Positions 1 to 64,000 of a DNA stretch of 64,000 nt are shown piece after piece. The position numbers and the translations under genes are program-made. Each line of letters starts with the position of its first letter. Position 1 is the first letter of the stretch. This DNA comes from a phage, in the NCBI GenBank assembly GCA_033286805.1, contig GCA_033286805.1_4727.1; one strand, 5' to 3'. The notes under the pieces were generated by a model. The model had not been told where the DNA came from. It did not search any database and saw nothing but the letters and a program-made list of their open reading frames with translations.

Positions 1-13
1 GCATATTAACCTC

Positions 14-50
14 CCTTCCTTCCCTAGCCGTCAAGGCCGGGGAAGGAAGG
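14..50. terminator. GC-rich stem-loop (CCTTCCTTCCC / GGGAAGGAAGG arms, loop tagccgtcaaggcc) followed by TTTATGGTTT
   Basis: Inverted repeat read directly; near-identical copy at 47150-47184; lies just past the 3' end of the minus gene 63..602. Confidence 0.5.
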
Positions 51-62
51 TTTATGGTTTAT

Positions 63-602
63 TTACTGTGTGTTCTTAGCTTCACGAATGAAAATAACAT
101 CAGGATATTCTTGGGATTCAATGAATTCAGGATTACGATAACGACGAATATGACGCATCGTTGTACAAGCAAGTTTGTAAAGATGTTCCTCCTCACGTTG
201 TGTTAATAACATCAGTTGCGCGTCTGGAATCACGAATGGGAGTCTTTCATTCACGTATTCCCGAAGGTCATCGAGATCATCGTGATGAATGCCCTCTGAG
301 AGCTTATATAACGCTTCCAGCAATTCTAATCCACCGAACTGGTAACTTCCTATTGTCGTCGTAAACAATGCGCCAGAACGCGTGGTGGATGCTCTATCGG
401 CGACATCGTATTGTTCTAACATATATCCGTAGACCATGCTACGTCGATCCAGTGTATCCGTAACGAGATTACGCCACCGTTCCAGTCTTTCGAGTGCTTT
501 GTCGATAGAGTAAACGATCATGCCATGTTCATCCAACTCTTCCGCAATACCCAATAGTTCATTGTTGTTAGGTTTTGCTGCACCGATAAGAAAAACACTC
601 AT
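63..602 (-). CDS. hypothetical protein (179 aa)
   Basis: Long ORF in six-frame track; no motif recognised. Confidence 0.5.
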   Translation of the reverse strand: MSVFLIGAAKPNNNELLGIAEELDEHGMIVYSIDKALERLERWRNLVTDTLDRRSMVYGYMLEQYDVADRASTTRSGALFTTTIGSYQFGGLELLEALYKLSEGIHHDDLDDLREYVNERLPFVIPDAQLMLLTQREEEHLYKLACTTMRHIRRYRNPEFIESQEYPDVIFIREAKNTQ

Positions 603-1015
603 TACTCAAACTCCTTATTCCAAAACTCGATTAATGAATCGAGCTGTTCCTTACTGGTTATCTCACCTCCCCTAACAAAATGAAATCGTTCTTGAATGGC
701 GATCTTTTCAAGGATGTCGGTAAGCAAATGACGGTGACAGAAATTTCCTGCAGGACAATAACACCCTAACACCACAACCGGATGGGAGAATAAAGCCAAC
801 CATTCCGATGTATGATCAACAAAGCTTTTGCGCATAAGCGTGTAGTAGCCTGCGGTATATTCATCCTCGGTTAACGTTTTTGATTTGATTCCTGTAACAA
901 GTTCCCATGAAGGTGCGAAGAGCGGGTTACCTGTTTTCACCGTCGTGTCCAGTAGGAACGCTCGTGTGTCTGAAAGCCAACGATGTTTGGCTAATTGAAG
1001 GGTGTATAAAAACAC
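602..1015 (-). CDS. hypothetical protein, possible DUF488-like (C-x-x-P-x-x-x-x-CHR-x-LL motif)
   Basis: Motif LGCYCPAGNFCHRHLL resembles the conserved CHR motif recalled for DUF488 proteins; weak. Confidence 0.35.
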   Translation of the reverse strand: MFLYTLQLAKHRWLSDTRAFLLDTTVKTGNPLFAPSWELVTGIKSKTLTEDEYTAGYYTLMRKSFVDHTSEWLALFSHPVVVLGCYCPAGNFCHRHLLTDILEKIAIQERFHFVRGGEITSKEQLDSLIEFWNKEFE

Positions 1016-1034
1016 AGCGCTAACCCCAAAGGAT

Positions 1035-1090
1035 AAAAATAAAACCTTGACATAACCACCACCGCAACCCCATACAGGGCTACGGTGGGG
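1035..1090 (-). terminator. Putative intrinsic terminator after gene 1119..1598 (stem CCACCG/CGGTGG region followed by a T-rich tract on the minus strand)
   Basis: Hairpin plus GTTTTATTTTTATCC on the minus strand immediately downstream of the stop. Confidence 0.4.
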
Positions 1091-1118
1091 TCATACAGAG
1101 AGACGTGTTAGGTTACAA

Positions 1119-1598
1119 TCAGTCTTTCAGCAGCTCAGCTGCATACGCACTGATGTTGTCGCGAATATGCTTAACCTGAGTTGTTGGGAAAGATTTCTTA
1201 TACGCGGTGGTCAGGCGTCCGTAAACCTGTTTCTTCTCGTTAGAGCCGAAACCAACTTCAGCGCTACGTTGAACCGTTGCAGACACAACGTCTTTGCCCA
1301 GCGGCAGGGTTACAGAAACAACGTCAACCTGTTTGTTATCCGCCATGAACTGCGCGCCAACGCGGCCAACCGCCAGACCGTGAGCCAGACCGATATCGGT
1401 GGTCAGTTTCTGTGCTTTTTCCAGGATTTCTTTTTCTTCCGGCGTTACCAGAGTACCCAGGAAATCACTGCCTAACTTCTGGCTACCAGATTCGTCCAGT
1501 TTAATACCAGCGGCGATTTTATCAGAAAGAGCCTGAACTTCCGGACGTACGTTAGAAGTGGTTTCAGTCGCTACGGTGGTTTCTACAGCTTCAGACAT
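1119..1598 (-). CDS. hypothetical protein (159 aa), strongly host-optimised codons, probably highly expressed
   Basis: Complete ORF; codon choice dominated by CTG/CCG/GGT/CGT/GAA/AAA; promoter-like motif upstream and terminator downstream. Confidence 0.6.
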   Translation of the reverse strand: MSEAVETTVATETTSNVRPEVQALSDKIAAGIKLDESGSQKLGSDFLGTLVTPEEKEILEKAQKLTTDIGLAHGLAVGRVGAQFMADNKQVDVVSVTLPLGKDVVSATVQRSAEVGFGSNEKKQVYGRLTTAYKKSFPTTQVKHIRDNISAYAAELLKD

Positions 1599-1710
1599 GT
1601 TAATACTCCAATTAGTTTTTTCGATCGATCAAAAGGATAAAATCAGAAGATTCTTTCTTCATAGGGAAAACACAAGTCGGTTAAGGTTTACTTCTTAAAC
1701 TCCTTGCGTT

Positions 1711-1733
1711 CTATCAGTTAGGTAATATAGACC
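1711..1733 (-). promoter_or_regulatory. Promoter-like conserved motif, copy 1 (plus-strand text ctatcagttaggtaatatagacc)
   Basis: One of four copies of GGTAATATAG with conserved flanks, each 25-115 nt upstream of a minus-strand gene start. Confidence 0.4.
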
Positions 1734-2534
1734 TCAACTTTTTTCCAATAATGCCGCAACGTTCCGTGCGAAACGAATTACCTTATAATTGCGGGTCTGT
1801 TTGATATCTTCTTCCCCATCACTGTCACCTTCAGACGGATCTTCCCACATGAAGTCTTGTTCGTCCGCTTTCTGTAAGTAGCGGTATAACTGCACCATGC
1901 TGCGTGCGGTCGGAGAGATAGCGCGAAGCTCATCCAATTCTTCATCAGTCAACAGAACGTGCGGTGAACGCAGTGGTTCCATTGTCGTATTGCACAACAG
2001 ACGAATCAGCAGATCGACACACGGAATAACAGAACCTGGTGAGGCGATTTCTGGGTGTAACGTATAACCCCAATATACGGTGTTAAAATACGTCAAAACA
2101 GCAGGTAGTGACGGATGTTCCATCGCACGGCCAATTTGTTGTCTTACGATAGATGCACGATCGTTCAATACATCGAAAGTAATCTGCTGAGGTTCCATAA
2201 CCGCAAGTGAAATACCGTACGCGTCAGCCACACCCAGGATTTCATGAAGGGCCGAACGTTCTTCTTCGGTGGATATTGTCCCGATTGCCTTACGCCCCGC
2301 AAGGTCAATCAGCATCGGTGAAACAGCTTCTTTAACCGCATTAAAAGAAGCCTGGTAAGCGTGTTTATGAATATACAGTGTCCACGCTAATGCGCGCTCA
2401 GCCGCATGAAGCAGATCGACATAAGACAGTTCTTGATGGCATGGGCCATACACACTCACAGCAAGCTTGGTGGCTTTCTCAGAGGCTTGCATAATAACAT
2501 CTGGTGATTTAGGCATATCGCGTTCTTCTTGCAT
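1734..2534 (-). CDS. hypothetical protein (266 aa)
   Basis: Long ORF; no motif recognised. Confidence 0.5.
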   Translation of the reverse strand: MQEERDMPKSPDVIMQASEKATKLAVSVYGPCHQELSYVDLLHAAERALAWTLYIHKHAYQASFNAVKEAVSPMLIDLAGRKAIGTISTEEERSALHEILGVADAYGISLAVMEPQQITFDVLNDRASIVRQQIGRAMEHPSLPAVLTYFNTVYWGYTLHPEIASPGSVIPCVDLLIRLLCNTTMEPLRSPHVLLTDEELDELRAISPTARSMVQLYRYLQKADEQDFMWEDPSEGDSDGEEDIKQTRNYKVIRFARNVAALLEKS

Positions 2535-2816
2535 CTTTTAAATTCCTACTTAACAATAAAGTTCATATACGGCGTATGTATCCGTAGAATAATGGGTTCT
2601 GGTAAGATCTTACATCAAAATGACGGCATAAAAAGTACCTCCTTACCCACATGGGTAAGGAGGTTCGTCCATCACGACGAAAGGACGTTATGTGACGCGG
2701 TGTCCATAACGGCCCTGGTAGCAGGCATTAAAGATAACAAAAAGGATGTAAGTTGAGCTAAACCACCTAAATACGGTAACGATTACTTCCGTACACAATA
2801 TAACGCAACATCTTTT

Positions 2817-3626
2817 TTACCAATGATTAAAGCTGCCCGCTTTAACGACGTCACAACGTAGGTGGTTACGTAACTGATCCAGGAAGACAACCGGACTATC
2901 ACCAGACAACATAGCCAGCGCGTGTTGGCCGCCGGAACGAACAACAAGCTCATCAACCATTGGTGCTGTAATCGGGAGATCATACGCATCCATGATTGCC
3001 TTGGCTTCCTGTTCTACGTCTTTCTGGAACCCTTCCATCGTCGGAGAGTCATATTTGGTTGCAAACTCGATCCCCGGTAAGTTAACGTAATCGTAAGTCA
3101 TGACACGGGTCATAACACGACGGCGCTCACGTTGCCAGATCTGAGGATCGGTTAACGCGCGAACCGAAAAACACACGTTCACTAGCGGTGTTTCAAAATC
3201 TTTACGTAATGGATCACCGTACGGTCCGCAAGGAATAACATCCCCCATCACCATCACGACAGGACGACCACGACGATCACGTCCAGCTTCCTCTAACCAA
3301 ATCTTAGAAAAGCAATGGCTTACCTTCGTTTCTTCGATTCGTAATGCTCGCTGCAAAAAGCTGGTTGCATCCTGACCGATCTCTGGTTTAGGGTGACCGT
3401 ATTCCCCTTTCAACGAACGATTGCGTGCGTTTGTTTGCAATAAGCTATTTTCCAGGAACAGCGGTTTCGAACGCTCAAGTTCGTAATATTCTTCGGTATT
3501 GTTAAAACAGTTAAATCCGCCTATAACACAGGTGTAGGCACCGTCAGCATTAGGACGGATAATACCTTTCTTATTCACACCAAGATAACTGGTGCAAACA
3601 AGATTACTAATTGGTGGTTGCATCAT
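2817..3626 (-). CDS. hypothetical protein (269 aa)
   Basis: Long ORF; no motif recognised. Confidence 0.5.
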   Translation of the reverse strand: MMQPPISNLVCTSYLGVNKKGIIRPNADGAYTCVIGGFNCFNNTEEYYELERSKPLFLENSLLQTNARNRSLKGEYGHPKPEIGQDATSFLQRALRIEETKVSHCFSKIWLEEAGRDRRGRPVVMVMGDVIPCGPYGDPLRKDFETPLVNVCFSVRALTDPQIWQRERRRVMTRVMTYDYVNLPGIEFATKYDSPTMEGFQKDVEQEAKAIMDAYDLPITAPMVDELVVRSGGQHALAMLSGDSPVVFLDQLRNHLRCDVVKAGSFNHW

Positions 3627-3706
3627 AACCCCTTTATAAGCAACTGAGTGAAAAAAAGCGTTACATTCCCGCTTTTACGTCAAGAAGGTGACGCGTAAGC
3701 GTTATA

Positions 3707-4438
3707 TCACCATTCATACGATCCGGCGCACTGATGCCCCAACAGTACCAACGCGTCGTCTTTGGCCGCCAGATATTTTTCTAACGTTATCCGTGAAACG
3801 GACACATTAGAGAAATCCATCACACCTAAGCGATGATCGTAATGGTTAATTTGCATCCGGTAGTAACCTTTCTTTACCACCAGAAACTCGCCTTGACGCA
3901 ACCATAGCGGAACGTCGCCAACCTCCGCATGGATATAAAACACCGGACATTCTGTCGTAACGGAGTTTTCCTTCCCATCGCTATCTGTAATCTTCCCTTT
4001 GGGAACAGCCGCGATAAAACATTCTCCGATACGCTCGGTTTGATACCCGTTTGGATAGCGCGGATCGTGAAATAACCAATGCTCATCGCTAATATCCACA
4101 TCGGATAATAACGTACGATGTGGACGTAAGGCGATATCAAACGGAACACGATAGATAACGTACCCACCTAACCAATGGGCTAAGTGACCACCGGAATAGT
4201 ACTGCTTGATTGCGGTACTGTATCCGTATATACAACCCATCAAACTGCTAGATACACAGATCCTTGGAAACGATCCGTCTTCCATACGCAAGGTACGTTG
4301 TGGGATACGCGGCATCATCGTTTTCAGTTCGGTATCGGTGCTAATATGCAATAAACCGAAAGGAAGCGTTTTGCTCGGCACCCACGCACAACGTTCCATA
4401 ATCGATCTTGGGACAATAGTCTCGATAGACGATAACAT
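3707..4438 (-). CDS. hypothetical protein (243 aa)
   Basis: Long ORF; 1-nt gap to the upstream gene suggests translational coupling. Confidence 0.5.
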   Translation of the reverse strand: MLSSIETIVPRSIMERCAWVPSKTLPFGLLHISTDTELKTMMPRIPQRTLRMEDGSFPRICVSSSLMGCIYGYSTAIKQYYSGGHLAHWLGGYVIYRVPFDIALRPHRTLLSDVDISDEHWLFHDPRYPNGYQTERIGECFIAAVPKGKITDSDGKENSVTTECPVFYIHAEVGDVPLWLRQGEFLVVKKGYYRMQINHYDHRLGVMDFSNVSVSRITLEKYLAAKDDALVLLGHQCAGSYEW

Positions 4439-4439
4439 A

Positions 4440-5150
4440 TCACCCCCTCAGAATCGCTTCTGTTTCGCTGATCGTATCCGCAGGATAAACCAAACTACTA
4501 TCGATTGCGTTATTCACGTAACCACCCATTAAGTTGGTGATGGTGTTTGTACCACTATCGATGATGTTTCGTAATCCGATATCGATGGCTTTTAACGTGC
4601 TGCGTTCCTCATCCGAAAGCAAACGCCATGCCCGACGACGATCGTTGGGGTCACGCGTGGTGATAGAAGCCAGAACAGAATAGATGCTGCTATCCGCATT
4701 CAGTTTAACGCCTGCCAATTTCGCTGACGTGTAGAGCAGCTGATATTTTTCTTTCTCAGTGTACCACCATGGCACCTTACCGAGCGTATAGATCTCGTTA
4801 TACATCAGCCATGGGAAAGAGTTTCGCATCACGACATCGGTTGACACCAACACCGTGTCACCGGGAAGAAACACAAACTCATAAAACGGCTGGCCATCCA
4901 TGGTAATTTCACGGATGTCAGACGGGTCGATATGGAGCTGGGTCAATGCGTGGCTGACACCATACTGACCATCAGGAAGAATAATCGGGCAGCACGCACA
5001 AACCCGGTTCTCACTCCCGATGATAGATAAACCCAATCCCTCGTAACGGACGGGTGTCAGAATCGAACACCCGCCACGAGTAACAACAGATTTATCTTCT
5101 TGTATGTCCCAGTCCGCAAGCACCGCAGCACCGTTGCGGACAAGCGCCAT
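4440..5150 (-). CDS. hypothetical protein (236 aa)
   Basis: Long ORF, abuts neighbours. Confidence 0.5.
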   Translation of the reverse strand: MALVRNGAAVLADWDIQEDKSVVTRGGCSILTPVRYEGLGLSIIGSENRVCACCPIILPDGQYGVSHALTQLHIDPSDIREITMDGQPFYEFVFLPGDTVLVSTDVVMRNSFPWLMYNEIYTLGKVPWWYTEKEKYQLLYTSAKLAGVKLNADSSIYSVLASITTRDPNDRRRAWRLLSDEERSTLKAIDIGLRNIIDSGTNTITNLMGGYVNNAIDSSLVYPADTISETEAILRG

Positions 5151-6674
5151 TTACACCTCGCTAATCTGGATAACGTAAAGCTGCTGGGCCACGTAATCGG
5201 TGGTCAGATGCATCGTTGCGATGGTCGCCGCTTCGAACACCGTGAGTTCAGGACGTTCACGCATAATCAAATCGATCTCGTCGATGAGACGGTTAACGCC
5301 TTGAGCGTCTTCATGATGCATCGTTTTCACGTAAAGTGTACGGAAATACTGCTGGAAGTTAGCTACGTCGGTATCGGTAAGGTTAGCAACTTCACCACGC
5401 ACAATTTCCATGACCTTCTTACGGGCATCTTCATCGAGGTCGACCGTAATCAGATCAGCGAACACACCCTGCAACGCCAGCGCGTATGCACGTAAGCGGT
5501 TTGCGGCTTGCTGGCTGGCTTTCATGTTGATGTAGTTACGGTAATGCTGCATGAAGCCTGCACCGTTAGCCAACAGTTCATCTTTACTGATGAGTTCACG
5601 CTCTAACAGGACGGCTGCGGTTAACGCTTCCGGTGAACCACCTTCTTGCAGATAACCCATGTAGACGTCTGCGTTAACGAAAATCGTCATCGTTGACGCG
5701 TCTTCAGCACGTTGAATCTGAGAAGCCGACGGTGCAGAAAGAATCAGCTCACCACGCTCCATACGCAGGATACGATCACGACCGACGCGTGCCATCCCGT
5801 TGATCGCCGCAGCACGAGCTTGTTGCATTTTAGCGCGGTAGTTTTCAAGCATCATGTCGTTGCCGTCCTGGATATCTTCCAGCAGGTTAACGGCCCACAT
5901 ATAGCAGAGGAATGCAGGAGTTGCCGCAGCGCGGGAACCGTGGAATGCAACATTATCGCTATCCGGATATGTAATCAGATAAGCGGTGTTGTTCGAAGAA
6001 GGAGCGGAACCACGGAAGAAATAGTTGTAGATGTCTTCCAGTGCCTGATCGCTCATCCCTTCCGTTGCTTGCTGTACAAAACGATCCAGGTTTTCATTAC
6101 CGGTATACAGCAACGTACGCAGCTTATCACCGGTGATAAACGCAAGCTTTCCGGTTGGAGTGAAATCGTTATTAATCGAAATCAAGCCATTGAGGTCATA
6201 ATCGCTAACTAAGGCCTGGTACTCTTCGGAGTTATAAAACTCAGGATAGTAACTCAGACTTACTGTCGGGATCAGTTTCGGTGCCAGGATGATCGAATCG
6301 ATACGTTTTTCCAGTTCCGGGTACAGCGCACGGCATTTCGGCAGGATGGTGTTACGCGCCAACTCTTTGGCGTACACCACTTTTTCCACCACGTCTTGAA
6401 CTGCGGTCTGTAAAACTTCATCGTGGATATAAACCTCGCGTTCGCTGGCAGGTGCTACAGCGCCATCTTCGGTTTCATCAAGTGTTTCAGCAACAACCAT
6501 ACGTTCAGCACTGAGCTGCACCAACGCGTCAGCGTCTTCCGGTGGTTGGTTCCAGTGCATGGTTTCACAAACCGCGGCTAACGGAGTACCTGGAATCGCA
6601 GCGACGATTTGGTTACGTTTGATAAACCCTTCGACAATAGGCTCAACAGCATAAACGGTTTTATTGGTGATCAT
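5151..6674 (-). CDS. hypothetical protein (507 aa)
   Basis: Long ORF; start overlaps the stop of the upstream small ORF (TAATG). Confidence 0.55.
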   Translation of the reverse strand: MITNKTVYAVEPIVEGFIKRNQIVAAIPGTPLAAVCETMHWNQPPEDADALVQLSAERMVVAETLDETEDGAVAPASEREVYIHDEVLQTAVQDVVEKVVYAKELARNTILPKCRALYPELEKRIDSIILAPKLIPTVSLSYYPEFYNSEEYQALVSDYDLNGLISINNDFTPTGKLAFITGDKLRTLLYTGNENLDRFVQQATEGMSDQALEDIYNYFFRGSAPSSNNTAYLITYPDSDNVAFHGSRAAATPAFLCYMWAVNLLEDIQDGNDMMLENYRAKMQQARAAAINGMARVGRDRILRMERGELILSAPSASQIQRAEDASTMTIFVNADVYMGYLQEGGSPEALTAAVLLERELISKDELLANGAGFMQHYRNYINMKASQQAANRLRAYALALQGVFADLITVDLDEDARKKVMEIVRGEVANLTDTDVANFQQYFRTLYVKTMHHEDAQGVNRLIDEIDLIMRERPELTVFEAATIATMHLTTDYVAQQLYVIQISEV

Positions 6675-6907
6675 TACTGCGCTCCCTCCAACGCATTACT
6701 ACCTACGGGTTCTTTGGTTTCCAGACGGCTGTTTAAGCGCGCAGCAACCGCATCTTCCAATCCCAACGGCATAACCTTTTTGTTCACGTCAGGATCGGCG
6801 GCATCATTACCAACGGTTTGACGTACGACCTCAGCAACCAACGTTACCGCGTTCGTCAGCGCAACAAAGCTCGCTGCTCGAGCCGTGTTAAGTTGTTCTT
6901 GGTTCAT
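6674..6907 (-). CDS. small hypothetical protein (77 aa)
   Basis: ORF with stop/start overlap to the 507-aa gene. Confidence 0.4.
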   Translation of the reverse strand: MNQEQLNTARAASFVALTNAVTLVAEVVRQTVGNDAADPDVNKKVMPLGLEDAVAARLNSRLETKEPVGSNALEGAQ

Positions 6908-6982
6908 TCACTTTTCCTTTTAATGTCAGAGCATCGCATTCTTGACGTACGTCAAGAAGGTACTGCGTTCAGCGAAATAAAC

Positions 6983-7008
6983 GAGCAGGGGCATGAAGCC
7001 CCCTGCTC
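6983..7008 (-). terminator. Intrinsic terminator hairpin (GAGCAGGGG...CCCCTGCTC) flanked by T-rich tracts on both strands
   Basis: 9-bp GC-rich stem with 8-nt loop directly after the stop of 7009..8232; GTTTATTTCG follows on the minus strand. Confidence 0.6.
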
Positions 7009-8232
7009 TTATTTGGCGTCGTTAAAATAAATATCAACAGCTCGTTCCGTTGCGTAGAGGAGACCAAGATTCACAGTCCCAACCACTTCCGGTGAACCGA
7101 TGATACGGTTAGCGATACTGGTGCCACTGAAGATAGCATCAAGGGTGTGCCCGTCTTCGGTTTTGTTCACACCATGACCCACGGAAGAGACAACGGATTT
7201 CGCTTGAGCTGCGAAGGTACCTTTATCGCCCATCCCCGCACCAAGGTCGTAACGCATGAAAATACGGATGGCGATCTGGTTCTCGCCTAACGGATTACCG
7301 TCTATTCTCACGTTACTATTATTGATACGCCCCGTAGTTGCTTCGTTGAGTTTCAGTTCCTTAACGCGTTTAGCTCGTGCTTTATCCGCTTCACCGACGA
7401 GCGCCGCCATGGTTTCACTCATATCCTCAATCTGAGCGCGGTACAGTACATCGATCTGTACAACTTCACCATGAACGTCAGCACGTGGGTTATACTGACT
7501 CATACGACGTAATGCTTCAACGGCTTCCTGACTCTCATCACTCAGATCGGTCGCAATCGGTTCTTCCAGTGTTGCAAGGATCGTTCGTGGTTCAACATGA
7601 TCGCCGATTTTCACGAGACCACGAATGTTGAGATGAGCGTCAACAATGAGCGTACGGCTCTTAATCGATGGTGTTACGAGACGATCGGCAAGATTGTCGA
7701 AGATATACGAACTGTCCTCGTGAGTCTCTGGAATATCCAGAATACCGACAAGAGACAGAACACCTGCGCGCCAAACAACCTGACCTGGGTTCCACCAATC
7801 GCGTTTAAAATAAAGACGATGGAAGACCACCACATCCTGATCCTTAACGCGATCCCCGACTTTATAATCGGTAATGAGATCGTGAGGATAATACTTACCT
7901 GGTCCTTTCCCGATTATCGTACCGAGCTGGAAAACCTCTTCCCCTAACTCTGGATCGTCGTATTGTATCGTCAGCGCAGTTTTGGTGACCTTCTTAACAA
8001 CACCGTCACCTTGGGCGGCAGCTGCAAAGAGTTTACCAACACGATGCGCGATGACAGTCTCGCCACCCGTACGCCATGGTTGTACATCGTAACCTTCAGC
8101 AGCAATCATGCGGTTGTGCTGTATACCTATAAATACGAGACGCTTTGGCGAAATCCAGCAAAATACATTTACTGTGCGTCTGGATTGTTCAGATAAGGTC
8201 GTTAATCTTATCCCGGAGGCGATGACAGGCAC
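7009..8232 (-). CDS. Multisubunit RNA polymerase beta-like segment (middle region; probable downstream exon of a split beta gene)
   Basis: IQHNRMIAAEG...VQPW...RTGGETVIAHRVG resembles the bacterial beta HDDANRALMGANMQRQAVP...VGTGME region; MGDKGT...GHGVNK resembles GDKxxGRHGNKG; ORF opens only 3 codons upstream of a GTG. Confidence 0.6.
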   Translation of the reverse strand: MPVIASGIRLTTLSEQSRRTVNVFCWISPKRLVFIGIQHNRMIAAEGYDVQPWRTGGETVIAHRVGKLFAAAAQGDGVVKKVTKTALTIQYDDPELGEEVFQLGTIIGKGPGKYYPHDLITDYKVGDRVKDQDVVVFHRLYFKRDWWNPGQVVWRAGVLSLVGILDIPETHEDSSYIFDNLADRLVTPSIKSRTLIVDAHLNIRGLVKIGDHVEPRTILATLEEPIATDLSDESQEAVEALRRMSQYNPRADVHGEVVQIDVLYRAQIEDMSETMAALVGEADKARAKRVKELKLNEATTGRINNSNVRIDGNPLGENQIAIRIFMRYDLGAGMGDKGTFAAQAKSVVSSVGHGVNKTEDGHTLDAIFSGTSIANRIIGSPEVVGTVNLGLLYATERAVDIYFNDAK

Positions 8233-8609
8233 ACCGCCTCCCGCTTACGTTCTCACGCAAGAGCAGACTATATCACATCTCGTTTCAAACGGTGCTTCTT
8301 CAGCACCTCAACGAGAGTTCACTTCTTCCCAGCGCATCCAGCGCCATTCTCTTATCCAAGGAGAATGCCTCACTCGAGGGGTACCGGGGGATGAATCCCT
8401 TAGTCGTTGAACCTTTACCTTAGAACGCTTCACAGCGATCCTTAGGTACTTGGCTGCGGATTGTCCTTAAGCTATTATCTGTTTTTATAACCATACCGTC
8501 TTTCTTTTCAGAATCCGTTTTGGTCGATAACAGCGATGGATGTCTTCGCAATTCAGTGAATCTCATCTACATGTCGCCACATAGACGGACCCTGCTATTA
8601 AAAGCGTTA
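8231..8609 (-). ncRNA. Group I intron (ORF-less), approximate boundaries
   Basis: Minus-strand reading gives P-like GAAUUGCGAAG (about 8543-8556), Q AAUCCGCAGCCAAGUACCUAAGG (about 8447-8466), R GGUUCAACGACUAAGGG (8394-8414), S GAUAUAGUCUGC (8267-8276), in canonical order with GACUA/UAGUC P7 pairing; stop codon immediately at the putative 5' splice site. Confidence 0.75.
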
Positions 8610-11600
8610 ATCATCTCTGTCGGCAGCAGGTACTGCAAGTGCCGATGTACTCATTATTGACGAGCTACCATCCGTTTTCTCGTCGTAGGGTTTCGTTTCA
8701 CCGTATACAGACACAATGTTTGCGTTAGGTGCGAGGTAAGCAGAAATACCTACGTCCCCACTATCCTTCGTACCTTCGGATACAACACCAATGTCCGACT
8801 TGTCGTATTCACGATCGCGTGCGCGTCGAAGCGATGTCTTTGAACGACCCCCGATACCGGTCATCGTTGCTTCTTCACCCTGCTTGATATCCAACATCGG
8901 GTTGGTTTCATCGATCACGATGGAAGCGCTGTCGTCGAGAATTTGGTTCCAGACGCTTACCGGACTGATTGAGATTTTCTGGCGATTTCCTTGACTGCTG
9001 TTCTCATTCTGACGAATAGCGCCAACCAGATCCTTATACACCAATTCAGCGAACTTATCGTACGTTTTAAAACGTTGGTAGTTCACATCGTTGGTGTTAG
9101 GTGCCCAGTCATCCAGAAGCAGTTCAACAGCACGCAGTAACAACATGGCGAAATCGGTAGGTTCTCCCATGTTCTGTAGCAACGTACGGCTTACCGGATC
9201 AACGAAAAGACGCTCCATGAGTTCAAGTTCGCGTAAATGACGAACCTTAAGTCCAGCACCATCGACAACGTTAAAATAGATATCTCGATTGTCAAAAGCG
9301 CCGCGAGCGTAACCAATGTAGTTACGGTACTCGTTAAACCCACCCAGCAACAACGTCGTCATGCGATCGTCTTTACTGAAAATCAAACTTTCGTCGTCAA
9401 AGCTCACCGCGAATTCATCGGGTGCTAAACCCATACGAGAACCGCGAGGTACCGTACGATAGTTTGCTTTAAGATGTTCTAATAACGGGGTAAGTCCACC
9501 CAGATAACTTAGAACAACACCGACCGGAATACGTACACCCATGAATTCAAGATCGGCAGCTTCGATCGGCATCTTAGCCGCATTGATACCGAAGAAATCG
9601 GGGAACGTCCCTACAGGTGTTGGTGTTTGTCCTGACTGACAGATATAGAGCTGATTGCGTTTATCGATTGCTAAGAATTCACCCAGCGTGTTACGCGCAA
9701 ACGTCAGGAGCCCTTCGGCTAACTGTTCGTTGAACCGATCTTCCCCGATGAACTCCGGCAATGTTTTTATATCGAGACGTATATCCCAATCAGCAAATTG
9801 GATTTGGGTATAGTTGCGTGCAAGCACAGCGAAGTAATACGGGACTTTGACGGCCGGATCAAAGACGTTACCACGTTTTAACGTGGTTAAGGGTGAGGAC
9901 TTATCGTAATACATCGCCGTAAGTTGACGTGTTAGCCAACGACCGGCGTTATTAACGACGCGCTCTGAACGTTTAACAAACACCTTACCGTAGGCGGTAC
10001 TCAACGCAACTTCGGATGACGACACCTTTCTGATAGGTTTATCGACGCGTTGTTTACGCATCCGGTACTTGATGCCGTTAACGACATAAATGCCATCCTT
10101 ACGAACCTTCGGCAACATCACCGGGAACGTGGTTGGGACACCGCCTACAGGAGCCAGTTTAATCGTGATGACTTGATAATCCCCCATCACGTCAACAACG
10201 TCTTCGACTTTATAACCCGTAACAGGGTAACCTGCTTGCTGCACCGCAACAACGGCAGCTGCGATGTCCTTTTGCATCACGTGTTCAACGTAATGTTTAT
10301 CCCACACCGCAAGCGTCGATTTACATAGGCTCTTATCGACGATAACATCCGCTTCCGGCATAACCTTTGCTGGCGCTAATTTCGCGGCTTTTGGTTTAAC
10401 TTCAACATACTCAGCAAGTGTTAATCCAGAACCGTCGGGTGCTTCGATTTCGTGGATAGCGTCAGCATTACGCATCGCTGCTTTATATTGAACGCCGCTT
10501 AACTGACCCGCATCCGCCAGATCGCTCGCGCGCACCAACACCGCATCTGATAACGACTGAATATATTCACCGTGCGTTTTTGGTAACGTTGCCGCGTCAA
10601 AGACATCAACCTTTTCTTCTTCGGTATTGTCGGTAACGACTTCGAAGAGATCGTCAGTAATGTCCTGATCTTCATCGGGTTGGAAATCTGGTTGTACTTC
10701 TACCCCGGGTACTTCACGGACATCTTCGAACGAGCGTTCTACAATGGCGTTCCACGCATCAGCGTCATCGTCTTCATCCGACCCACCAACCAACTCCGCT
10801 TCTAACTCATCGGGATCAAGAACAGTGGCCAGATCCTCACCGTTAGGAAGCACGACGTCGCGATCATCGTACTCCGCATCCGGGCTGTCCGCAAGAATAT
10901 CTCGCTCTTGACGAAGAACCTGTTCCTCTTCTTGTTTCTGTTCTTCTTCATTCGCGCTCTGCGACCACAGACGTGTTACCGCCATCATCCAACGACGCTG
11001 GAAGGTTTCAAGTGTCGTTTTATCGAGTTCTTCCCCTTCCTTAACAAGCCCGGTACGCCATTCCTCCAGTAGACCAAGATTCAACGTAAAGAAGTACACA
11101 CCGTCTGTAAATACAACGTTAAGCTTATCCAGTGTGGCTCTGTCTAACGAAGCCATCGTGCTGTTCTCACGATCGGTTCCCAACCAGCGGAAGAAGTCAA
11201 AGAACGATAGCTCCTCCGGCGTGGCGAAATTCATGAGGTTGTTACGGGTCGGTGCCTGTTGCGTGGTACGCATCAACGAAATCTTCGGCAATGTTGACGG
11301 TATACGGAACAACAGAAAGTGTTGACGATCGCTTTGCTGTGCGATTTCGTTGGCTTTCGACCAAATTGTTTTACGCACGTTGAACCATTCATCATACCAA
11401 CGGGTGAGCGTTGGACGATAAATGTACATGTGGTTAAGATGCGCGTAGTTAGCAACGATCTGAGCGTTGATGTTTTTCTCCACCGCGCTCAGATCGGTAA
11501 CCAAACGAAAACGACGATGTGACGCACGATAATCCAATTTCGCTCGTGGGAGTTGGAATCGTTGATCACGTCGAGGTGCGCCCTGTTTGGTTGCGAGATC

Positions 11601-11816
11601 ATCAGCAAACGAAATCCATAGTTGAGCACTTTCTTTACTCAGCATGTATTCGTTTTCTGGAGGACCTATCAATGAAGGATCCGTTGCGGTGTAATGATAG
11701 ACAGCATAACGCGGCAGCTGCAATAGCTGCACTAAACGTAATCTTGGTGATAGTAGCTCTTGGTAGCGTCTGACACCAAACTGTCGGTAGTAATCAAGGT
11801 ATTTAAGTTTTGCCAT
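8607..11816 (-). CDS. Multisubunit RNA polymerase beta-like subunit, N-terminal portion (1069 aa)
   Basis: C-terminal TGIGGRSKTSLRRARDREYD...GVVSEGTKDSGDVGISAYLA matches the bacterial beta GPGGLTRERAGFEVRDVH...[20 protein letters not shown] region; GGAG RBS before the ATG. Confidence 0.65.
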   Translation of the reverse strand: MAKLKYLDYYRQFGVRRYQELLSPRLRLVQLLQLPRYAVYHYTATDPSLIGPPENEYMLSKESAQLWISFADDLATKQGAPRRDQRFQLPRAKLDYRASHRRFRLVTDLSAVEKNINAQIVANYAHLNHMYIYRPTLTRWYDEWFNVRKTIWSKANEIAQQSDRQHFLLFRIPSTLPKISLMRTTQQAPTRNNLMNFATPEELSFFDFFRWLGTDRENSTMASLDRATLDKLNVVFTDGVYFFTLNLGLLEEWRTGLVKEGEELDKTTLETFQRRWMMAVTRLWSQSANEEEQKQEEEQVLRQERDILADSPDAEYDDRDVVLPNGEDLATVLDPDELEAELVGGSDEDDDADAWNAIVERSFEDVREVPGVEVQPDFQPDEDQDITDDLFEVVTDNTEEEKVDVFDAATLPKTHGEYIQSLSDAVLVRASDLADAGQLSGVQYKAAMRNADAIHEIEAPDGSGLTLAEYVEVKPKAAKLAPAKVMPEADVIVDKSLCKSTLAVWDKHYVEHVMQKDIAAAVVAVQQAGYPVTGYKVEDVVDVMGDYQVITIKLAPVGGVPTTFPVMLPKVRKDGIYVVNGIKYRMRKQRVDKPIRKVSSSEVALSTAYGKVFVKRSERVVNNAGRWLTRQLTAMYYDKSSPLTTLKRGNVFDPAVKVPYYFAVLARNYTQIQFADWDIRLDIKTLPEFIGEDRFNEQLAEGLLTFARNTLGEFLAIDKRNQLYICQSGQTPTPVGTFPDFFGINAAKMPIEAADLEFMGVRIPVGVVLSYLGGLTPLLEHLKANYRTVPRGSRMGLAPDEFAVSFDDESLIFSKDDRMTTLLLGGFNEYRNYIGYARGAFDNRDIYFNVVDGAGLKVRHLRELELMERLFVDPVSRTLLQNMGEPTDFAMLLLRAVELLLDDWAPNTNDVNYQRFKTYDKFAELVYKDLVGAIRQNENSSQGNRQKISISPVSVWNQILDDSASIVIDETNPMLDIKQGEEATMTGIGGRSKTSLRRARDREYDKSDIGVVSEGTKDSGDVGISAYLAPNANIVSVYGETKPYDEKTDGSSSIMSTSALAVPAADRDD

Positions 11817-12494
11817 GGGTTAGGCTCCACGAGGTCCCGTTAAGTTGCGTAATAGGAACGCAACCGTATCGTAACCAATATCGATGTTGAATTTATTTTT
11901 ACCACTTACCCAGAAAGCTCGCTTCTTGTGCGAGTTGGTAATTTCGTCAATAGCTTCCATGGAATAAAGAACGTTAACCGAGACCGTATCACCGTCGAAC
12001 CTTGTCTTCGCCTCAGTTCGCTACGCTGAGACCGCCTGCATGGATACGTACATCACAGGCTGCTTGCACTTTCATGCAAGAGGAGACTATATCAAACCGG
12101 CAGCACAACCTGCTACGGTAACCTACACTTCGAAGACGCTTGTCCTCTACAGGGTGGTAAATCCCTTAGTCGTTGAACCTGCGTTGTTTCACATTCTTGC
12201 AAACAAGAATGCCGTATTACTACGCAACAACCAGGCTGCTGATCGCCCATTGTTTCGCACCTTAGCACCGCTTACGCGGCTTTTCTTTCAGCCTAAGCCT
12301 CTTACGGAGGTAGTGCATCTCAACTGTTGTTTCTGCCTTTCGGCACCTCATGGGTCGTTGAGCTTTAGGGGTTCCCAGCAATTCGTAGGTTTTTCAAGCA
12401 CTCTCTTTCGAGAATACCGGACCAATTCAGTTAGTAAACAACATTATTACCATCCCCCATTCTCAAGGGTTAATTTTTTAAAATGATAGAATTA
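11814..12494 (-). ncRNA. Group I intron (ORF-less, about 680 nt), approximate boundaries
   Basis: Minus-strand P-like AAUUGCUGGGAACC (about 12370-12386), Q AUCAGCAGCC (about 12231-12250), R GGUUCAACGACUAAGGG (12160-12180, identical 21-mer to the other intron), S GAUAUAGUCUC (12085-12094). Confidence 0.7.
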
Positions 12495-13985
12495 ATGTGT
12501 TTTTGGGCTAACTCGAAGATCACCGCCTAAACCGGCGAGGTATGGCGCAGGGACAATAGTAGTTTCTACGAACGAAGCATTAGGTAACCAGTCGGGGTAT
12601 TCCCACGCAATAAATCGCTCGTCCGTTATTGGTTCCCAGTTGCTATCCAATTCGGTTTTCGGTTTTGCAGCGACGGTTGTACGCGCGTAACAGGTTAACG
12701 GAATGACGGATTGCATACCCGATACCGGATAACGTGTTACCATCGCTGCCAGGTTATTCCAGTACTTATATCCGGCAATATAGATAAGCTCGGTGTACGT
12801 GATGGGGTGAACATCCGCGCCGGGTTTATTCAACATCTCTGGGGGTAATTCACTCATACCACGGAACAGTCGAAACGAATCATTGTTCACATAGACAAGA
12901 CAAAGATATCGTCCATTAACCATGATAGGTTCGTTACGCACACCAGGATCGCTTAAGGTGTTCAGTAAACGTTCTATTCCGTCCCATGTTGTAAAGTCAT
13001 CGATGGTGTCTGGATCAAGAGTGACACGTTCACGTTCCATCGTTTCGGTATCGATAAGTTCAACTTCTGTAACATCACGGACAAATATTTCCTGCAAAAT
13101 CCCCGTACGTAACGCGTGTTGTGTTACAGGGAGAGCAGCTTTACTCATCTGGTATAACCCTAACTGAACTGCGGTACAGGAAGGCTGGTTAGGCGACCCT
13201 AGTACCTCCGTTGTGGGGTTAATTGCCGAAATAACGTTACGGGTTGAGTTCCAAACACGACGTGAGCCGAACTTCCCTTGGAAGATCCCTTTCTTACCTT
13301 GGAACATATCCAACAGTAAAGCGTAGATATCGTTGAATGTTCTCTGTAAGCTCCAGCGCTGGCCGTCGTAAACGGGATCGGAATAATCTTTTAATCCATC
13401 AGGGACGGTGTTAGAAATTGCAAGGAAACGACGATACAACTCCGTGATTTCTTGCTCGCTTTCATACCCACCTTCTTTTACTTCTATTTCACGTAAGCCC
13501 GCAGGCAATACCAGTAAGTGACGAGTCATCGCTTTGAACATGTTCTCTTCGACGACTTTAATTCGTAGCTCTCGTTGAGCTGAACCCGTTGAAACGAACT
13601 TGATATCCGCGACGTGTTGTGCAAAGAACCCATATCCTGTTTGTCCTGTTAGCGCATCGGACGCAACGAAGTCGCGTTGTTCAGGATCCCACCGAGCGTA
13701 CGCCTTCCCCGACATGATATCACCATAGAGGTGTTTTAGTCGAATGAGGCGGTCGTAAATGACAGGATGCAGGATTTCAACCTTGCATTCAATCACCGCA
13801 AATCGACGGTCTCGATCTTCACTACCCGCACTACCAAAGATGGTGTAAGAATAGAAACCGTCATCGTGGAAATTACCGGTGCTTGGGTCACGGATGCTCA
13901 TGCTCGTGATCTTGGGAAGAAAACGTAACTGCTGTTTATCGAGGTGTAAAATGCTAATGTTAAACGGCTCTCTGACTTTAGCCAT
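12492..13985 (-). CDS. Multisubunit RNA polymerase beta'-like subunit, N-terminal fragment
   Basis: DGFYSYTIFGS ~ beta' DGLFCARIFGP; FAVIECKVEILHPVIY ~ MGHIELASPTAHIWF; LLVLPAGLRE...ELYRRF ~ VLPPDLRP...LYRRV; GKKGIFQGKFGSRRVWNSTRNVIS ~ [23 protein letters not shown]. Start placed at the ATG at 13985 with AAGAGGAG RBS; ORF track extends to 14027. Confidence 0.7.
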   Translation of the reverse strand: MAKVREPFNISILHLDKQQLRFLPKITSMSIRDPSTGNFHDDGFYSYTIFGSAGSEDRDRRFAVIECKVEILHPVIYDRLIRLKHLYGDIMSGKAYARWDPEQRDFVASDALTGQTGYGFFAQHVADIKFVSTGSAQRELRIKVVEENMFKAMTRHLLVLPAGLREIEVKEGGYESEQEITELYRRFLAISNTVPDGLKDYSDPVYDGQRWSLQRTFNDIYALLLDMFQGKKGIFQGKFGSRRVWNSTRNVISAINPTTEVLGSPNQPSCTAVQLGLYQMSKAALPVTQHALRTGILQEIFVRDVTEVELIDTETMERERVTLDPDTIDDFTTWDGIERLLNTLSDPGVRNEPIMVNGRYLCLVYVNNDSFRLFRGMSELPPEMLNKPGADVHPITYTELIYIAGYKYWNNLAAMVTRYPVSGMQSVIPLTCYARTTVAAKPKTELDSNWEPITDERFIAWEYPDWLPNASFVETTIVPAPYLAGLGGDLRVSPKTH

Positions 13986-14230
13986 GGAGACACTCCTCTT
14001 TACCACCACCGGCTGCGGCGGTATCATCTGAACACACGAGAGACGTAATGGGTGATGGCGTCACCCATCGCTTCCTTGCTTGAGGCGAGGAAGTTATTAG
14101 GTTACGTACCTGCCTGATTTTATCAGGTGGGCGATGTGTGAAGTTACGCTTCAACATTATCAATGCCGAAGGTAAACTTCGTGCATCACGTTCCAACGTA
14201 ACATGGGAACGTATCGAACTGGAGGTATAC

Positions 14231-17200
14231 ATGGTAGATAAAACCCGTGTTGAGGGTGATGATAATTGGGACAACTGGGATGAAGACTTCTCCCTGGATC
14301 TCGATTTTAACGAACCCAAAGACGATCGTAAACCGATAACACGCTTTGCGATAGGAGCGGTTAAAGGTGCTGCTGAGGATCTTACTTCCTACGAAAGAAT
14401 GAAGGAGATCGCCAGAAACGCATTGCCTAAGGGCTACAGCGACGGTATGGATCTTATTGATTCCGCCGTCGGATCCACGAAGGAACTATACAATGAAGCC
14501 GTTCGTGACGTTCTTCCTAAGGTCCAAAGTTCAAAACGGTTAGCCGCACAACTGACCAAGAAATACCGTGCGAGCATGCCCGATTTCTCGAAGAAAATTC
14601 TTGAGCAATGGGAGCGAGAAGCCAAGGAAGAAGACGAACGTAAACAAGCTGAAGAAACCCTTCGTCAACGCATGGCGAGCGCGGGGGACGATGAGATCGC
14701 CCGCAAGGTTGCCGAGGTATTAGGCGAATCAGCAAACCAAAGCGCGGATCAGTTCGCTGAACAGCAAGCGAAAGAGAGTATCCGTGACGATATCGCTGAC
14801 AAACGGTACGCTGTAACCAACAAACAAATGAGTGCGATGCAAGAAGGCGTCGCCAAGATGGTTGGTTTCAACAACGAATTCGCTGCACGCTACATGCGTA
14901 AAAGCCTGGAACTGAAATATCGTTCCTTAGCGATTCAACGTGCAAGTTTTGATCAGCATAAAAAGTTAGCCGAAGTCTATATCGGTTTATTACAAAACAT
15001 CCAGAAGAATACGGCTTTACCTGATGCGGCTAAAGCAAAAATGTCGGAAGAATTCCGCCGTAGCGCGTACCAACGTTTCTTTGGTAATGCGTTAGATGCG
15101 ATGAGTTCTTTCGAGAACCGTTTCTTTGCCGATGTTAAGAAGAACCTCGCCACCAACGCATTAGGTGCTTTAAAAGGCGTCGTGTCCGGCGCAAACGATG
15201 CGTTATACGGTTTAAACGAAGCACGTGACTCGATGTCCATGATGGACGGGATGGGGTCAGAAGGCGATATTAAGGAAATGCAAGGAAAGATGTTGGGTCA
15301 GTTCATTGGCTCAACTGTCGCACCATGGATGGCTAATAAAGGCAGGATGGCGTTACGCGATTTAGCAAAACGTCACCCCAATGCTAAATTCGCTAGCGCG
15401 TTAAAAGCCGTGGATCAAGGTGGTGAGGCCGCCGCTTACACGACGCGTAATCTCGGTAAACTGCTCCAGGAAGATATTCGTAAGAACGAATTCAATCTTA
15501 GCGATCCTTTTTACAAGCAATTGTTACGCGGCGCAGGGCGTTGGGCGTTCAACATGGACAGCGGACGTAACTTCCGCGTGATGAACGACACCGCTGAAAC
15601 ACTGGCGGAGCAAACGTCTTTCGACGGTTTAACCTACCGCAGCATCAACGAGGTTATTCCAGGCTTTCTTGCACGCATTCTGAAAAGCAGTGAAGGCATC
15701 CGCACGGGAAACAGCGATCCTGACTACGAGGTCTATGACGGCATCAGCGGGCAATTCGTGTCTCAGCGCACGCGTGAACAAAGCGTCAATGACACGCTGT
15801 TTAACAAACGTACATTTGGTTATTACGCCAGCCGTTTCAATGAAGTCATCTCGGTCATCGATCCTGATAAGCAATTATCGGATAACGCAAGAAAAGGATT
15901 AGCAAAACAGCTAGCTCGTGACAGCGACGCAAACATTGCATTCGACCCGGCTCGTTTTACAGATGAAAGCAACTTCGATCGTAGTATCGACCGTGACGCT
16001 ATTAAGGAACTTTCTAATTACTTCCGTAACCGTTACGGTATCGACTACGTACCCGATGAAAAAGGACAACGCCATCAGGTCATTGGAAACCGCGGGCAAT
16101 ATTACACGGAACGTAACCGAGCGGATCTTCGCTACGGAAATCTGAAATCGTTACAACCGGATATCCAGCGTAACCTTAACCTACTGAAACGCACTGGTGA
16201 CGTCCAATATCTGGAACGTATTGGTATTGTAACGAGAAATAGCGACGGAAGTTACTCGGTTAATCACGATCGGTATTTCTCTGAAATCGATCGGTACATC
16301 GACCGACCGGAGTACGCTGACCGCGGCGATGTTAATACGCGATTAACCGCTCAGGAAACAAGAGCGCTGGCGCTGGGTTATCGTGACGCAAAACCGTCAG
16401 CTGGCGACGTCCAAAATGCGGGTCTGCCGAACATCGACCGTAAGGCTGCTGGAACAGTAACCATTGATGAAAACATCGGTTACGATAAATGGTGGAACGA
16501 CACAGGTGTTATCACCACATCGCTCGAAGAACAGAATCGAGCGTGGCAAGAACTTTATCTCGAAGCGTTGTCCGAAGCATCCGAACAACGTGTCGAAATG
16601 CTTGCGTTGCTGAAAGCCATTTCTGAGAAAGACTGGTCTAATAACGTTTCGCTGGATGGCGAAGATGTACCTGAAGGTACGGCACCCATTTCATTTATCG
16701 ATCGTGCCAAACAAAAACTCGGCACACGCAACCTCTTTAAAGGTGGTCGTAATCTCCTCTGGAAAGGAATTAAAAATACCGCACGTTTGGGTGTTAAAGG
16801 CGCGCGCTGGGGTGCAGAACGCACGTTGGGTAGTTTGGTAAATTCTGGCCGACGCATTATCAATTTCAACCGCTTCGTGTTCGGCGCATTATCCAAGGTC
16901 GATCAGGTTCCGTTTGACATTTACGTTAAAGGGGAATCCCAACCACGCATACTGGCTGCCAAACTTCGTCAGGGGTTATACTTCGACGAAGCGACAGGAA
17001 AAGCCGTAAAACGGATGAAGGATATCAAAGGCCCACTCGTTGATGCGGATGGAAACATCGTAATCAGCAACGAGGATATCGAGAAAGGGTTGGTCACTCG
17101 CGCTGGTCGTGCCTTTGATAATTCAGGACTTAAAGCATGGGCACGTGAAGGTCTTAATGGAATAACGACGGTATTAAGTCTCCCACGGATGTTAAAACGC

Positions 17201-20200
17201 GGTGCGGTCGAGATCTACAAGCAGCTTGACAAAACACCCGACGTTTACGTCAAGGGAGAATCAACGCCTCGTCTATTATCCATGGTGTTAGCGGCGGGTG
17301 GGTACTTCCGTCGCTCGGATGGACAAGTCATCAAAAATCTTGAAGACATCGATGGTGATGTTGTTGATGCACAAGGTAACGTCGTACTTACGCTTGCCGA
17401 CATGCAGAAAGGACTTGTCGATAAATACGGTAAGGCGATTCGTCGTTTAAAAGAAAAGCTCATCAACTTCGGTGTGAAAGCTTTCACGTTACCGTTAACC
17501 TTACTACGCAAGACAAAGGACATCCTTAAAGCCCTTCCAGGTAAAACCGTTAACGGTCTACGGCGGATGGGATTAAATTTCCAATCACCTGACGCATTAC
17601 TGGTGGGAACAACGTCGAGCATGGTAGATCGGCTCGATGCGATTTACCAGCTTCTTGACCAGCGTATGCCGGGTGGTGATAAGGATTACCGCGATTGGAA
17701 TGGCGATGGTGTTCGAGAAGGATCGTTGGAAGACCTGAAACGTAAGCGTGAAGCCAAGGAAAACGGTAAGGACGACACCGGCAAAGATTCCAATAAAGGG
17801 GAAGAAAAGGAGAAGAAACGAGGATTACTCGGAAGCCTTTTCGATATGCTCGGCGATACCGCATTAGGTAAACGACTCATGGCGAGTCCGCTTGGAAAAA
17901 TTCTAGGCGGTCTTGGGGCGGTGTTAAGCGGCGGAGCATCGTTAACCGGATTGTTGGGCAAGGGTCTCATTAGTGGAACCGGCGCGCTAGTCAAGGGAGG
18001 ACTAAGTGCGGCAGGATGGTTAGGACGTGGTGCGTTAATGGCGGGTGGGGCCGCGTTGAACGCCGTTGGTGGTTTATCGGGATTAGGCGCATTCCTTATA
18101 TCACCTGTTGGGCTTGCTATTGCAGGTGGTGCATTGGCTGCTTATGCTGGATGGAAGATCTATCAACATTTCGCCGAGAAGCCTGACCCGATGCAGAAGC
18201 TCCGTCTTATTGCATACGGTGCAAAAGGGGACGATAAAGACTTCAATAAGAAGCTGCTTGCGACAGAAACATACCTCACCGACCATGTGGTTATGACCGG
18301 GGATACCATCGGATTCGATCCGAAAGCGGATTCGGAAAAGATTCTCGAAATCTGGGAATTGTCTCTGGAAGATTCCGATCGAATGAACGAATGGAAACGC
18401 TGGTATCTGCATCGTTTTATTCCTGTTTTCGCTCGTGCGTACAAACTCTGGAAAGAGCATATGCCGGACGAGAAGAAATACATGGAAATGGATAAATATC
18501 CAAACGGTGAGAACAAAGTGAAATGGTCAGAAGCGTTCATCTGGCCTTCCGATAGTCCTGATGGTCCGTATTACGTCGAAGCTAACCCGTTGGGTTCTTC
18601 TGGTGCGACGCGTTATATTGCTGGTCAAGACGTCAAAACCTTGATGCTGAAACAACTCGAAGCCATCAAGAAAGAGTACCAGAATCAGATTAAGCAATAC
18701 ACTCATGATGAGGCTATTGCTGATTGGTCACGGATGTCTGACACACAACGTAAATCCGTTGCGCCTAACGCATTACGTGGTCAGAAAGCGTCGTTACGTT
18801 TTAACGATAAACGTTACAACAGCGCTGGCGCTAAAGGACGACAGAAACTGGATGCAACCGCGGTTATTGAAAGCGTAGACCGTCGCGGTAGGAAATGGGT
18901 TGCCGGTGGATACATCGATGAACTCACCAGTCTCCGTGTTCGTGCGTACGGTATTAAGGTTCCGTTGCTAAGTCAGATAAAAGTGCTGATGGAACTTGAA
19001 GACGCTGTAGAACCTGGTGTAGTCGCTGAAGGTAAAGGTGTTAAATACGGTGGCGATCTTGTTGCGCTCTACAAGAAATTCGCGACGAAGTTCGGAAGAG
19101 ACGTTAACAGCAAGCGGGATCAGGATATCTGGTTTGCTTGGATGAATAACCGTTTCCTGCCCGTCTTTTTAACCTATTACCAACAAGTTAGCGAAATGGG
19201 TGGTCAAGGTCTTCTGTCCGACGTGGTACAGAACCTGAAAGACAGCCAACGTTGGGAAATCGGTGAAGCACTTGTCGCAACGCAATACCGTGATGAGAAA
19301 GGTACACTGCAGCCCGTATGGTCCTGGAATAGTTGTGGTTTCTCCGGTACTGAAGCTAACACCACCAGCAGTTCAACAAAGAGCCAACTCGATCTGTTAA
19401 AAGAATATGCGGATAAAGAGAAGGTTCGTGAGAAGAACGCGGAAGCATCACAAGAGGATACCGATAAATTATCGAAGATCCAAGAGCTGATGATGAAGCA
19501 GGCTGGGTACGAGAAGAAAGACGGTGTCTGGCAGAAGAAATCTCGCATTACCGGCGGGATGAGTAACTCCGAAGCGAATTACAACCCCAATGGGAATAAG
19601 GTCGGTGAAAGCAGCTTTACGGCTTCAGCTACTTCCAGTGCGGGATTGGGGTCAACCGGCGATCTTACTGGATTGCCTAACATGGGCTTACAGAAACCTG
19701 CAACGGGACCAGGTCCTGAAGCTGGACGTCGTGCGCTTGTTAAATCCGCTGTAAAACGCGGTATTACCGATCCAATGGAAATGGCGATGTTCCTTGCGAA
19801 CATCGAACATGAATCGGGGAACTACACTCACGTACGTGAGGGGAACTATAAGACACCAGAGCGTCTTAAACAGGTCTTCCCTTACAAATTCCGTGATGTG
19901 CAGGATGCCGCACAGACGATCAGCATGGGGCCGGAAGCGGTATTCGAACGTGTGTATGGTAATCGTAAAGATCTCGGAAACACACAGAAAGGGGACGGGG
20001 CGAAGTATTTAGGACGTGGCTTCATTCAGGTTACTGGTAAAGCTAACTACGCTCGTCTGTCTAAGACCTTGAATAAGGATCTTGTCAGCGATCCGACATA
20101 CCTGGAAACGCCGGAAGGTGCAGCGGAAGGTAGTGTTGCATGGTGGCTCAACCGAGGTAACGTATTACGCGATCCCGCAAAACGGGGTGACGTACGCCAA

Positions 20201-20896
20201 GTTCGTTATCTGGTTAACGGTGGTTTTAACGGATTACGCGATGTTGAACAACGTTCAGCTTATTGGATTCAGGCGGCTAAGAACGGCACCCTGAAGAGAA
20301 TGATGGACGAGTTATCAGGGTCAACATCAGACGATCAAGCTGAAGGACCGACTACTGCCGAACAGGTGAAGAACGAAGCGGCACAAGAGGCAAACGGAAC
20401 ACCTGCTGTAAGCAACGATCCGCAAGCCCCAGTATCTTCTACTATCCCTGAAGCTAAACCGTCTGCGGCTGCCGGGACGGCTCCAGCACCTGGAGAAGCA
20501 TCGCCAACGCCTGGAAGTTTCGAAACAGCGAAAGCTGCGGCAGGACAACCGACATCGACGCCAGCGCTTAGCGATTTGCCGTCAAACCCGGGCGCAAATC
20601 GAGGGATATCGGTTCCGAATACGCCTGCACAGGTTGCGCAGTCTGCGACACAAACGTCGGCTGCAAGTGAGAACTTCTACGGTAGCGCGGGTGAAATTCT
20701 CCGACAGCAGCTGACCACGCAGCAGAACATCGAGAAGAACACCGGTAGAACGAATGAACTTATTTCGGAATTAATCCAAGCCGTTAAGGGTTCTTCTATC
20801 GGTAAGGGTTCTGCAGGTCCTTCTCAACAACAGACGATGTCGCTACCTAATCGTCCGCAAGGAATATCTCCAACACGGACAAGGTACGCACAGTAG
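14231..20896 (+). CDS. Giant protein (about 2220 aa) with GH19 lysozyme/chitinase-like domain; tape-measure/ejection-protein-like
   Basis: GH19-like motifs FLANIEHESG and YLGRGFIQVTGKANY (about nt 19780-20290); long Gly-rich hydrophobic segment (about nt 17880-18170); internal tandem duplication at about 16910-17560; start placed at the ATG at 14231 with GGAGG RBS (ORF opens at 14138). Confidence 0.7.
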   Translation: MVDKTRVEGDDNWDNWDEDFSLDLDFNEPKDDRKPITRFAIGAVKGAAEDLTSYERMKEIARNALPKGYSDGMDLIDSAVGSTKELYNEAVRDVLPKVQSSKRLAAQLTKKYRASMPDFSKKILEQWEREAKEEDERKQAEETLRQRMASAGDDEIARKVAEVLGESANQSADQFAEQQAKESIRDDIADKRYAVTNKQMSAMQEGVAKMVGFNNEFAARYMRKSLELKYRSLAIQRASFDQHKKLAEVYIGLLQNIQKNTALPDAAKAKMSEEFRRSAYQRFFGNALDAMSSFENRFFADVKKNLATNALGALKGVVSGANDALYGLNEARDSMSMMDGMGSEGDIKEMQGKMLGQFIGSTVAPWMANKGRMALRDLAKRHPNAKFASALKAVDQGGEAAAYTTRNLGKLLQEDIRKNEFNLSDPFYKQLLRGAGRWAFNMDSGRNFRVMNDTAETLAEQTSFDGLTYRSINEVIPGFLARILKSSEGIRTGNSDPDYEVYDGISGQFVSQRTREQSVNDTLFNKRTFGYYASRFNEVISVIDPDKQLSDNARKGLAKQLARDSDANIAFDPARFTDESNFDRSIDRDAIKELSNYFRNRYGIDYVPDEKGQRHQVIGNRGQYYTERNRADLRYGNLKSLQPDIQRNLNLLKRTGDVQYLERIGIVTRNSDGSYSVNHDRYFSEIDRYIDRPEYADRGDVNTRLTAQETRALALGYRDAKPSAGDVQNAGLPNIDRKAAGTVTIDENIGYDKWWNDTGVITTSLEEQNRAWQELYLEALSEASEQRVEMLALLKAISEKDWSNNVSLDGEDVPEGTAPISFIDRAKQKLGTRNLFKGGRNLLWKGIKNTARLGVKGARWGAERTLGSLVNSGRRIINFNRFVFGALSKVDQVPFDIYVKGESQPRILAAKLRQGLYFDEATGKAVKRMKDIKGPLVDADGNIVISNEDIEKGLVTRAGRAFDNSGLKAWAREGLNGITTVLSLPRMLKRGAVEIYKQLDKTPDVYVKGESTPRLLSMVLAAGGYFRRSDGQVIKNLEDIDGDVVDAQGNVVLTLADMQKGLVDKYGKAIRRLKEKLINFGVKAFTLPLTLLRKTKDILKALPGKTVNGLRRMGLNFQSPDALLVGTTSSMVDRLDAIYQLLDQRMPGGDKDYRDWNGDGVREGSLEDLKRKREAKENGKDDTGKDSNKGEEKEKKRGLLGSLFDMLGDTALGKRLMASPLGKILGGLGAVLSGGASLTGLLGKGLISGTGALVKGGLSAAGWLGRGALMAGGAALNAVGGLSGLGAFLISPVGLAIAGGALAAYAGWKIYQHFAEKPDPMQKLRLIAYGAKGDDKDFNKKLLATETYLTDHVVMTGDTIGFDPKADSEKILEIWELSLEDSDRMNEWKRWYLHRFIPVFARAYKLWKEHMPDEKKYMEMDKYPNGENKVKWSEAFIWPSDSPDGPYYVEANPLGSSGATRYIAGQDVKTLMLKQLEAIKKEYQNQIKQYTHDEAIADWSRMSDTQRKSVAPNALRGQKASLRFNDKRYNSAGAKGRQKLDATAVIESVDRRGRKWVAGGYIDELTSLRVRAYGIKVPLLSQIKVLMELEDAVEPGVVAEGKGVKYGGDLVALYKKFATKFGRDVNSKRDQDIWFAWMNNRFLPVFLTYYQQVSEMGGQGLLSDVVQNLKDSQRWEIGEALVATQYRDEKGTLQPVWSWNSCGFSGTEANTTSSSTKSQLDLLKEYADKEKVREKNAEASQEDTDKLSKIQELMMKQAGYEKKDGVWQKKSRITGGMSNSEANYNPNGNKVGESSFTASATSSAGLGSTGDLTGLPNMGLQKPATGPGPEAGRRALVKSAVKRGITDPMEMAMFLANIEHESGNYTHVREGNYKTPERLKQVFPYKFRDVQDAAQTISMGPEAVFERVYGNRKDLGNTQKGDGAKYLGRGFIQVTGKANYARLSKTLNKDLVSDPTYLETPEGAAEGSVAWWLNRGNVLRDPAKRGDVRQVRYLVNGGFNGLRDVEQRSAYWIQAAKNGTLKRMMDELSGSTSDDQAEGPTTAEQVKNEAAQEANGTPAVSNDPQAPVSSTIPEAKPSAAAGTAPAPGEASPTPGSFETAKAAAGQPTSTPALSDLPSNPGANRGISVPNTPAQVAQSATQTSAASENFYGSAGEILRQQLTTQQNIEKNTGRTNELISELIQAVKGSSIGKGSAGPSQQQTMSLPNRPQGISPTRTRYAQ

Positions 20897-20906
20897 TCAT
20901 TAGTTA

Positions 20907-20940
20907 AGGGCGGGAGATTCCCGCCCTCTTCTTGAGGAAT
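20907..20940 (+). terminator. Putative intrinsic terminator/attenuator (GGGCGG...CCGCCC stem, then TCTTCTT)
   Basis: GC stem-loop 11 nt after the stop of the giant gene, immediately before the RBS of the next gene. Confidence 0.5.
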
Positions 20941-20945
20941 GTTAC

Positions 20946-23087
20946 ATGGGTATTCTTGTTCAAAACGCCCTAATTACCAAACAAGCGTTTTTATTACCAG
21001 GCGATAGCAGCACGCTTAGTGCCGACATGATTAAAGCGAGACATACACCGTATTCCTACGATAACGTCGATGATACCACCTTAGGCGGGAACTGGGTGCT
21101 TAACCCACCACCGCAATATACCAAATTTGCCGACATCAAAGAACGCCGACGTGCGGTTATGCCGGGATCAACGGGCATGGGCCGAGGCTATAGTGAAAGC
21201 ATTAACAGCTTTAAAGAAGTCGTTACGTTACGATTCGGTAAACCTCGCTTTACAGGCGCAAGTATCTTCTTTACTGATTTCTACGATGCGGATGTTGCCG
21301 TAACGGTTAAAACCGGTCGCGATCCCGGTATTCTTTATTACGCAGCCAAAGCGTATACCACCGTTCTTTCTTACCTCACACCTCTACCTTACCTGTATAT
21401 GGTTGGACGTATCGGTCGATATTTCCTGGGTAAGCCTACCAGTCAATATTACTATCAAGTACCAACCATGCACGTGTATTGGGCGTCTTTCCAGACGCTG
21501 GTAAACCAAACAGCGATAAACATGGGTCTTATCGCCGGTGCCGGTAAAGATAAAGGCTATGTTGAAGAAGGGGGTACCGTACTCCACCAATATTCAATCG
21601 GTGGTCAGAACGTTGAAGAATTCATCAACTACGCCTCTAAGACGCTACCGGGGATTTATAAGAAAGGTGGTGGGATCGATATCTACCAGATTGCAACACG
21701 TCGTCAGCGTATACAGAACGCATGGGTACGTCGTATTCAATCCATGATGGAAAACGATTACTCGTCTTACGAGGAGTTCTGGAACGATCTTGATAAACGA
21801 CTTGATAGCGGAGCGTTTCCATCGGATGTAACCGGCCGTACGTTAACGCAGTATCTCGCCGACACACAGAAGTCTGCTGTTTACAGTGCGACAGCTGGTG
21901 ATAATAAACAAACGATGGACGACCTTTTATTTGGAAGAGCCTCGTACACCAATAAAGATGCTGACGCCAACTTCAATGTCTCAGCGGCTACCTCCGACGG
22001 AGGTACGTCAACACAGAGTCAGGGTACAACAGCCAATGTCGGTAATTCAACGTCAGGGACAACGCAGGCTTCAACAGCAGCATCAACGGCTGGAGGCGCT
22101 AACGTACAGAGCAAAGGAATCGGTCAAACGAACGCAGCCGAAGAAGCTACGTTTCTTGATCTGATGGATGCTGAACTGGCCGATGGTGCTCAGTTTATCA
22201 GTTTTCGAGTCGACTCTGTCACCAGTGTAACCGAAACGTTTTCAAACAGTGCTTCAGAAAGTTCAATCGCGCAGACGATGAACAGTCGTGCGCAAGCGAA
22301 CATCGAACGTCGTTTCACCCTTTCCGGTGGTAATACAGGTTGGGCTGTACTAGACGAAGCAATCAAAGCCGGTTCCGATCTCGTCAACGGTGCTATTTCC
22401 GGAATGGGTCTGGATGGTATTTTTGGTGCCTTCATGGGTTCCGGCTTCGCTGATATTCCGAAATTCTATTCTGGGTCTTCGGTAAGTCTACCGCGTGCGG
22501 ATCTGACGATGGAATTACGTTCCTGGAGTGGGGATCGTTGGTCGATCTTTACGAACCTCATGGTACCTCTTTTAGCTATCCTTGCAGGTGGTTTGCCTCA
22601 GGCTACCGGTAAATCGTCCTACGGGATGCCATTCATGTGTGAGTGTTATATTCCCGGTAAAGTCCAGATTAAAATGGGTCTTATCGATAACATCACCGTG
22701 ACGCGTCATGTTGGAAACGTACCATCAACACGTGAGCGGTTACCGTTAGGCATCGATGTCAGCTTCAGTGTTTATGACCTGTCGTCCATCGTCGCCATGC
22801 CGATCACAACGACAGCCGCATCGATCGCAAAACTGGATCCTCGTGGCTTCTTAAGTGATCTTCTTGCTGATGATACTCCGCTCAACAACTATCTTGCTGT
22901 ATTATCGGCATTGACACTTACGGAACAAGTTTACATGATTCCTGATTTAAGTCGTCGCATGCATAAAACCATGGCTGATATCGATAGTTTCTGGAGCAAA
23001 GGTAATTTTGCTAGCTGGTTGTCTGACACCATGCCTGGCAGGATAGCATCAGGGCTGTTATGGAAACGTACAGAACGACCGTTCTGA
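20946..23087 (+). CDS. hypothetical protein (713 aa) with Ser/Thr/Gly-rich low-complexity segment; possibly structural
   Basis: Long ORF downstream of the giant gene; low-complexity stretch ATSDGGTSTQSQGTTANVGNSTSGTTQASTAAS. Confidence 0.55.
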   Translation: MGILVQNALITKQAFLLPGDSSTLSADMIKARHTPYSYDNVDDTTLGGNWVLNPPPQYTKFADIKERRRAVMPGSTGMGRGYSESINSFKEVVTLRFGKPRFTGASIFFTDFYDADVAVTVKTGRDPGILYYAAKAYTTVLSYLTPLPYLYMVGRIGRYFLGKPTSQYYYQVPTMHVYWASFQTLVNQTAINMGLIAGAGKDKGYVEEGGTVLHQYSIGGQNVEEFINYASKTLPGIYKKGGGIDIYQIATRRQRIQNAWVRRIQSMMENDYSSYEEFWNDLDKRLDSGAFPSDVTGRTLTQYLADTQKSAVYSATAGDNKQTMDDLLFGRASYTNKDADANFNVSAATSDGGTSTQSQGTTANVGNSTSGTTQASTAASTAGGANVQSKGIGQTNAAEEATFLDLMDAELADGAQFISFRVDSVTSVTETFSNSASESSIAQTMNSRAQANIERRFTLSGGNTGWAVLDEAIKAGSDLVNGAISGMGLDGIFGAFMGSGFADIPKFYSGSSVSLPRADLTMELRSWSGDRWSIFTNLMVPLLAILAGGLPQATGKSSYGMPFMCECYIPGKVQIKMGLIDNITVTRHVGNVPSTRERLPLGIDVSFSVYDLSSIVAMPITTTAASIAKLDPRGFLSDLLADDTPLNNYLAVLSALTLTEQVYMIPDLSRRMHKTMADIDSFWSKGNFASWLSDTMPGRIASGLLWKRTERPF

Positions 23088-23104
23088 TATTCACTGCATA
23101 AACC

Positions 23105-23136
23105 CCCTCTCCCAACCCGTAGGGGAAGGGAGAGGG
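23105..23136. terminator. Conserved stem-loop family member (CCCTCTCCC aa CCC gtag GGG aa GGGAGAGGG) between convergent genes
   Basis: Inverted repeat read directly; same architecture as the hairpins at 40118, 51964 and 63924. Confidence 0.55.
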
Positions 23137-23142
23137 AATATG

Positions 23143-24212
23143 TTAACCTAATGTCACTGTCGGTAAATCAGGATAAAGTTTCTTCAAGCCAGCCATTGTG
23201 GTGGTAGTTGTATAATTCTTACCCATCACAGCAAGAGATGCATATTTCCTGCTGCGGGAGAAAAGAGAATAGAACCCACTGGATGTTTCCATCCACATCG
23301 TGAGGAGTTCTGCATCGTTACCGTGATAGTTCGTTTTACCCCATCCGGGTTTAAACGCATCGGCAAAATCAATTAAACGCGAGGCTTCAGCGTCGTATTC
23401 TTTAAGGGTAATATACGATGGGATACGGTAGTTACGAAACAGTAACGTAATGAGTTCAGGGACAACACTGCGGGCACGTTCAGCCGTAATGAGTTCGGTG
23501 ATAACAGCAGCCGTACGGAAATCGCCGTTGAGACCAACGCTACTTAACGATTCCGCTAAGGTGGTCGCCATCGCTACTTTATCCTCCGCTGACCCGGAGT
23601 CATACAGACTACGTACATCGATGTAGTTGCCTGCTAATGCGGCTTGACGAATCAACGACGTGACAACCGTCCGGTTCGTCTTATAGTCGTTGTAACTGAA
23701 TTCGGTTCGCGTTTTCCCTTGATCGTCGAGATACCGATCGACAATCGTTGAAAGTTTATAATACTCATCGCCCGACATCAGACTATCGAGAAGCTTAACG
23801 TTTCCATCTTTATCAATAAGCTTCCCTAACGCGCCATTGGATTGCTGGTTAATGGTACTGTAAATCTGGTCTTTTACTTGCGATAGGATGTTATCGGTTG
23901 ACGATATATTCAGGCCAGTAACATCTTTGATCTTATTCATCAACGCGTTTTCATTCAGGGAGATTTTGCCTCCGCTGATATCGATGAAAGAATTAAGATC
24001 GCTTATGGAAATCAGGTTTCCTGTTAACGCCGATAGTGTACTATTGATACTGTTCGTAATACTGCTGCGAAAACTGGTTAACGCATCCGCCGCTGAAACA
24101 GCGGTACCGCTAACCGCTTTAAGGAGCGTATCGCGCCCTGTCGAAAAATCGCTGGTGATGGTTTTGATCTTGGACGTATCTATACTCGGCAGTTTGTCGT
24201 AAAGACTCATCA
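23143..24212 (-). CDS. hypothetical protein (about 356 aa)
   Basis: Start placed at the ATG at 24212 (MSLYDKL...) preceded by CAGGAGGA RBS; the ORF-track start at 24261 overlaps the upstream hairpin. Confidence 0.5.
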
Positions 24213-24249
24213 CGTCCTCCTGAAAAAGAAAAAAGAAATACGGCATAAA

Positions 24250-24275
24250 GCCTACCCACACAATGGTGGGTAGGC
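24250..24275 (-). terminator. Intrinsic terminator on the minus strand (GCCTACCCAC...GTGGGTAGGC, then T-rich tract)
   Basis: Perfect 10-bp stem; minus strand continues TTTATGCCGTATTTCTTTTTTCTTTTT. Confidence 0.6.
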
Positions 24276-24292
24276 TAAGATCAACATCGATG

Positions 24293-24850
24293 TTAAACTT
24301 CTTCGTTTTCTGAACCTAATGATTCAGCATCTGGATCGTCAACAGGAATTGTTGCATCAAAATACCGTTTCGTATGCGTGGTTGTATATCCTACGCTATC
24401 TGTGATGGAAATCGTAAACGTGACTTCCCTTGCACGGATTAAGCGTAGTTTATTCATGAAGTTACGGAACGGCATCGATCCCCGATTCAACTCCTTAATG
24501 ACGTTTCCCCGAATACTGGAAATGTCTTTATTCGTTTTATCAGGGTGTCGTTTCTTCACATCACGCATATGTCGGGTAATATACGAATTGAGCTGATTTG
24601 CGCCGATCCCTCTCTCCGTATAAATCTGCAACAGGAACTCCGTAAGGAAATCCTGTCTGCCCGTAGGCGTCCAGAAGTTGTTACCGTGGTTATAGTTAGT
24701 CGCTCGTCCTCGATTACTTTGAGGATTTTCATCATCGCTTTCGTCACGACGCTTAAGCGGATTAATGCGTGCGCGAAAAGAGACTTCGTTATATTTATCG
24801 ATCATATTACACCAGTGTATTGACTGAGTGCGAAGGTTAGGAGTTCGCAA
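24293..24850 (-). CDS. hypothetical protein (185 aa)
   Basis: ORF; overlaps the upstream ORF, so the true start is probably internal. Confidence 0.45.
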   Translation of the reverse strand: MRTPNLRTQSIHWCNMIDKYNEVSFRARINPLKRRDESDDENPQSNRGRATNYNHGNNFWTPTGRQDFLTEFLLQIYTERGIGANQLNSYITRHMRDVKKRHPDKTNKDISSIRGNVIKELNRGSMPFRNFMNKLRLIRAREVTFTISITDSVGYTTTHTKRYFDATIPVDDPDAESLGSENEEV

Positions 24851-25317
24851 CAGTCTCTCGCTAGTTTCCTTGTTTTGCGTAATCCATAAGCCGCATCCAA
24901 ATCGTCACGTTCCGCCAGCGCGTCTAACCACGTCGCAAGTATGCGTCCATACTCGATAACGTCACGCATGAGAACGTCGAACTGGATAACACGACCATCG
25001 GCATCAGCAAGCCAACGATTGAATGTGATTTGTGGTGCTAGTATTGCATATGTTCTCTCCTCTAATGCGATTATGTTTATGTTGCCTTCGTTATCGAACG
25101 CTTGATGCCAACGGCGAAGGTCAAGCATCAACGACTCAGCGTCCATATACCACAACGGTAAATACGTTTTACGTGCAACGCGTATATCGTAGATGTTGTG
25201 AACCCAGGACGTTGTTTTGTAAAGCAACAAGAGTTCGTTTAACCGTTGCCTATCATCTTGAAACGTCTTCCTTTTATAACGTTGGAACGCACGCCTCAAG
25301 AAAAAGCGATGTAACAT
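24802..25317 (-). CDS. hypothetical protein (171 aa)
   Basis: ORF with promoter-like motif about 85 nt upstream. Confidence 0.5.
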   Translation of the reverse strand: MLHRFFLRRAFQRYKRKTFQDDRQRLNELLLLYKTTSWVHNIYDIRVARKTYLPLWYMDAESLMLDLRRWHQAFDNEGNINIIALEERTYAILAPQITFNRWLADADGRVIQFDVLMRDVIEYGRILATWLDALAERDDLDAAYGLRKTRKLARDCCELLTFALSQYTGVI

Positions 25318-25401
25318 GGCATCACCTATGTATCATTCTTGCAGGCATCAATGAAGCCATCACAAGAAGGTAACGTTATACGTCGCCTTCATGACTGTCA
25401 T

Positions 25402-25420
25402 CATGAAGGTAATATAGTCC
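25402..25420 (-). promoter_or_regulatory. Promoter-like conserved motif, copy 2 (catgaaggtaatatagtcc) in a divergent intergenic region
   Basis: Shares GGTAATATAGTC with the copies at 1711, 38520 and 51230. Confidence 0.4.
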
Positions 25421-25450
25421 TGTTATTTTTTTCAATACGGAGAATGTAAA

Positions 25451-26080
25451 ATGAGCGAATATGGTGTTGCCCCCGTAGATGATGAACCGCAAGAAGCACC
25501 AGATAAATTCGAGGTCCGTCTTGACGAAACCCGTAATATCCGCCAACGATTTATTCAACGCCTTGAAATGCTGTTAGATAGCGAATTCAAAGAATTTGAG
25601 CTTAATCACGGCGCTGATAACAAAGCCATCGTCGACGTCGAAAACGTCGACCGAATAGGTAAGCTGTTGTTGAAATCGTTGGGTGATAACGACAAAGTCG
25701 ACTTAACGTTGAAACGTATCAGTGCCGACCAGGCCATGAACGACAGCGCGCTGAAAACAGCACAAGCCCTAACCGAAACCATGCTGCGCCGCTTAGGTCA
25801 GATGGATCAACATCCTCTCGCAGCAGGGGCTGTTTATGAAGGCGAAGTCGTGAAGCCAGTCACGCCTGAAGAACGTGATCGTCGACTTGGTTTTGCGTCG
25901 TTGGAAGAGTTCGATAGCAAGGAGTTTTCACCAGGCGTTCTCATCCAGGGACGTGTCGAAGAAACCAGTGATGCTTTCTACGCTAGAATGGCTCAACTGA
26001 CGGCGTCGGTTCGTGAGGAGGTATCTCAGAAGATGGCTGCAGACCATCAGTCTTCGGAGGCGTCACACGAGGAGGAATAA
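25451..26080 (+). CDS. hypothetical acidic protein (209 aa)
   Basis: ORF with AGGA-type RBS; acidic C-terminus. Confidence 0.5.
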   Translation: MSEYGVAPVDDEPQEAPDKFEVRLDETRNIRQRFIQRLEMLLDSEFKEFELNHGADNKAIVDVENVDRIGKLLLKSLGDNDKVDLTLKRISADQAMNDSALKTAQALTETMLRRLGQMDQHPLAAGAVYEGEVVKPVTPEERDRRLGFASLEEFDSKEFSPGVLIQGRVEETSDAFYARMAQLTASVREEVSQKMAADHQSSEASHEEE

Positions 26081-26771
26081 AATAACTGAACCATTTTATT
26101 CCAAAGAACCGCATGAACATCACAGGTGCGTTAGAAAGTTCGATTGCTTCGTAAAGTTTGTCATAAGCCAGATCGGAATCAGGGATGGTTTCACTGATTC
26201 GTCTGGCTACAACCAATACGTTACAAATCGGATTGTCTTCTAACAGCATCTGATTGGGGAGGTGCCAGCGTTTGAAATCGTAAAAGAACATCGCATTATA
26301 CGTCTTACGGATTTCTGACGGATGCAGTGTGGCCGGATGACGGTAAATAATCTCAACGCTATCTTGCGCGCCGAGGTATTGCTGGATGCCTTCTTTTAAC
26401 GCAATTGCAGCATCTCCCACAAATTCAAACGGGTACGTATTCACATGAACCGAAAAATCCGGCGCAGCAATCCCCGTCAAGCGGTCTTTCATGTAGTCCG
26501 CTACCACGTAACATAATCGCCACATCAACTCCGTCGGAATGCATTTATCGAGAATGGTTTCATCGATATTTGCTAACGCACCCTTAAACTCTTCGTAAGT
26601 GTAAGTAACACCCGCCTGCTTCTCCGGCTCCAGGTTATAGGGTCGGTAATGCCATTTCTTCCCCCACTTTCTGATAGCCTCCGGATCCAACGTTGTTGCT
26701 ACCGCCATTTCGATATCAAGCAGCGCCTCGAGTTCTACGTACACCGTCACTAACGCCGCATTTCCAGTCAT
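25983..26771 (-). CDS. hypothetical protein (262 aa)
   Basis: Long ORF. Confidence 0.5.
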   Translation of the reverse strand: MTGNAALVTVYVELEALLDIEMAVATTLDPEAIRKWGKKWHYRPYNLEPEKQAGVTYTYEEFKGALANIDETILDKCIPTELMWRLCYVVADYMKDRLTGIAAPDFSVHVNTYPFEFVGDAAIALKEGIQQYLGAQDSVEIIYRHPATLHPSEIRKTYNAMFFYDFKRWHLPNQMLLEDNPICNVLVVARRISETIPDSDLAYDKLYEAIELSNAPVMFMRFFGIKWFSYFIPPRVTPPKTDGLQPSSEIPPHEPTPSVEPF

Positions 26772-27475
26772 CGTTGCTCTCCAGCTTCACCGGTTAACAT
26801 CTGCATATCGGGAGACGTTTTAATTTTCTTCTCGTACTCTTTTGTTTGCTTGAATACCAACTCACCGATTTCTTCCAATTCTTCAACGGTGACGGTATGC
26901 AAATAAAGCAACGGAATAATCCAGGTATTCGCACGAAGCATATCCCGAATATCATCAACGGTGGGTAATTCCGTAAAGAACTGTTCGTCTACCGCGAATA
27001 AATCCCGGGCGATACCATCCACCAGTTTATGATTGCTTTCATGGATCCATGCAAAACTTCCAGCAAGATGATCGATAAGCATATCGATGTCATCGACCGT
27101 TGAGAACACTGTACGGCGAACATGCGTTGTGAGGTCCATCGTAAAACCCATTAACGAAGGGGTTTCCTCAGAACGGAGTTCACGCCAAAGACGGATCATG
27201 TTTTCAGGGATAAACAAATCATGGATGAACGTCACACTGAATTTCGTAACCCAATCACGAATTGTTGCCCCTTTGGAATATTGCTGCGGTGGGGAATACA
27301 AATACACCCAGCGTTTTGTGTACGCGATAACTTCCTTTCGCATCGCTGCATCTAAAACAAGCACGTAACGATCGGAAGCAAGCTCTTCTAATAAAAGCTC
27401 GAACGCAGTATCACTCTCTGGGGAGAACGATCGTTTTATTTCTGCGATACGTCGTGATAACCGACCACGTAACAT
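26768..27475 (-). CDS. hypothetical protein (235 aa)
   Basis: Long ORF, 4-nt overlap with the downstream gene. Confidence 0.5.
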   Translation of the reverse strand: MLRGRLSRRIAEIKRSFSPESDTAFELLLEELASDRYVLVLDAAMRKEVIAYTKRWVYLYSPPQQYSKGATIRDWVTKFSVTFIHDLFIPENMIRLWRELRSEETPSLMGFTMDLTTHVRRTVFSTVDDIDMLIDHLAGSFAWIHESNHKLVDGIARDLFAVDEQFFTELPTVDDIRDMLRANTWIIPLLYLHTVTVEELEEIGELVFKQTKEYEKKIKTSPDMQMLTGEAGEQR

Positions 27476-27477
27476 AA

Positions 27478-28152
27478 TTAGCCCTCATCAAGGTTATTCT
27501 GGAGATGCATCGCGGTGAGGATAACGCCAACCGCCGAAACCGATTTTGCCTTGCTGTCTTCAGGGAGCTGCTCCAAGCTTACGGTACCTGTTTCTAACAG
27601 CATGCGGTTCATCGCGTTGAACTTCTTATCGTCACCACCACGAGCCTGCATCAGCTCTCGGTTCACGTTCGGCATCGACCGTCCTAACGTCGCTTGCATT
27701 TCCGGCTGACTCCAAGTGGAACCCTTACTTTCACCCGTCGGCTGATTGGTGAGTTGGTCCTTGGTGTTGTTGTTTTTCGGAATCGATATTTTAGCACTCA
27801 ACGTTTCGGCTTGTCGGCGGTTTGGAATCAGGTACAATCTGGTTGGGCGGTCACGAAGCACCAATTGCCCTGTTTTCTGGTCGGTGAGATAAATGCGCTG
27901 GAAGAAGGGGAAACCGTATTTCTTACCAACTTCCAACGCACGTTTTATCGTCACCTCGTTTTTGTTCATGTTGGGTACCCAGATGGGTAGAATCTCTTTC
28001 TTATCCCGACATAAACGCATATAGGCATCAAACGTCTCATCATCGATTTCAGCAAAACGTTTTTTGTAAATAGCGTAAGTCGGGCTCGATTCACCCACCA
28101 GGTCTTTGATATACCCAAGAATGAATTTTTCTGCTGCAGCGCGGTTGGACAT
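27478..28152 (-). CDS. hypothetical protein (224 aa)
   Basis: Long ORF. Confidence 0.5.
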   Translation of the reverse strand: MSNRAAAEKFILGYIKDLVGESSPTYAIYKKRFAEIDDETFDAYMRLCRDKKEILPIWVPNMNKNEVTIKRALEVGKKYGFPFFQRIYLTDQKTGQLVLRDRPTRLYLIPNRRQAETLSAKISIPKNNNTKDQLTNQPTGESKGSTWSQPEMQATLGRSMPNVNRELMQARGGDDKKFNAMNRMLLETGTVSLEQLPEDSKAKSVSAVGVILTAMHLQNNLDEG

Positions 28153-28161
28153 AAACGTCTC

Positions 28162-28503
28162 CTATTGTCGTGTCTGTTGCGGAAATACCCGAAACACCTG
28201 GACAATGATGTTCTTGTCCTCGCGGTTGGCGATGTCGATCATGTGTTTTGTTCCAGGACTTTTGAAATCCCAGAACGCAATTAAATGCGTAATGACATCG
28301 CCCATCCACTCATTGCGTCTGAATCCAGCACCTTTACGATAAGGGCCATCCCAATCGGCAGGAAACGTGGTGTATTTGAACCCGTAATCCTTCGCATAGC
28401 GGCGCACATGCAAATCAGCACCTGAATGCGCACCGCCAGCAATGAGATGAACCTTGTCGTGAGGAAGGTTGTGTAACATCTGGTTCATACGCTTTTCGAA
28501 CAA
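28162..28503 (-). CDS. SLOG-fold protein, DUF2493/YspA-like (possibly N-terminally longer, to about 28611)
   Basis: HLIAGGAHSGADLHVRRYA...FPADWDG...GAGFRRNEWM...HLIAFWDFKSPGTKHMIDIA matches the recalled GGARGAD...FPADW...GPIRN...AFPGG...GT pattern; the frame stays open upstream and encodes a further RVGVSGSRYWDD strand but has no ATG. Confidence 0.55.
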   Translation of the reverse strand: MFEKRMNQMLHNLPHDKVHLIAGGAHSGADLHVRRYAKDYGFKYTTFPADWDGPYRKGAGFRRNEWMGDVITHLIAFWDFKSPGTKHMIDIANREDKNIIVQVFRVFPQQTRQ

Positions 28504-28556
28504 GGGATAATCATCCCAGTAGCGTGATCCTGATACCCCTACACGATAGGGTTCGC

Positions 28557-28877
28557 TTATCTTCCACCGCGCAATGACTTTACGTTGCGCGCAATAAAGG
28601 GTGCGACGTAATCACGGAAATTATGAATCCATCCTTTAATGGGTTGGTTGTCTAGTAAGCACTCACGTACCGAAAACGTACTTACTTCTAATACACCAAA
28701 CTGTAGTCGCCAATAGCGATTGATTTCAGCTTGGGTATGTTCTAATGTCATGTACTCAGGAACACGAGCCAATAGGTCGTGTTTAAATTGCTCAGCAATC
28801 GCTGGTTGATGTGACGCAATTGTCTGCGTGATAACATCAATCAGTTCATGTGCATGCTTGATAGCAGGTGCGGTCAT
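28557..28877 (-). CDS. hypothetical protein (106 aa)
   Basis: ORF; its 3' end overlaps the open upstream frame of the SLOG gene. Confidence 0.45.
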   Translation of the reverse strand: MTAPAIKHAHELIDVITQTIASHQPAIAEQFKHDLLARVPEYMTLEHTQAEINRYWRLQFGVLEVSTFSVRECLLDNQPIKGWIHNFRDYVAPFIARNVKSLRGGR

Positions 28878-28889
28878 TTATTTAGCCTT

Positions 28890-30380
28890 TTATTTTTTAC
28901 TCGGACGATTCAATGCGGGTACCGGGTTCTTTGGTTGCTTTGTCTTTTCATCCATCCAGTACGGGAAGTACTCACCGGTACGCATACGCAATAAGTCCAT
29001 TGTGGACAGGAACGGCAGTGGGTTAGGATCGTCCAAATACGTCCAGTAACCACGCGTGTTTAACAATACATCCCAATCGAAACCTTTTGCTTTAAGATCG
29101 TCATACAGTTCCTGTGGGGTGCAATACAGCTGTGGGTTTTCGTAAACCTCTTGACGCCAGAGATTATGCATCTGACACAGCTCCGACGTGATTTCCAGAG
29201 CACGCTGTAAATACTCATCCTCTTCGCAGAGAGAACGAATGGTCGTACGCTGCAACGCAACATCCGGATAAATATCCAAATATACCGTTGAAGCGCCATC
29301 AGCTGATTTACCACCTGACGCATGCATACCCCAACCACGCATCCAATCTTTATCACGCAGGTAGTGGTATTCCGTTAACGATGGCTTAACCCCTTCGCTC
29401 TGACTAACCACAATCGGGAACGGTAAGCCGGTGGGTCCGTTTTTAGCACGCATGTTGAAGACTTGAATCAACTGCAGATCGGTATCCCCGATAAGGTTGT
29501 CACCAGGCCCACGCGGATAAAGGACGCGTTTATCGGCGTTCTGAAGAATCGTCAGTTTATCGATTTTCCAGAGGTTATTCGTATAAAACGTGAAGCGTTC
29601 CGGGACGTTCTTAAACTTCTCATCGCCCTTAAACCCTTTCAGTTTTCGTACCGGCTGCTGTCCCGGCATACCACCGACGTTTACACCATCACCAAGGTGG
29701 GCGGTCATGGTAATGTAGATACCCGCCGACGCTGTGAGTACTGGCATCTGTGATAAAATCTGGCTTTTCGCTGCTGCGGAACGCATCGCTTCAGCATTCA
29801 GTTTTGCACCACCGGCGGTTTCTTTATCAAACAACGCATCAACAGCATCGATTGGTAACCCAGAGAAACTGTCGATGAGTACAACGGTCGGCAACCACCA
29901 GGTATAGTTCTCACCGTGTTTATTAATAAACGGAACGGCTTTGCGTTGAGATTTATCTTTGACCTTATCGTCACGGAATTTCTTAATCGCATCAAACCAA
30001 ATGTTACCGCTCATCTGAACAGCATCGGTGATAAACACACGTTCTTCTTCGAAAAGATCGACACCTGCGATATTAGACATGTTCATCGCAAGCGTTAAGA
30101 TACGTGTTGTCGTTAACGACATTTCTGTGTCGTAAACGCTACTATTGCTGTTTGCGTAACGATCGATAACGCGTAACAAGCGAAACATTATGAACGTGGT
30201 TTTGTTCATGTTGCCGCGAGCGCCTGCGCCCTCAACAAGCATCATGCCGCCATTACAAATGCTTTCACCGTGTTTACCGACATAGTACCGACCACCAGAT
30301 GTGGGAATATCCATTAAGCAACCAATGTTGAGATTAAAACGCATCTCTTCACCAGGAGAAAGGTACTTATTAAGATTCAT
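28890..30380 (-). CDS. hypothetical protein (496 aa)
   Basis: Long ORF; only a degenerate P-loop-like GAGARGNMNKTT, no confident assignment. Confidence 0.5.
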   Translation of the reverse strand: MNLNKYLSPGEEMRFNLNIGCLMDIPTSGGRYYVGKHGESICNGGMMLVEGAGARGNMNKTTFIMFRLLRVIDRYANSNSSVYDTEMSLTTTRILTLAMNMSNIAGVDLFEEERVFITDAVQMSGNIWFDAIKKFRDDKVKDKSQRKAVPFINKHGENYTWWLPTVVLIDSFSGLPIDAVDALFDKETAGGAKLNAEAMRSAAAKSQILSQMPVLTASAGIYITMTAHLGDGVNVGGMPGQQPVRKLKGFKGDEKFKNVPERFTFYTNNLWKIDKLTILQNADKRVLYPRGPGDNLIGDTDLQLIQVFNMRAKNGPTGLPFPIVVSQSEGVKPSLTEYHYLRDKDWMRGWGMHASGGKSADGASTVYLDIYPDVALQRTTIRSLCEEDEYLQRALEITSELCQMHNLWRQEVYENPQLYCTPQELYDDLKAKGFDWDVLLNTRGYWTYLDDPNPLPFLSTMDLLRMRTGEYFPYWMDEKTKQPKNPVPALNRPSKK

Positions 30381-30478
30381 TGGGTAAAGACTCCTTCGAT
30401 TCTTCGACTAATTCTTAGTGTTCAGAGAATAACTATTTTTAGTTAAGACTGACAACCGCTATTTCCACGAGGACAATC

Positions 30479-31321
30479 ATGCATAAATTTACCATTCCTG
30501 AAGACCCGATTACACTGCAGACCCTTTGGGATTCACATCGTGCTTTATCAATGGAAGGCTTTGCGCAAGACTTCGCTTCACTTACCGCAGTAACGAACCT
30601 TCGTAGTATGTTTACCAACGGTAAGAAGTTTGTTACCGATTGGCTTAAGAAACGTGATGTGACGGTTTATCCTAAAGTTTTCGATGACCTCGACACCATC
30701 TTTAGCAACAACGCTTACAGCAATCTCATTGGGTATCGTGCTTTTATTCCGAATGGTTTAAATGCGCCGATGTCAGATTATGTTGTCGCTTTAACTCAGA
30801 GTCTGGATAGCGTAATTGGCACCATCCTACCCGATTTGGATAAGTTGACCGTAACGTGCGCTAAAGCCGTCAACGACGTTAACTTCCGCCGTAGTAGTGG
30901 TATGGCTCAAACGCTACCTAAAAACGATCCAGAGAACGTTCTAGAGACGTTACGTGCGATGTTCAAACAAGGGACGGTAACACAGACCACTGTAGGCCGT
31001 GCATATAAGAACGAAGATGATATTCGTCAGATCGGAAAAGATCTGGATGCTTCCCGTATCCGTGCGCTTGACGTTAATCCTAAAGACGTGAAGAAGGCAA
31101 TCGAACGTTTCATGGAGGTAGCTGACCGTTTAACCGAAATCCTGGTTCAAGACTACAACGAAGGTGCGGTGAGCAACGCGATGATTCGCGATATTAGCGA
31201 CGCTATCTACCAAACAGCCAAGCAGGCTGAACTGTACGCGTTTCTCGTGAACGCTTTGGCTGAGGCGATCATCGCATATAACGATACCTGGGACGCTGTT
31301 AAGAAGAACGCGAAAAAATAA
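30479..31321 (+). CDS. hypothetical protein (280 aa)
   Basis: Long ORF followed by a hairpin. Confidence 0.5.
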   Translation: MHKFTIPEDPITLQTLWDSHRALSMEGFAQDFASLTAVTNLRSMFTNGKKFVTDWLKKRDVTVYPKVFDDLDTIFSNNAYSNLIGYRAFIPNGLNAPMSDYVVALTQSLDSVIGTILPDLDKLTVTCAKAVNDVNFRRSSGMAQTLPKNDPENVLETLRAMFKQGTVTQTTVGRAYKNEDDIRQIGKDLDASRIRALDVNPKDVKKAIERFMEVADRLTEILVQDYNEGAVSNAMIRDISDAIYQTAKQAELYAFLVNALAEAIIAYNDTWDAVKKNAKK

Positions 31322-31329
31322 CATAATAA

Positions 31330-31365
31330 CCCACCCTACTACCCCGTTAAGGGCGGTAGGGTGGG
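31330..31365. terminator. Stem-loop (CCCACCCTAC...GTAGGGTGGG) between convergent genes, followed by TAAGGTTTATTTG
   Basis: 10-bp stem with inner CCCC-GTTAA-GGG. Confidence 0.55.
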
Positions 31366-31372
31366 ATAAGGT

Positions 31373-31804
31373 TTATTTGCCGTATAGTTGTACCACTCGT
31401 TGTGTCGTAGGAACGCAGACTCTTACCAGAAGCTTTTTAATCTCCTGACGAATCGTTGCTTTATCATCATAATAAAGCCATGGCGGAACGCGTTGCATTA
31501 TGCACTGCACGGCTTCATCGTAGTTCGCCGTCTCATTAAGTAACGTCTCACTATCCAGATCTTTCCATGCAGTAATACCAAGTCGCGCAGCAAACATCAA
31601 CGCTGAAACCGACTCAGCTATCTCCAATCGCTCATTCATATCCGCAAGACCTTTTAGCATGATGTAATTATCATCATGCTGATGTAAGGTGCCATACAAA
31701 CTTCCGAAGAGAAGTATACGTTTAGCTTTTGCGGTTAAGAGGAACGACAGGAGAGCGTGTTTCAACGGTTGTTTCTCACGTTCTACCTGTTCGACCATCA
31801 CCAT
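31373..31804 (-). CDS. hypothetical protein (143 aa)
   Basis: ORF, 3-nt gap to the upstream RNase H gene. Confidence 0.5.
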   Translation of the reverse strand: MVMVEQVEREKQPLKHALLSFLLTAKAKRILLFGSLYGTLHQHDDNYIMLKGLADMNERLEIAESVSALMFAARLGITAWKDLDSETLLNETANYDEAVQCIMQRVPPWLYYDDKATIRQEIKKLLVRVCVPTTQRVVQLYGK

Positions 31805-31807
31805 TGA

Positions 31808-33346
31808 TTACTCCAACACATAACGTGGGTTACTGTATATGTTAGCCCATATACCAACGTCGGCACCTGACTCAATAATCACAGCGAAACGAAACGCAAC
31901 ATCAGACTCGCGATATGTTACCGCGTACGCTTTCGTTTCCGGTGATGCTAAATAGCTCAAGTTCAGACGTTGAGGCAGGTCTAACCCCAAGGACATGGTA
32001 CAAGACGTAACACCCTGCTTATCGGGGTTCAGTCTGTAATTCACATCCACCTTCAGGCTTTTCGTAACCTGCGTAATCGCACTATGCACTTTGGTCACCG
32101 TTTTGCCTTTCTTATCCTTTTCTGTTTCGAAAAGAACGTCGGTGATTTCGGTTACAACCAGACGCGGTGTGGATTCGCGGTTAGCATCAAGCCATTCATC
32201 CAGTAACGTCTTTAAGAAGTTCAAGGAATCAATCGCACGCCAAGCAAGGTTAGGTGGATTGCACGCTTCCATTAAAATGGCTGTGTTCGATCCACCTAGC
32301 GGAAGATGCACGCTCTTACCGAGGCCCGTCGGACGCATCGTAAGATCGCACTCACCCTCAAGAATATCGCGATGATATTGACGATGATGAAGGTTATCCG
32401 TGTATGCGATATACACTGACTCCGTTGTCCCATGCTCTAATACCCGAGATGCATGCGTACGCATAATCTCAACAGCGTCATCCGGCTTACTTAAATAGAT
32501 AACACTATACGCACTATCGCTAATCCTTTTCCCTAACTCAAGACGTCCCTTGTTGTCTTTATCGGTGTTACCACCGAAATAGATGTAGCGGCCATCTTTC
32601 GCACGCTCTTGCTGCTGGTTGGTGGTAAAGTAGCAGCGTGAGAACGTAAAGAACGGGCTTATTTCCGGTTCGGGGCTCCAATACCCCTTAGCTGGAAGTT
32701 CGCGGCGTATTTGGGTTCTTACAGCCCAGTCCTGGTTTTGTGACAGATATGTTCCACGCGTTGCCAGCATATCCGCACGTTCGTTACCAACATTGCCCTC
32801 GTGTCCAGGAACATAGCGCAGCGAAATATCGATAGCGTCGCGCTTCGCATCCCTTATCGCGCTATCGAGTTTCCGCCACCGTTCCGCATTCATTAACGGT
32901 TTATTGTCGGATTTAACCCAGTTGTTCTCTCGCCAATTAGCAAGATGGTTGGTGGCACCTACAACAACATATTGGCTGTCCGACAACAGCTGGATCCGTT
33001 TTGCCCCCTTTGCTTTTCCAAGTTCAATCGCACGTATTGCAGCATCCAACTCAGCCTGATTGTTCGTTACGTTGAAACCCAAAGCCTCTAACTCGTCCAC
33101 GTATTCCTTGGGTTCGACCAGCACAGCGTCTTTAGGAAAGTCGAGTTTAGGGTCAACATAACCGTATTGCGTTGGTTTGGGCTTCCCACTTTTTGAGGGT
33201 TCCAAGGTGCCTTTTATTTCTTTCACCATATCGTAGGTGTAGCCGTGCACGCCGTAGCCACCATACCCACTCGATGTTGGACGGGATCCTCCATCACAGT
33301 AGAAAACGGCACCGAGCTCAGTATTTCCTGCCATTGTAAACCTCAT
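31808..33346 (-). CDS. rnhA: RNase HI-like ribonuclease with about 300-aa C-terminal extension
   Basis: N-terminal YCDGGSR, NQAELDAAIRAIE, LLSDSQYVV, YVPGHEGNVGNERAD match the RNase HI catalytic D-E-D-H-D arrangement. Confidence 0.8.
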   Translation of the reverse strand: MRFTMAGNTELGAVFYCDGGSRPTSSGYGGYGVHGYTYDMVKEIKGTLEPSKSGKPKPTQYGYVDPKLDFPKDAVLVEPKEYVDELEALGFNVTNNQAELDAAIRAIELGKAKGAKRIQLLSDSQYVVVGATNHLANWRENNWVKSDNKPLMNAERWRKLDSAIRDAKRDAIDISLRYVPGHEGNVGNERADMLATRGTYLSQNQDWAVRTQIRRELPAKGYWSPEPEISPFFTFSRCYFTTNQQQERAKDGRYIYFGGNTDKDNKGRLELGKRISDSAYSVIYLSKPDDAVEIMRTHASRVLEHGTTESVYIAYTDNLHHRQYHRDILEGECDLTMRPTGLGKSVHLPLGGSNTAILMEACNPPNLAWRAIDSLNFLKTLLDEWLDANRESTPRLVVTEITDVLFETEKDKKGKTVTKVHSAITQVTKSLKVDVNYRLNPDKQGVTSCTMSLGLDLPQRLNLSYLASPETKAYAVTYRESDVAFRFAVIIESGADVGIWANIYSNPRYVLE

Positions 33347-33384
33347 TAATCATTGTCCGTATGATAGCCCAAAGTTGTACGGTA

Positions 33385-33936
33385 TTACCGATTACCGTCG
33401 GTTGACGTTGGTTGATCGCGATCGACTTTCATTGACCGCAGTTTTCCGCCGTTAATTACACATTGATTGCGTTGTTTGGCGGAGGTCAGACTATTACAGA
33501 CGTAATAGGTATCGATAAAACGTTCAACGCGTTCTTGAAACTCCCTCTCGTCAACTTTATCTTTTTCAAAGGTTCGTAACGCTCGATCAACCTCACCCTG
33601 GAGAATCCGGTTCTGTTCAACCATACTGTCGATTAAACGGCCTCTTACTTCGTTCGATGTGTAGAGTTGACGAATCAGTTCTCGGTTGGTGTCTCGTGCA
33701 TAACGCAATGTTGCATTTTCCTGACGTAAACTAGTCACGTCAGCCATCAAGGTAATGATTTTTTCGCCAGCAAATAACGTCACGATACCCAATACGATGA
33801 AAAAGCCCGTAATCAAGAATATCGAGGACTGTCGAGCTCCATCTCGACGATAGCGTGTGGGCGGTCGCTTACTTCGCCGAAACAACTCGCGAAGAAAAGG
33901 GAAAAGCCAGGGCAACGCCTTGAGTGTAGTAAACAT
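33385..33936 (-). CDS. membrane/coiled-coil protein (about 183 aa)
   Basis: Start placed at ATG 33936 with AAGGA RBS; hydrophobic helix FLITGFFIVLGIVTLFAG then coiled-coil-like segment. Confidence 0.5.
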   Translation of the reverse strand: MFTTLKALPWLFPFLRELFRRSKRPPTRYRRDGARQSSIFLITGFFIVLGIVTLFAGEKIITLMADVTSLRQENATLRYARDTNRELIRQLYTSNEVRGRLIDSMVEQNRILQGEVDRALRTFEKDKVDEREFQERVERFIDTYYVCNSLTSAKQRNQCVINGGKLRSMKVDRDQPTSTDGNR

Positions 33937-33990
33937 GCGTGTGTCCTTGATAGTATGAAATTTCCAATACAACTTAACCGAGGACGTCGA

Positions 33991-35331
33991 ATGATTAGTA
34001 TTTTTGGTTTTTATACGTACAAAGGGTACGCTAATAACCACCCAAAAACCACGGCGAAATTCGGTGAGTTCAGTCAGCACAGTGCTACGTTCAGTCGCGA
34101 AATCGGCATCTATACCAACACGGCGTACGCACGTACGACCTTATTAGTGTTGAATGCCGAAAACGAAGCTGGTGAAGCACAAACGCTGAATGACGACACC
34201 GCAGGCCGTATTCTTCAGGTTGGTCAATGGTTGCTGGAAAAAGCCGCATCGGGCGAAATCCAAGATGACCGAGACCAAGTTATTGGCTACCTAAAAGACG
34301 ACTTCACAACGTATTTGGATTCTATCGACATCCCGACACCCACCACCGATGGGAACGTCTATCTACCGGCGTGGATCAGTTTCAAGATAACCGCCACGGG
34401 TGATGTTGTCAAGATATGGCTGTCTGATAGCGTATTCCAAAGTCAATATCCAAAATACGAATACGAAGTCGTTCCTCCTGTTCCTAAGGATCAGTTAGAC
34501 ACCTTCTTCGAAGATCTGGCAACGTTGAAGAAACTGGTTGACAGTCGAAGCAGCGAGAAACTGACCGAAGAAATCAACGAGGTGCGCGACCAATTCCCAG
34601 ACACACAATTGTGGACGAAAACCTATAAAGCGTACGATTACACCGACGATTCGAAGTACATTGATACCGATTGGACGGTGATTATCTACGGTGCAGCAGG
34701 TAACAATATTGATAATATCAAGGAGTTCCTGCAAAACTGGATTCTTAGCAATAGCACGCATGGACGCCCAGACTGGGAAATCGTTCTGCCGGATCTTTTT
34801 ATCCCGACAGAACACATCTTCATTCCAATCTGGAACCGCCACAGCGCTCCGGAGATGACCAATCAGGCACGTATCTATAGTCCCATCTTCGATGATTCGT
34901 TGATGGATACCTACCTGAAAAACTTTGCTGATGGTTACGGCGAAACCGCCGAAGTCCGTAAGTCGCTTCAAGCGGTGCCGACGTTGTGGCGCTCGATCGG
35001 TTTCTTAAGTGTTGGTAACTCACGTAACCGTGATGGTAAACTTAAGTTCTACGACCGCTGGCCACAATACGCGCTCATCAGCACAACCAGCATCGACATT
35101 AACCGTATCGACGATGCGACACGTGAATTCATCACCTTCACTTACGAAATGCTGAAACTGGCAGAATCGCTGACCGAAGACGACCCGGTACCGTTGGGTT
35201 ATAGTCGTGTTACGCGTGGTAGCAATAGCTTCTTAGCGAAAAGCCATAACGATGTTCAGTATCTCTTCTTAACAAAAGAAGCGTTCCTGAAGAAAATGCC
35301 GGATGAAGCCGACACGCCTGTTGGAGGTTGA
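33991..35331 (+). CDS. hypothetical protein (about 446 aa)
   Basis: Start placed at ATG 33991 with GAGGA RBS (ORF-track start 33955 would overlap the divergent gene). Confidence 0.5.
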   Translation: MISIFGFYTYKGYANNHPKTTAKFGEFSQHSATFSREIGIYTNTAYARTTLLVLNAENEAGEAQTLNDDTAGRILQVGQWLLEKAASGEIQDDRDQVIGYLKDDFTTYLDSIDIPTPTTDGNVYLPAWISFKITATGDVVKIWLSDSVFQSQYPKYEYEVVPPVPKDQLDTFFEDLATLKKLVDSRSSEKLTEEINEVRDQFPDTQLWTKTYKAYDYTDDSKYIDTDWTVIIYGAAGNNIDNIKEFLQNWILSNSTHGRPDWEIVLPDLFIPTEHIFIPIWNRHSAPEMTNQARIYSPIFDDSLMDTYLKNFADGYGETAEVRKSLQAVPTLWRSIGFLSVGNSRNRDGKLKFYDRWPQYALISTTSIDINRIDDATREFITFTYEMLKLAESLTEDDPVPLGYSRVTRGSNSFLAKSHNDVQYLFLTKEAFLKKMPDEADTPVGG

Positions 35332-35960
35332 TTATGGCTGTAACACGCATGACGCCAAGTCCCGGTGCGGTCGGGGTATTCACAGTATCAGCGCCGTTTT
35401 CCGTTGGTGCGTCAACGCTATATACCGTTACAGCGTTACGCCGATTCAGCGAAGTCATCGGTAGTGGAATCGATCTATTTACGGAACTGTACGAACCGTT
35501 ATCAATAGACAAATCCACTTTCGAAGCGCATCTCGAAGCGAATGCTTATCTCGTCACGTTGCAACCGGATTATGGTGCGCCCGTACTGGTACCTGATACG
35601 TATATCACGTCGTACCCAAAGAACGATTCCTTGCGGTATCGTCGCATTATTCTGGGTATCGATTTCGGGCCTCTTCCTCCCGGTCTTGACCTTTCGTATT
35701 TAACAACGATATTGAAAGGTAAGGCCAGTGATATTCTTGGTGTCGAACCTGAAGTTAAAACGATGGAAATCACTCTCGATGATACCGTTACTCAGGAACA
35801 ACATCAGATAAACGAAGCCCGTCGTCAGGCTGCGATAAAAGAGCGGGATACCATTTACGCACGCTGTGAAACGCAAGAGAAGCAGATAACGGCTTTACTT
35901 GCAACCCAAAAGCAACTTATCAAATTGCTTCAAGACGCCGGTATCAATCCGACACCTTAA
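35328..35960 (+). CDS. hypothetical protein (210 aa)
   Basis: ORF overlapping the upstream stop (ATGA). Confidence 0.5.
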   Translation: MIMAVTRMTPSPGAVGVFTVSAPFSVGASTLYTVTALRRFSEVIGSGIDLFTELYEPLSIDKSTFEAHLEANAYLVTLQPDYGAPVLVPDTYITSYPKNDSLRYRRIILGIDFGPLPPGLDLSYLTTILKGKASDILGVEPEVKTMEITLDDTVTQEQHQINEARRQAAIKERDTIYARCETQEKQITALLATQKQLIKLLQDAGINPTP

Positions 35961-35966
35961 CATATT

Positions 35967-35998
35967 CCCTCCTCCTTCCCTGTTGGGTTGGAGGAGGG
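35967..35998. terminator. Conserved stem-loop family member in inverted orientation (CCCTCCTCC...GGAGGAGGG) between convergent genes
   Basis: Reverse complement is nearly identical to the hairpins at 51964 and 63924. Confidence 0.55.
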
Positions 35999-36070
35999 TT
36001 ATGCCGTCAAGCAAAAAAAAAAAAATGATAGTCACAGGCTCTCCAATGAAGGAGAGCCGTGACCGTCAGT

Positions 36071-36772
36071 TTAAGATGCAGATAATCTCGCGTACTTCTG
36101 GCGAACATGGTTCTTACGGCGAACTTCGTCGTCCTCGTCACGCCATTCGAGGTAAGCAACGAATCGACGTAACTGCGCCGCCGTCATCGTTGACGAGCGG
36201 TCTTCTACGTCTAGAACAACGTAACGAACATCACCAACACCATCGCAATCAACGTAACTGAATACCAAAAGACCATCACCGTATTCAACGATGGTAACTT
36301 CGAATCGTTTATTGAACAAATAAAACAGTTCCGATTCAATGATCATCGGAATGACGCATAAATCAGCACGATTGAGGATTTCCATCATCACCCGTAACGC
36401 GCGAGGAGTATGGCGAGCGAACTGGTCGTTAAAACGTTGTTTCATCGCTTGTTCCACGCCATCTGTTTTTGTTCCAAACCAAGGACGTATTACAGATTTC
36501 GGTGGTGTGAGACGAAAGCGATATGCTTGTATAAACAACAGAATATCAGCGACGTTAGGAAATTCTTCCTGGTCTTCGTATATCTTGCGGATAATATCCG
36601 GAATCGTAACCATCAAGTATTTCTTATCGCCTCCCACTTTCTCGAGATTAGCAATATGTCCTTCTACCATAGGCTGGTAAACGAAATTATACCAATGACG
36701 GTATCTTTCGGTGCGTTGGTAGTTTGGGATAAAATTAAGAATAATACTCACTGCGCGTTTTAATGGGTTCAT
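36071..36772 (-). CDS. hypothetical protein (233 aa)
   Basis: Long ORF. Confidence 0.5.
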   Translation of the reverse strand: MNPLKRAVSIILNFIPNYQRTERYRHWYNFVYQPMVEGHIANLEKVGGDKKYLMVTIPDIIRKIYEDQEEFPNVADILLFIQAYRFRLTPPKSVIRPWFGTKTDGVEQAMKQRFNDQFARHTPRALRVMMEILNRADLCVIPMIIESELFYLFNKRFEVTIVEYGDGLLVFSYVDCDGVGDVRYVVLDVEDRSSTMTAAQLRRFVAYLEWRDEDDEVRRKNHVRQKYARLSAS

Positions 36773-36786
36773 CGGAAGGATCCTTC

Positions 36787-37221
36787 TTATGTTTTAATAT
36801 GCACATCGTCAATCCCCTCGGTAATCCAGCCGATGGGAAGGACAATCGTTGTTATCGTGTTATGGGTGTAATGATTGAGAAAGTGGAAATAGTAATTTTT
36901 GTTAGACTGTTCGATCCGTAGGTCGAGGTGCGCGTCTTCAGGTAACCGTAACCAAGCACCGTACAGTTCATTAAACTTACGCTGAATTTTACCGGGGTTC
37001 ATTGGAACCCCACGACCACGACGATGTAGCTGACGTAATGATTCAATCAAACACTCAGAGATACCCGTTGTCGTTCCGTTATCGCTTGTATCAATAACGA
37101 TGAACTCTCGTGACCCACGACCGAGATAAAAGCCAGCGACAAAAGCTGCAGCAACAAAAATTATCGTACCGATACCAATATACCAATAGTAAGTATCCAT
37201 AACGACCTCACTTATACCCAA
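36787..37221 (-). CDS. small membrane protein (about 140 aa)
   Basis: N-terminal hydrophobic helix YYWYIGIGTIIFVAAAFVAGFYLG. Confidence 0.5.
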   Translation of the reverse strand: MGISEVVMDTYYWYIGIGTIIFVAAAFVAGFYLGRGSREFIVIDTSDNGTTTGISECLIESLRQLHRRGRGVPMNPGKIQRKFNELYGAWLRLPEDAHLDLRIEQSNKNYYFHFLNHYTHNTITTIVLPIGWITEGIDDVHIKT

Positions 37222-37787
37222 TAGTCGGCAAGCGGTTTTACCTTATTAATGGGCAACTGTACTTTACCGATGTTCTCTACATCCGCATCAGCGTAGAGAA
37301 CAATTTTATCATCGTCTCTTTCCCAACGAATAATAAATCGACCAGGAAGAAGATTACTCTGTTCAAGAGACGCAGTAACCTGCTGCGTCAAAACAGACAA
37401 CCAAGCAGGCATCAATGTTGCAATATCTAAGTCATTTGACCACTCAGCACGTTGCTCCACTGGACGTAACATACGTTCGACGGTGCGTTGAACCGTTGCG
37501 GTGATATAGCCTTTATCTTCGTCACTGATTGGATCAGGACGAGACACAAAACGTTCAGCAGGCTTGTGGGTAATATATTCATGCAAATCGATGAGTGGTG
37601 TTGTCATAGTACTCGCTCCATCAGAATGTAATTGGGTAACCCGTAGGGTTGTCTGCATGCTATTCAGAAGCGCAAAAGCGCCATAAACAACAACGATACC
37701 AAGTATAGCCAAAACAGAAATCATTAACGTGTATTGCATTGTCATCTCCCCTACATACGCATCTTGAAGATCGGTTAAAAACAACAA
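37212..37787 (-). CDS. membrane protein (about 190 aa)
   Basis: N-terminal hydrophobic helix LMISVLAILGIVVVYGAFALL. Confidence 0.5.
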   Translation of the reverse strand: MLFLTDLQDAYVGEMTMQYTLMISVLAILGIVVVYGAFALLNSMQTTLRVTQLHSDGASTMTTPLIDLHEYITHKPAERFVSRPDPISDEDKGYITATVQRTVERMLRPVEQRAEWSNDLDIATLMPAWLSVLTQQVTASLEQSNLLPGRFIIRWERDDDKIVLYADADVENIGKVQLPINKVKPLADYWV

Positions 37788-37840
37788 AAGAAAAAACGAT
37801 ATAAAGCAAGGTCCTCTGATATCAGAGGACCTTGGATCAA

Positions 37841-38497
37841 TTAGCTTGCAGCTTCTTCATTTGTATCAGGTTTGCTTCCCCCTAACAAACCGTCAAACAG
37901 ACCCGTATGTTTCAGGTAGAAGAGAGCGATAGCGCCCATTGCTGCTGCGCTCGTCGCCGTTAACGCAACCCCAGCACGATACTGCCATTTACGGTCAGGC
38001 TTTTGATCAAGAGCCATACGACGCATGTATTCAGCCTCTGCTTCATTCCGATGAATTTCGGATTCAGCCAAGCGGGCTAAGGTATCGCGGTCAAGGTTAT
38101 CATAACGTACGTTCATGGTGGTTTCCTCTTGTTTGGAAGTTGATTGCTTAGTGGATTCTTGGTCAACAGTCGTTTCAGATGGTTCAAACGGCTGGTTGTT
38201 CATTTTCTGATCTTTATTGGTCATGATAGACTCCTTCGATTTTTGAGATGAAATTGATTTAAACCATCGTGGATGGCGGTATTCAGTTTTACATGTGCAG
38301 TTAAGTTTCTCGTGCAGGAAAGCGTAAAAACGTTTTGCGCCTACACGTAAGGCTTTCAGCATTACCCATCCACGAGCACTCAAACGGTGTAGCTGTTGCG
38401 GTATGTCTAGTTTCCTAGCCAAGCGAAAGTATCTTTCAATCACTTCGATAGGAAACCATTGTTGTTCCACATCGGTGAGACTGAAAGTCTTATCCAT
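37841..38497 (-). CDS. hypothetical protein with C-terminal transmembrane helix (possibly two genes, internal start near 38224)
   Basis: Internal ATG at 38224 preceded by AAGGAG; C-terminal hydrophobic GVALTATSAAAMGAIALFYL. Confidence 0.45.
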   Translation of the reverse strand: MDKTFSLTDVEQQWFPIEVIERYFRLARKLDIPQQLHRLSARGWVMLKALRVGAKRFYAFLHEKLNCTCKTEYRHPRWFKSISSQKSKESIMTNKDQKMNNQPFEPSETTVDQESTKQSTSKQEETTMNVRYDNLDRDTLARLAESEIHRNEAEAEYMRRMALDQKPDRKWQYRAGVALTATSAAAMGAIALFYLKHTGLFDGLLGGSKPDTNEEAAS

Positions 38498-38519
38498 GAA
38501 TGAAATCTCGCTGGCTTAC

Positions 38520-38541
38520 TTCACTTAAGTAATATAGCCGT
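38520..38541 (-). promoter_or_regulatory. Promoter-like conserved motif, copy 3 (tcacttaagtaatatagccgtg)
   Basis: Near-identical over about 24 nt to copy 4 at 51230; 23 nt upstream of the minus gene start at 38497. Confidence 0.45.
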
Positions 38542-38629
38542 GAAAAATGTTGGAATAAGTTAAATACCGCAACCGCAGCTAATTTTATAGGCTTTTAGCC
38601 TAAACCAATCATCTTCGGAATCATCATCT

Positions 38630-39469
38630 TTGAAACAGGAATCTATCATGGAAAAAGTATTTGTTTGTAAGCTGTTTACCAACGGCAATAGCCAACCAAT
38701 GTACCTGACCGATCCAGTTCTAGGTAATCGGAACAGCACCGTATTCAAAGAAGCTTTCGAATACGCTAAAAATAAAGCCGTGAGAACACTGACGTCCGAT
38801 GACTGTATCAACGGTATCACGTGGGCGGAGTTATTCGGTGATGCTGTTAGACACTTCGTTCGGGACGCAAGAAAACGGGAAATCTGTCTCACGACTATCG
38901 TTGTGCGTGAAAATGCAGAAATTTTATCAAACGTTTTGGTTGATTTTAATGACGTTTGCGTGTTTAATCCAGAGAACACGTTTGAACAATATCTTACTGC
39001 CCTGAACAACCAGCTCGGTAAAGATATTCATCCCGAATTCGCCAAGTTAACATATCAGTTACTTTTTGACGACGTCGATCCAAATACGAAGATCGATACC
39101 AGCTTATCGCCCCTGGTAAAGAAATACGGATCGGTTCTCGCTACGGCAACACCCACCACCGATGGCGGTTATGATATCGAATTGGATGGTCCATTAAAAG
39201 AACAAGAGCCTACTGGGGTTAGGGCGGTACATCACAACCTCGTCGTTAAATCTGATGGGTGCGATGAACATTACGCTATGATAAACGATGAAAACAATTA
39301 CCGTTTAAGTCAAGCGATTGGTGTTCTACGCTATACCGAACCCACTGTTGTAGACGATTATACATCGACAACAACGCACACCACGTGTTTCATTTTCATC
39401 TATCCCAATGAAAGTGTGTACATTACTGACTGCTACGGCAATACCGTAGATAGCTTACGTCGTTACTAA
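38630..39469 (+). CDS. hypothetical protein (279 aa)
   Basis: Long ORF followed by a terminator. Confidence 0.55.
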   Translation: MKQESIMEKVFVCKLFTNGNSQPMYLTDPVLGNRNSTVFKEAFEYAKNKAVRTLTSDDCINGITWAELFGDAVRHFVRDARKREICLTTIVVRENAEILSNVLVDFNDVCVFNPENTFEQYLTALNNQLGKDIHPEFAKLTYQLLFDDVDPNTKIDTSLSPLVKKYGSVLATATPTTDGGYDIELDGPLKEQEPTGVRAVHHNLVVKSDGCDEHYAMINDENNYRLSQAIGVLRYTEPTVVDDYTSTTTHTTCFIFIYPNESVYITDCYGNTVDSLRRY

Positions 39470-39473
39470 TCGT

Positions 39474-39505
39474 CGAGCCTGTCCTTCGGGGCAGGCTTTT
39501 ATGCT
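39474..39505 (+). terminator. Intrinsic terminator (GCCTGTCC-TTCG-GGGCAGGC, then TTTTATG)
   Basis: 9-bp stem with UUCG tetraloop plus T-tract immediately after the stop at 39469. Confidence 0.7.
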
Positions 39506-39571
39506 GTTAAATATCAGGAATAAGAATTAACAAAATAGGAAAATGGTGTGAATATAACACAAAGGAGGGAG

Positions 39572-39694
39572 ATGATCATGTTACTCATTTTAATGGAGAG
39601 AGCATTGCTGGCGGGTATCTGCGCATTCTCTGTTAAACACGCTGTTGCTATCATGGCTGAAGAAAGGCGTAATACGCATAATGTATTACGCTGA
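39572..39694 (+). CDS. small hydrophobic peptide (40 aa), unannotated in the ORF track
   Basis: AAAGGAGGGAG directly before the ATG; translation MIMLLILMERALLAGICAFSVKHAVAIMAEERRNTHNVLR. Confidence 0.4.
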   Translation: MIMLLILMERALLAGICAFSVKHAVAIMAEERRNTHNVLR

Positions 39695-39804
39695 AAACAC
39701 TGTGTGCATTAGTGTATGACGAGAAATCGTCGAGGCCCCCGTCTTCACGAGGGCCAACACCTATGCATGATTATTCATCGTCTGTTAAACAAAAGGTTAT
39801 AAAC

Positions 39805-40113
39805 ATGAGCAATTTGAACGTTGAATTTACTTCAACAACGCCTGTCATGAATGGTGTTGGCACTGAAACCAAAATCGTATTAGAACCCATTCCAGGGTTA
39901 CGCGATCTCGGTGATTTTTATCCACTGATGCCGCGTATACGGAAGGCCTTAAACAGTATCGATCTTGATTCCAATAAAGATTTCCAACACGATACAGAAA
40001 ATACCGATCATGTATTGCTGCCATCAGGGATCGCAAAATTCACCTACACGCAAACATTGAAAGCCTCCGATGGTGAAATCCGTCGTTTTATCGTTGAAGT
40101 AGAAAGCGCATAA
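39805..40113 (+). CDS. hypothetical protein (about 102 aa)
   Basis: Start placed at ATG 39805 (MSNLNVEF...); ORF track begins at 39712. Confidence 0.45.
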   Translation: MSNLNVEFTSTTPVMNGVGTETKIVLEPIPGLRDLGDFYPLMPRIRKALNSIDLDSNKDFQHDTENTDHVLLPSGIAKFTYTQTLKASDGEIRRFIVEVESA

Positions 40114-40117
40114 AAAC

Positions 40118-40149
40118 CATCCTCCCAACCCGTAAGGGAAGGGAGGATG
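40118..40149. terminator. Conserved stem-loop family member (CATCCTCCC aa CCC GTAA GGG aa GGGAGGATG) between convergent genes
   Basis: 9-bp outer stem, A-A internal loop, inner CCC/GGG closed by GUAA (GNRA-type) tetraloop. Confidence 0.6.
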
Positions 40150-40166
40150 AAATATGCCGTTAAACG

Positions 40167-40808
40167 TTATTCAACAAACCCTGCATTCAACAGATTGTCG
40201 TAAACACGATTAGCGACATCAACAGGAGAATGTGTGTTACTGGTATCTATACGCAGCGTTTTCGCGTCGCCGAGATAGTCCATAAAATCCATGTAACGAT
40301 AACGTCGTTTATTGAATGTCGCTTCATCGATGTTATCAAACATCTGATGTTTAGCGTGACGAACACGGAACCGTCTTAAATACGTAGGATAGTCAATATC
40401 CAGATAAACATAGTAAGACGGCATGATAATCGACGGTAGGTTCGGCAACAACGCGTCAAACAGCTTAACGTTGGCATCATTAACCTGGTAAACATACGTC
40501 GAAGCAATCGAACGATCGCTAAGCACAGTTTTCCCTTCGTTAAGGGCTGGATGAATCACCTTGTTGAAGAGATGATTACGTTGCGACATCATCGCCAACA
40601 GCTCGGTTTCCGGATCGAATCTGTTTGTTGGTGTTTGGTCTTCCAGGATAAGTTTACGAATGGCTTCTCCGTAGAGAGTACCACCGGGTTCACGTACGAC
40701 ACAGACATTGTTTAAACGGCTGTGTAAAGACGAGATAACCGAACTCTTTCCTGAATAATCCAAACCTTCAATAACGATATACTTATTACGAGACATTCCC
40801 CGCTCCAA
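40167..40808 (-). CDS. tmk: thymidylate (dTMP) kinase
   Basis: KYIVIEGLDYSGKSS P-loop and REPGGT...GE.IR lid match E. coli Tmk (KYIVIEGLEGAGKTT...REPGGT); true start probably the internal MSRNKY. Confidence 0.8.
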   Translation of the reverse strand: MERGMSRNKYIVIEGLDYSGKSSVISSLHSRLNNVCVVREPGGTLYGEAIRKLILEDQTPTNRFDPETELLAMMSQRNHLFNKVIHPALNEGKTVLSDRSIASTYVYQVNDANVKLFDALLPNLPSIIMPSYYVYLDIDYPTYLRRFRVRHAKHQMFDNIDEATFNKRRYRYMDFMDYLGDAKTLRIDTSNTHSPVDVANRVYDNLLNAGFVE

Positions 40809-40812
40809 TTAA

Positions 40813-41988
40813 CTACTTCGTTTTTGCTGCCAACGGCTGCGATACTGTAATCTCTACCCGATTCTCATCGGTACGTTTAACGATGATAAGGCTGCGTTCA
40901 TCACCGAATGGTTCTGAGATCTTACAAGCCTCTTTAAGATTTTCGAGAATCGAGCCATGGGGTTCAAACACCGCAAAACCGGAACTAGCGTCGATTCTTA
41001 CTAAATATACACGCACATCGTTTACGGTAATGGTGTCATCCGTCTTGAACCCACAGCAGGAGGGTAGATGGAACTGGCCGGGAATACCGGCTACGTATGC
41101 CTCACCACCGAACATTTCTATTAACGTCACCGGTTTAAATGTTTTCTCTGGGAAAGCATTATTAAGAATATCGTTTCCATTCACAAACCAGATCGTTACT
41201 TTATCTTCAGAATACGCTAGTCGGTATGGTTGAGTTGCGGACGCTTGCGCTTTATGCTGGTTAAATAACTTTGATTTTGTCGCAATCACAGCACGGCCTT
41301 GGGCGTCAAAGTACAGAACTTCATACCCAACACATCCGATAAACACGCGACGGTTATTAAGTTCAGGGATTCTGACTACTAACGCATTACCATCTTCCGT
41401 CGGTGTAATACCCCGCAGGATAATCGATTCGTTATTCAATACTGAGTTGTCCACAACGATGCTTCGCATTACCGCTGGGGTTACTGTTTTATCTGCGGTG
41501 GGTTCAGGTTGCTCAGCAATGCGGTCAAAAGGTTCGATGGATACCATGGGAACGAAGTATTCAACGATATGCTTGTTTTCAGCACCAACGTCCATGACGG
41601 TGATCTGCAAACGCGTAGCATCCGAATTCAATGCTTGTTTCACACGTTCTGCATTAGGAGTATCACGGTCAATATGAATCAAGGCTTTTACCACACCGTC
41701 GTCTTCCAACCATCCCGTTAAAACGCGACCGACGATATCATTCACGTCACGAATCGGGAAGCACAGTTCAGCGCCATCGAGCACCGCTTCGATTTTACTG
41801 CTAATGACGGGCACCTTACCGTCGTTAAGATGCGCCAGCAGACCGGTTACTGCACCTTCACTAACCGGATGTTTTGTCGTCGTACTGACCAACGGTACGA
41901 TAAAACGATCTTCGCTGTATTTCTCGACACCACAGATAACCGGGACTTGAGGGCATTGATCAACCAGCCCCCATTCAACAGTATTCAT
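40813..41988 (-). CDS. hypothetical protein (391 aa)
   Basis: Long ORF. Confidence 0.5.
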   Translation of the reverse strand: MNTVEWGLVDQCPQVPVICGVEKYSEDRFIVPLVSTTTKHPVSEGAVTGLLAHLNDGKVPVISSKIEAVLDGAELCFPIRDVNDIVGRVLTGWLEDDGVVKALIHIDRDTPNAERVKQALNSDATRLQITVMDVGAENKHIVEYFVPMVSIEPFDRIAEQPEPTADKTVTPAVMRSIVVDNSVLNNESIILRGITPTEDGNALVVRIPELNNRRVFIGCVGYEVLYFDAQGRAVIATKSKLFNQHKAQASATQPYRLAYSEDKVTIWFVNGNDILNNAFPEKTFKPVTLIEMFGGEAYVAGIPGQFHLPSCCGFKTDDTITVNDVRVYLVRIDASSGFAVFEPHGSILENLKEACKISEPFGDERSLIIVKRTDENRVEITVSQPLAAKTK

Positions 41989-42024
41989 AACGTTTTTTTT
42001 CCTTCTTGGGTTTTGTACGAGTTG

Positions 42025-42666
42025 CTAACGGCGTTTTGTACCGACCTTCCCATTTCGATGGTCATCAAGAATACGCCATTCTTCGAACAGGAGTTCAGCG
42101 GCGAAATAACCGACGGCGATGCTGTCTATCGCATGCTCATCAAGATTCGCTAACACAACACCGTTTCTGGGTGTGATGTTCATGAGGTTCAACACTTTCT
42201 GGCGAACATCGTCCTTACCAACACGGGACGTCATAATCCCAACAGCGCGTTTTGCGCTTCGGTTATCAACCCCTAAGAAAGACACCGTAGGGTCAAAATC
42301 GATAACCGTTGTCTGAATCGCTGAAAACAGCTCGCTGAGCGCCATACCGCTTTGCTTGAAACGACCGATGAATGGTGTCTCACAAGCAACCGCTTGCGGC
42401 TGGTACTCTTGCAATAACGTTGTCAGCGAACGACGGTGTTCTTGGATACGTGCGGCACGATTACCGTATCCAAGCGCAATATCACCATCGGGATCATATC
42501 GACGTGAAGCGTGCCATGTCCCTGCATACAGCAGTTCAATATCTTCGACACGCACGTCCAAACGTAGTAACGACGCACCGAGCGTATCGGTGCCAGGGTC
42601 GATTGCCAGAATATCGTAAGCGTATTCTGGTGGGATCATGGTGTTACAACAGCCTCTACTGACCAT
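42025..42666 (-). CDS. RuvC-like Holliday junction resolvase (RNase H-fold nuclease)
   Basis: ILAIDPGTDTLG, ACETPF and DEHAIDSIAVGY correspond to the RuvC IDPGS...E...D..DA.AIA acidic catalytic motifs. Confidence 0.65.
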   Translation of the reverse strand: MVSRGCCNTMIPPEYAYDILAIDPGTDTLGASLLRLDVRVEDIELLYAGTWHASRRYDPDGDIALGYGNRAARIQEHRRSLTTLLQEYQPQAVACETPFIGRFKQSGMALSELFSAIQTTVIDFDPTVSFLGVDNRSAKRAVGIMTSRVGKDDVRQKVLNLMNITPRNGVVLANLDEHAIDSIAVGYFAAELLFEEWRILDDHRNGKVGTKRR

Positions 42667-43454
42667 GGGAAGGTTTTCGCAACAACACCTTCCAGGAAGC
42701 GTTCAACTTCCGATTGCTCATACACCGAAAGCTTTTCGAACGGCGTTTGGTCTTCGGTTAAACCTACCGCATGAATAGGACCCAGGTCTTTAACCAGGGT
42801 GACTTCACCTTTAACGCCTTCACGTTTAACGATAACGGCGTGGTCATTAACCTTGGGATCGTACAGCACGCGCATCATGGTTACTGCATCATCCGGTTCA
42901 TAACCGAAATCGATGGCAACACGAGCATTCGTCCCTTCATCATCCAGAAGCTTGCTCAGCGCTTTACAACGGTCTTCAATCCAATCCAACGCGACCACGG
43001 TTTCTTGGCGTAGCTGAACCTCAACCTCTTTTCCTTGTTCGTCGATACGTTTCACGGTAACAAAATCGTGTAATAAACGGTCAGGAAGGAGAGAAGCAAT
43101 AAGCTCAACGTCGGGTTCAGGTTTTTCGTTTTCCAGAATGATGGTCGCTTGTGCGTCCAGATGTTCTTTAAAACGGATGTAGCGTGTTAATCGCAGAACT
43201 TCGTCTTGGGATTTTGCGTCTTCGGGAATAATCTCCGTCATGACGTTATAGATCTTTTCAGCGAACGTCGGAATTACGGTGATTGTAATTCGTGCTGGCG
43301 TGCCACGCTCCTGGTACTCATCGGCTAATTTCTTCGCCATCCCGTTAAAGTAGGTTTGGAGAAACGGTTGCTGCGTTAGAAACATTTTCTCCAGATCGGA
43401 ATAGCGATGCTTGCGTGCATGGCCTAGCTTCTTCATGGGTTTTTTCATCAACAT
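42636..43454 (-). CDS. hypothetical protein (272 aa)
   Basis: Long ORF; no phosphoesterase motifs seen, so not an obvious SbcD/Mre11. Confidence 0.5.
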   Translation of the reverse strand: MLMKKPMKKLGHARKHRYSDLEKMFLTQQPFLQTYFNGMAKKLADEYQERGTPARITITVIPTFAEKIYNVMTEIIPEDAKSQDEVLRLTRYIRFKEHLDAQATIILENEKPEPDVELIASLLPDRLLHDFVTVKRIDEQGKEVEVQLRQETVVALDWIEDRCKALSKLLDDEGTNARVAIDFGYEPDDAVTMMRVLYDPKVNDHAVIVKREGVKGEVTLVKDLGPIHAVGLTEDQTPFEKLSVYEQSEVERFLEGVVAKTFPWSVEAVVTP

Positions 43455-43469
43455 AAATCCTTATTTATC

Positions 43470-45926
43470 TTAAATAATCGTGACGTGTTCGTTATACGTT
43501 TCAGGGAGGATGATGTTCGTTTTATCAAGAACCATACACTCGGCTTTACGGAATGATGCATGGTTGATCACATAGTGACTGATGAACCACACCTGGCTTA
43601 CGCGGTGGCCATCAACCAGACGACGAACAAAATCCATGGCATTAGATTGGTGTTGCGGATCAAATGTTGATGCGAATTCATCTAACATCAACGGATAATC
43701 CGTAAACCCTTTGTAATGCATCATCGCGATGATAAACGCGATATTGATAATTTCCTTTTGCCCCTTACTCCCATAAACAATATCTTTTCGCGGTGTCGGA
43801 TACTTCTCAGTTAAAAGCGGAAAACGATAGTTCAATCCTTGCGCGTCGATAGCACACGGGAGTATCTGAAGTTGGTATTCCCAAATACTCGCAATGATGC
43901 CGTTCATGTACTCAACGAACGCGTTGATGGGACCCGCAATTGTTTCGGCAATCAGTCCGTTGGATGGACTCAACTCATCCAGAACAAGTTGTGCGTAACT
44001 GAGCTGTTCTTCCACCTCTTTTTGTGTCGTTTCCAACTGAGCCAGAAGCTGCTGGTCGGTTTTAGCTTCCTGTAACTGCTGTTCGACATGGCTTATTCGG
44101 CGAACCGTATCAGACATCGCAGCACGTAACGATTTCGTGTAGAGGTGTTGCAGATACTCTAACCACAGTTGCGTTAACGCTTTATCGCTGTTATCAGAAC
44201 GCACCTGATCTTCCATAATCGCCGTAATGGTTTCCAATCTACCTTCCGTAGCTGTGATGGCTTGTGTTAACCGCTCAACGGTTGTTAACAACTCTGTCCT
44301 GTTCTTATAAAGCAATTCTCGACGTTGCTGTAACGGTTCAACATCAACCGCTTGTACCCGTTCGAGCATGCCTTGAAGATGCTTCCGTTCCTGTTCGGCT
44401 TGTGTGTAACGCGCAAGTTTCTCAAACGCAAGCAACCAATCGTTAATGATTCCAATGCTGCGGAATCCTAAACCGTTTTTACGTCCTTCTTCCAGCAGAT
44501 TGTCCCACATGGGTTTAATGGCGTAATAATCCTTCGTCCAACGTGTTAACTGACGATGCTGTTCCATCCAGAGCGTATAGCGCTGAACCTTCTCACTAAG
44601 CTCAGCTAACGATTTCTCTTGTTCTTCAACCCAAGCACGACCCTTCTGAATACGTTGTTCAATACCCGCTTTGCTGGTCTTTTCTGTTTCACCAACGTGA
44701 AAGCGATAATTGCATTTTGGACAGCTGGTCTGGGGTTGGTGGTTAAGGTGGTCGAGGTGCGCTTCTAAATCGGCTAACGCATGTTTCGCGTTACGCAAAC
44801 GCATTCTTGCCGCCTCTTCCTCCTTGATGTAAGCTTCAGCATCGTAAACATGATAGGTGTTGTCGGTATCAATCCATTCTTGCAATAGTTCTGTTAACGG
44901 AGCCTGAACTTGCGTGAGCTGTTGTAAACAAACCGCGGCGTCCAGATTCATTGTTAAAAGCTCACCTGGATGATCTTGCTGAAGTTGTTCGTCCAAACAG
45001 GCAAGGCGGGCTTTAATTTGATCAATATCACCTTCTCCAGACTGTTTCAACTGGTCAAGGATATTATCGATACCCAACAGCTCGTCAACCTGACTTTCGA
45101 GTTTCGCATTCGCATTCGCGAGTTGCTCTCTTAGTTCAGCCAGATTCCGCTGTTCTTGTTGCGATGTTCCTCCTTGGTAACGAACAACAGCACGAAGAAG
45201 CTCACGATTAAAATGATGGGCGCGTTGTGCGGATTCCAGAAGCTGTCGTTGATCAACATCGCTATCGAATAACGGCAATCCCATCATCGCTTCGAGCGCT
45301 GAGCGTTGCTGTTTTAACTCTGCTTCCAATCCCTGATGGTCGGTGCCGGTGTATTTCGCTTCAATGCGTTGTGATGTTTCAACCAACTTATTCAGCGTAT
45401 GCTCATTCACCGCTTTCAGTGAACGTACTTGTTGCTTAACCACCTGAAACAACTCAAGCGCATAATCGACGTTAACCGGACATATCTGCGTTAATCGTTC
45501 GCGACGTTTCATCGGTCCCATTTCGGTGAACTGATAAGCCGTTTCGTAACCTAACAACAAACGAATAGTGTCATCATTAAGTTCGAAATGTTCTTCAATC
45601 AGTTTCCACTGAGCGGGTTGTGTACCACCACCATTCAGGTTCTCGCTGTCGTTAACGTAGAACTCATGCTTAAACCCTTTTTCTAAACGACTGATAAGAC
45701 GGTATTGCTTATTACGGTGTTCGCAGCGGTACTCGTAATACCCGTCTTTATCAAAATCGGCACGCTCAGGAACGGTTGGATACAGCAAAGGCAATAGACT
45801 ACTCTTACCCGAACCGTTGCTGCCTAAAATGAGTTGTACGGGATTATCTGGCCGGATGACCAGCTCCCGAATCATCCCGGTATCAAAACGATTGAATCCA
45901 CGTAAGTGGAGATAGGTGCATCGCAT
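43470..45926 (-). CDS. Rad50/SbcC-like SMC-family ATPase
   Basis: N-terminal Walker A LILGSNGSGKSSLL, long coiled-coil-like middle with CPKCNYRF zinc-hook-like motif, C-terminal LMLDEFAS Walker B/D-loop; start placed at ATG 45926 (ORF track begins at 45989). Confidence 0.7.
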   Translation of the reverse strand: MRCTYLHLRGFNRFDTGMIRELVIRPDNPVQLILGSNGSGKSSLLPLLYPTVPERADFDKDGYYEYRCEHRNKQYRLISRLEKGFKHEFYVNDSENLNGGGTQPAQWKLIEEHFELNDDTIRLLLGYETAYQFTEMGPMKRRERLTQICPVNVDYALELFQVVKQQVRSLKAVNEHTLNKLVETSQRIEAKYTGTDHQGLEAELKQQRSALEAMMGLPLFDSDVDQRQLLESAQRAHHFNRELLRAVVRYQGGTSQQEQRNLAELREQLANANAKLESQVDELLGIDNILDQLKQSGEGDIDQIKARLACLDEQLQQDHPGELLTMNLDAAVCLQQLTQVQAPLTELLQEWIDTDNTYHVYDAEAYIKEEEAARMRLRNAKHALADLEAHLDHLNHQPQTSCPKCNYRFHVGETEKTSKAGIEQRIQKGRAWVEEQEKSLAELSEKVQRYTLWMEQHRQLTRWTKDYYAIKPMWDNLLEEGRKNGLGFRSIGIINDWLLAFEKLARYTQAEQERKHLQGMLERVQAVDVEPLQQRRELLYKNRTELLTTVERLTQAITATEGRLETITAIMEDQVRSDNSDKALTQLWLEYLQHLYTKSLRAAMSDTVRRISHVEQQLQEAKTDQQLLAQLETTQKEVEEQLSYAQLVLDELSPSNGLIAETIAGPINAFVEYMNGIIASIWEYQLQILPCAIDAQGLNYRFPLLTEKYPTPRKDIVYGSKGQKEIINIAFIIAMMHYKGFTDYPLMLDEFASTFDPQHQSNAMDFVRRLVDGHRVSQVWFISHYVINHASFRKAECMVLDKTNIILPETYNEHVTII

Positions 45927-46040
45927 GCTATGATAATCCTTCTTCGATACCTTCTGAACCCGTGGTTCAGAATGCGAAGCTGAAGCCATACTTCAGCGTT
46001 ATTTTCTATATCGTTATTTAAATCAGTAGGAGATTACAGC

Positions 46041-47129
46041 ATGAGCGACCTGGCAACAGACAATCGCACAAAAGGGAGTCAGCTAGCTCCAGACAACAAC
46101 GTAAGCGTTTTCCGTATCTTTGCCTTGGGTACTGTTGCTGCCGACTTTTCCAATAAAAGTCTGGAGGAAGATCCTAACCAAACGCTGGAGGTCTTTCTTG
46201 ATGAGATGATGTCAGGCGCTGATGGGAAAGTTGAAGCGGCGGGAAGCGTTAAAGAAGTCAGTGCAACAGACGCTCAAGGAAACAGCTATACGGCGAAAGC
46301 GGCAACAACAACCAGCGTACAGTGTTACTGGTTACCCTTCGGCAGTAACCGGATGACAGCACCTAACTTGAGGAAAGGTCAGCGTGTGGTGGTTTGGCGT
46401 ACCGCCGATGAAGAACAGCTCTACTGGCAACCCAAAGGAGGGGATAGCGAGCTGATGACCATGGAATCGGTTATCCTCACCGTCAGCGCACGTCCTAGCG
46501 CTAAGAAGGACCGTAAATCGATTTCAACGGAAGACTGCTATTACCTAATGGTTGATACCTTCCTCAAGAAGGCGGTTATCGGCACCAGCGCACAGCTTGG
46601 TGAAGTTACCCAAGTTTACATGGAACTTAATCTGGACGAGGGTTACCTACAGGTTGCGGACAGCGTCCATCAAAATCTGCTGTTACTCCATTTCGTTGAA
46701 CATATGCTGCGTTATCAAAACCAGGATGACAGCATCATCGACGTGACAAAAAAGAACATCACATTCCAGTGCGAGGATACGCTCAAAGCAATCGCTAAGA
46801 ACGATATCCGAATGAAAGCAAAAAACATTTATACCGAATGTGAGAACTTCGAGCGTACCAGCAAAACAGAAAGCGTTACGAGTCAGAATGTTTCTTTGAA
46901 GTGTGATCGTTACACCGCGCAAGTATCAGGACAGACCATGTTTAAATGTCCGAATACGGTATTCACTGGGGCTGTAAGCTTCACAGGTGAAGACGGAAAC
47001 ACGATGACGTTGAATGGGAACTTCATACACGTCGCAGGCTCTTGGCGTTCACCAACCGGAACAAACGTATACACCCACGATCACGGCGGTGTAGACCGTG
47101 GCAGCGGTCGTACAGATCCGTTCCAATAA
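46041..47129 (+). CDS. hypothetical protein (362 aa)
   Basis: Long ORF with AGGAG RBS, followed by a hairpin. Confidence 0.55.
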   Translation: MSDLATDNRTKGSQLAPDNNVSVFRIFALGTVAADFSNKSLEEDPNQTLEVFLDEMMSGADGKVEAAGSVKEVSATDAQGNSYTAKAATTTSVQCYWLPFGSNRMTAPNLRKGQRVVVWRTADEEQLYWQPKGGDSELMTMESVILTVSARPSAKKDRKSISTEDCYYLMVDTFLKKAVIGTSAQLGEVTQVYMELNLDEGYLQVADSVHQNLLLLHFVEHMLRYQNQDDSIIDVTKKNITFQCEDTLKAIAKNDIRMKAKNIYTECENFERTSKTESVTSQNVSLKCDRYTAQVSGQTMFKCPNTVFTGAVSFTGEDGNTMTLNGNFIHVAGSWRSPTGTNVYTHDHGGVDRGSGRTDPFQ

Positions 47130-47149
47130 AAAAAAGAAATGCTATACAA

Positions 47150-47184
47150 CCTCCTTCCCTAGCCGTCAAGGCCGGGGAAGGAGG
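47150..47184. terminator. Bidirectional stem-loop (CCTCCTTCCC...GGGAAGGAGG, loop tagccgtcaaggcc), near-identical to 14-50
   Basis: Perfect 10-bp arms; A-run on the left and T-rich on the right give U-tracts on both strands. Confidence 0.6.
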
Positions 47185-47199
47185 ATTATAGTTTATTTA

Positions 47200-47637
47200 T
47201 TAACGCGTTGCATTCTGGATGATTTCTTTTCCGATCTTAACCAAAGCGGGTATCTGTACAGCGGTTGCGCCTCGATGACGAAACGCGGTCGTTAACGCGG
47301 TATCGATACTCACCGCACGTCCGTGAAGACGATCGAAATAGACTTGAGTGATTGCGGTAGCGTAATCCTTTCGCTGTTTCTTGGTTTGGCTCAACAGCGC
47401 CGCACTATGACTAACGATGAAGTAAGCGATTAAGAAGAACGCCGCTGACCGCGAACCAGGTAGAAAACCTTGTCGCTTAGGGAGCATCTCACAATCGCGA
47501 ACACTATTATCGTTCGCCAGCTCTTCCATATCAACACAGCATAATTTTGCATAGGTGTGGAGATAGTGGGTAAAAGTTGAATTTAACATTTTTCTTTCCT
47601 CGATTACAATGAGTTCAATGTATAGCTTAAACGTCAC
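47200..47637 (-). CDS. hypothetical protein (145 aa)
   Basis: ORF, last gene of a minus-strand small-gene operon. Confidence 0.45.
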   Translation of the reverse strand: MTFKLYIELIVIEERKMLNSTFTHYLHTYAKLCCVDMEELANDNSVRDCEMLPKRQGFLPGSRSAAFFLIAYFIVSHSAALLSQTKKQRKDYATAITQVYFDRLHGRAVSIDTALTTAFRHRGATAVQIPALVKIGKEIIQNATR

Positions 47638-47695
47638 AGAACGACGTATAACGGTTTGTTTTAATTTCTAATGGGTTTCCTTATCTAAGATTGAA

Positions 47696-48058
47696 TTAAA
47701 GCGCTCTGAAGAGTTCTGTAGCGTTCTCGTCACGTAAACAGGCTTCGTTCAACAATTCAGCTAACAGCTTCGACCGAACTTCAACAAATGTCCTGAGGCG
47801 ATGCTCCCATTCTAAACGGATAGTGTACGTATTATCCAGGTTTTTGTAATCAACGACAGATACCGAGCAGCGGGGTTCACGTTTGTTCACAGCACTCCAA
47901 ACATCACGGATAACCGTCACGCCTTTCTTGGTGCATGTAAACGTTAAAATACAGCGGTTATTCGCAGCTTCTTCACGGACGCCAACAAATTCACTTCGTA
48001 ACGATGAGACTTTGATCAGTCGGTCAATGGCGAGCGATAAACCGATACGTTGTTGCAT
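47696..48058 (-). CDS. hypothetical protein (120 aa)
   Basis: ORF. Confidence 0.45.
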   Translation of the reverse strand: MQQRIGLSLAIDRLIKVSSLRSEFVGVREEAANNRCILTFTCTKKGVTVIRDVWSAVNKREPRCSVSVVDYKNLDNTYTIRLEWEHRLRTFVEVRSKLLAELLNEACLRDENATELFRAL

Positions 48059-48059
48059 A

Positions 48060-48488
48060 TCAAATCCCCTCTTTCAGAATCTCATTGAGGCTATTAGCAA
48101 CCGCATCTAACTTCGTGCTGATTACTTTTGGTGTCAATCCGTATATTTTCCAAACTATCTGTGGTTGACGTATTCCATTTGTCTGACAATACATCTCGAT
48201 CGACAACACCATATCGTCGGTGAACGTCGTGCTTTCGCAACAACGAAGATAGGCAGCCTCAAGCAACGTCTTTCCTAACGTGGTACACACAAAAGTCAAT
48301 CGAACGCAACGCATAGACAACGTGTTCGCATTCATTGATGCTGAGATCGGCTGAATGTGTTCACGCAGTTTTTCGTCTTCACGTAAAAGTGATAGGGTGC
48401 GATGTAAGCTGGTGTGCTGAGCAACCAGTGAATGATAAAGACCAACGCGCGCTGCAGTTACTGCTGATTCGGGCCATTTAATTTTCAT
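48060..48488 (-). CDS. hypothetical protein (142 aa)
   Basis: ORF. Confidence 0.45.
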   Translation of the reverse strand: MKIKWPESAVTAARVGLYHSLVAQHTSLHRTLSLLREDEKLREHIQPISASMNANTLSMRCVRLTFVCTTLGKTLLEAAYLRCCESTTFTDDMVLSIEMYCQTNGIRQPQIVWKIYGLTPKVISTKLDAVANSLNEILKEGI

Positions 48489-48503
48489 GTTCGATTCCTC
48501 GTA

Positions 48504-48947
48504 TTAACACTGTGTTCCATTCGATAAGCGGGTGGTATCAAAACGATCCAGTTGGTGTACAATGCTATTAGCAACACGATGCAAATAGTGTATTTTGTCC
48601 ATTCGTGAAATCGCAGAAATCGTCCAGCAAGCCTCTGACGTCCAATAGGTGCCGTCTTCACTAAGGCTAACGTTATAAACTAACTTCGTCATCACATTTC
48701 TCGCCTTATGCTCAGCAGACCAGAATATGTTTTCTAACACATCCTTCCCCGTTTGTGAAAACACGAACCCAAGCTTCACGTCGAAGTCGGATGCTTCAAG
48801 ATTAACGCAGTGAAGATGATTCTCTAACGGCGCAAAAGAGGCTAAACGTTCCAGCGCGTTTTGCAGTGTGGGATGATCGAGCTTTTCGAGATCATCCACA
48901 GGTTGTTCAGGTACAATCGCGATCGATTTACAGAATTTAATTTCCAT
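48504..48947 (-). CDS. hypothetical protein (147 aa)
   Basis: ORF with AGAGGA RBS; palindrome 31 nt upstream. Confidence 0.5.
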   Translation of the reverse strand: MEIKFCKSIAIVPEQPVDDLEKLDHPTLQNALERLASFAPLENHLHCVNLEASDFDVKLGFVFSQTGKDVLENIFWSAEHKARNVMTKLVYNVSLSEDGTYWTSEACWTISAISRMDKIHYLHRVANSIVHQLDRFDTTRLSNGTQC

Positions 48948-48977
48948 GGTAGGTTCCTCTTGATAGATGGTAGTAAC

Positions 48978-48997
48978 GGGGATACCGCGGTATCCCC
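48978..48997. promoter_or_regulatory. Perfect 20-bp palindrome GGGGATACC-GC-GGTATCCCC
   Basis: Read directly; related GGATACCC-TG-GGGTATCC at 62562-62579, both about 31-33 nt upstream of a minus-strand start codon. Confidence 0.45.
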
Positions 48998-49004
48998 TAA
49001 GTCT

Positions 49005-49475
49005 TTATAACACGCCCCAAGCCATATTGGGTACAGGCTCGTTACGTTCGATGTAATACATCAAGCGTTCTTTAAGTTTGGTTAACGCCTCAGCAACGAT
49101 GTTCTCTATGGCGACGACCTTTTCCATATTGCTCATCGTATCCTTCCACGTGAACCATTCGATCAAATTAACGGTGTGTAAGACCTTGTTATCGTCGGTC
49201 ATAACCTGGGTATTTTCACGACGATCGCGGGTTGTATACAACGGCGTTTGTATATTCGTTTTAATACGTGTCCAAAGCTCTTCCAGGAACTCACTCGATC
49301 GACTATCTGCCGTGACGATAAGCTCACTACGTACTGATTGTTCTCCTCGCTTTTCAATAACAAATAAACCATCGTAATCGATGTTCATCAATTTACGGAG
49401 GTTATCATTGCTATTCCAGTCTTTTACAACGGCAGGAAGTCGGCTATTGTAACCTTCAGGCAATCTCTCAATCAT
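49005..49475 (-). CDS. hypothetical protein (156 aa)
   Basis: ORF. Confidence 0.45.
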   Translation of the reverse strand: MIERLPEGYNSRLPAVVKDWNSNDNLRKLMNIDYDGLFVIEKRGEQSVRSELIVTADSRSSEFLEELWTRIKTNIQTPLYTTRDRRENTQVMTDDNKVLHTVNLIEWFTWKDTMSNMEKVVAIENIVAEALTKLKERLMYYIERNEPVPNMAWGVL

Positions 49476-49905
49476 CGGTTTCTGCTCCTATATCACGTTT
49501 AAGGTCGGCCACCAGTTTTTCATAATGGTCTTTTATTACATTGGCAATAACGAATTGCACTTTTCTCACCAGCTGCTCATTGGCATCACTGAACGTAAGA
49601 TGCTCACGCACTTCAACCGGACGTGATACACCGCCGATATCGTAGACTTTGTTCGATGTACGGCGAGCAATCACTGGAAGCGGTTCCACGGCGGCCAGTG
49701 CAGTACAGATTTCCGTAACGAGTTCTTGAATGCTGCTTCTGCCTTCGATAATAACAGAACAGCGATAGACATCTACCTCGTTAAGCTGTTCAACGACATC
49801 AGCCTTGATTTTGAAATTTCCAATAAGCGAGCTCACCAAAGTGCTATGCCAGTTGTTCACCACCCCGACCAACAGCGGATGATTCTCAAGATCTCTTCTA
49901 TTCAT
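49468..49905 (-). CDS. hypothetical protein (145 aa)
   Basis: ORF. Confidence 0.45.
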   Translation of the reverse strand: MNRRDLENHPLLVGVVNNWHSTLVSSLIGNFKIKADVVEQLNEVDVYRCSVIIEGRSSIQELVTEICTALAAVEPLPVIARRTSNKVYDIGGVSRPVEVREHLTFSDANEQLVRKVQFVIANVIKDHYEKLVADLKRDIGAETDD

Positions 49906-50080
49906 CAGTTAGCTCCTAAATAGATCTACAACGAACTTTCGATGGAAGGGAGTATGTTTCCCTTCCTTGGGTTCGTTTATTGCGTTACGAAGCTTTACAG
50001 CTTGCGTAAACCACAACGGTTCCATTGTTGATTACCTCAACATCATCCTGGTCCGTTTGATCGCAAGTTTGGTGTCCGCA

Positions 50081-50425
50081 TTAACTCCCTCTGTGGTGCG
50101 AAAACAAAACATCTAACTGTTCCCGTTGTTCTTTTAAGCATGCAGGAAGCTGGTCTTCCCGTACCGTTCCGATTTCCAACGTGATGTACCAACGTTGTTC
50201 TGAGGCCTGCCATTGAAAACTGCTCTGTAACCGCAGGATGTTAGGATCACGTACCTTGTTTGCACTGTAACGGTTGAACCAATCCAGGTATTCTGCTTTC
50301 CCTTCCTCGTCGGCAACGTAACGCTGCACGCTGTTCTTCCCTTTGTTCTCGTATCCCGTTGCACGTATCATGCGAACGTTTCTCCTGTAATGTGTTGTGG
50401 GCGTTGTAGCATGGTAACATCCCAT
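50081..50425 (-). CDS. hypothetical protein (about 100-114 aa)
   Basis: ORF; overlaps the upstream gene, start uncertain. Confidence 0.4.
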   Translation of the reverse strand: MGCYHATTPTTHYRRNVRMIRATGYENKGKNSVQRYVADEEGKAEYLDWFNRYSANKVRDPNILRLQSSFQWQASEQRWYITLEIGTVREDQLPACLKEQREQLDVLFSHHRGS

Positions 50426-51150
50426 TGTACGATCCGGCTCCGGCTTACCAGCATCATGACGGATTCATCATCAAGCCCTGGTTGCGCAACCGGCAACCAA
50501 CGTTCGTTAAGCACCTTCGCTTCAACGCGTTTCTTGCGGGGATTGTAACGCACCTCGCTGACCCAAGCGAATCCAAGCGGATGCACAACCCGTGGATAAT
50601 ACATGCGAAGCAATTGATGCATTTGATCCATTGCCTCCAAGCTCGCATCCGCCAGGTAAGGTTTCACCATGGCAAGCTTTTTGGTGTAATACGTTCCAAC
50701 GGTATGGTTCGCCCACCCAGGAAGCGCGTGATGGAATCCTACCTGTAATTGTGTATTGCCGTTCACCTTCAGCCAACCGTATTGTCCCGCCGCACGTCCC
50801 TCGTCAGTATCGATCCATGTAAGTATATCGATGAACGCACGATCGGCGATCTCGATGCGTTCCACCCGTTCATCCAACGCACCACGTACCACGAATCCGC
50901 TCGCGCTCAGCCGTGCAGGATGCTGGCTACGATGTGCGTACCAATTCTTGTTGCCGGTAAGCAGGTAAGGATACAAGTGCGCACCACGCCAAACAACCTT
51001 TCCGTTCGTCCCGTCGACGCAACGTACACGCATCCCAGCCTGACCGCTGCTGTAGCATGCTACCCTCACGCATTCGTTTTGAACATCGCTCGGTAACGCC
51101 AGGTATTCATCTCCAGTAAACATGGTATCAAAAATCAATGCTTCTTTCAT
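50368..51150 (-). CDS. hypothetical protein (260 aa), first gene of the minus-strand operon
   Basis: Long ORF directly downstream of the large non-coding region and promoter-like motif copy 4. Confidence 0.5.
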   Translation of the reverse strand: MKEALIFDTMFTGDEYLALPSDVQNECVRVACYSSGQAGMRVRCVDGTNGKVVWRGAHLYPYLLTGNKNWYAHRSQHPARLSASGFVVRGALDERVERIEIADRAFIDILTWIDTDEGRAAGQYGWLKVNGNTQLQVGFHHALPGWANHTVGTYYTKKLAMVKPYLADASLEAMDQMHQLLRMYYPRVVHPLGFAWVSEVRYNPRKKRVEAKVLNERWLPVAQPGLDDESVMMLVSRSRIVQWDVTMLQRPQHITGETFA

Positions 51151-51229
51151 CTAAAAAGATCCTCTGTTTTTCACGTTAATTAAACAACGTATTGATTTCT
51201 ATTTGACACAATACGAACATTGTACGTAT

Positions 51230-51257
51230 CTATCACTTAGGTAATATAGTCGTGAAA
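51230..51257 (-). promoter_or_regulatory. Promoter-like conserved motif, copy 4 (ctatcacttaggtaatatagtcgtgaaa)
   Basis: About 80 nt upstream of the start at 51150; shares extended identity with copy 3. Confidence 0.45.
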
Positions 51258-51351
51258 GGATTTGCATTAAAGCAAGGGTTTTGTTTTTTAAGAAGGGATG
51301 GATTTAGAAGAGGTGTTTCAAGGAAGGTAAACGAGGATAGGTATTTTGATT

Positions 51352-51367
51352 TAAGTAAGTAAGTAAG
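51352..51367. repeat. (TAAG)x4 microsatellite
   Basis: Read directly: taagtaagtaagtaag. Confidence 0.8.
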
Positions 51368-51370
51368 ATG

Positions 51371-51516
51371 TTATCTGTATTTGTTAAAAGTGTATTGTCT
51401 AAGTTATCTTGTTTATCTTAGGTTATGTCTTATTGTTTAATCGTTTTATCTTTGTATGTTTAAGTTGTTTTATTTATCTTGTTTGTTTATTTAAAAGTAA
51501 GTTAATAAGCTTATCT
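51371..51516. repeat. Six direct TTATCT(T) repeats at roughly 30-35-nt spacing in a C-depleted T-rich tract
   Basis: Copies at 51371, 51404, 51413, 51446, 51474 and 51511; C is rare on the plus strand between about 51260 and 51520. Confidence 0.6.
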
Positions 51517-51733
51517 TCAAAACAATGGATAACATGTGTTTACCACCTTAACGGTAACACATGTCATCTGTGCATTACACTCCGCTATCACTTCGTTACA
51601 TGCTTATATGTTGGATAACTCAAAAAACATTTGTGATACTCTTCTTCACGTTGTTCATCAGAGTATCTCGTCTATACTCATTGCATTCGTATACGACATA
51701 ACCGTTATACGCTAACGCTACGCTTATAGCTTG

Positions 51734-51800
51734 ATAACTCTAAGGATAAAAACATAAACTCGCTTCGCTCGTTTAGTTTTTCTTTTTCTTAGAGTTATCC
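51734..51800. repeat. 12-bp inverted repeat GATAACTCTAAG ... CTTAGAGTTATC separated by about 43 nt
   Basis: Arms at 51734-51745 and 51789-51800; further GGATAAC-type motifs at 51527 and 51613. Confidence 0.55.
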
Positions 51801-51963
51801 TGTTGCTCGTCTCTAAAGGACTTCGCTCCTCCCCCGTCCCCCGAAGGGGCCGAGGTCGTGGAAATTTTACTTTCCAAATACATTTACAACATCTGTAAAC
51901 TTTTACTCCAGGTACTTAATCTTATCATTAGAAATTATAAAAGAGAATAAACACAAACATAAA

Positions 51964-51995
51964 CCTTCCTCCAACCCAACAGGGAAGGAGGAAGG
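51964..51995. terminator. Conserved stem-loop family member (CCTTCCTCC aacccaacaggg aa GGAGGAAGG) at the 3' end of gene 52012..52905
   Basis: Near-identical to the reverse complement of the 35967 hairpin and to the 63924 hairpin. Confidence 0.55.
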
Positions 51996-52011
51996 GAGAG
52001 ATTAATTAAAA

Positions 52012-52905
52012 TTAATCAGCGACGTTATAACCGAATACTGCTTTACCGTAGGTGTGAGTACCGTTAGCTAACGACAGCACCAGCACATGGTTGTACGTAG
52101 CGTTAACGCCCTTGTCAGTAGACTCGGTGGTAGCACCGTTATAGACAAAGGTAGCCGTTTGCAGATTGGCTTTCAGTTCATTGATGATATCATCACTTAC
52201 GCCGGTCTGCTCTTTGATCAGGGTGGTCAGGTTACCTGCTAAGCTTGCATCGATATTTACTTCGTTGCCAGTAATAGCTTGTAAACCTGGAGCGTAAGTA
52301 CTGAAGTCTAACGGATAGGTTAACAGACGTGCTGACGTTTTGGTACCATCGCCTTCATCAACGTAGGTTAAGTTACCCAGGTTGGTAACCTTGATGATGT
52401 TAGCCAGATCCAGCGTGGTGTTATAAACTTTAACTTGAACAGAGCCATACCACGCCAACGAATCTTCTTTGGCTTCCAGGGTGATCGTCTGGATACCTGA
52501 CTGATCAAAGGTAACCTGAGTAGCTAACGTTTCGGCTTTGATGTCTTTCGTTTTATCCAGGAACTTCTCACCGGAAGGCGTGATCATACCGTAGCGTTGA
52601 GCTACAAGGTCAACCACATCACCGATGGTGGTGTTCGCCTCAACGTTAACACGTACAGCGATCTTCTGGAACCACTTAGCCAGATCCAGACGATGGTAGG
52701 TGACATCGCGGTTATTGAAGTAAGGGGTACCTTCACCAGGACTAAGTGTTAAAGTTGCTTCTGGAGCAGAAGGATTCTTTTCTTTAAGGACGTATTTAAG
52801 GTCGGTGTATTTAAAGTTGGCACCAGTGTCGGCGTTGAGCTGGTTAATCTCATCAACGATAAGTTGCCAAGGTGTTTTTAAAGTAAGCGATACTTGAGCT
52901 GTCAT
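52012..52905 (-). CDS. hypothetical protein (297 aa), paralogous to 53048..53590; possibly virion-associated
   Basis: Shared segments with the neighbouring gene (TYHRLDLAKWF ~ YYDRLALSEVF; LAWYGSVQVKV ~ LVYTGTLQVAL). Confidence 0.55.
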   Translation of the reverse strand: MTAQVSLTLKTPWQLIVDEINQLNADTGANFKYTDLKYVLKEKNPSAPEATLTLSPGEGTPYFNNRDVTYHRLDLAKWFQKIAVRVNVEANTTIGDVVDLVAQRYGMITPSGEKFLDKTKDIKAETLATQVTFDQSGIQTITLEAKEDSLAWYGSVQVKVYNTTLDLANIIKVTNLGNLTYVDEGDGTKTSARLLTYPLDFSTYAPGLQAITGNEVNIDASLAGNLTTLIKEQTGVSDDIINELKANLQTATFVYNGATTESTDKGVNATYNHVLVLSLANGTHTYGKAVFGYNVAD

Positions 52906-53047
52906 TTTCTACCTCTATGGTTGTTACATCACTCTCAAAAGATGTAAGTGTTTACAGAAATAAGTATATTTTATATTAAATGTGAATAATATGGAGAACG
53001 ACTCCGAATCTCCTTTTCGACCATCAAAAATCAGAGGACACACAATC

Positions 53048-53590
53048 ATGGCCTTAGACTTTAACAAAGCAGCGAAATCCCTTCTGCTTGATCTTATCAA
53101 CACCAAAGCAACCCGTGCACTGGCCGAACAAGAACTGCAGTTCGGTACCCCGGGGGCATCTTCCGAACATGAAAAGAACACCGTTATTCAGCTGGACGCT
53201 GCGCCTGAAGCAGAAAACCTGCAGGGTAGTCAGCAGTTCTACTACGATCGTCTGGCTCTGTCCGAAGTTTTCGCTGATGTAACCGGCGACGTTACTTTCG
53301 AACTGCCGCACGGTACCGACAGCATCCAGGCTTCTGAACTGGTAAGCAAGCTGGTCACCAAATTCGGCCTGGCTTCCCTGAACGGTGAAATCAAAGAAGA
53401 AACCTTCCAGCTGTCTGCTGGTACTGTTGGTCAGGTAACTCTGAGTGCGATCGATAATGGTCTGGTATATACCGGCACTCTGCAGGTTGCTCTGACCTAT
53501 GCAGCAGCACCGAAAGACCAACTGGCAACTGTTCTGGCGGATAACGTAGCTGATGGCTTCGTGAAACCGACCGTTAGCGTTGTTGGCTAA
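53048..53590 (+). CDS. hypothetical protein (about 181 aa), strongly host-optimised codons, paralogue of 52012..52905
   Basis: Start placed at ATG 53048 after GAGGA RBS (ORF opens at 52982); codon choice almost exclusively CTG/CCG/GGT/ACC/GAA. Confidence 0.6.
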   Translation: MALDFNKAAKSLLLDLINTKATRALAEQELQFGTPGASSEHEKNTVIQLDAAPEAENLQGSQQFYYDRLALSEVFADVTGDVTFELPHGTDSIQASELVSKLVTKFGLASLNGEIKEETFQLSAGTVGQVTLSAIDNGLVYTGTLQVALTYAAAPKDQLATVLADNVADGFVKPTVSVVG

Positions 53591-53604
53591 TACCAATAGC
53601 TTAG

Positions 53605-53644
53605 AGCAATAGTATGGGTTTTGTACAGCTCGGCTATTGCTCTT
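53605..53644 (+). terminator. Possible terminator hairpin (AGAGCAATAG...CTATTGCTCT) after 53048..53590
   Basis: 10-bp inverted repeat with long loop 15 nt after the stop; U-tract weak. Confidence 0.35.
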
Positions 53645-53792
53645 CTACAATTTGGTTGTAACAATCTGCGTGGTTGCACGCTTATCTTTCTCATTGAGCG
53701 CTTCGTGTGAAGCGTGGTGTTGAAAGGGTTGTGGATCTCCTCAAGCGGCCAGGGACCCAGACCAACCTGAATAAACACGAACACCTGTTAAG

Positions 53793-53824
53793 CCCCTCCT
53801 CATCCGTTATTGGGTGAGGAGGGG
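53793..53824. terminator. Stem-loop CCCCTCCTCA...TGAGGAGGGG followed by TCTTATACGTCTTTAT
   Basis: 10-bp GC-rich stem between convergent transcription units. Confidence 0.55.
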
Positions 53825-53887
53825 TCTTATACGTCTTTATGCGTTCCGTTCGTTCTGGAGCGTTTTAGGACGGTTTACTGCAAGGTT

Positions 53888-54523
53888 TTATTCAACACTG
53901 AAACCGTTCAAACAGATAGCTTCGTAACGCTTACGTTCACGACGTTTACGCGCCTGCCAACCGTAAATGAACTTCTCGTCTTTCTCACGACGTTCAGCTA
54001 ATTCGATGTAATAGGTGCTCTGCATGTCCAGCATCGCATCGATGAGATAATCCTTACCAGTTGCGCCACGCTTAGCGATGTAGGCATCAAGAGCTGCCAG
54101 TGATTTGGGACCCATTGCACCATCAGCATCAATATCTTTCCAGTAAGTTTGACGGTTGTTCATGACGTTCAGGTAACGCTGAAGGTTCTTAACCGCAACC
54201 GTTTTACCTGCATTGATACCCAGGTCAAAGAGACGGTCAGCCAAGAACACAGAACGTTTCATGACTTCGTCAAGCTTCATCTTATCCCAGAAGTGGGTCT
54301 TGTAGATAAAGAACGCCATTTCCGTGGTAAGGTTACGCATGTTACCGTCCCACCCGAATTTCGTTTTCAGCGTGGTTTTGTACTGATCCGCAAGCGCTTT
54401 CGTAATGCCGTGGTTTGTACATTTTCCGCTGTCGTCTGGGTCATCAACATACCCGCCTTCAACATCGGTTTTGTCGCGAATGATGAATTCGCAGGTAAAA
54501 TCTTTTTCAGTAATCTTAGCCAT
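53888..54523 (-). CDS. Endolysin, GH108-type N-acetylmuramidase with peptidoglycan-binding region
   Basis: N-terminal EGGYVDDPDDSGKCTNHGIT matches the GH108 signature E-GGY...D.GG.T..GIT; length and C-terminal basic region fit a PG-binding module. Confidence 0.7.
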   Translation of the reverse strand: MAKITEKDFTCEFIIRDKTDVEGGYVDDPDDSGKCTNHGITKALADQYKTTLKTKFGWDGNMRNLTTEMAFFIYKTHFWDKMKLDEVMKRSVFLADRLFDLGINAGKTVAVKNLQRYLNVMNNRQTYWKDIDADGAMGPKSLAALDAYIAKRGATGKDYLIDAMLDMQSTYYIELAERREKDEKFIYGWQARKRRERKRYEAICLNGFSVE

Positions 54524-54625
54524 TAGAACTCCTCGTTGGAATAACGATTTAGAGGAACAGGGAAGCCCTAGAACACGATAAACGATTTAATCCAGGCAAA
54601 CCCCAGACTAAACTTTTCTAAGCGT

Positions 54626-54639
54626 TAGAACGCGTTCTA
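54626..54639. promoter_or_regulatory. 14-bp perfect palindrome TAGAACGCGTTCTA about 100 nt upstream of the endolysin start
   Basis: Read directly; too tight for a hairpin loop, so more likely a protein-binding site. Confidence 0.3.
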
Positions 54640-54649
54640 GAGCGCAATA

Positions 54650-56698
54650 TCAAATACCTTTGGTTCCCTTCACGTGATGTGCGATTTCTTCAACCATTGC
54701 ACGCAGGGCACGAAGCTGTTGGTCGTGTTCGTACCAACCGCCTAACAGAACCCCGCTATACACCATGGTGTCAAGACTTAACAGTCCTTTATCTGATACG
54801 TTGATCATTTCAGGGAACTGTTCTTGAACACGCTGTGCGATAACACCGATCTTCTCGACATCAGGATCGTAGTTGTGACGGAAACGGGCAAGCCCGCTGC
54901 GCGCCATTTCACGTAAACGTTCACTGAGAGATTCCGGATGATCTTTCAGATAACGAATGTCGTGTTTACTGCGTTCATCCGAGCGGATGTATGCGTTAGG
55001 AACATCGATGTTACTGTTGAAGTACAGCGCACTACCACCACCTGCAGAGTTCCCCCAATAGAAGCGTGTGATCTCACCGCCGCCATTCTCCGTGATGATG
55101 ACATGTTTACCTAAACGCGTACCACCATTACCATCAACGAAGACCAGTTTGTTTCCGCTGTAAGAACCCCAGAACAAGCGTGTATCGATGATGTGTGTTG
55201 CGGCGAGACGGGCGTTACGTGGTGTAGAATACACGGTGTTAACATCTTGCTGTGCATGCGCATCGGAAGCGATCCCGTAGTTCTGTACGTTACCCAACCC
55301 TACCTGCGCTTTTGTAACAGCATGAGGGTTATCCCGACGGTTGGCGTGAGCGTTAACCAGATCACCCGCTAATTTCTGAATTGCCCAGTTGGTAGACTGT
55401 GGTGTCATGTAACGGTTCGTTGCAGAACCACCTTGCGCTTCAGCTTGGTTAGCGGTTGGGTAGTTCTCAACACTTCCTAACCCTACTTGTGCTTTAGACA
55501 CTTGGTGTGGGTTATTCTTATCGGCGATGTGTGCATTAAGCGGAACTAACGCAAAGGTCTCAATGGACGCTTTGGTTGTGTTCGGTGCCATTAATCGGTT
55601 AGCTGCAACACCAGCACGCGCTTCTTCTTCAGAAGCCATTGGGTAGTCTTGCACATTCCCTAACCCAACCTGTGCTTTGGTCACCCTGTGTGGGTTGTTA
55701 TAATCGGCTTTATGCGCATTAAGCGGAATCAATGCGAACTGTTCAATCGATGCAACGGTACGTAGCGGCGTCATGAAACGGTTGTTCGCTGTTCCGGCTT
55801 TCGCCTCATCATCCGAAGCGGTCGGGAAGTTATCAACGTTCCCAAGGTTAACCTGTGCTTTGGTGACACTGTGTGGGTTATCCCGACGGTTAGCATGCGC
55901 GTCGACTAGATCGCCCGCCAGTTTAGCAATCGCCCAGCCAACCGTTTGTGCGGTCATGTAACGGTCAGGTGCGGTACCGGCTTCTGCCTCCGCCTTGTTT
56001 GCGGTAGGATAGTTCTGTACGTTACCTAGTCCGACTTGGGCTTTTGTTACTTCGTGTGGGTTATCGGTACGGTTAGCGTGAGCGTAATGCAGATCGGTTA
56101 GATCTTTATCCGCCGCTTGCATGTCTTTGCGTAGCTGATCGATTGCCGCCCAGAGACGGTTATCGGACGCAGCATCACCGATGAGTATTGCGGCTTTTAA
56201 CGAATAGATCGCTAAGCAAAGATGTTCGGTACCGTAAATAGCACTAACGTGGTGGATGTGTGGTTCAGGCGGATAGAGTTCCGGTTTGTTCTTGATGTCA
56301 TCCCAGTTGATCGGACGATCGTCAAGTTTGAGTTCTTCGATAGCCTGATATAACGCGTCAATAAGACTTACGTAAACACCACCGATGATACGATAGTCGT
56401 TAATTAACGTCCCCTCGATATCATCGTTGATAATGGCGATGGCTGCACAGATTTCTTTACCCGCGTAAAGCGTAGCGTCCTGATACAAGAAGATAGGTTT
56501 GTAGTCCACGCCTCGCACCAGTGTCTTACCGGTAAGCTTTTCAGTGATGACCAGACTTTCGGTGAAGAACGGTCCGCCATCAAGGGCGTAACATTTATTC
56601 TCGGTTCGTGGAACGGTATGTTCTTCGCCAACGATGTGGTTGCTGGCGAGTGTACCGGTCCAGTCCTCGGGGTACTTCAGGGTAATTGGTGTCGACAT
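54650..56698 (-). CDS. Tail fibre protein with repeated NPH-x-VTKAQVGLGNV modules and C-terminal intramolecular chaperone (peptidase S74-like) domain
   Basis: About 5 tandem modules of roughly 40 aa; C-terminal SDERSKHDIRYL matches the S74 chaperone SD-x-R-x-K-x-x-I start motif. Confidence 0.7.
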   Translation of the reverse strand: MSTPITLKYPEDWTGTLASNHIVGEEHTVPRTENKCYALDGGPFFTESLVITEKLTGKTLVRGVDYKPIFLYQDATLYAGKEICAAIAIINDDIEGTLINDYRIIGGVYVSLIDALYQAIEELKLDDRPINWDDIKNKPELYPPEPHIHHVSAIYGTEHLCLAIYSLKAAILIGDAASDNRLWAAIDQLRKDMQAADKDLTDLHYAHANRTDNPHEVTKAQVGLGNVQNYPTANKAEAEAGTAPDRYMTAQTVGWAIAKLAGDLVDAHANRRDNPHSVTKAQVNLGNVDNFPTASDDEAKAGTANNRFMTPLRTVASIEQFALIPLNAHKADYNNPHRVTKAQVGLGNVQDYPMASEEEARAGVAANRLMAPNTTKASIETFALVPLNAHIADKNNPHQVSKAQVGLGSVENYPTANQAEAQGGSATNRYMTPQSTNWAIQKLAGDLVNAHANRRDNPHAVTKAQVGLGNVQNYGIASDAHAQQDVNTVYSTPRNARLAATHIIDTRLFWGSYSGNKLVFVDGNGGTRLGKHVIITENGGGEITRFYWGNSAGGGSALYFNSNIDVPNAYIRSDERSKHDIRYLKDHPESLSERLREMARSGLARFRHNYDPDVEKIGVIAQRVQEQFPEMINVSDKGLLSLDTMVYSGVLLGGWYEHDQQLRALRAMVEEIAHHVKGTKGI

Positions 56699-56711
56699 AA
56701 CCTGGAGGTCC

Positions 56712-59306
56712 TTATAACGTGACTGTACCTAATTTGGTTGTCTTATTGAGATTAATGACAGAGATCTGGGTATCGCTGGTCGTAATCGTTCCGATATTAA
56801 CGCGCTGTCCTTTATCATCTTCTTGCTTGTAGATGGTTAACTCCAGCTCTAACTGGTCGCCATTAGGAACAACGGAAACGTACCATGTTTTATTACCTGG
56901 TGAACTATTATAGTCTTTTAGGTTATAATGGCCTTTAGGTAAGGTCATGACCTTACCGGCAAACAAGCAAGTGATGTCTTCGTTGATGTAGATATCGTAA
57001 CCGGAAGCAGCAACGACCGTAGAAACCATGTAGACATGTTTGACGGTACCTGCGAGGTATTCGGCTACGCTTGGTCCGTATGCTCTGAATACCTGTCCAC
57101 CATTGGATAAACGGTACGCTTCCCCAAGGTCGACGTACCCCAGACCCCATACCGGATGGACGTTGTAACGACGTCCGCTGCTGGCCAAATACTCATAAAG
57201 GTCATCTACCGATAACCCAACCCACGCACCACTGGCGTTCTTAGCACCACGGAATTGAAAATCGTTTGCGTTTCCTGGAGTAGCAACGCGCACGGACATC
57301 GCCCCGGCGATTAACCAACCATCAGCGCATTTACGATACCCTAATGGTCCCCACGCCCCCAGAGTGTTGTCAATGTTATTGATTTGGTCCCGAAGCGTGT
57401 AAGTTACCGTTGTGACGACCCCCGTTACGGTAATGTTCCCTTCCCGAGCGCTGGTCGTCACTTCAGACGTCATGATAGCCGCCTTCCTGGAGACAGGATC
57501 GTACACCGATATGAACATCAAGCAGGGGGCCCCTGTGGACGCCGGAGGAACCACGATAGAGCCGCGTATAACGGAGTATCTCTCAAGCTTCGGCGACGTG
57601 TAGGTATCCCAACAAAGTTTGGCCGCTCTGTCGAGTTCTGCCTGCGTGATGCTTATCGATGCCCCCTTTAAGGCTAACGTATCAGGGTCGACCTCAACCC
57701 TGCTGCTTAATCTCCCTTCCTGTAGCCAACTGCCAGTCACTATCGTCTGGTCGTCGCTCATGTGAATTGTCGCGAAACGTTCGCTCACTGAACCGCCTAC
57801 GTGGACGCGACTGGTTGGCGGGAATCCCATCACATCGACCACGCTGTTCTTATAGCGATAACTCAAATCCCAATCAGCGGTTATTAACCGCTTTTCGAAA
57901 TTGCTCTGACCCCCTGGGATGCGGGATAAGACATAGACCTTGTTCTTCGCCGTGAAGCCAACGAAGCCGTGTGGGCCACAGGACCCAACAACGCGGTCCT
58001 TGATGTTAATCCAGTTCCCCACCTCGTACGCGGATATTGGGGTGAGTTTTGCAAGTTCGTCGAAGACATTACCAGCGTAGTCACCAATGCGATACGATCG
58101 AACCATCGGCGAGGCCAGGTTATCATTCACACAGCTGGTAACCAGACCGTCCTCGCGAATGACCATGTTCCCGGTAAGGTTGGCCCCACCCCATGCCCAG
58201 AATCCGTCTTTATAATCACGGTCACGAGTTGACATCGTACAAGGGCCACGAAAGGACACCGAACCATCGGAGTTCACTTGTAATGACGGCGTTCCAGCAT
58301 TGGGACTTAATGTCCATTGCTTCGTATCCAGGTTCAAATCGACGTACCAGATCGTTGTCCCCTGGTCGGCGATATTCACGGTACTGTTAGTGTACCATGC
58401 CGTCGTGCAGTAGATTCGCGCAATGTTACCTTTTACAACAGCGTAATTTCTAATACCCGCACGAATAGGGACAAGCGTCGTTAATTGACTAGGATACGCT
58501 GTATGGTTTAACACTTCCCAGAAAAGAATATGGTCGAGGTTGGTTTTCGTCGTTCCCTCAAAAATCTTTCCACTAAACCCGGTTTCTTTGGTGAACTGTA
58601 CAGCCGCACCATTTTTAATGTCCGATAACATACAGGTATGTACATCGAGCCCGTTTTTCCCTTCATACGCCCACCAGACTAACAGGTACACTTTGTTTTT
58701 GTAGACGAACGTACTACAGCGCGCCATGCTGTCGGTAATACCCTCTACCGACCCGGTACACATGGCGGCGACATGCTTCTCTACGTTGAATGTGCCGTTA
58801 GTCAGAACGATGTAGGGCTGTGTGTTCTCGTCGTTTGCGTCCATCGCGACACCCATCATCACGCCGTGGTTATGACACCAGACCGATTGTGGGATTTTAG
58901 GTAGTGCTGTAGGCCTATACTGGCGACTGGTACCTATGGCGGTATCGAGCAGCCCTTCACCATTGTTTTTACAGATAGCGTAATACACCCCGTTTTTCAT
59001 GCTGTTGGATGCCGAGCGAAGGATGGAAACACTCCCGTCTGCTTCCTGACAGATTCCGTAGGTACGACGTTCGGTCATGGCTATCGCGCCATCAGCTGAC
59101 CCTTCGATGGCGAGAGGGAAGTAACTTTGATCGCCAATTTGTTCGATATCGGTTACGTCAATATCAATGTACTTTTCCATCTCGGTGTTGAACTCTGCGG
59201 TGCTGTACGCGCCGAGATCGCCAGCCTTTAACCCTGTTGGATTGCTTCGACTAGCGATACGCTCAGTAACGCTGGTCACCAGTTCGCTAAATTTTTTCAT
59301 TGCCAT
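56712..59306 (-). CDS. large hypothetical protein (864 aa), possibly tail spike/receptor-binding
   Basis: Long ORF within the tail-fibre cluster; no motif recognised. Confidence 0.45.
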   Translation of the reverse strand: MAMKKFSELVTSVTERIASRSNPTGLKAGDLGAYSTAEFNTEMEKYIDIDVTDIEQIGDQSYFPLAIEGSADGAIAMTERRTYGICQEADGSVSILRSASNSMKNGVYYAICKNNGEGLLDTAIGTSRQYRPTALPKIPQSVWCHNHGVMMGVAMDANDENTQPYIVLTNGTFNVEKHVAAMCTGSVEGITDSMARCSTFVYKNKVYLLVWWAYEGKNGLDVHTCMLSDIKNGAAVQFTKETGFSGKIFEGTTKTNLDHILFWEVLNHTAYPSQLTTLVPIRAGIRNYAVVKGNIARIYCTTAWYTNSTVNIADQGTTIWYVDLNLDTKQWTLSPNAGTPSLQVNSDGSVSFRGPCTMSTRDRDYKDGFWAWGGANLTGNMVIREDGLVTSCVNDNLASPMVRSYRIGDYAGNVFDELAKLTPISAYEVGNWINIKDRVVGSCGPHGFVGFTAKNKVYVLSRIPGGQSNFEKRLITADWDLSYRYKNSVVDVMGFPPTSRVHVGGSVSERFATIHMSDDQTIVTGSWLQEGRLSSRVEVDPDTLALKGASISITQAELDRAAKLCWDTYTSPKLERYSVIRGSIVVPPASTGAPCLMFISVYDPVSRKAAIMTSEVTTSAREGNITVTGVVTTVTYTLRDQINNIDNTLGAWGPLGYRKCADGWLIAGAMSVRVATPGNANDFQFRGAKNASGAWVGLSVDDLYEYLASSGRRYNVHPVWGLGYVDLGEAYRLSNGGQVFRAYGPSVAEYLAGTVKHVYMVSTVVAASGYDIYINEDITCLFAGKVMTLPKGHYNLKDYNSSPGNKTWYVSVVPNGDQLELELTIYKQEDDKGQRVNIGTITTSDTQISVINLNKTTKLGTVTL

Positions 59307-59318
59307 TATTCACCTCAG

Positions 59319-59804
59319 TTAAATCGGCGAATCAGGTAATTGGCCATCGACAATCTCGGTAGTGGCCACTTTACGTGTCGCAGCAAGATGTGCTGTGCCC
59401 TGAACTTTGTTCCAGGTACCGATACGCATCACGTTTTTATAGCTGCTGTTACTGTCGCTCAATGTGTAAACAAAACCGTTATCCGTGACAGCAAGATAGA
59501 TCCAACCGGTTGATGCGCTAACACCAGAAACATCCAACGTGGTCGCGGGCACCGTTCCTGTTATCGTGTTGTATTCCGCTTCACCTTGGCCGATGCTGAT
59601 CCTCCCGTTGTTGTAGCTGGCTGCTGGAATTATTTTATTTCGGCTGAAGAAAAGGAACGGAAGATAACGTTGTGTGACAAGAGGTGTAAGTTTAGGAGCC
59701 ACTTCTGTCTTGGCGTACACGTTTGTCTGCGTCGTTGTTACTGAATGAGGATTCTTCTTGGCCAGGTAGGCTCCCCATTCAGAAAGCAATGTCGATAACT
59801 TCAT
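59319..59804 (-). CDS. hypothetical protein (161 aa), tail-fibre-cluster gene
   Basis: ORF in the fibre cluster. Confidence 0.45.
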   Translation of the reverse strand: MKLSTLLSEWGAYLAKKNPHSVTTTQTNVYAKTEVAPKLTPLVTQRYLPFLFFSRNKIIPAASYNNGRISIGQGEAEYNTITGTVPATTLDVSGVSASTGWIYLAVTDNGFVYTLSDSNSSYKNVMRIGTWNKVQGTAHLAATRKVATTEIVDGQLPDSPI

Positions 59805-59808
59805 ACGA

Positions 59809-60324
59809 CTACCCCATATAACGTTTTTGGCCGAGGATAAAGACCTTGTTAAGGACCACCGAGGTAATGCCTGACGCGTTGCAACTCACCTGCCCAACAC
59901 GAATCGCTGTTGATGAATCAGCCCCAGCACTACTGTTCCAACTCCAGCCGACCGACCCACCTTTCTGATGAATAAACAGATATCCGGTTTTGTTTGCCCA
60001 ATCGGAAGTAAGATTTTTGATGTCTAACGTTCCTTTCGCCAGAATATAGTCGGTACCAGCGATCATGACGGGGATTTCAGGATACGAGATTACCGTACCG
60101 CTGGCGGTAACGTTGCTGATGCGATCACTACGAATATCAGTACAATCACCGAAATACGCTACGGGGAGTATCCCCTTAGGGAGCTTTTTGCCGATTCTCG
60201 TATCGATAGTGTTTTTATCGGGTGCGTCGATTTGCGCTGCAGTGACTTGGTTAGGGTTATCCTTCCTTGCGTACCATGTCGTCATGCGAGCACCCAATTC
60301 ACTCATTTTTGTGCCCATTTTCAC
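59809..60324 (-). CDS. hypothetical protein (171 aa), tail-fibre-cluster gene
   Basis: ORF in the fibre cluster. Confidence 0.45.
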   Translation of the reverse strand: MKMGTKMSELGARMTTWYARKDNPNQVTAAQIDAPDKNTIDTRIGKKLPKGILPVAYFGDCTDIRSDRISNVTASGTVISYPEIPVMIAGTDYILAKGTLDIKNLTSDWANKTGYLFIHQKGGSVGWSWNSSAGADSSTAIRVGQVSCNASGITSVVLNKVFILGQKRYMG

Positions 60325-60352
60325 ATCCTATCGAAAAATAAAAAGAAGGAAA

Positions 60353-60369
60353 GGTGGGTAGAACCCACC
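60353..60369 (-). terminator. Intrinsic terminator on the minus strand (GGTGGGT...ACCCACC, then T-rich TTTCCTTCTTTTTATTTTTCG)
   Basis: Hairpin immediately after the stop of 60376..62529 with a long U-tract on the minus strand. Confidence 0.6.
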
Positions 60370-60375
60370 CATCCG

Positions 60376-62529
60376 TTATAACGTTTCGAAGTCGGTTGCT
60401 TTGATAACCGCGTTGAAGTTGGCAAGGAATTCCTTAAGCAATGCTTGGAAGACATCACGGAACGCTGTGTTCGTCTGCAAGCTGGTTAAATAATCGTTCT
60501 TAAGGTAATCGCTCAGCTTACCGATCTTCTGCATCTTCTCGCCGTCTTGGTTCTCTCCAGGTTCTTGGCTGTTGATGTTAACCCATTTGATCCCTTCGAG
60601 ATCACCATCGGCAAGGAAGTTGGCGGGTGTCTCATCGTCGTTCAGGATTTTAATCGTATCACTGGATTCAATGCCACCGTAAGCTTCCAGAAGCTGGTTG
60701 ACTGTTAGCGTGTTGGTGTTGATTGAACCATTGACACCATCAATACCGATGCCTGCACCTGTGATGGATGTCGCCGAAAGATCGATCGGTCCGGTTAACT
60801 TACCACCGTTGATCGGTAACGCACCAACTTGCTCGGCGGTGTGTGTATGGTTAGCTAACGCCGCAAACGCCACGATAGACTTATACGTCGAATACGGCGT
60901 CATATACGCTGATTGGTTGGTGTTGTCAGCCGCTTCAGTATCGGTAGCGACATTAAAGTTCTGCACGTTGCTGAGACCGACCTGCGCCTTCGTTACTTCA
61001 TGCGGATTGCTCTTATTGACAACGTGTGCTGCAAAACCATCACCAGCTAAAGCAGTGATTGCCGCTTTTGTCGCAGCCGGTGTCATATAGCGGTTGGTTG
61101 CTTCACCCGTTTGCGCCTCTTCGTCGGAAGCAACAGGATAGTTCTCAACGCTCCCCAAACCAACCTGAGATTTTGTTACTTGGTGTGGGTTTTCGGTATT
61201 CGCGATGTGACTACTGAACCCTTGACCAGCCAGTTGCTCGATTGCGTAACGAACAAGTATTGGCGTCATGTACTTGTTGTTAACTTGACCATCGATAGCT
61301 TCTTGGGTGGTGGCAACCCCGAAGTTTTGCACGCTCCCCAACCCAACCTGCGCTTTCGTAACAGCGTGGGGGTTATTGGTGTTACCGATGTGATCGGTAA
61401 CCGTTGGGGTGATTAATCCTGCGATAGCGGCTGCCGTGGTCGCAGGGGTCATGTATTTATCGTTAGCAACACCCGCAGCAGCTTCTACGTTAGATGCTAC
61501 ACCGTAGTTCAATACATTTCCTAACCCAACTTGAGCTTTGGTTACCCCGTGGGGGTTGTTCTTGTCTCCGGTATGGGTTGTCAACGTAGCGTTAACGTTA
61601 TCGATACGCGTGCTTAAGCCATCGGTGATTGCTTTGATTGCGGCTCGTACACCCACTGGTGTCGTGTACAGATTGGTGGCCGTACCGGTAATGGTTGCAT
61701 TACTATCGGCTGTACCGTAGTTCTCAACGTTTCCGAGTCCCACCTGGGCTTTCGTTACCTTGTGTGGGTTGTTATAGTTGCTGATGTGTGCAGCAGCACT
61801 ATCACCACTCAGGTTAGCGATCATCTTACGCGTCATCGCCAACGTCATGTACAGATTTTCACCGATGGTTTCCAGATCGCTCTCGGTCGCCGTTGTGAAG
61901 TTCTGAACATTCCCCAATCCAACTTGAGCCTTGGTTACCCCATGGGGGTTATCGCGACGATTCTCGTGCTGCAGCAATGCGGTCATTGCTTTATTGAACC
62001 CTTCTTCAAGCGGTTCTTTCAATGATTCGATTGCGGCCACCACATCGTCCCACGTCATTGTGTCGGTTTCGACATTATGTTGGTGGTTGATTGGTGGGAA
62101 TACGGAAGGAACGTCGGCAACCTTTTCCCAGAACGTAACGCGGGGATCGTAAAGGTTGTTGGCTAAAACGTTAAGAATTTGTTGTTGATCAAGTGTAAAC
62201 TCACCCCCCAGTGAATAGTAGTTCAGTTGCAACTGTCCACTGAATGCGGTGTCCAACAGCATGATGGAACCGTATAATTCCAGGCCGGTCAGCGCAGCCA
62301 TGGCACGGAAGGGGTGAGTGCATAAAAAGTCAACGCCTTCTTCCAGATACGCGTTTGTTTCAGGGTTGTAGATCTTTAACCCATTACGAAAATATGGCGC
62401 GTATTTAGGAACGAGAAAGTTAAATCCGGTCCCCGTGGAAGGACGGACAGTGACGAGTTCTTCTGGAACCCATGCGCCATCCAAATTCCCCTGCGGGTTA
62501 TACGGAAGGCGTTTAATTTCATCTGTCAT
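60376..62529 (-). CDS. Tail fibre protein paralogue with about 7 NPH-x-VTKAQVGLG(N/S)V modules
   Basis: Same repeated module as 54650..56698 but no S74-like C-terminus. Confidence 0.65.
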   Translation of the reverse strand: MTDEIKRLPYNPQGNLDGAWVPEELVTVRPSTGTGFNFLVPKYAPYFRNGLKIYNPETNAYLEEGVDFLCTHPFRAMAALTGLELYGSIMLLDTAFSGQLQLNYYSLGGEFTLDQQQILNVLANNLYDPRVTFWEKVADVPSVFPPINHQHNVETDTMTWDDVVAAIESLKEPLEEGFNKAMTALLQHENRRDNPHGVTKAQVGLGNVQNFTTATESDLETIGENLYMTLAMTRKMIANLSGDSAAAHISNYNNPHKVTKAQVGLGNVENYGTADSNATITGTATNLYTTPVGVRAAIKAITDGLSTRIDNVNATLTTHTGDKNNPHGVTKAQVGLGNVLNYGVASNVEAAAGVANDKYMTPATTAAAIAGLITPTVTDHIGNTNNPHAVTKAQVGLGSVQNFGVATTQEAIDGQVNNKYMTPILVRYAIEQLAGQGFSSHIANTENPHQVTKSQVGLGSVENYPVASDEEAQTGEATNRYMTPAATKAAITALAGDGFAAHVVNKSNPHEVTKAQVGLSNVQNFNVATDTEAADNTNQSAYMTPYSTYKSIVAFAALANHTHTAEQVGALPINGGKLTGPIDLSATSITGAGIGIDGVNGSINTNTLTVNQLLEAYGGIESSDTIKILNDDETPANFLADGDLEGIKWVNINSQEPGENQDGEKMQKIGKLSDYLKNDYLTSLQTNTAFRDVFQALLKEFLANFNAVIKATDFETL

Positions 62530-62561
62530 GATGCGCCCTTTACAAGTTGTTAGTAAGTATG

Positions 62562-62579
62562 GGATACCCTGGGGTATCC
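62562..62579. promoter_or_regulatory. Palindrome GGATACCC-TG-GGGTATCC upstream of the tail fibre gene
   Basis: Related to the palindrome at 48978-48997; downstream TTACTA element shared. Confidence 0.45.
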
Positions 62580-62633
62580 TGTGTTAACAGCGGTAAAATA
62601 TTACTGTAACTATAAAATAAGGGGGCCTCTCCC

Positions 62634-63914
62634 ATGTATACATTGGTAAAAACTTACGGATTACCCGTAGGTTCTGGCACGGCCTGGACAGCGCTTGAGG
62701 CGGGTGAAAGTGTCCTGAGTACGTTGTTCTCAACGTATCAAAAACTCAAGATCCAGGTCCATGAAAGCTATGCTGACCAGCAACAAGTTATTGATCTGTA
62801 CGCGTTCCAATCCGAGCTTCAAAACAGCAGTGATACGCTCAATGCGTGGCTGAAGGCGAAATCGGACGCACATACTAACCTCCGTGGACAGCCAGGCGAG
62901 CTGTCGATTAAAACCCACAAGCTTTATTGTCACGACGTTATTACAGTAGGCTTTCTCCCTAAAGTCGGTAATAGCGGCTATCATCCGAGCAACGCGATCC
63001 CTGAGTCGGAACGCACTGATATCCTGTTGACGAAAGCGAATACGAACTACGAAAATATCGGTAAGCATTGCTTGTTTACCGTAGGTGGTTATGTTCATCC
63101 TCACGTTTACGGTAAAGACGTCGGTGTCTATATCCAGGGCGGGTTCAAGACGGCACAGCGTAGCCAAGAAAACGATATCGGCATGATTGATTTTAGCCGT
63201 ATCGGGAGTTTGGAAATCCATGCCATCACAGAAGAGATGATTGCTGATTCCACGAAGCTCTTGCCGTATAAGGACGAGATGTACTTGCGGTTACCGCGCA
63301 AGGTCGCCGAAGATGAAACCGTCGCGCTGGTGTTCGGGGGATATTTACATCTTCTTGACGATTGTTACACGATCGTTAGTGACACGACAGCAAAAATAAA
63401 CTGCATTAACATGTTTCTTTATGAAAGATACTTCCGTTCCCGCAAATACCTTGATCTAACGTCTCTTGGTATTCTGTTGAACGAAGAAGACCCGCAGTCC
63501 GATATTGTTGCCAATCGTTTATTGTCCGATAAAGCATTAAAAGCGTGGGTGACGCATCCTTGCAGTTTCTGGGTGTATATCAAAGCAACATCGATTCAGG
63601 TTACGCAAGAACCTTTACCACGAAGTGGTGTACCAGGACAATATTTCTTAGGTAAGAAACCGGAAGGACTGATTCGAGCCGATCTTGGTGAGTTACCGGC
63701 TTACGTGCAGACCTATGAAAAACCGTTATGGGTACTTCACTCGCGCTGGGGACTTCGTAAGAACATGTTGTTTGAAAACACATTGTACAAGCACACCCGC
63801 GTTAAGCGGCTTAACGATACGCCTTATCTTCACCAGGTCTGGTTGGAAACGCACGCGACGTTGCAGACAGTACACAAGCTCGAATTGATCGATTCCAGTC
63901 AGAAAAACAAATAA
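62634..63914 (+). CDS. hypothetical protein (426 aa)
   Basis: Long ORF followed by a conserved hairpin. Confidence 0.55.
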   Translation: MYTLVKTYGLPVGSGTAWTALEAGESVLSTLFSTYQKLKIQVHESYADQQQVIDLYAFQSELQNSSDTLNAWLKAKSDAHTNLRGQPGELSIKTHKLYCHDVITVGFLPKVGNSGYHPSNAIPESERTDILLTKANTNYENIGKHCLFTVGGYVHPHVYGKDVGVYIQGGFKTAQRSQENDIGMIDFSRIGSLEIHAITEEMIADSTKLLPYKDEMYLRLPRKVAEDETVALVFGGYLHLLDDCYTIVSDTTAKINCINMFLYERYFRSRKYLDLTSLGILLNEEDPQSDIVANRLLSDKALKAWVTHPCSFWVYIKATSIQVTQEPLPRSGVPGQYFLGKKPEGLIRADLGELPAYVQTYEKPLWVLHSRWGLRKNMLFENTLYKHTRVKRLNDTPYLHQVWLETHATLQTVHKLELIDSSQKNK

Positions 63915-63923
63915 CCAAACATA

Positions 63924-63955
63924 ACCCTCCTCCAACCCGTAAGGGAAGGAGGAGG
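63924..63955. terminator. Conserved stem-loop family member (CCCTCCTCC aa CCC GTAA GGG aa GGAGGAGGG)
   Basis: 9-bp outer stem, GUAA tetraloop on an inner CCC/GGG stem; immediately after the stop at 63914. Confidence 0.6.
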
Positions 63956-64000
63956 GAATATGCTGTTATGCTACATATAAGGTTAGATAACCATCGATGA

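Follow-up and report, generated by a model that had tools for sequence, protein, structure and literature searches.

A divergent pair of genes in the stretch of phage DNA analysed here (64 kb; hereafter the window) probably encodes the two major DUF7941 filament subunits of a Goslar-type nucleus-forming jumbo phage. Both genes have already been described through their 89–94% identical Goslar orthologues; the finding is thus already known and mostly re-discovers, from raw sequence, the mass-spectrometry result of a 2026 preprint (bioRxiv 10.64898/2026.04.21.720040). Our analysis adds to that preprint a correlation between codon adaptation and copy number, a conserved linker, fast evolution of both proteins, natural deletion variants and a link to phiKZ gp143. 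The pair, its control region and the adjoining endolysin are laid out as follows.

52012..52905, minus strand: gp22-like gene, an ORF of 297 aa with 89.2% amino-acid identity to Goslar gp022 (HOV27_gp022)
52906..53047, between the two genes, no strand assigned: divergent control region of 142 bp (GC 0.324), with the 5' UTRs of both genes and promoter-like blocks arranged back to back
53048..53590, plus strand: gp23-like gene, an ORF of 180 aa with 94.4% amino-acid identity to Goslar gp023 (HOV27_gp023)
53888..54523, minus strand: endolysin (GH108 and PG_binding_3 in Pfam; Goslar annotation), convergent with the gp23-like gene

Over its full length, the region 51000-55000 is 93.7% identical in nucleotide sequence to Escherichia phage vB_EcoM_Goslar, a 237-kb nucleus-forming E. 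coli jumbo phage of the Chimalliviridae, and our nucleotide search of phage records returned no other record matching this region. Annotated Goslar genes mapped onto the window in colinear order from gp216, across the record ends, to gp030. These alignments place the window phage among the Goslar-type, nucleus-forming jumbo phages, as a close relative of Goslar itself. Goslar gp22 and gp23 have exactly the lengths of their window counterparts and share with them the divergent layout, the spacer, the hairpins and the neighbouring genes. The window phage is nevertheless a distinct strain, and the pair is among its most diverged genes relative to Goslar. The published experiments were performed on the Goslar proteins, whereas the window pair is known here from its sequence.

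A preliminary description of this DNA gave the coordinates of both genes and the 297-aa length of the larger product exactly; the smaller product has 180 aa rather than about 181. The ATG at 53048 with which it begins is also the start codon in Goslar and in every metagenomic orthologue. The same description had the genes transcribed divergently from an AT-rich spacer of 140 bp, and this holds for a spacer that measures 142 bp and has a GC content of 32.4%, compared with ~46-52% in the two flanking genes. It also rightly placed the pair beside an endolysin and tail fibres, as tail-fibre-like genes lie to the right of the pair together with the endolysin. This organization is stable, with a divergent gp22/gp23 pair adjoining an endolysin in all ten of the related loci examined. 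A custom HMM run on all window ORFs of at least 50 aa found no DUF7941 gene besides the pair.

Both proteins belong to DUF7941 (Pfam PF25613; gathering cutoff of 27 bits). The gp22-like protein scores 177.8 bits over residues 8-294 (E = 4e-52), and the gp23-like protein scores 75.0 bits over residues 5-175 (E = 9e-21), covering profile positions 4-174 of 276. The corresponding PHROG matches are PHROG 1037 for gp22-like and PHROG 2935 (phrog_2935; E = 1.3e-20) for gp23-like. The two products had been proposed to be paralogous on the basis of recognizable shared segments, and this was borne out, although the relationship is distant: alongside their shared DUF7941 assignment, BLASTP aligns them at 23% identity over 96 aa (E = 0.002), and profile–profile comparison with hhalign pairs gp22 residues 10-160 with gp23 residues 7-149 (E = 1.4e-7, probability 94%). 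On these comparisons they are diverged, distant paralogues, as has been recognized for Goslar gp22 and gp23 (bioRxiv 10.64898/2026.04.21.720040).

The gp22-like protein is a full-length DUF7941 protein made up of an N-terminal globular domain (~1-166), a linker (~167-198) and a C-terminal domain (~199-297). The gp23-like protein is a short family member that retains the N-terminal domain and a conserved C-terminal tail, without the C-terminal domain. The AF2 monomer model of gp22-like has a linker pLDDT below 50, and that of gp23-like has a pLDDT of 89. Structure prediction, which the preliminary description had proposed as a check, was informative for gp23-like: its model superposes on the N-terminal domain of phiKZ gp127 (E = 1.9e-7, TM 0.72), its sole significant structural neighbour, and thus has the DUF7941 N-terminal fold of this solved family member. 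phiKZ gp127 is also a sequence match of gp22-like (E = 7e-7). Fold searches beyond gp127 returned noise and no known fold. Across Pfam, PHROG and fold searches, neither protein showed a receptor-binding, beta-helix, carbohydrate-binding, intramolecular-chaperone or enzymatic domain, and the Pfam and PHROG output for both consisted of DUF7941 and ‘virion structural protein’ alone.

The codon usage of the smaller gene points to very high synthesis. When relative adaptiveness is set by 30 E. coli K-12 genes for ribosomal proteins and elongation factors, gp23-like ranks first among the 63 window ORFs (CAI 0.732, Nc 33.7), in agreement with the earlier impression that 53048..53590 carries the strongest, host-like codon optimization. 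Its adaptation lies 13 standard deviations above the value expected for its amino acids from the window's own codon usage (z = 13). The gp214-like gene (0.716), the endolysin (0.591) and gp22-like (0.547) follow in ranks two to four, with a window median of 0.366. On the same scale, the E. coli reference genes span 0.67-0.84 and the cryptic gsp genes 0.24-0.39, so gp23-like falls in the range of E. coli ribosomal-protein genes. A GC3 profile had been suggested as a companion check. GC3 is not elevated: it is 0.51 in gp23-like, ordinary for a window in which other genes range from 0.37 to 0.57. We therefore rejected GC3 as the cause of the bias, which reflects codon choice rather than composition. 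No tRNA genes that could shape codon use were found.

Codon adaptation follows copy number in Goslar. The Goslar virion structure, accompanied by quantitative mass spectrometry, was reported in an April 2026 preprint, in which gp23 and gp22 are present at ~2140 and ~580 copies per virion and are among the most abundant proteins absent from the maps (bioRxiv 10.64898/2026.04.21.720040). Goslar CAI is 0.80 for the MCP, 0.79 for gp58 (~2150 copies), 0.73 for gp23 and 0.725 for gp214. Proteins present in hundreds of copies fall at 0.53-0.57 (gp22, 0.57; sheath, 0.56; tube; gp209; and gp53, 0.53, at ~330 copies per virion (bioRxiv 10.64898/2026.04.21.720040)), and low-copy proteins at 0.31-0.46. 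Among the nine proteins with stated numbers, CAI and published copy number correlate with a Spearman rho of 0.87 (P = 0.002), and high CAI persists in gp23 orthologues with no more than ~50% identity. Because CAI tracks copy number, capsid-level synthesis of gp23 is supported independently of any virion preparation; the smaller gene is written almost wholly in E. coli ribosomal-protein codons because its product is synthesized at about the level of the major capsid protein. The abundance estimate has been disputed, and codon adaptation alone picks out the thousand-copy virion proteins, which lends that estimate independent support. The conjecture that the pair might be abundant structural proteins is thus upheld by the copy numbers of the Goslar orthologues and, independently, by the CAI ranking, and Goslar-type phages put capsid-level amounts of protein into a DUF7941 pair. 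Codon adaptation speaks for high synthesis and says nothing about location.

How the products might be used is suggested by the Goslar proteins. AlphaFold predictions show head-to-tail docking, with the linker placed on the next N-terminal domain, and purified Goslar gp22 forms bundling filaments several hundred nanometres long without any virion component; the authors proposed a host-finding ‘fibre cloud’ anchored on the peripheral baseplate (bioRxiv 10.64898/2026.04.21.720040). Carried over to the 89–94% identical window proteins, these observations suggest a model in which each protein would consist of an N-terminal globular domain followed by a conserved extended segment, the linker or tail of one subunit would dock on the next subunit's N-terminal domain, and the resulting polymers would be anchored to the baseplate's outer rim, where they may serve in finding the host. 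In such a polymer, gp23-like would be the minimal repeat unit, at ~2000 copies per virion, and gp22-like, of which several hundred copies would be needed, would add a variable C-terminal domain.

The conservation pattern of gp22 is consistent with this docking scheme. Across 33 orthologues, linker residues 167-198 form the most conserved segment, with 56% invariant columns compared with 36% in the N-terminal and 18% in the C-terminal domain, and with entropies of 0.27, 0.57 and 0.85, respectively. Such strong conservation of a linker predicted to be disordered is what would be expected if it took up its fold upon binding a partner. The proteins as a whole evolve quickly. Relative to Goslar, dN/dS is 0.34 for gp22-like and 0.30 for gp23-like, with most of the 49 compared genes below 0.1, and their dN exceeds the window median (0.0032) 20-fold and 9-fold, respectively. 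gp23 alleles that are only ~49-55% identical to each other occur beside endolysins that are ~91-93% identical. Such fast evolution of both proteins would fit an exposed protein.

The baseplate location is an extrapolation from phiKZ gp127, the protein that caps the gp139 band on the outer peripheral baseplate in the phiKZ atlas (PDB 9xqd; PMC13250141). gp127, which is grouped there with its neighbour gp126, shares the Pfam family with the window pair, and its N-terminal domain is the one on which gp23-like superposes. However, gp127 is only 15-17% identical to the window proteins and occurs once per star lobe, at ~six per virion rather than in hundreds or thousands, and gp126 and gp127 lie side by side on one strand whereas the window pair is divergent. 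Attachment of the filaments to the baseplate by this analogy is therefore a point on which the filament model is vulnerable.

We next weighed readings in which the virion is not the main site of action. In the first, gp23-like would be mainly a cytoplasmic lysis regulator that binds the cytoplasmic domain of the holin and times lysis, its presence in virion preparations being secondary. Its starting point is phiKZ gp143 (177 aa), which belongs to the same phrog_2935 (E = 4.6e-46, full length) as gp23-like, is found by our custom DUF7941 HMM within the 32-kb phiKZ locus (E = 6e-6; next ORF, 0.31) and is of the same length class. Synteny agrees, as a short DUF7941 protein, an endolysin and two tail-fibre genes follow one another both in phiKZ gp143-146 and in window gp23-26. 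In plasmid systems, deletion of gene 143 delays lysis by ~15 min, and co-expression of gp143 makes the holin trigger ~10 min earlier and also blocks a truncated holin, with AF3 predicting binding to the holin N-terminus (PMC12894885). Furthermore, phiKZ orf143 tolerates transposon insertions and is non-essential (PMC12676376).

Homology of gp23-like to gp143 is thus indicated by PHROG, the custom HMM and synteny, but it is remote: BLASTP found nothing, hhalign with a shallow profile gave E = 0.083, and gp143 itself scores below the DUF7941 threshold (18.3 versus 27 bits). At this distance, transfer of function is weak. The genomic setting also differs. phiKZ gp143 lies inside a one-strand spanin–holin–endolysin cassette, whereas in the 64-kb window the endolysin is the only part of such a cassette that adjoins gp23-like: phmmer detected no homologue of phiKZ gp141, gp141.1 or gp142, and the nearest proteins with transmembrane segments lie 15 kb from gp23-like, with none within 15 kb upstream. 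PHROG returned no match for the transmembrane candidates gp002-gp004; among these, the gp004-like protein, a candidate holin, has a single TMD (175-195) behind a long cytoplasmic N-terminal stretch. A holin regulator would not be expected to need the ribosomal-protein-grade CAI of proteins made in ~2000 copies, the lysis effect of gp143 was measured from plasmids only (PMC12894885), and annotation lists phiKZ gp143 itself among virion structural proteins. Given the missing holin and spanin, the extreme codon adaptation and the remote similarity to gp143, we rank lysis regulation well below the filament model and regard it as unlikely.

The literature on this family is divided. One 2026 paper describes gp143 as a holin-specific lysis regulator and mentions neither DUF7941 nor virions (PMC12894885), and the Goslar preprint lists gp143 as DUF7941 without reference to lysis (bioRxiv 10.64898/2026.04.21.720040); the two papers assign two functions to one family without citing each other. 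One small family thus carries two unconnected claims, filament subunit and holin regulator, which need reconciling. A speculative way to do so would let the gp23/gp143 group be both, with the bulk of the protein forming baseplate filaments and a free cytoplasmic pool binding holin; assembly would drain the free pool, yielding an assembly-sensing lysis timer. We consider such a dual role improbable.

A second departure from the filament model keeps the polymers and moves them into the cell, as abundant intracellular filaments that, for example, scaffold or bundle tails in late ‘bouquet’ assemblies and merely co-sediment with virions. Purified gp22 self-assembles into filaments and bundles without a virion component, gp22 mRNA is abundant late in infection and the codon bias reports on synthesis, not location. 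The Goslar cryo-EM maps contain no gp22 or gp23 density, and the virion preparation also held chimallin and PhuZ (bioRxiv 10.64898/2026.04.21.720040), that is, nucleus-shell and PhuZ material, so self-assembling filaments could have co-purified with virions rather than been attached to them. Against this, phiKZ gp127, which belongs to the family, has been resolved in the structure of a virion, independent annotations, including those of phiKZ and SPN3US, list homologues as virion structural proteins, and the occurrence of the module fused to tail-spike-like enzymes speaks for a role outside the cell, on the virion. The fast, allele-like evolution is also more typical of exposed virion parts. 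We therefore hold a purely intracellular role to be doubtful. The remaining idea, that the pair comprises capsid decoration proteins, as the preliminary description had also ventured, or internal (inner-body or ejected) head proteins, draws only on a very high copy number similar to that of the capsid protein and inner-body gp58 and is largely refuted and very improbable, as gp22 and gp23 are absent from the high-resolution Goslar capsid model (bioRxiv 10.64898/2026.04.21.720040), neither protein matches the inner-body family PF12699, the structural match and only placed family member, gp127, is an outer peripheral baseplate protein, and the genes sit among endolysin and tail-fibre genes.

Natural deletion variants bear on the proposed host-finding role. 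In two metagenomic Goslar-like genomes, whose reads are in ERR2241890 and SRR15732360, the pair is interrupted by deletions bounded by short direct repeats. One deletion removes 741 bp (window 52505..53245) between CCAGACGATC repeats, so that the entire spacer and the 5' half of each gene are lost. The second, an in-frame deletion, removes gp22 residues 77-168 between two copies of TTAGCCAGATCCAG at 52400 and 52676. Each deletion was assembled twice, probably from the same sample, and may represent a minor variant. These deletions suggest that the gp22/gp23 pair may be dispensable, at least in some settings. Together with the non-essentiality and holin-timing effect of phiKZ gp143 and the absence of map density, they count against the filament model.

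Members of DUF7941 elsewhere help to place the filament model. The family is small, with only 168 representatives among 1.84 billion proteins. tblastn searches returned 52 and 120 phage records, and all among the matches listed were jumbo phages of 212-322 kb with hosts including Erwinia, Pseudomonas, Salmonella, Klebsiella and Xanthomonas; judged on these listed matches, DUF7941 appears limited to phiKZ-like (chimallivirus-type) jumbo phages. A scan of IMG/VR with the gp22 profile yielded three loci only. Family members fall into length classes of ~170-195 aa, ~270-310 aa and 460-1480 aa. Phage SPN3US has eight consecutive DUF7941 genes (gp121-gp128), seven of which are full length (265-303 aa) and one of which carries the module at the N-terminus of a 470-aa protein, and in Klebsiella phage Kp24 the module makes up residues 1-150 of two ~680-aa ‘bifunctional tail proteins’. 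Many family representatives of 460-1480 aa likewise begin with the module. These phages share the DUF7941 module with the window pair, but they present it in tandem same-strand arrays or as large C-terminal fusions, and none has the two-gene divergent layout. An N-terminal module that heads long tail proteins fits an attachment module. The earlier suggestion of adhesin-like domains receives only indirect support: neither window protein has a recognizable binding or enzymatic domain, but the module heads long tail-spike-like proteins in other jumbo phages and a fibre cloud has been proposed.

Regulatory elements around the pair suggest that each gene would form its own transcription unit, served by a late-type promoter in the shared spacer and equipped with a separate ribosome-binding site and terminator hairpin. 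The candidate elements are listed below.

52990..52993, plus strand: TATG, candidate phiKZ-type late promoter by analogy with the phiKZ consensus, with G52993 as +1
52954..52957, minus strand: TCTG in the block TTTCTGTAAAC, candidate start region of the gp22 transcript, from the spacer alignment
51964..51995, minus strand: gp22-like 3' terminator hairpin and U-rich tract (-24.5 kcal/mol, z = -5.6)
53603..53643, plus strand: gp23-like 3' hairpin (outer stem of 11 bp, weak U tract; fold z = -2.7)

Alignment of the spacers of six related phages revealed conserved blocks. The TATG at 52990-52993 is kept at the same aligned position in five of the six; behind it come a conserved 5' stem-loop (52993-53006) and a Shine-Dalgarno sequence for gp23-like, AGAGGA (53033-53038). 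In phiKZ, the late-promoter consensus is TATG, with the G as +1 (PMC4666361). On the gp22 side, where the block is a mirror image, the site equivalent to the TCTG reads TATG in two more distant relatives, which makes 52954..52957 a candidate start region for the gp22 transcript. By analogy with phiKZ, TATG at 52990..52993 and T(C/A)TG at 52954..52957 may thus be late-type promoters. Host-type promoters offer little competition, as sigma-70-like sites are not enriched in 51100-54000 (4 found versus 5.2 expected). The reported hairpin at the end of each gene was recovered in both cases and is kept in relatives: the gp22 hairpin is conserved in related phages, with compensatory stem changes in two of them (L012 and L023), and the gp23 hairpin is identical in sequence across Goslar-lineage phages, even beside gp23 proteins that are only ~50% identical. 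Separately, a replication-origin signal near the AT-rich spacer was considered and rejected, as the GC skew merely tracks gene orientation.

Beyond the gp22 hairpin, in the 860-bp gap between the gp21-like and gp22-like genes, we observed a nearly invariant, structured candidate non-coding RNA of ~340 nt on the minus strand.

51958-51961, gp22 orientation: conserved TATG after the gp22 terminator, followed by a short variable leader
51622-51906, gp22 orientation: core of the RNA candidate (~285 nt), the unit ending in a hairpin and U-run near 51618

Among 17 distinct Goslar-like genomes, the core hardly varies, although the flanking genes differ by 10-50%. Searches of Rfam gave no match to the block at gathering threshold or at E ≤ 1, and the element holds no convincing ORF; the short ORFs inside it lack protein-like conservation. 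By nhmmer it is absent from more distant relatives, distant blastn in phages returned Goslar only and a scan of genome contigs gave 0 matches. On the minus strand, the candidate folds better than shuffled sequences (z = -4.9). A model of 75 pairs, drawn partly by hand from the alignment, is satisfied in 99.8% of cells, and the substitutions, which are few, are compatible with the structure. In four pairs both partners have changed (examples being UA to CG, seen in four sequences, and a series of CG/UG/UA), compared with 0-1 such pairs in slid controls, and one copy has CGAA in place of a UUCG loop. With a partly hand-drawn model and variation this scarce, the evidence for a structured RNA is suggestive rather than strong. 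This candidate RNA is the more novel item at the locus, compared with the gp22/gp23 pair.

Directly downstream of the gp22-like gene (genes are named after their orthologues in the E. coli jumbo phage Goslar), positions 51618-51961 on the minus strand form a unit of about 340 nt that is, judged by its sequence, a candidate structured non-coding RNA. Its core and a second conserved element close by are as follows:

51622-51906, minus strand: nearly invariant core of the RNA candidate
about 51505-51585: second conserved hairpin block near the RNA candidate

The candidate starts with a conserved TATG motif, ends at its 3' side in a hairpin followed by a U-run, and folds with z=-4.9. Across 17 Goslar-like genomes its core is almost 100% identical, whereas the flanking genes differ by 10-50%, and the few substitutions are either compensatory or lie in loops. 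We found no Rfam match to the candidate and no convincing ORF within it, and it is missing from more distant relatives.

Metagenomic Goslar-like genomes also carry natural deletion variants of the adjacent locus, which holds gp22 and gp23, a divergent pair of DUF7941 paralogues. Two of these loci (L008 and L009) have a 741-bp deletion, equivalent to window positions 52505..53245 and flanked by 10-nt direct repeats, that takes out the spacer and the 5' parts of both genes. In L010 and L011 (window 52400-52689), the 14-nt repeat TTAGCCAGATCCAG occurs twice and bounds a 276-bp in-frame deletion that eliminates gp22 residues 77-168. A further Goslar-like metagenomic phage (L022, positions 1766-2878) encodes a 370-aa DUF7941 protein at the gp23 position, replacing the ~180-aa form and keeping the divergent orientation relative to gp22.

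In codon adaptation the endolysin gene (53888-54523) ranks third in the window; its CAI of 0.59, scored against E. coli ribosomal-protein and elongation-factor genes, is level with those of the genes for tail sheath and tube, which is more than one would expect of an enzyme. Candidate lysis membrane proteins are encoded 15 kb away by the gp004-like (37841-38497) and gp002/gp003-like (36787-37739) genes, none of whose products gave a family match. The gp004-like protein has a single transmembrane domain (175-195) preceded by a long N-terminal soluble part, reminiscent of phiKZ gp142, whose topology has been described as that of a class IIIb holin. The gp002-like and gp003-like proteins have N-terminal transmembrane domains.

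Two patches of the window, 48060-50371 and 56712-60318, are strongly diverged from Goslar. The gp016-like and gp018-like proteins are 56% and 36% identical to their Goslar counterparts, Goslar gp019 has no window match, the gp026-like protein is 52% identical except for its last 107 aa, and the gp027-like protein is 84% identical (dS 1.3). The genome is otherwise 96-99% identical, and the pattern suggests that cassettes have been exchanged around the tail-fibre region.

The gp207-like virion RNA polymerase beta-subunit gene is split at 8232/8607, and in it and next to it are two group I introns (Rfam RF00028, 55-56 bits):

8244-8611, minus strand: group I intron
12063-12447, minus strand: group I intron

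The Goslar annotation has one intron, adjoined by the 491-aa gene gp206, which has no blastn match anywhere in the window.

The motif CTATATTAC(C/T) resembles TATATTAC, the core of phiKZ early promoters. It is found repeatedly in intergenic stretches upstream of the gp214-, gp200-, gp004- and gp021-like genes, where it probably indicates early promoters used by the virion RNA polymerase. Its sites, with approximate coordinates, are:

about 1690-1702: CTATATTAC(C/T) motif
about 25400-25450: CTATATTAC(C/T) motif
about 38560-38575: CTATATTAC(C/T) motif
about 51232-51244: CTATATTAC(C/T) motif
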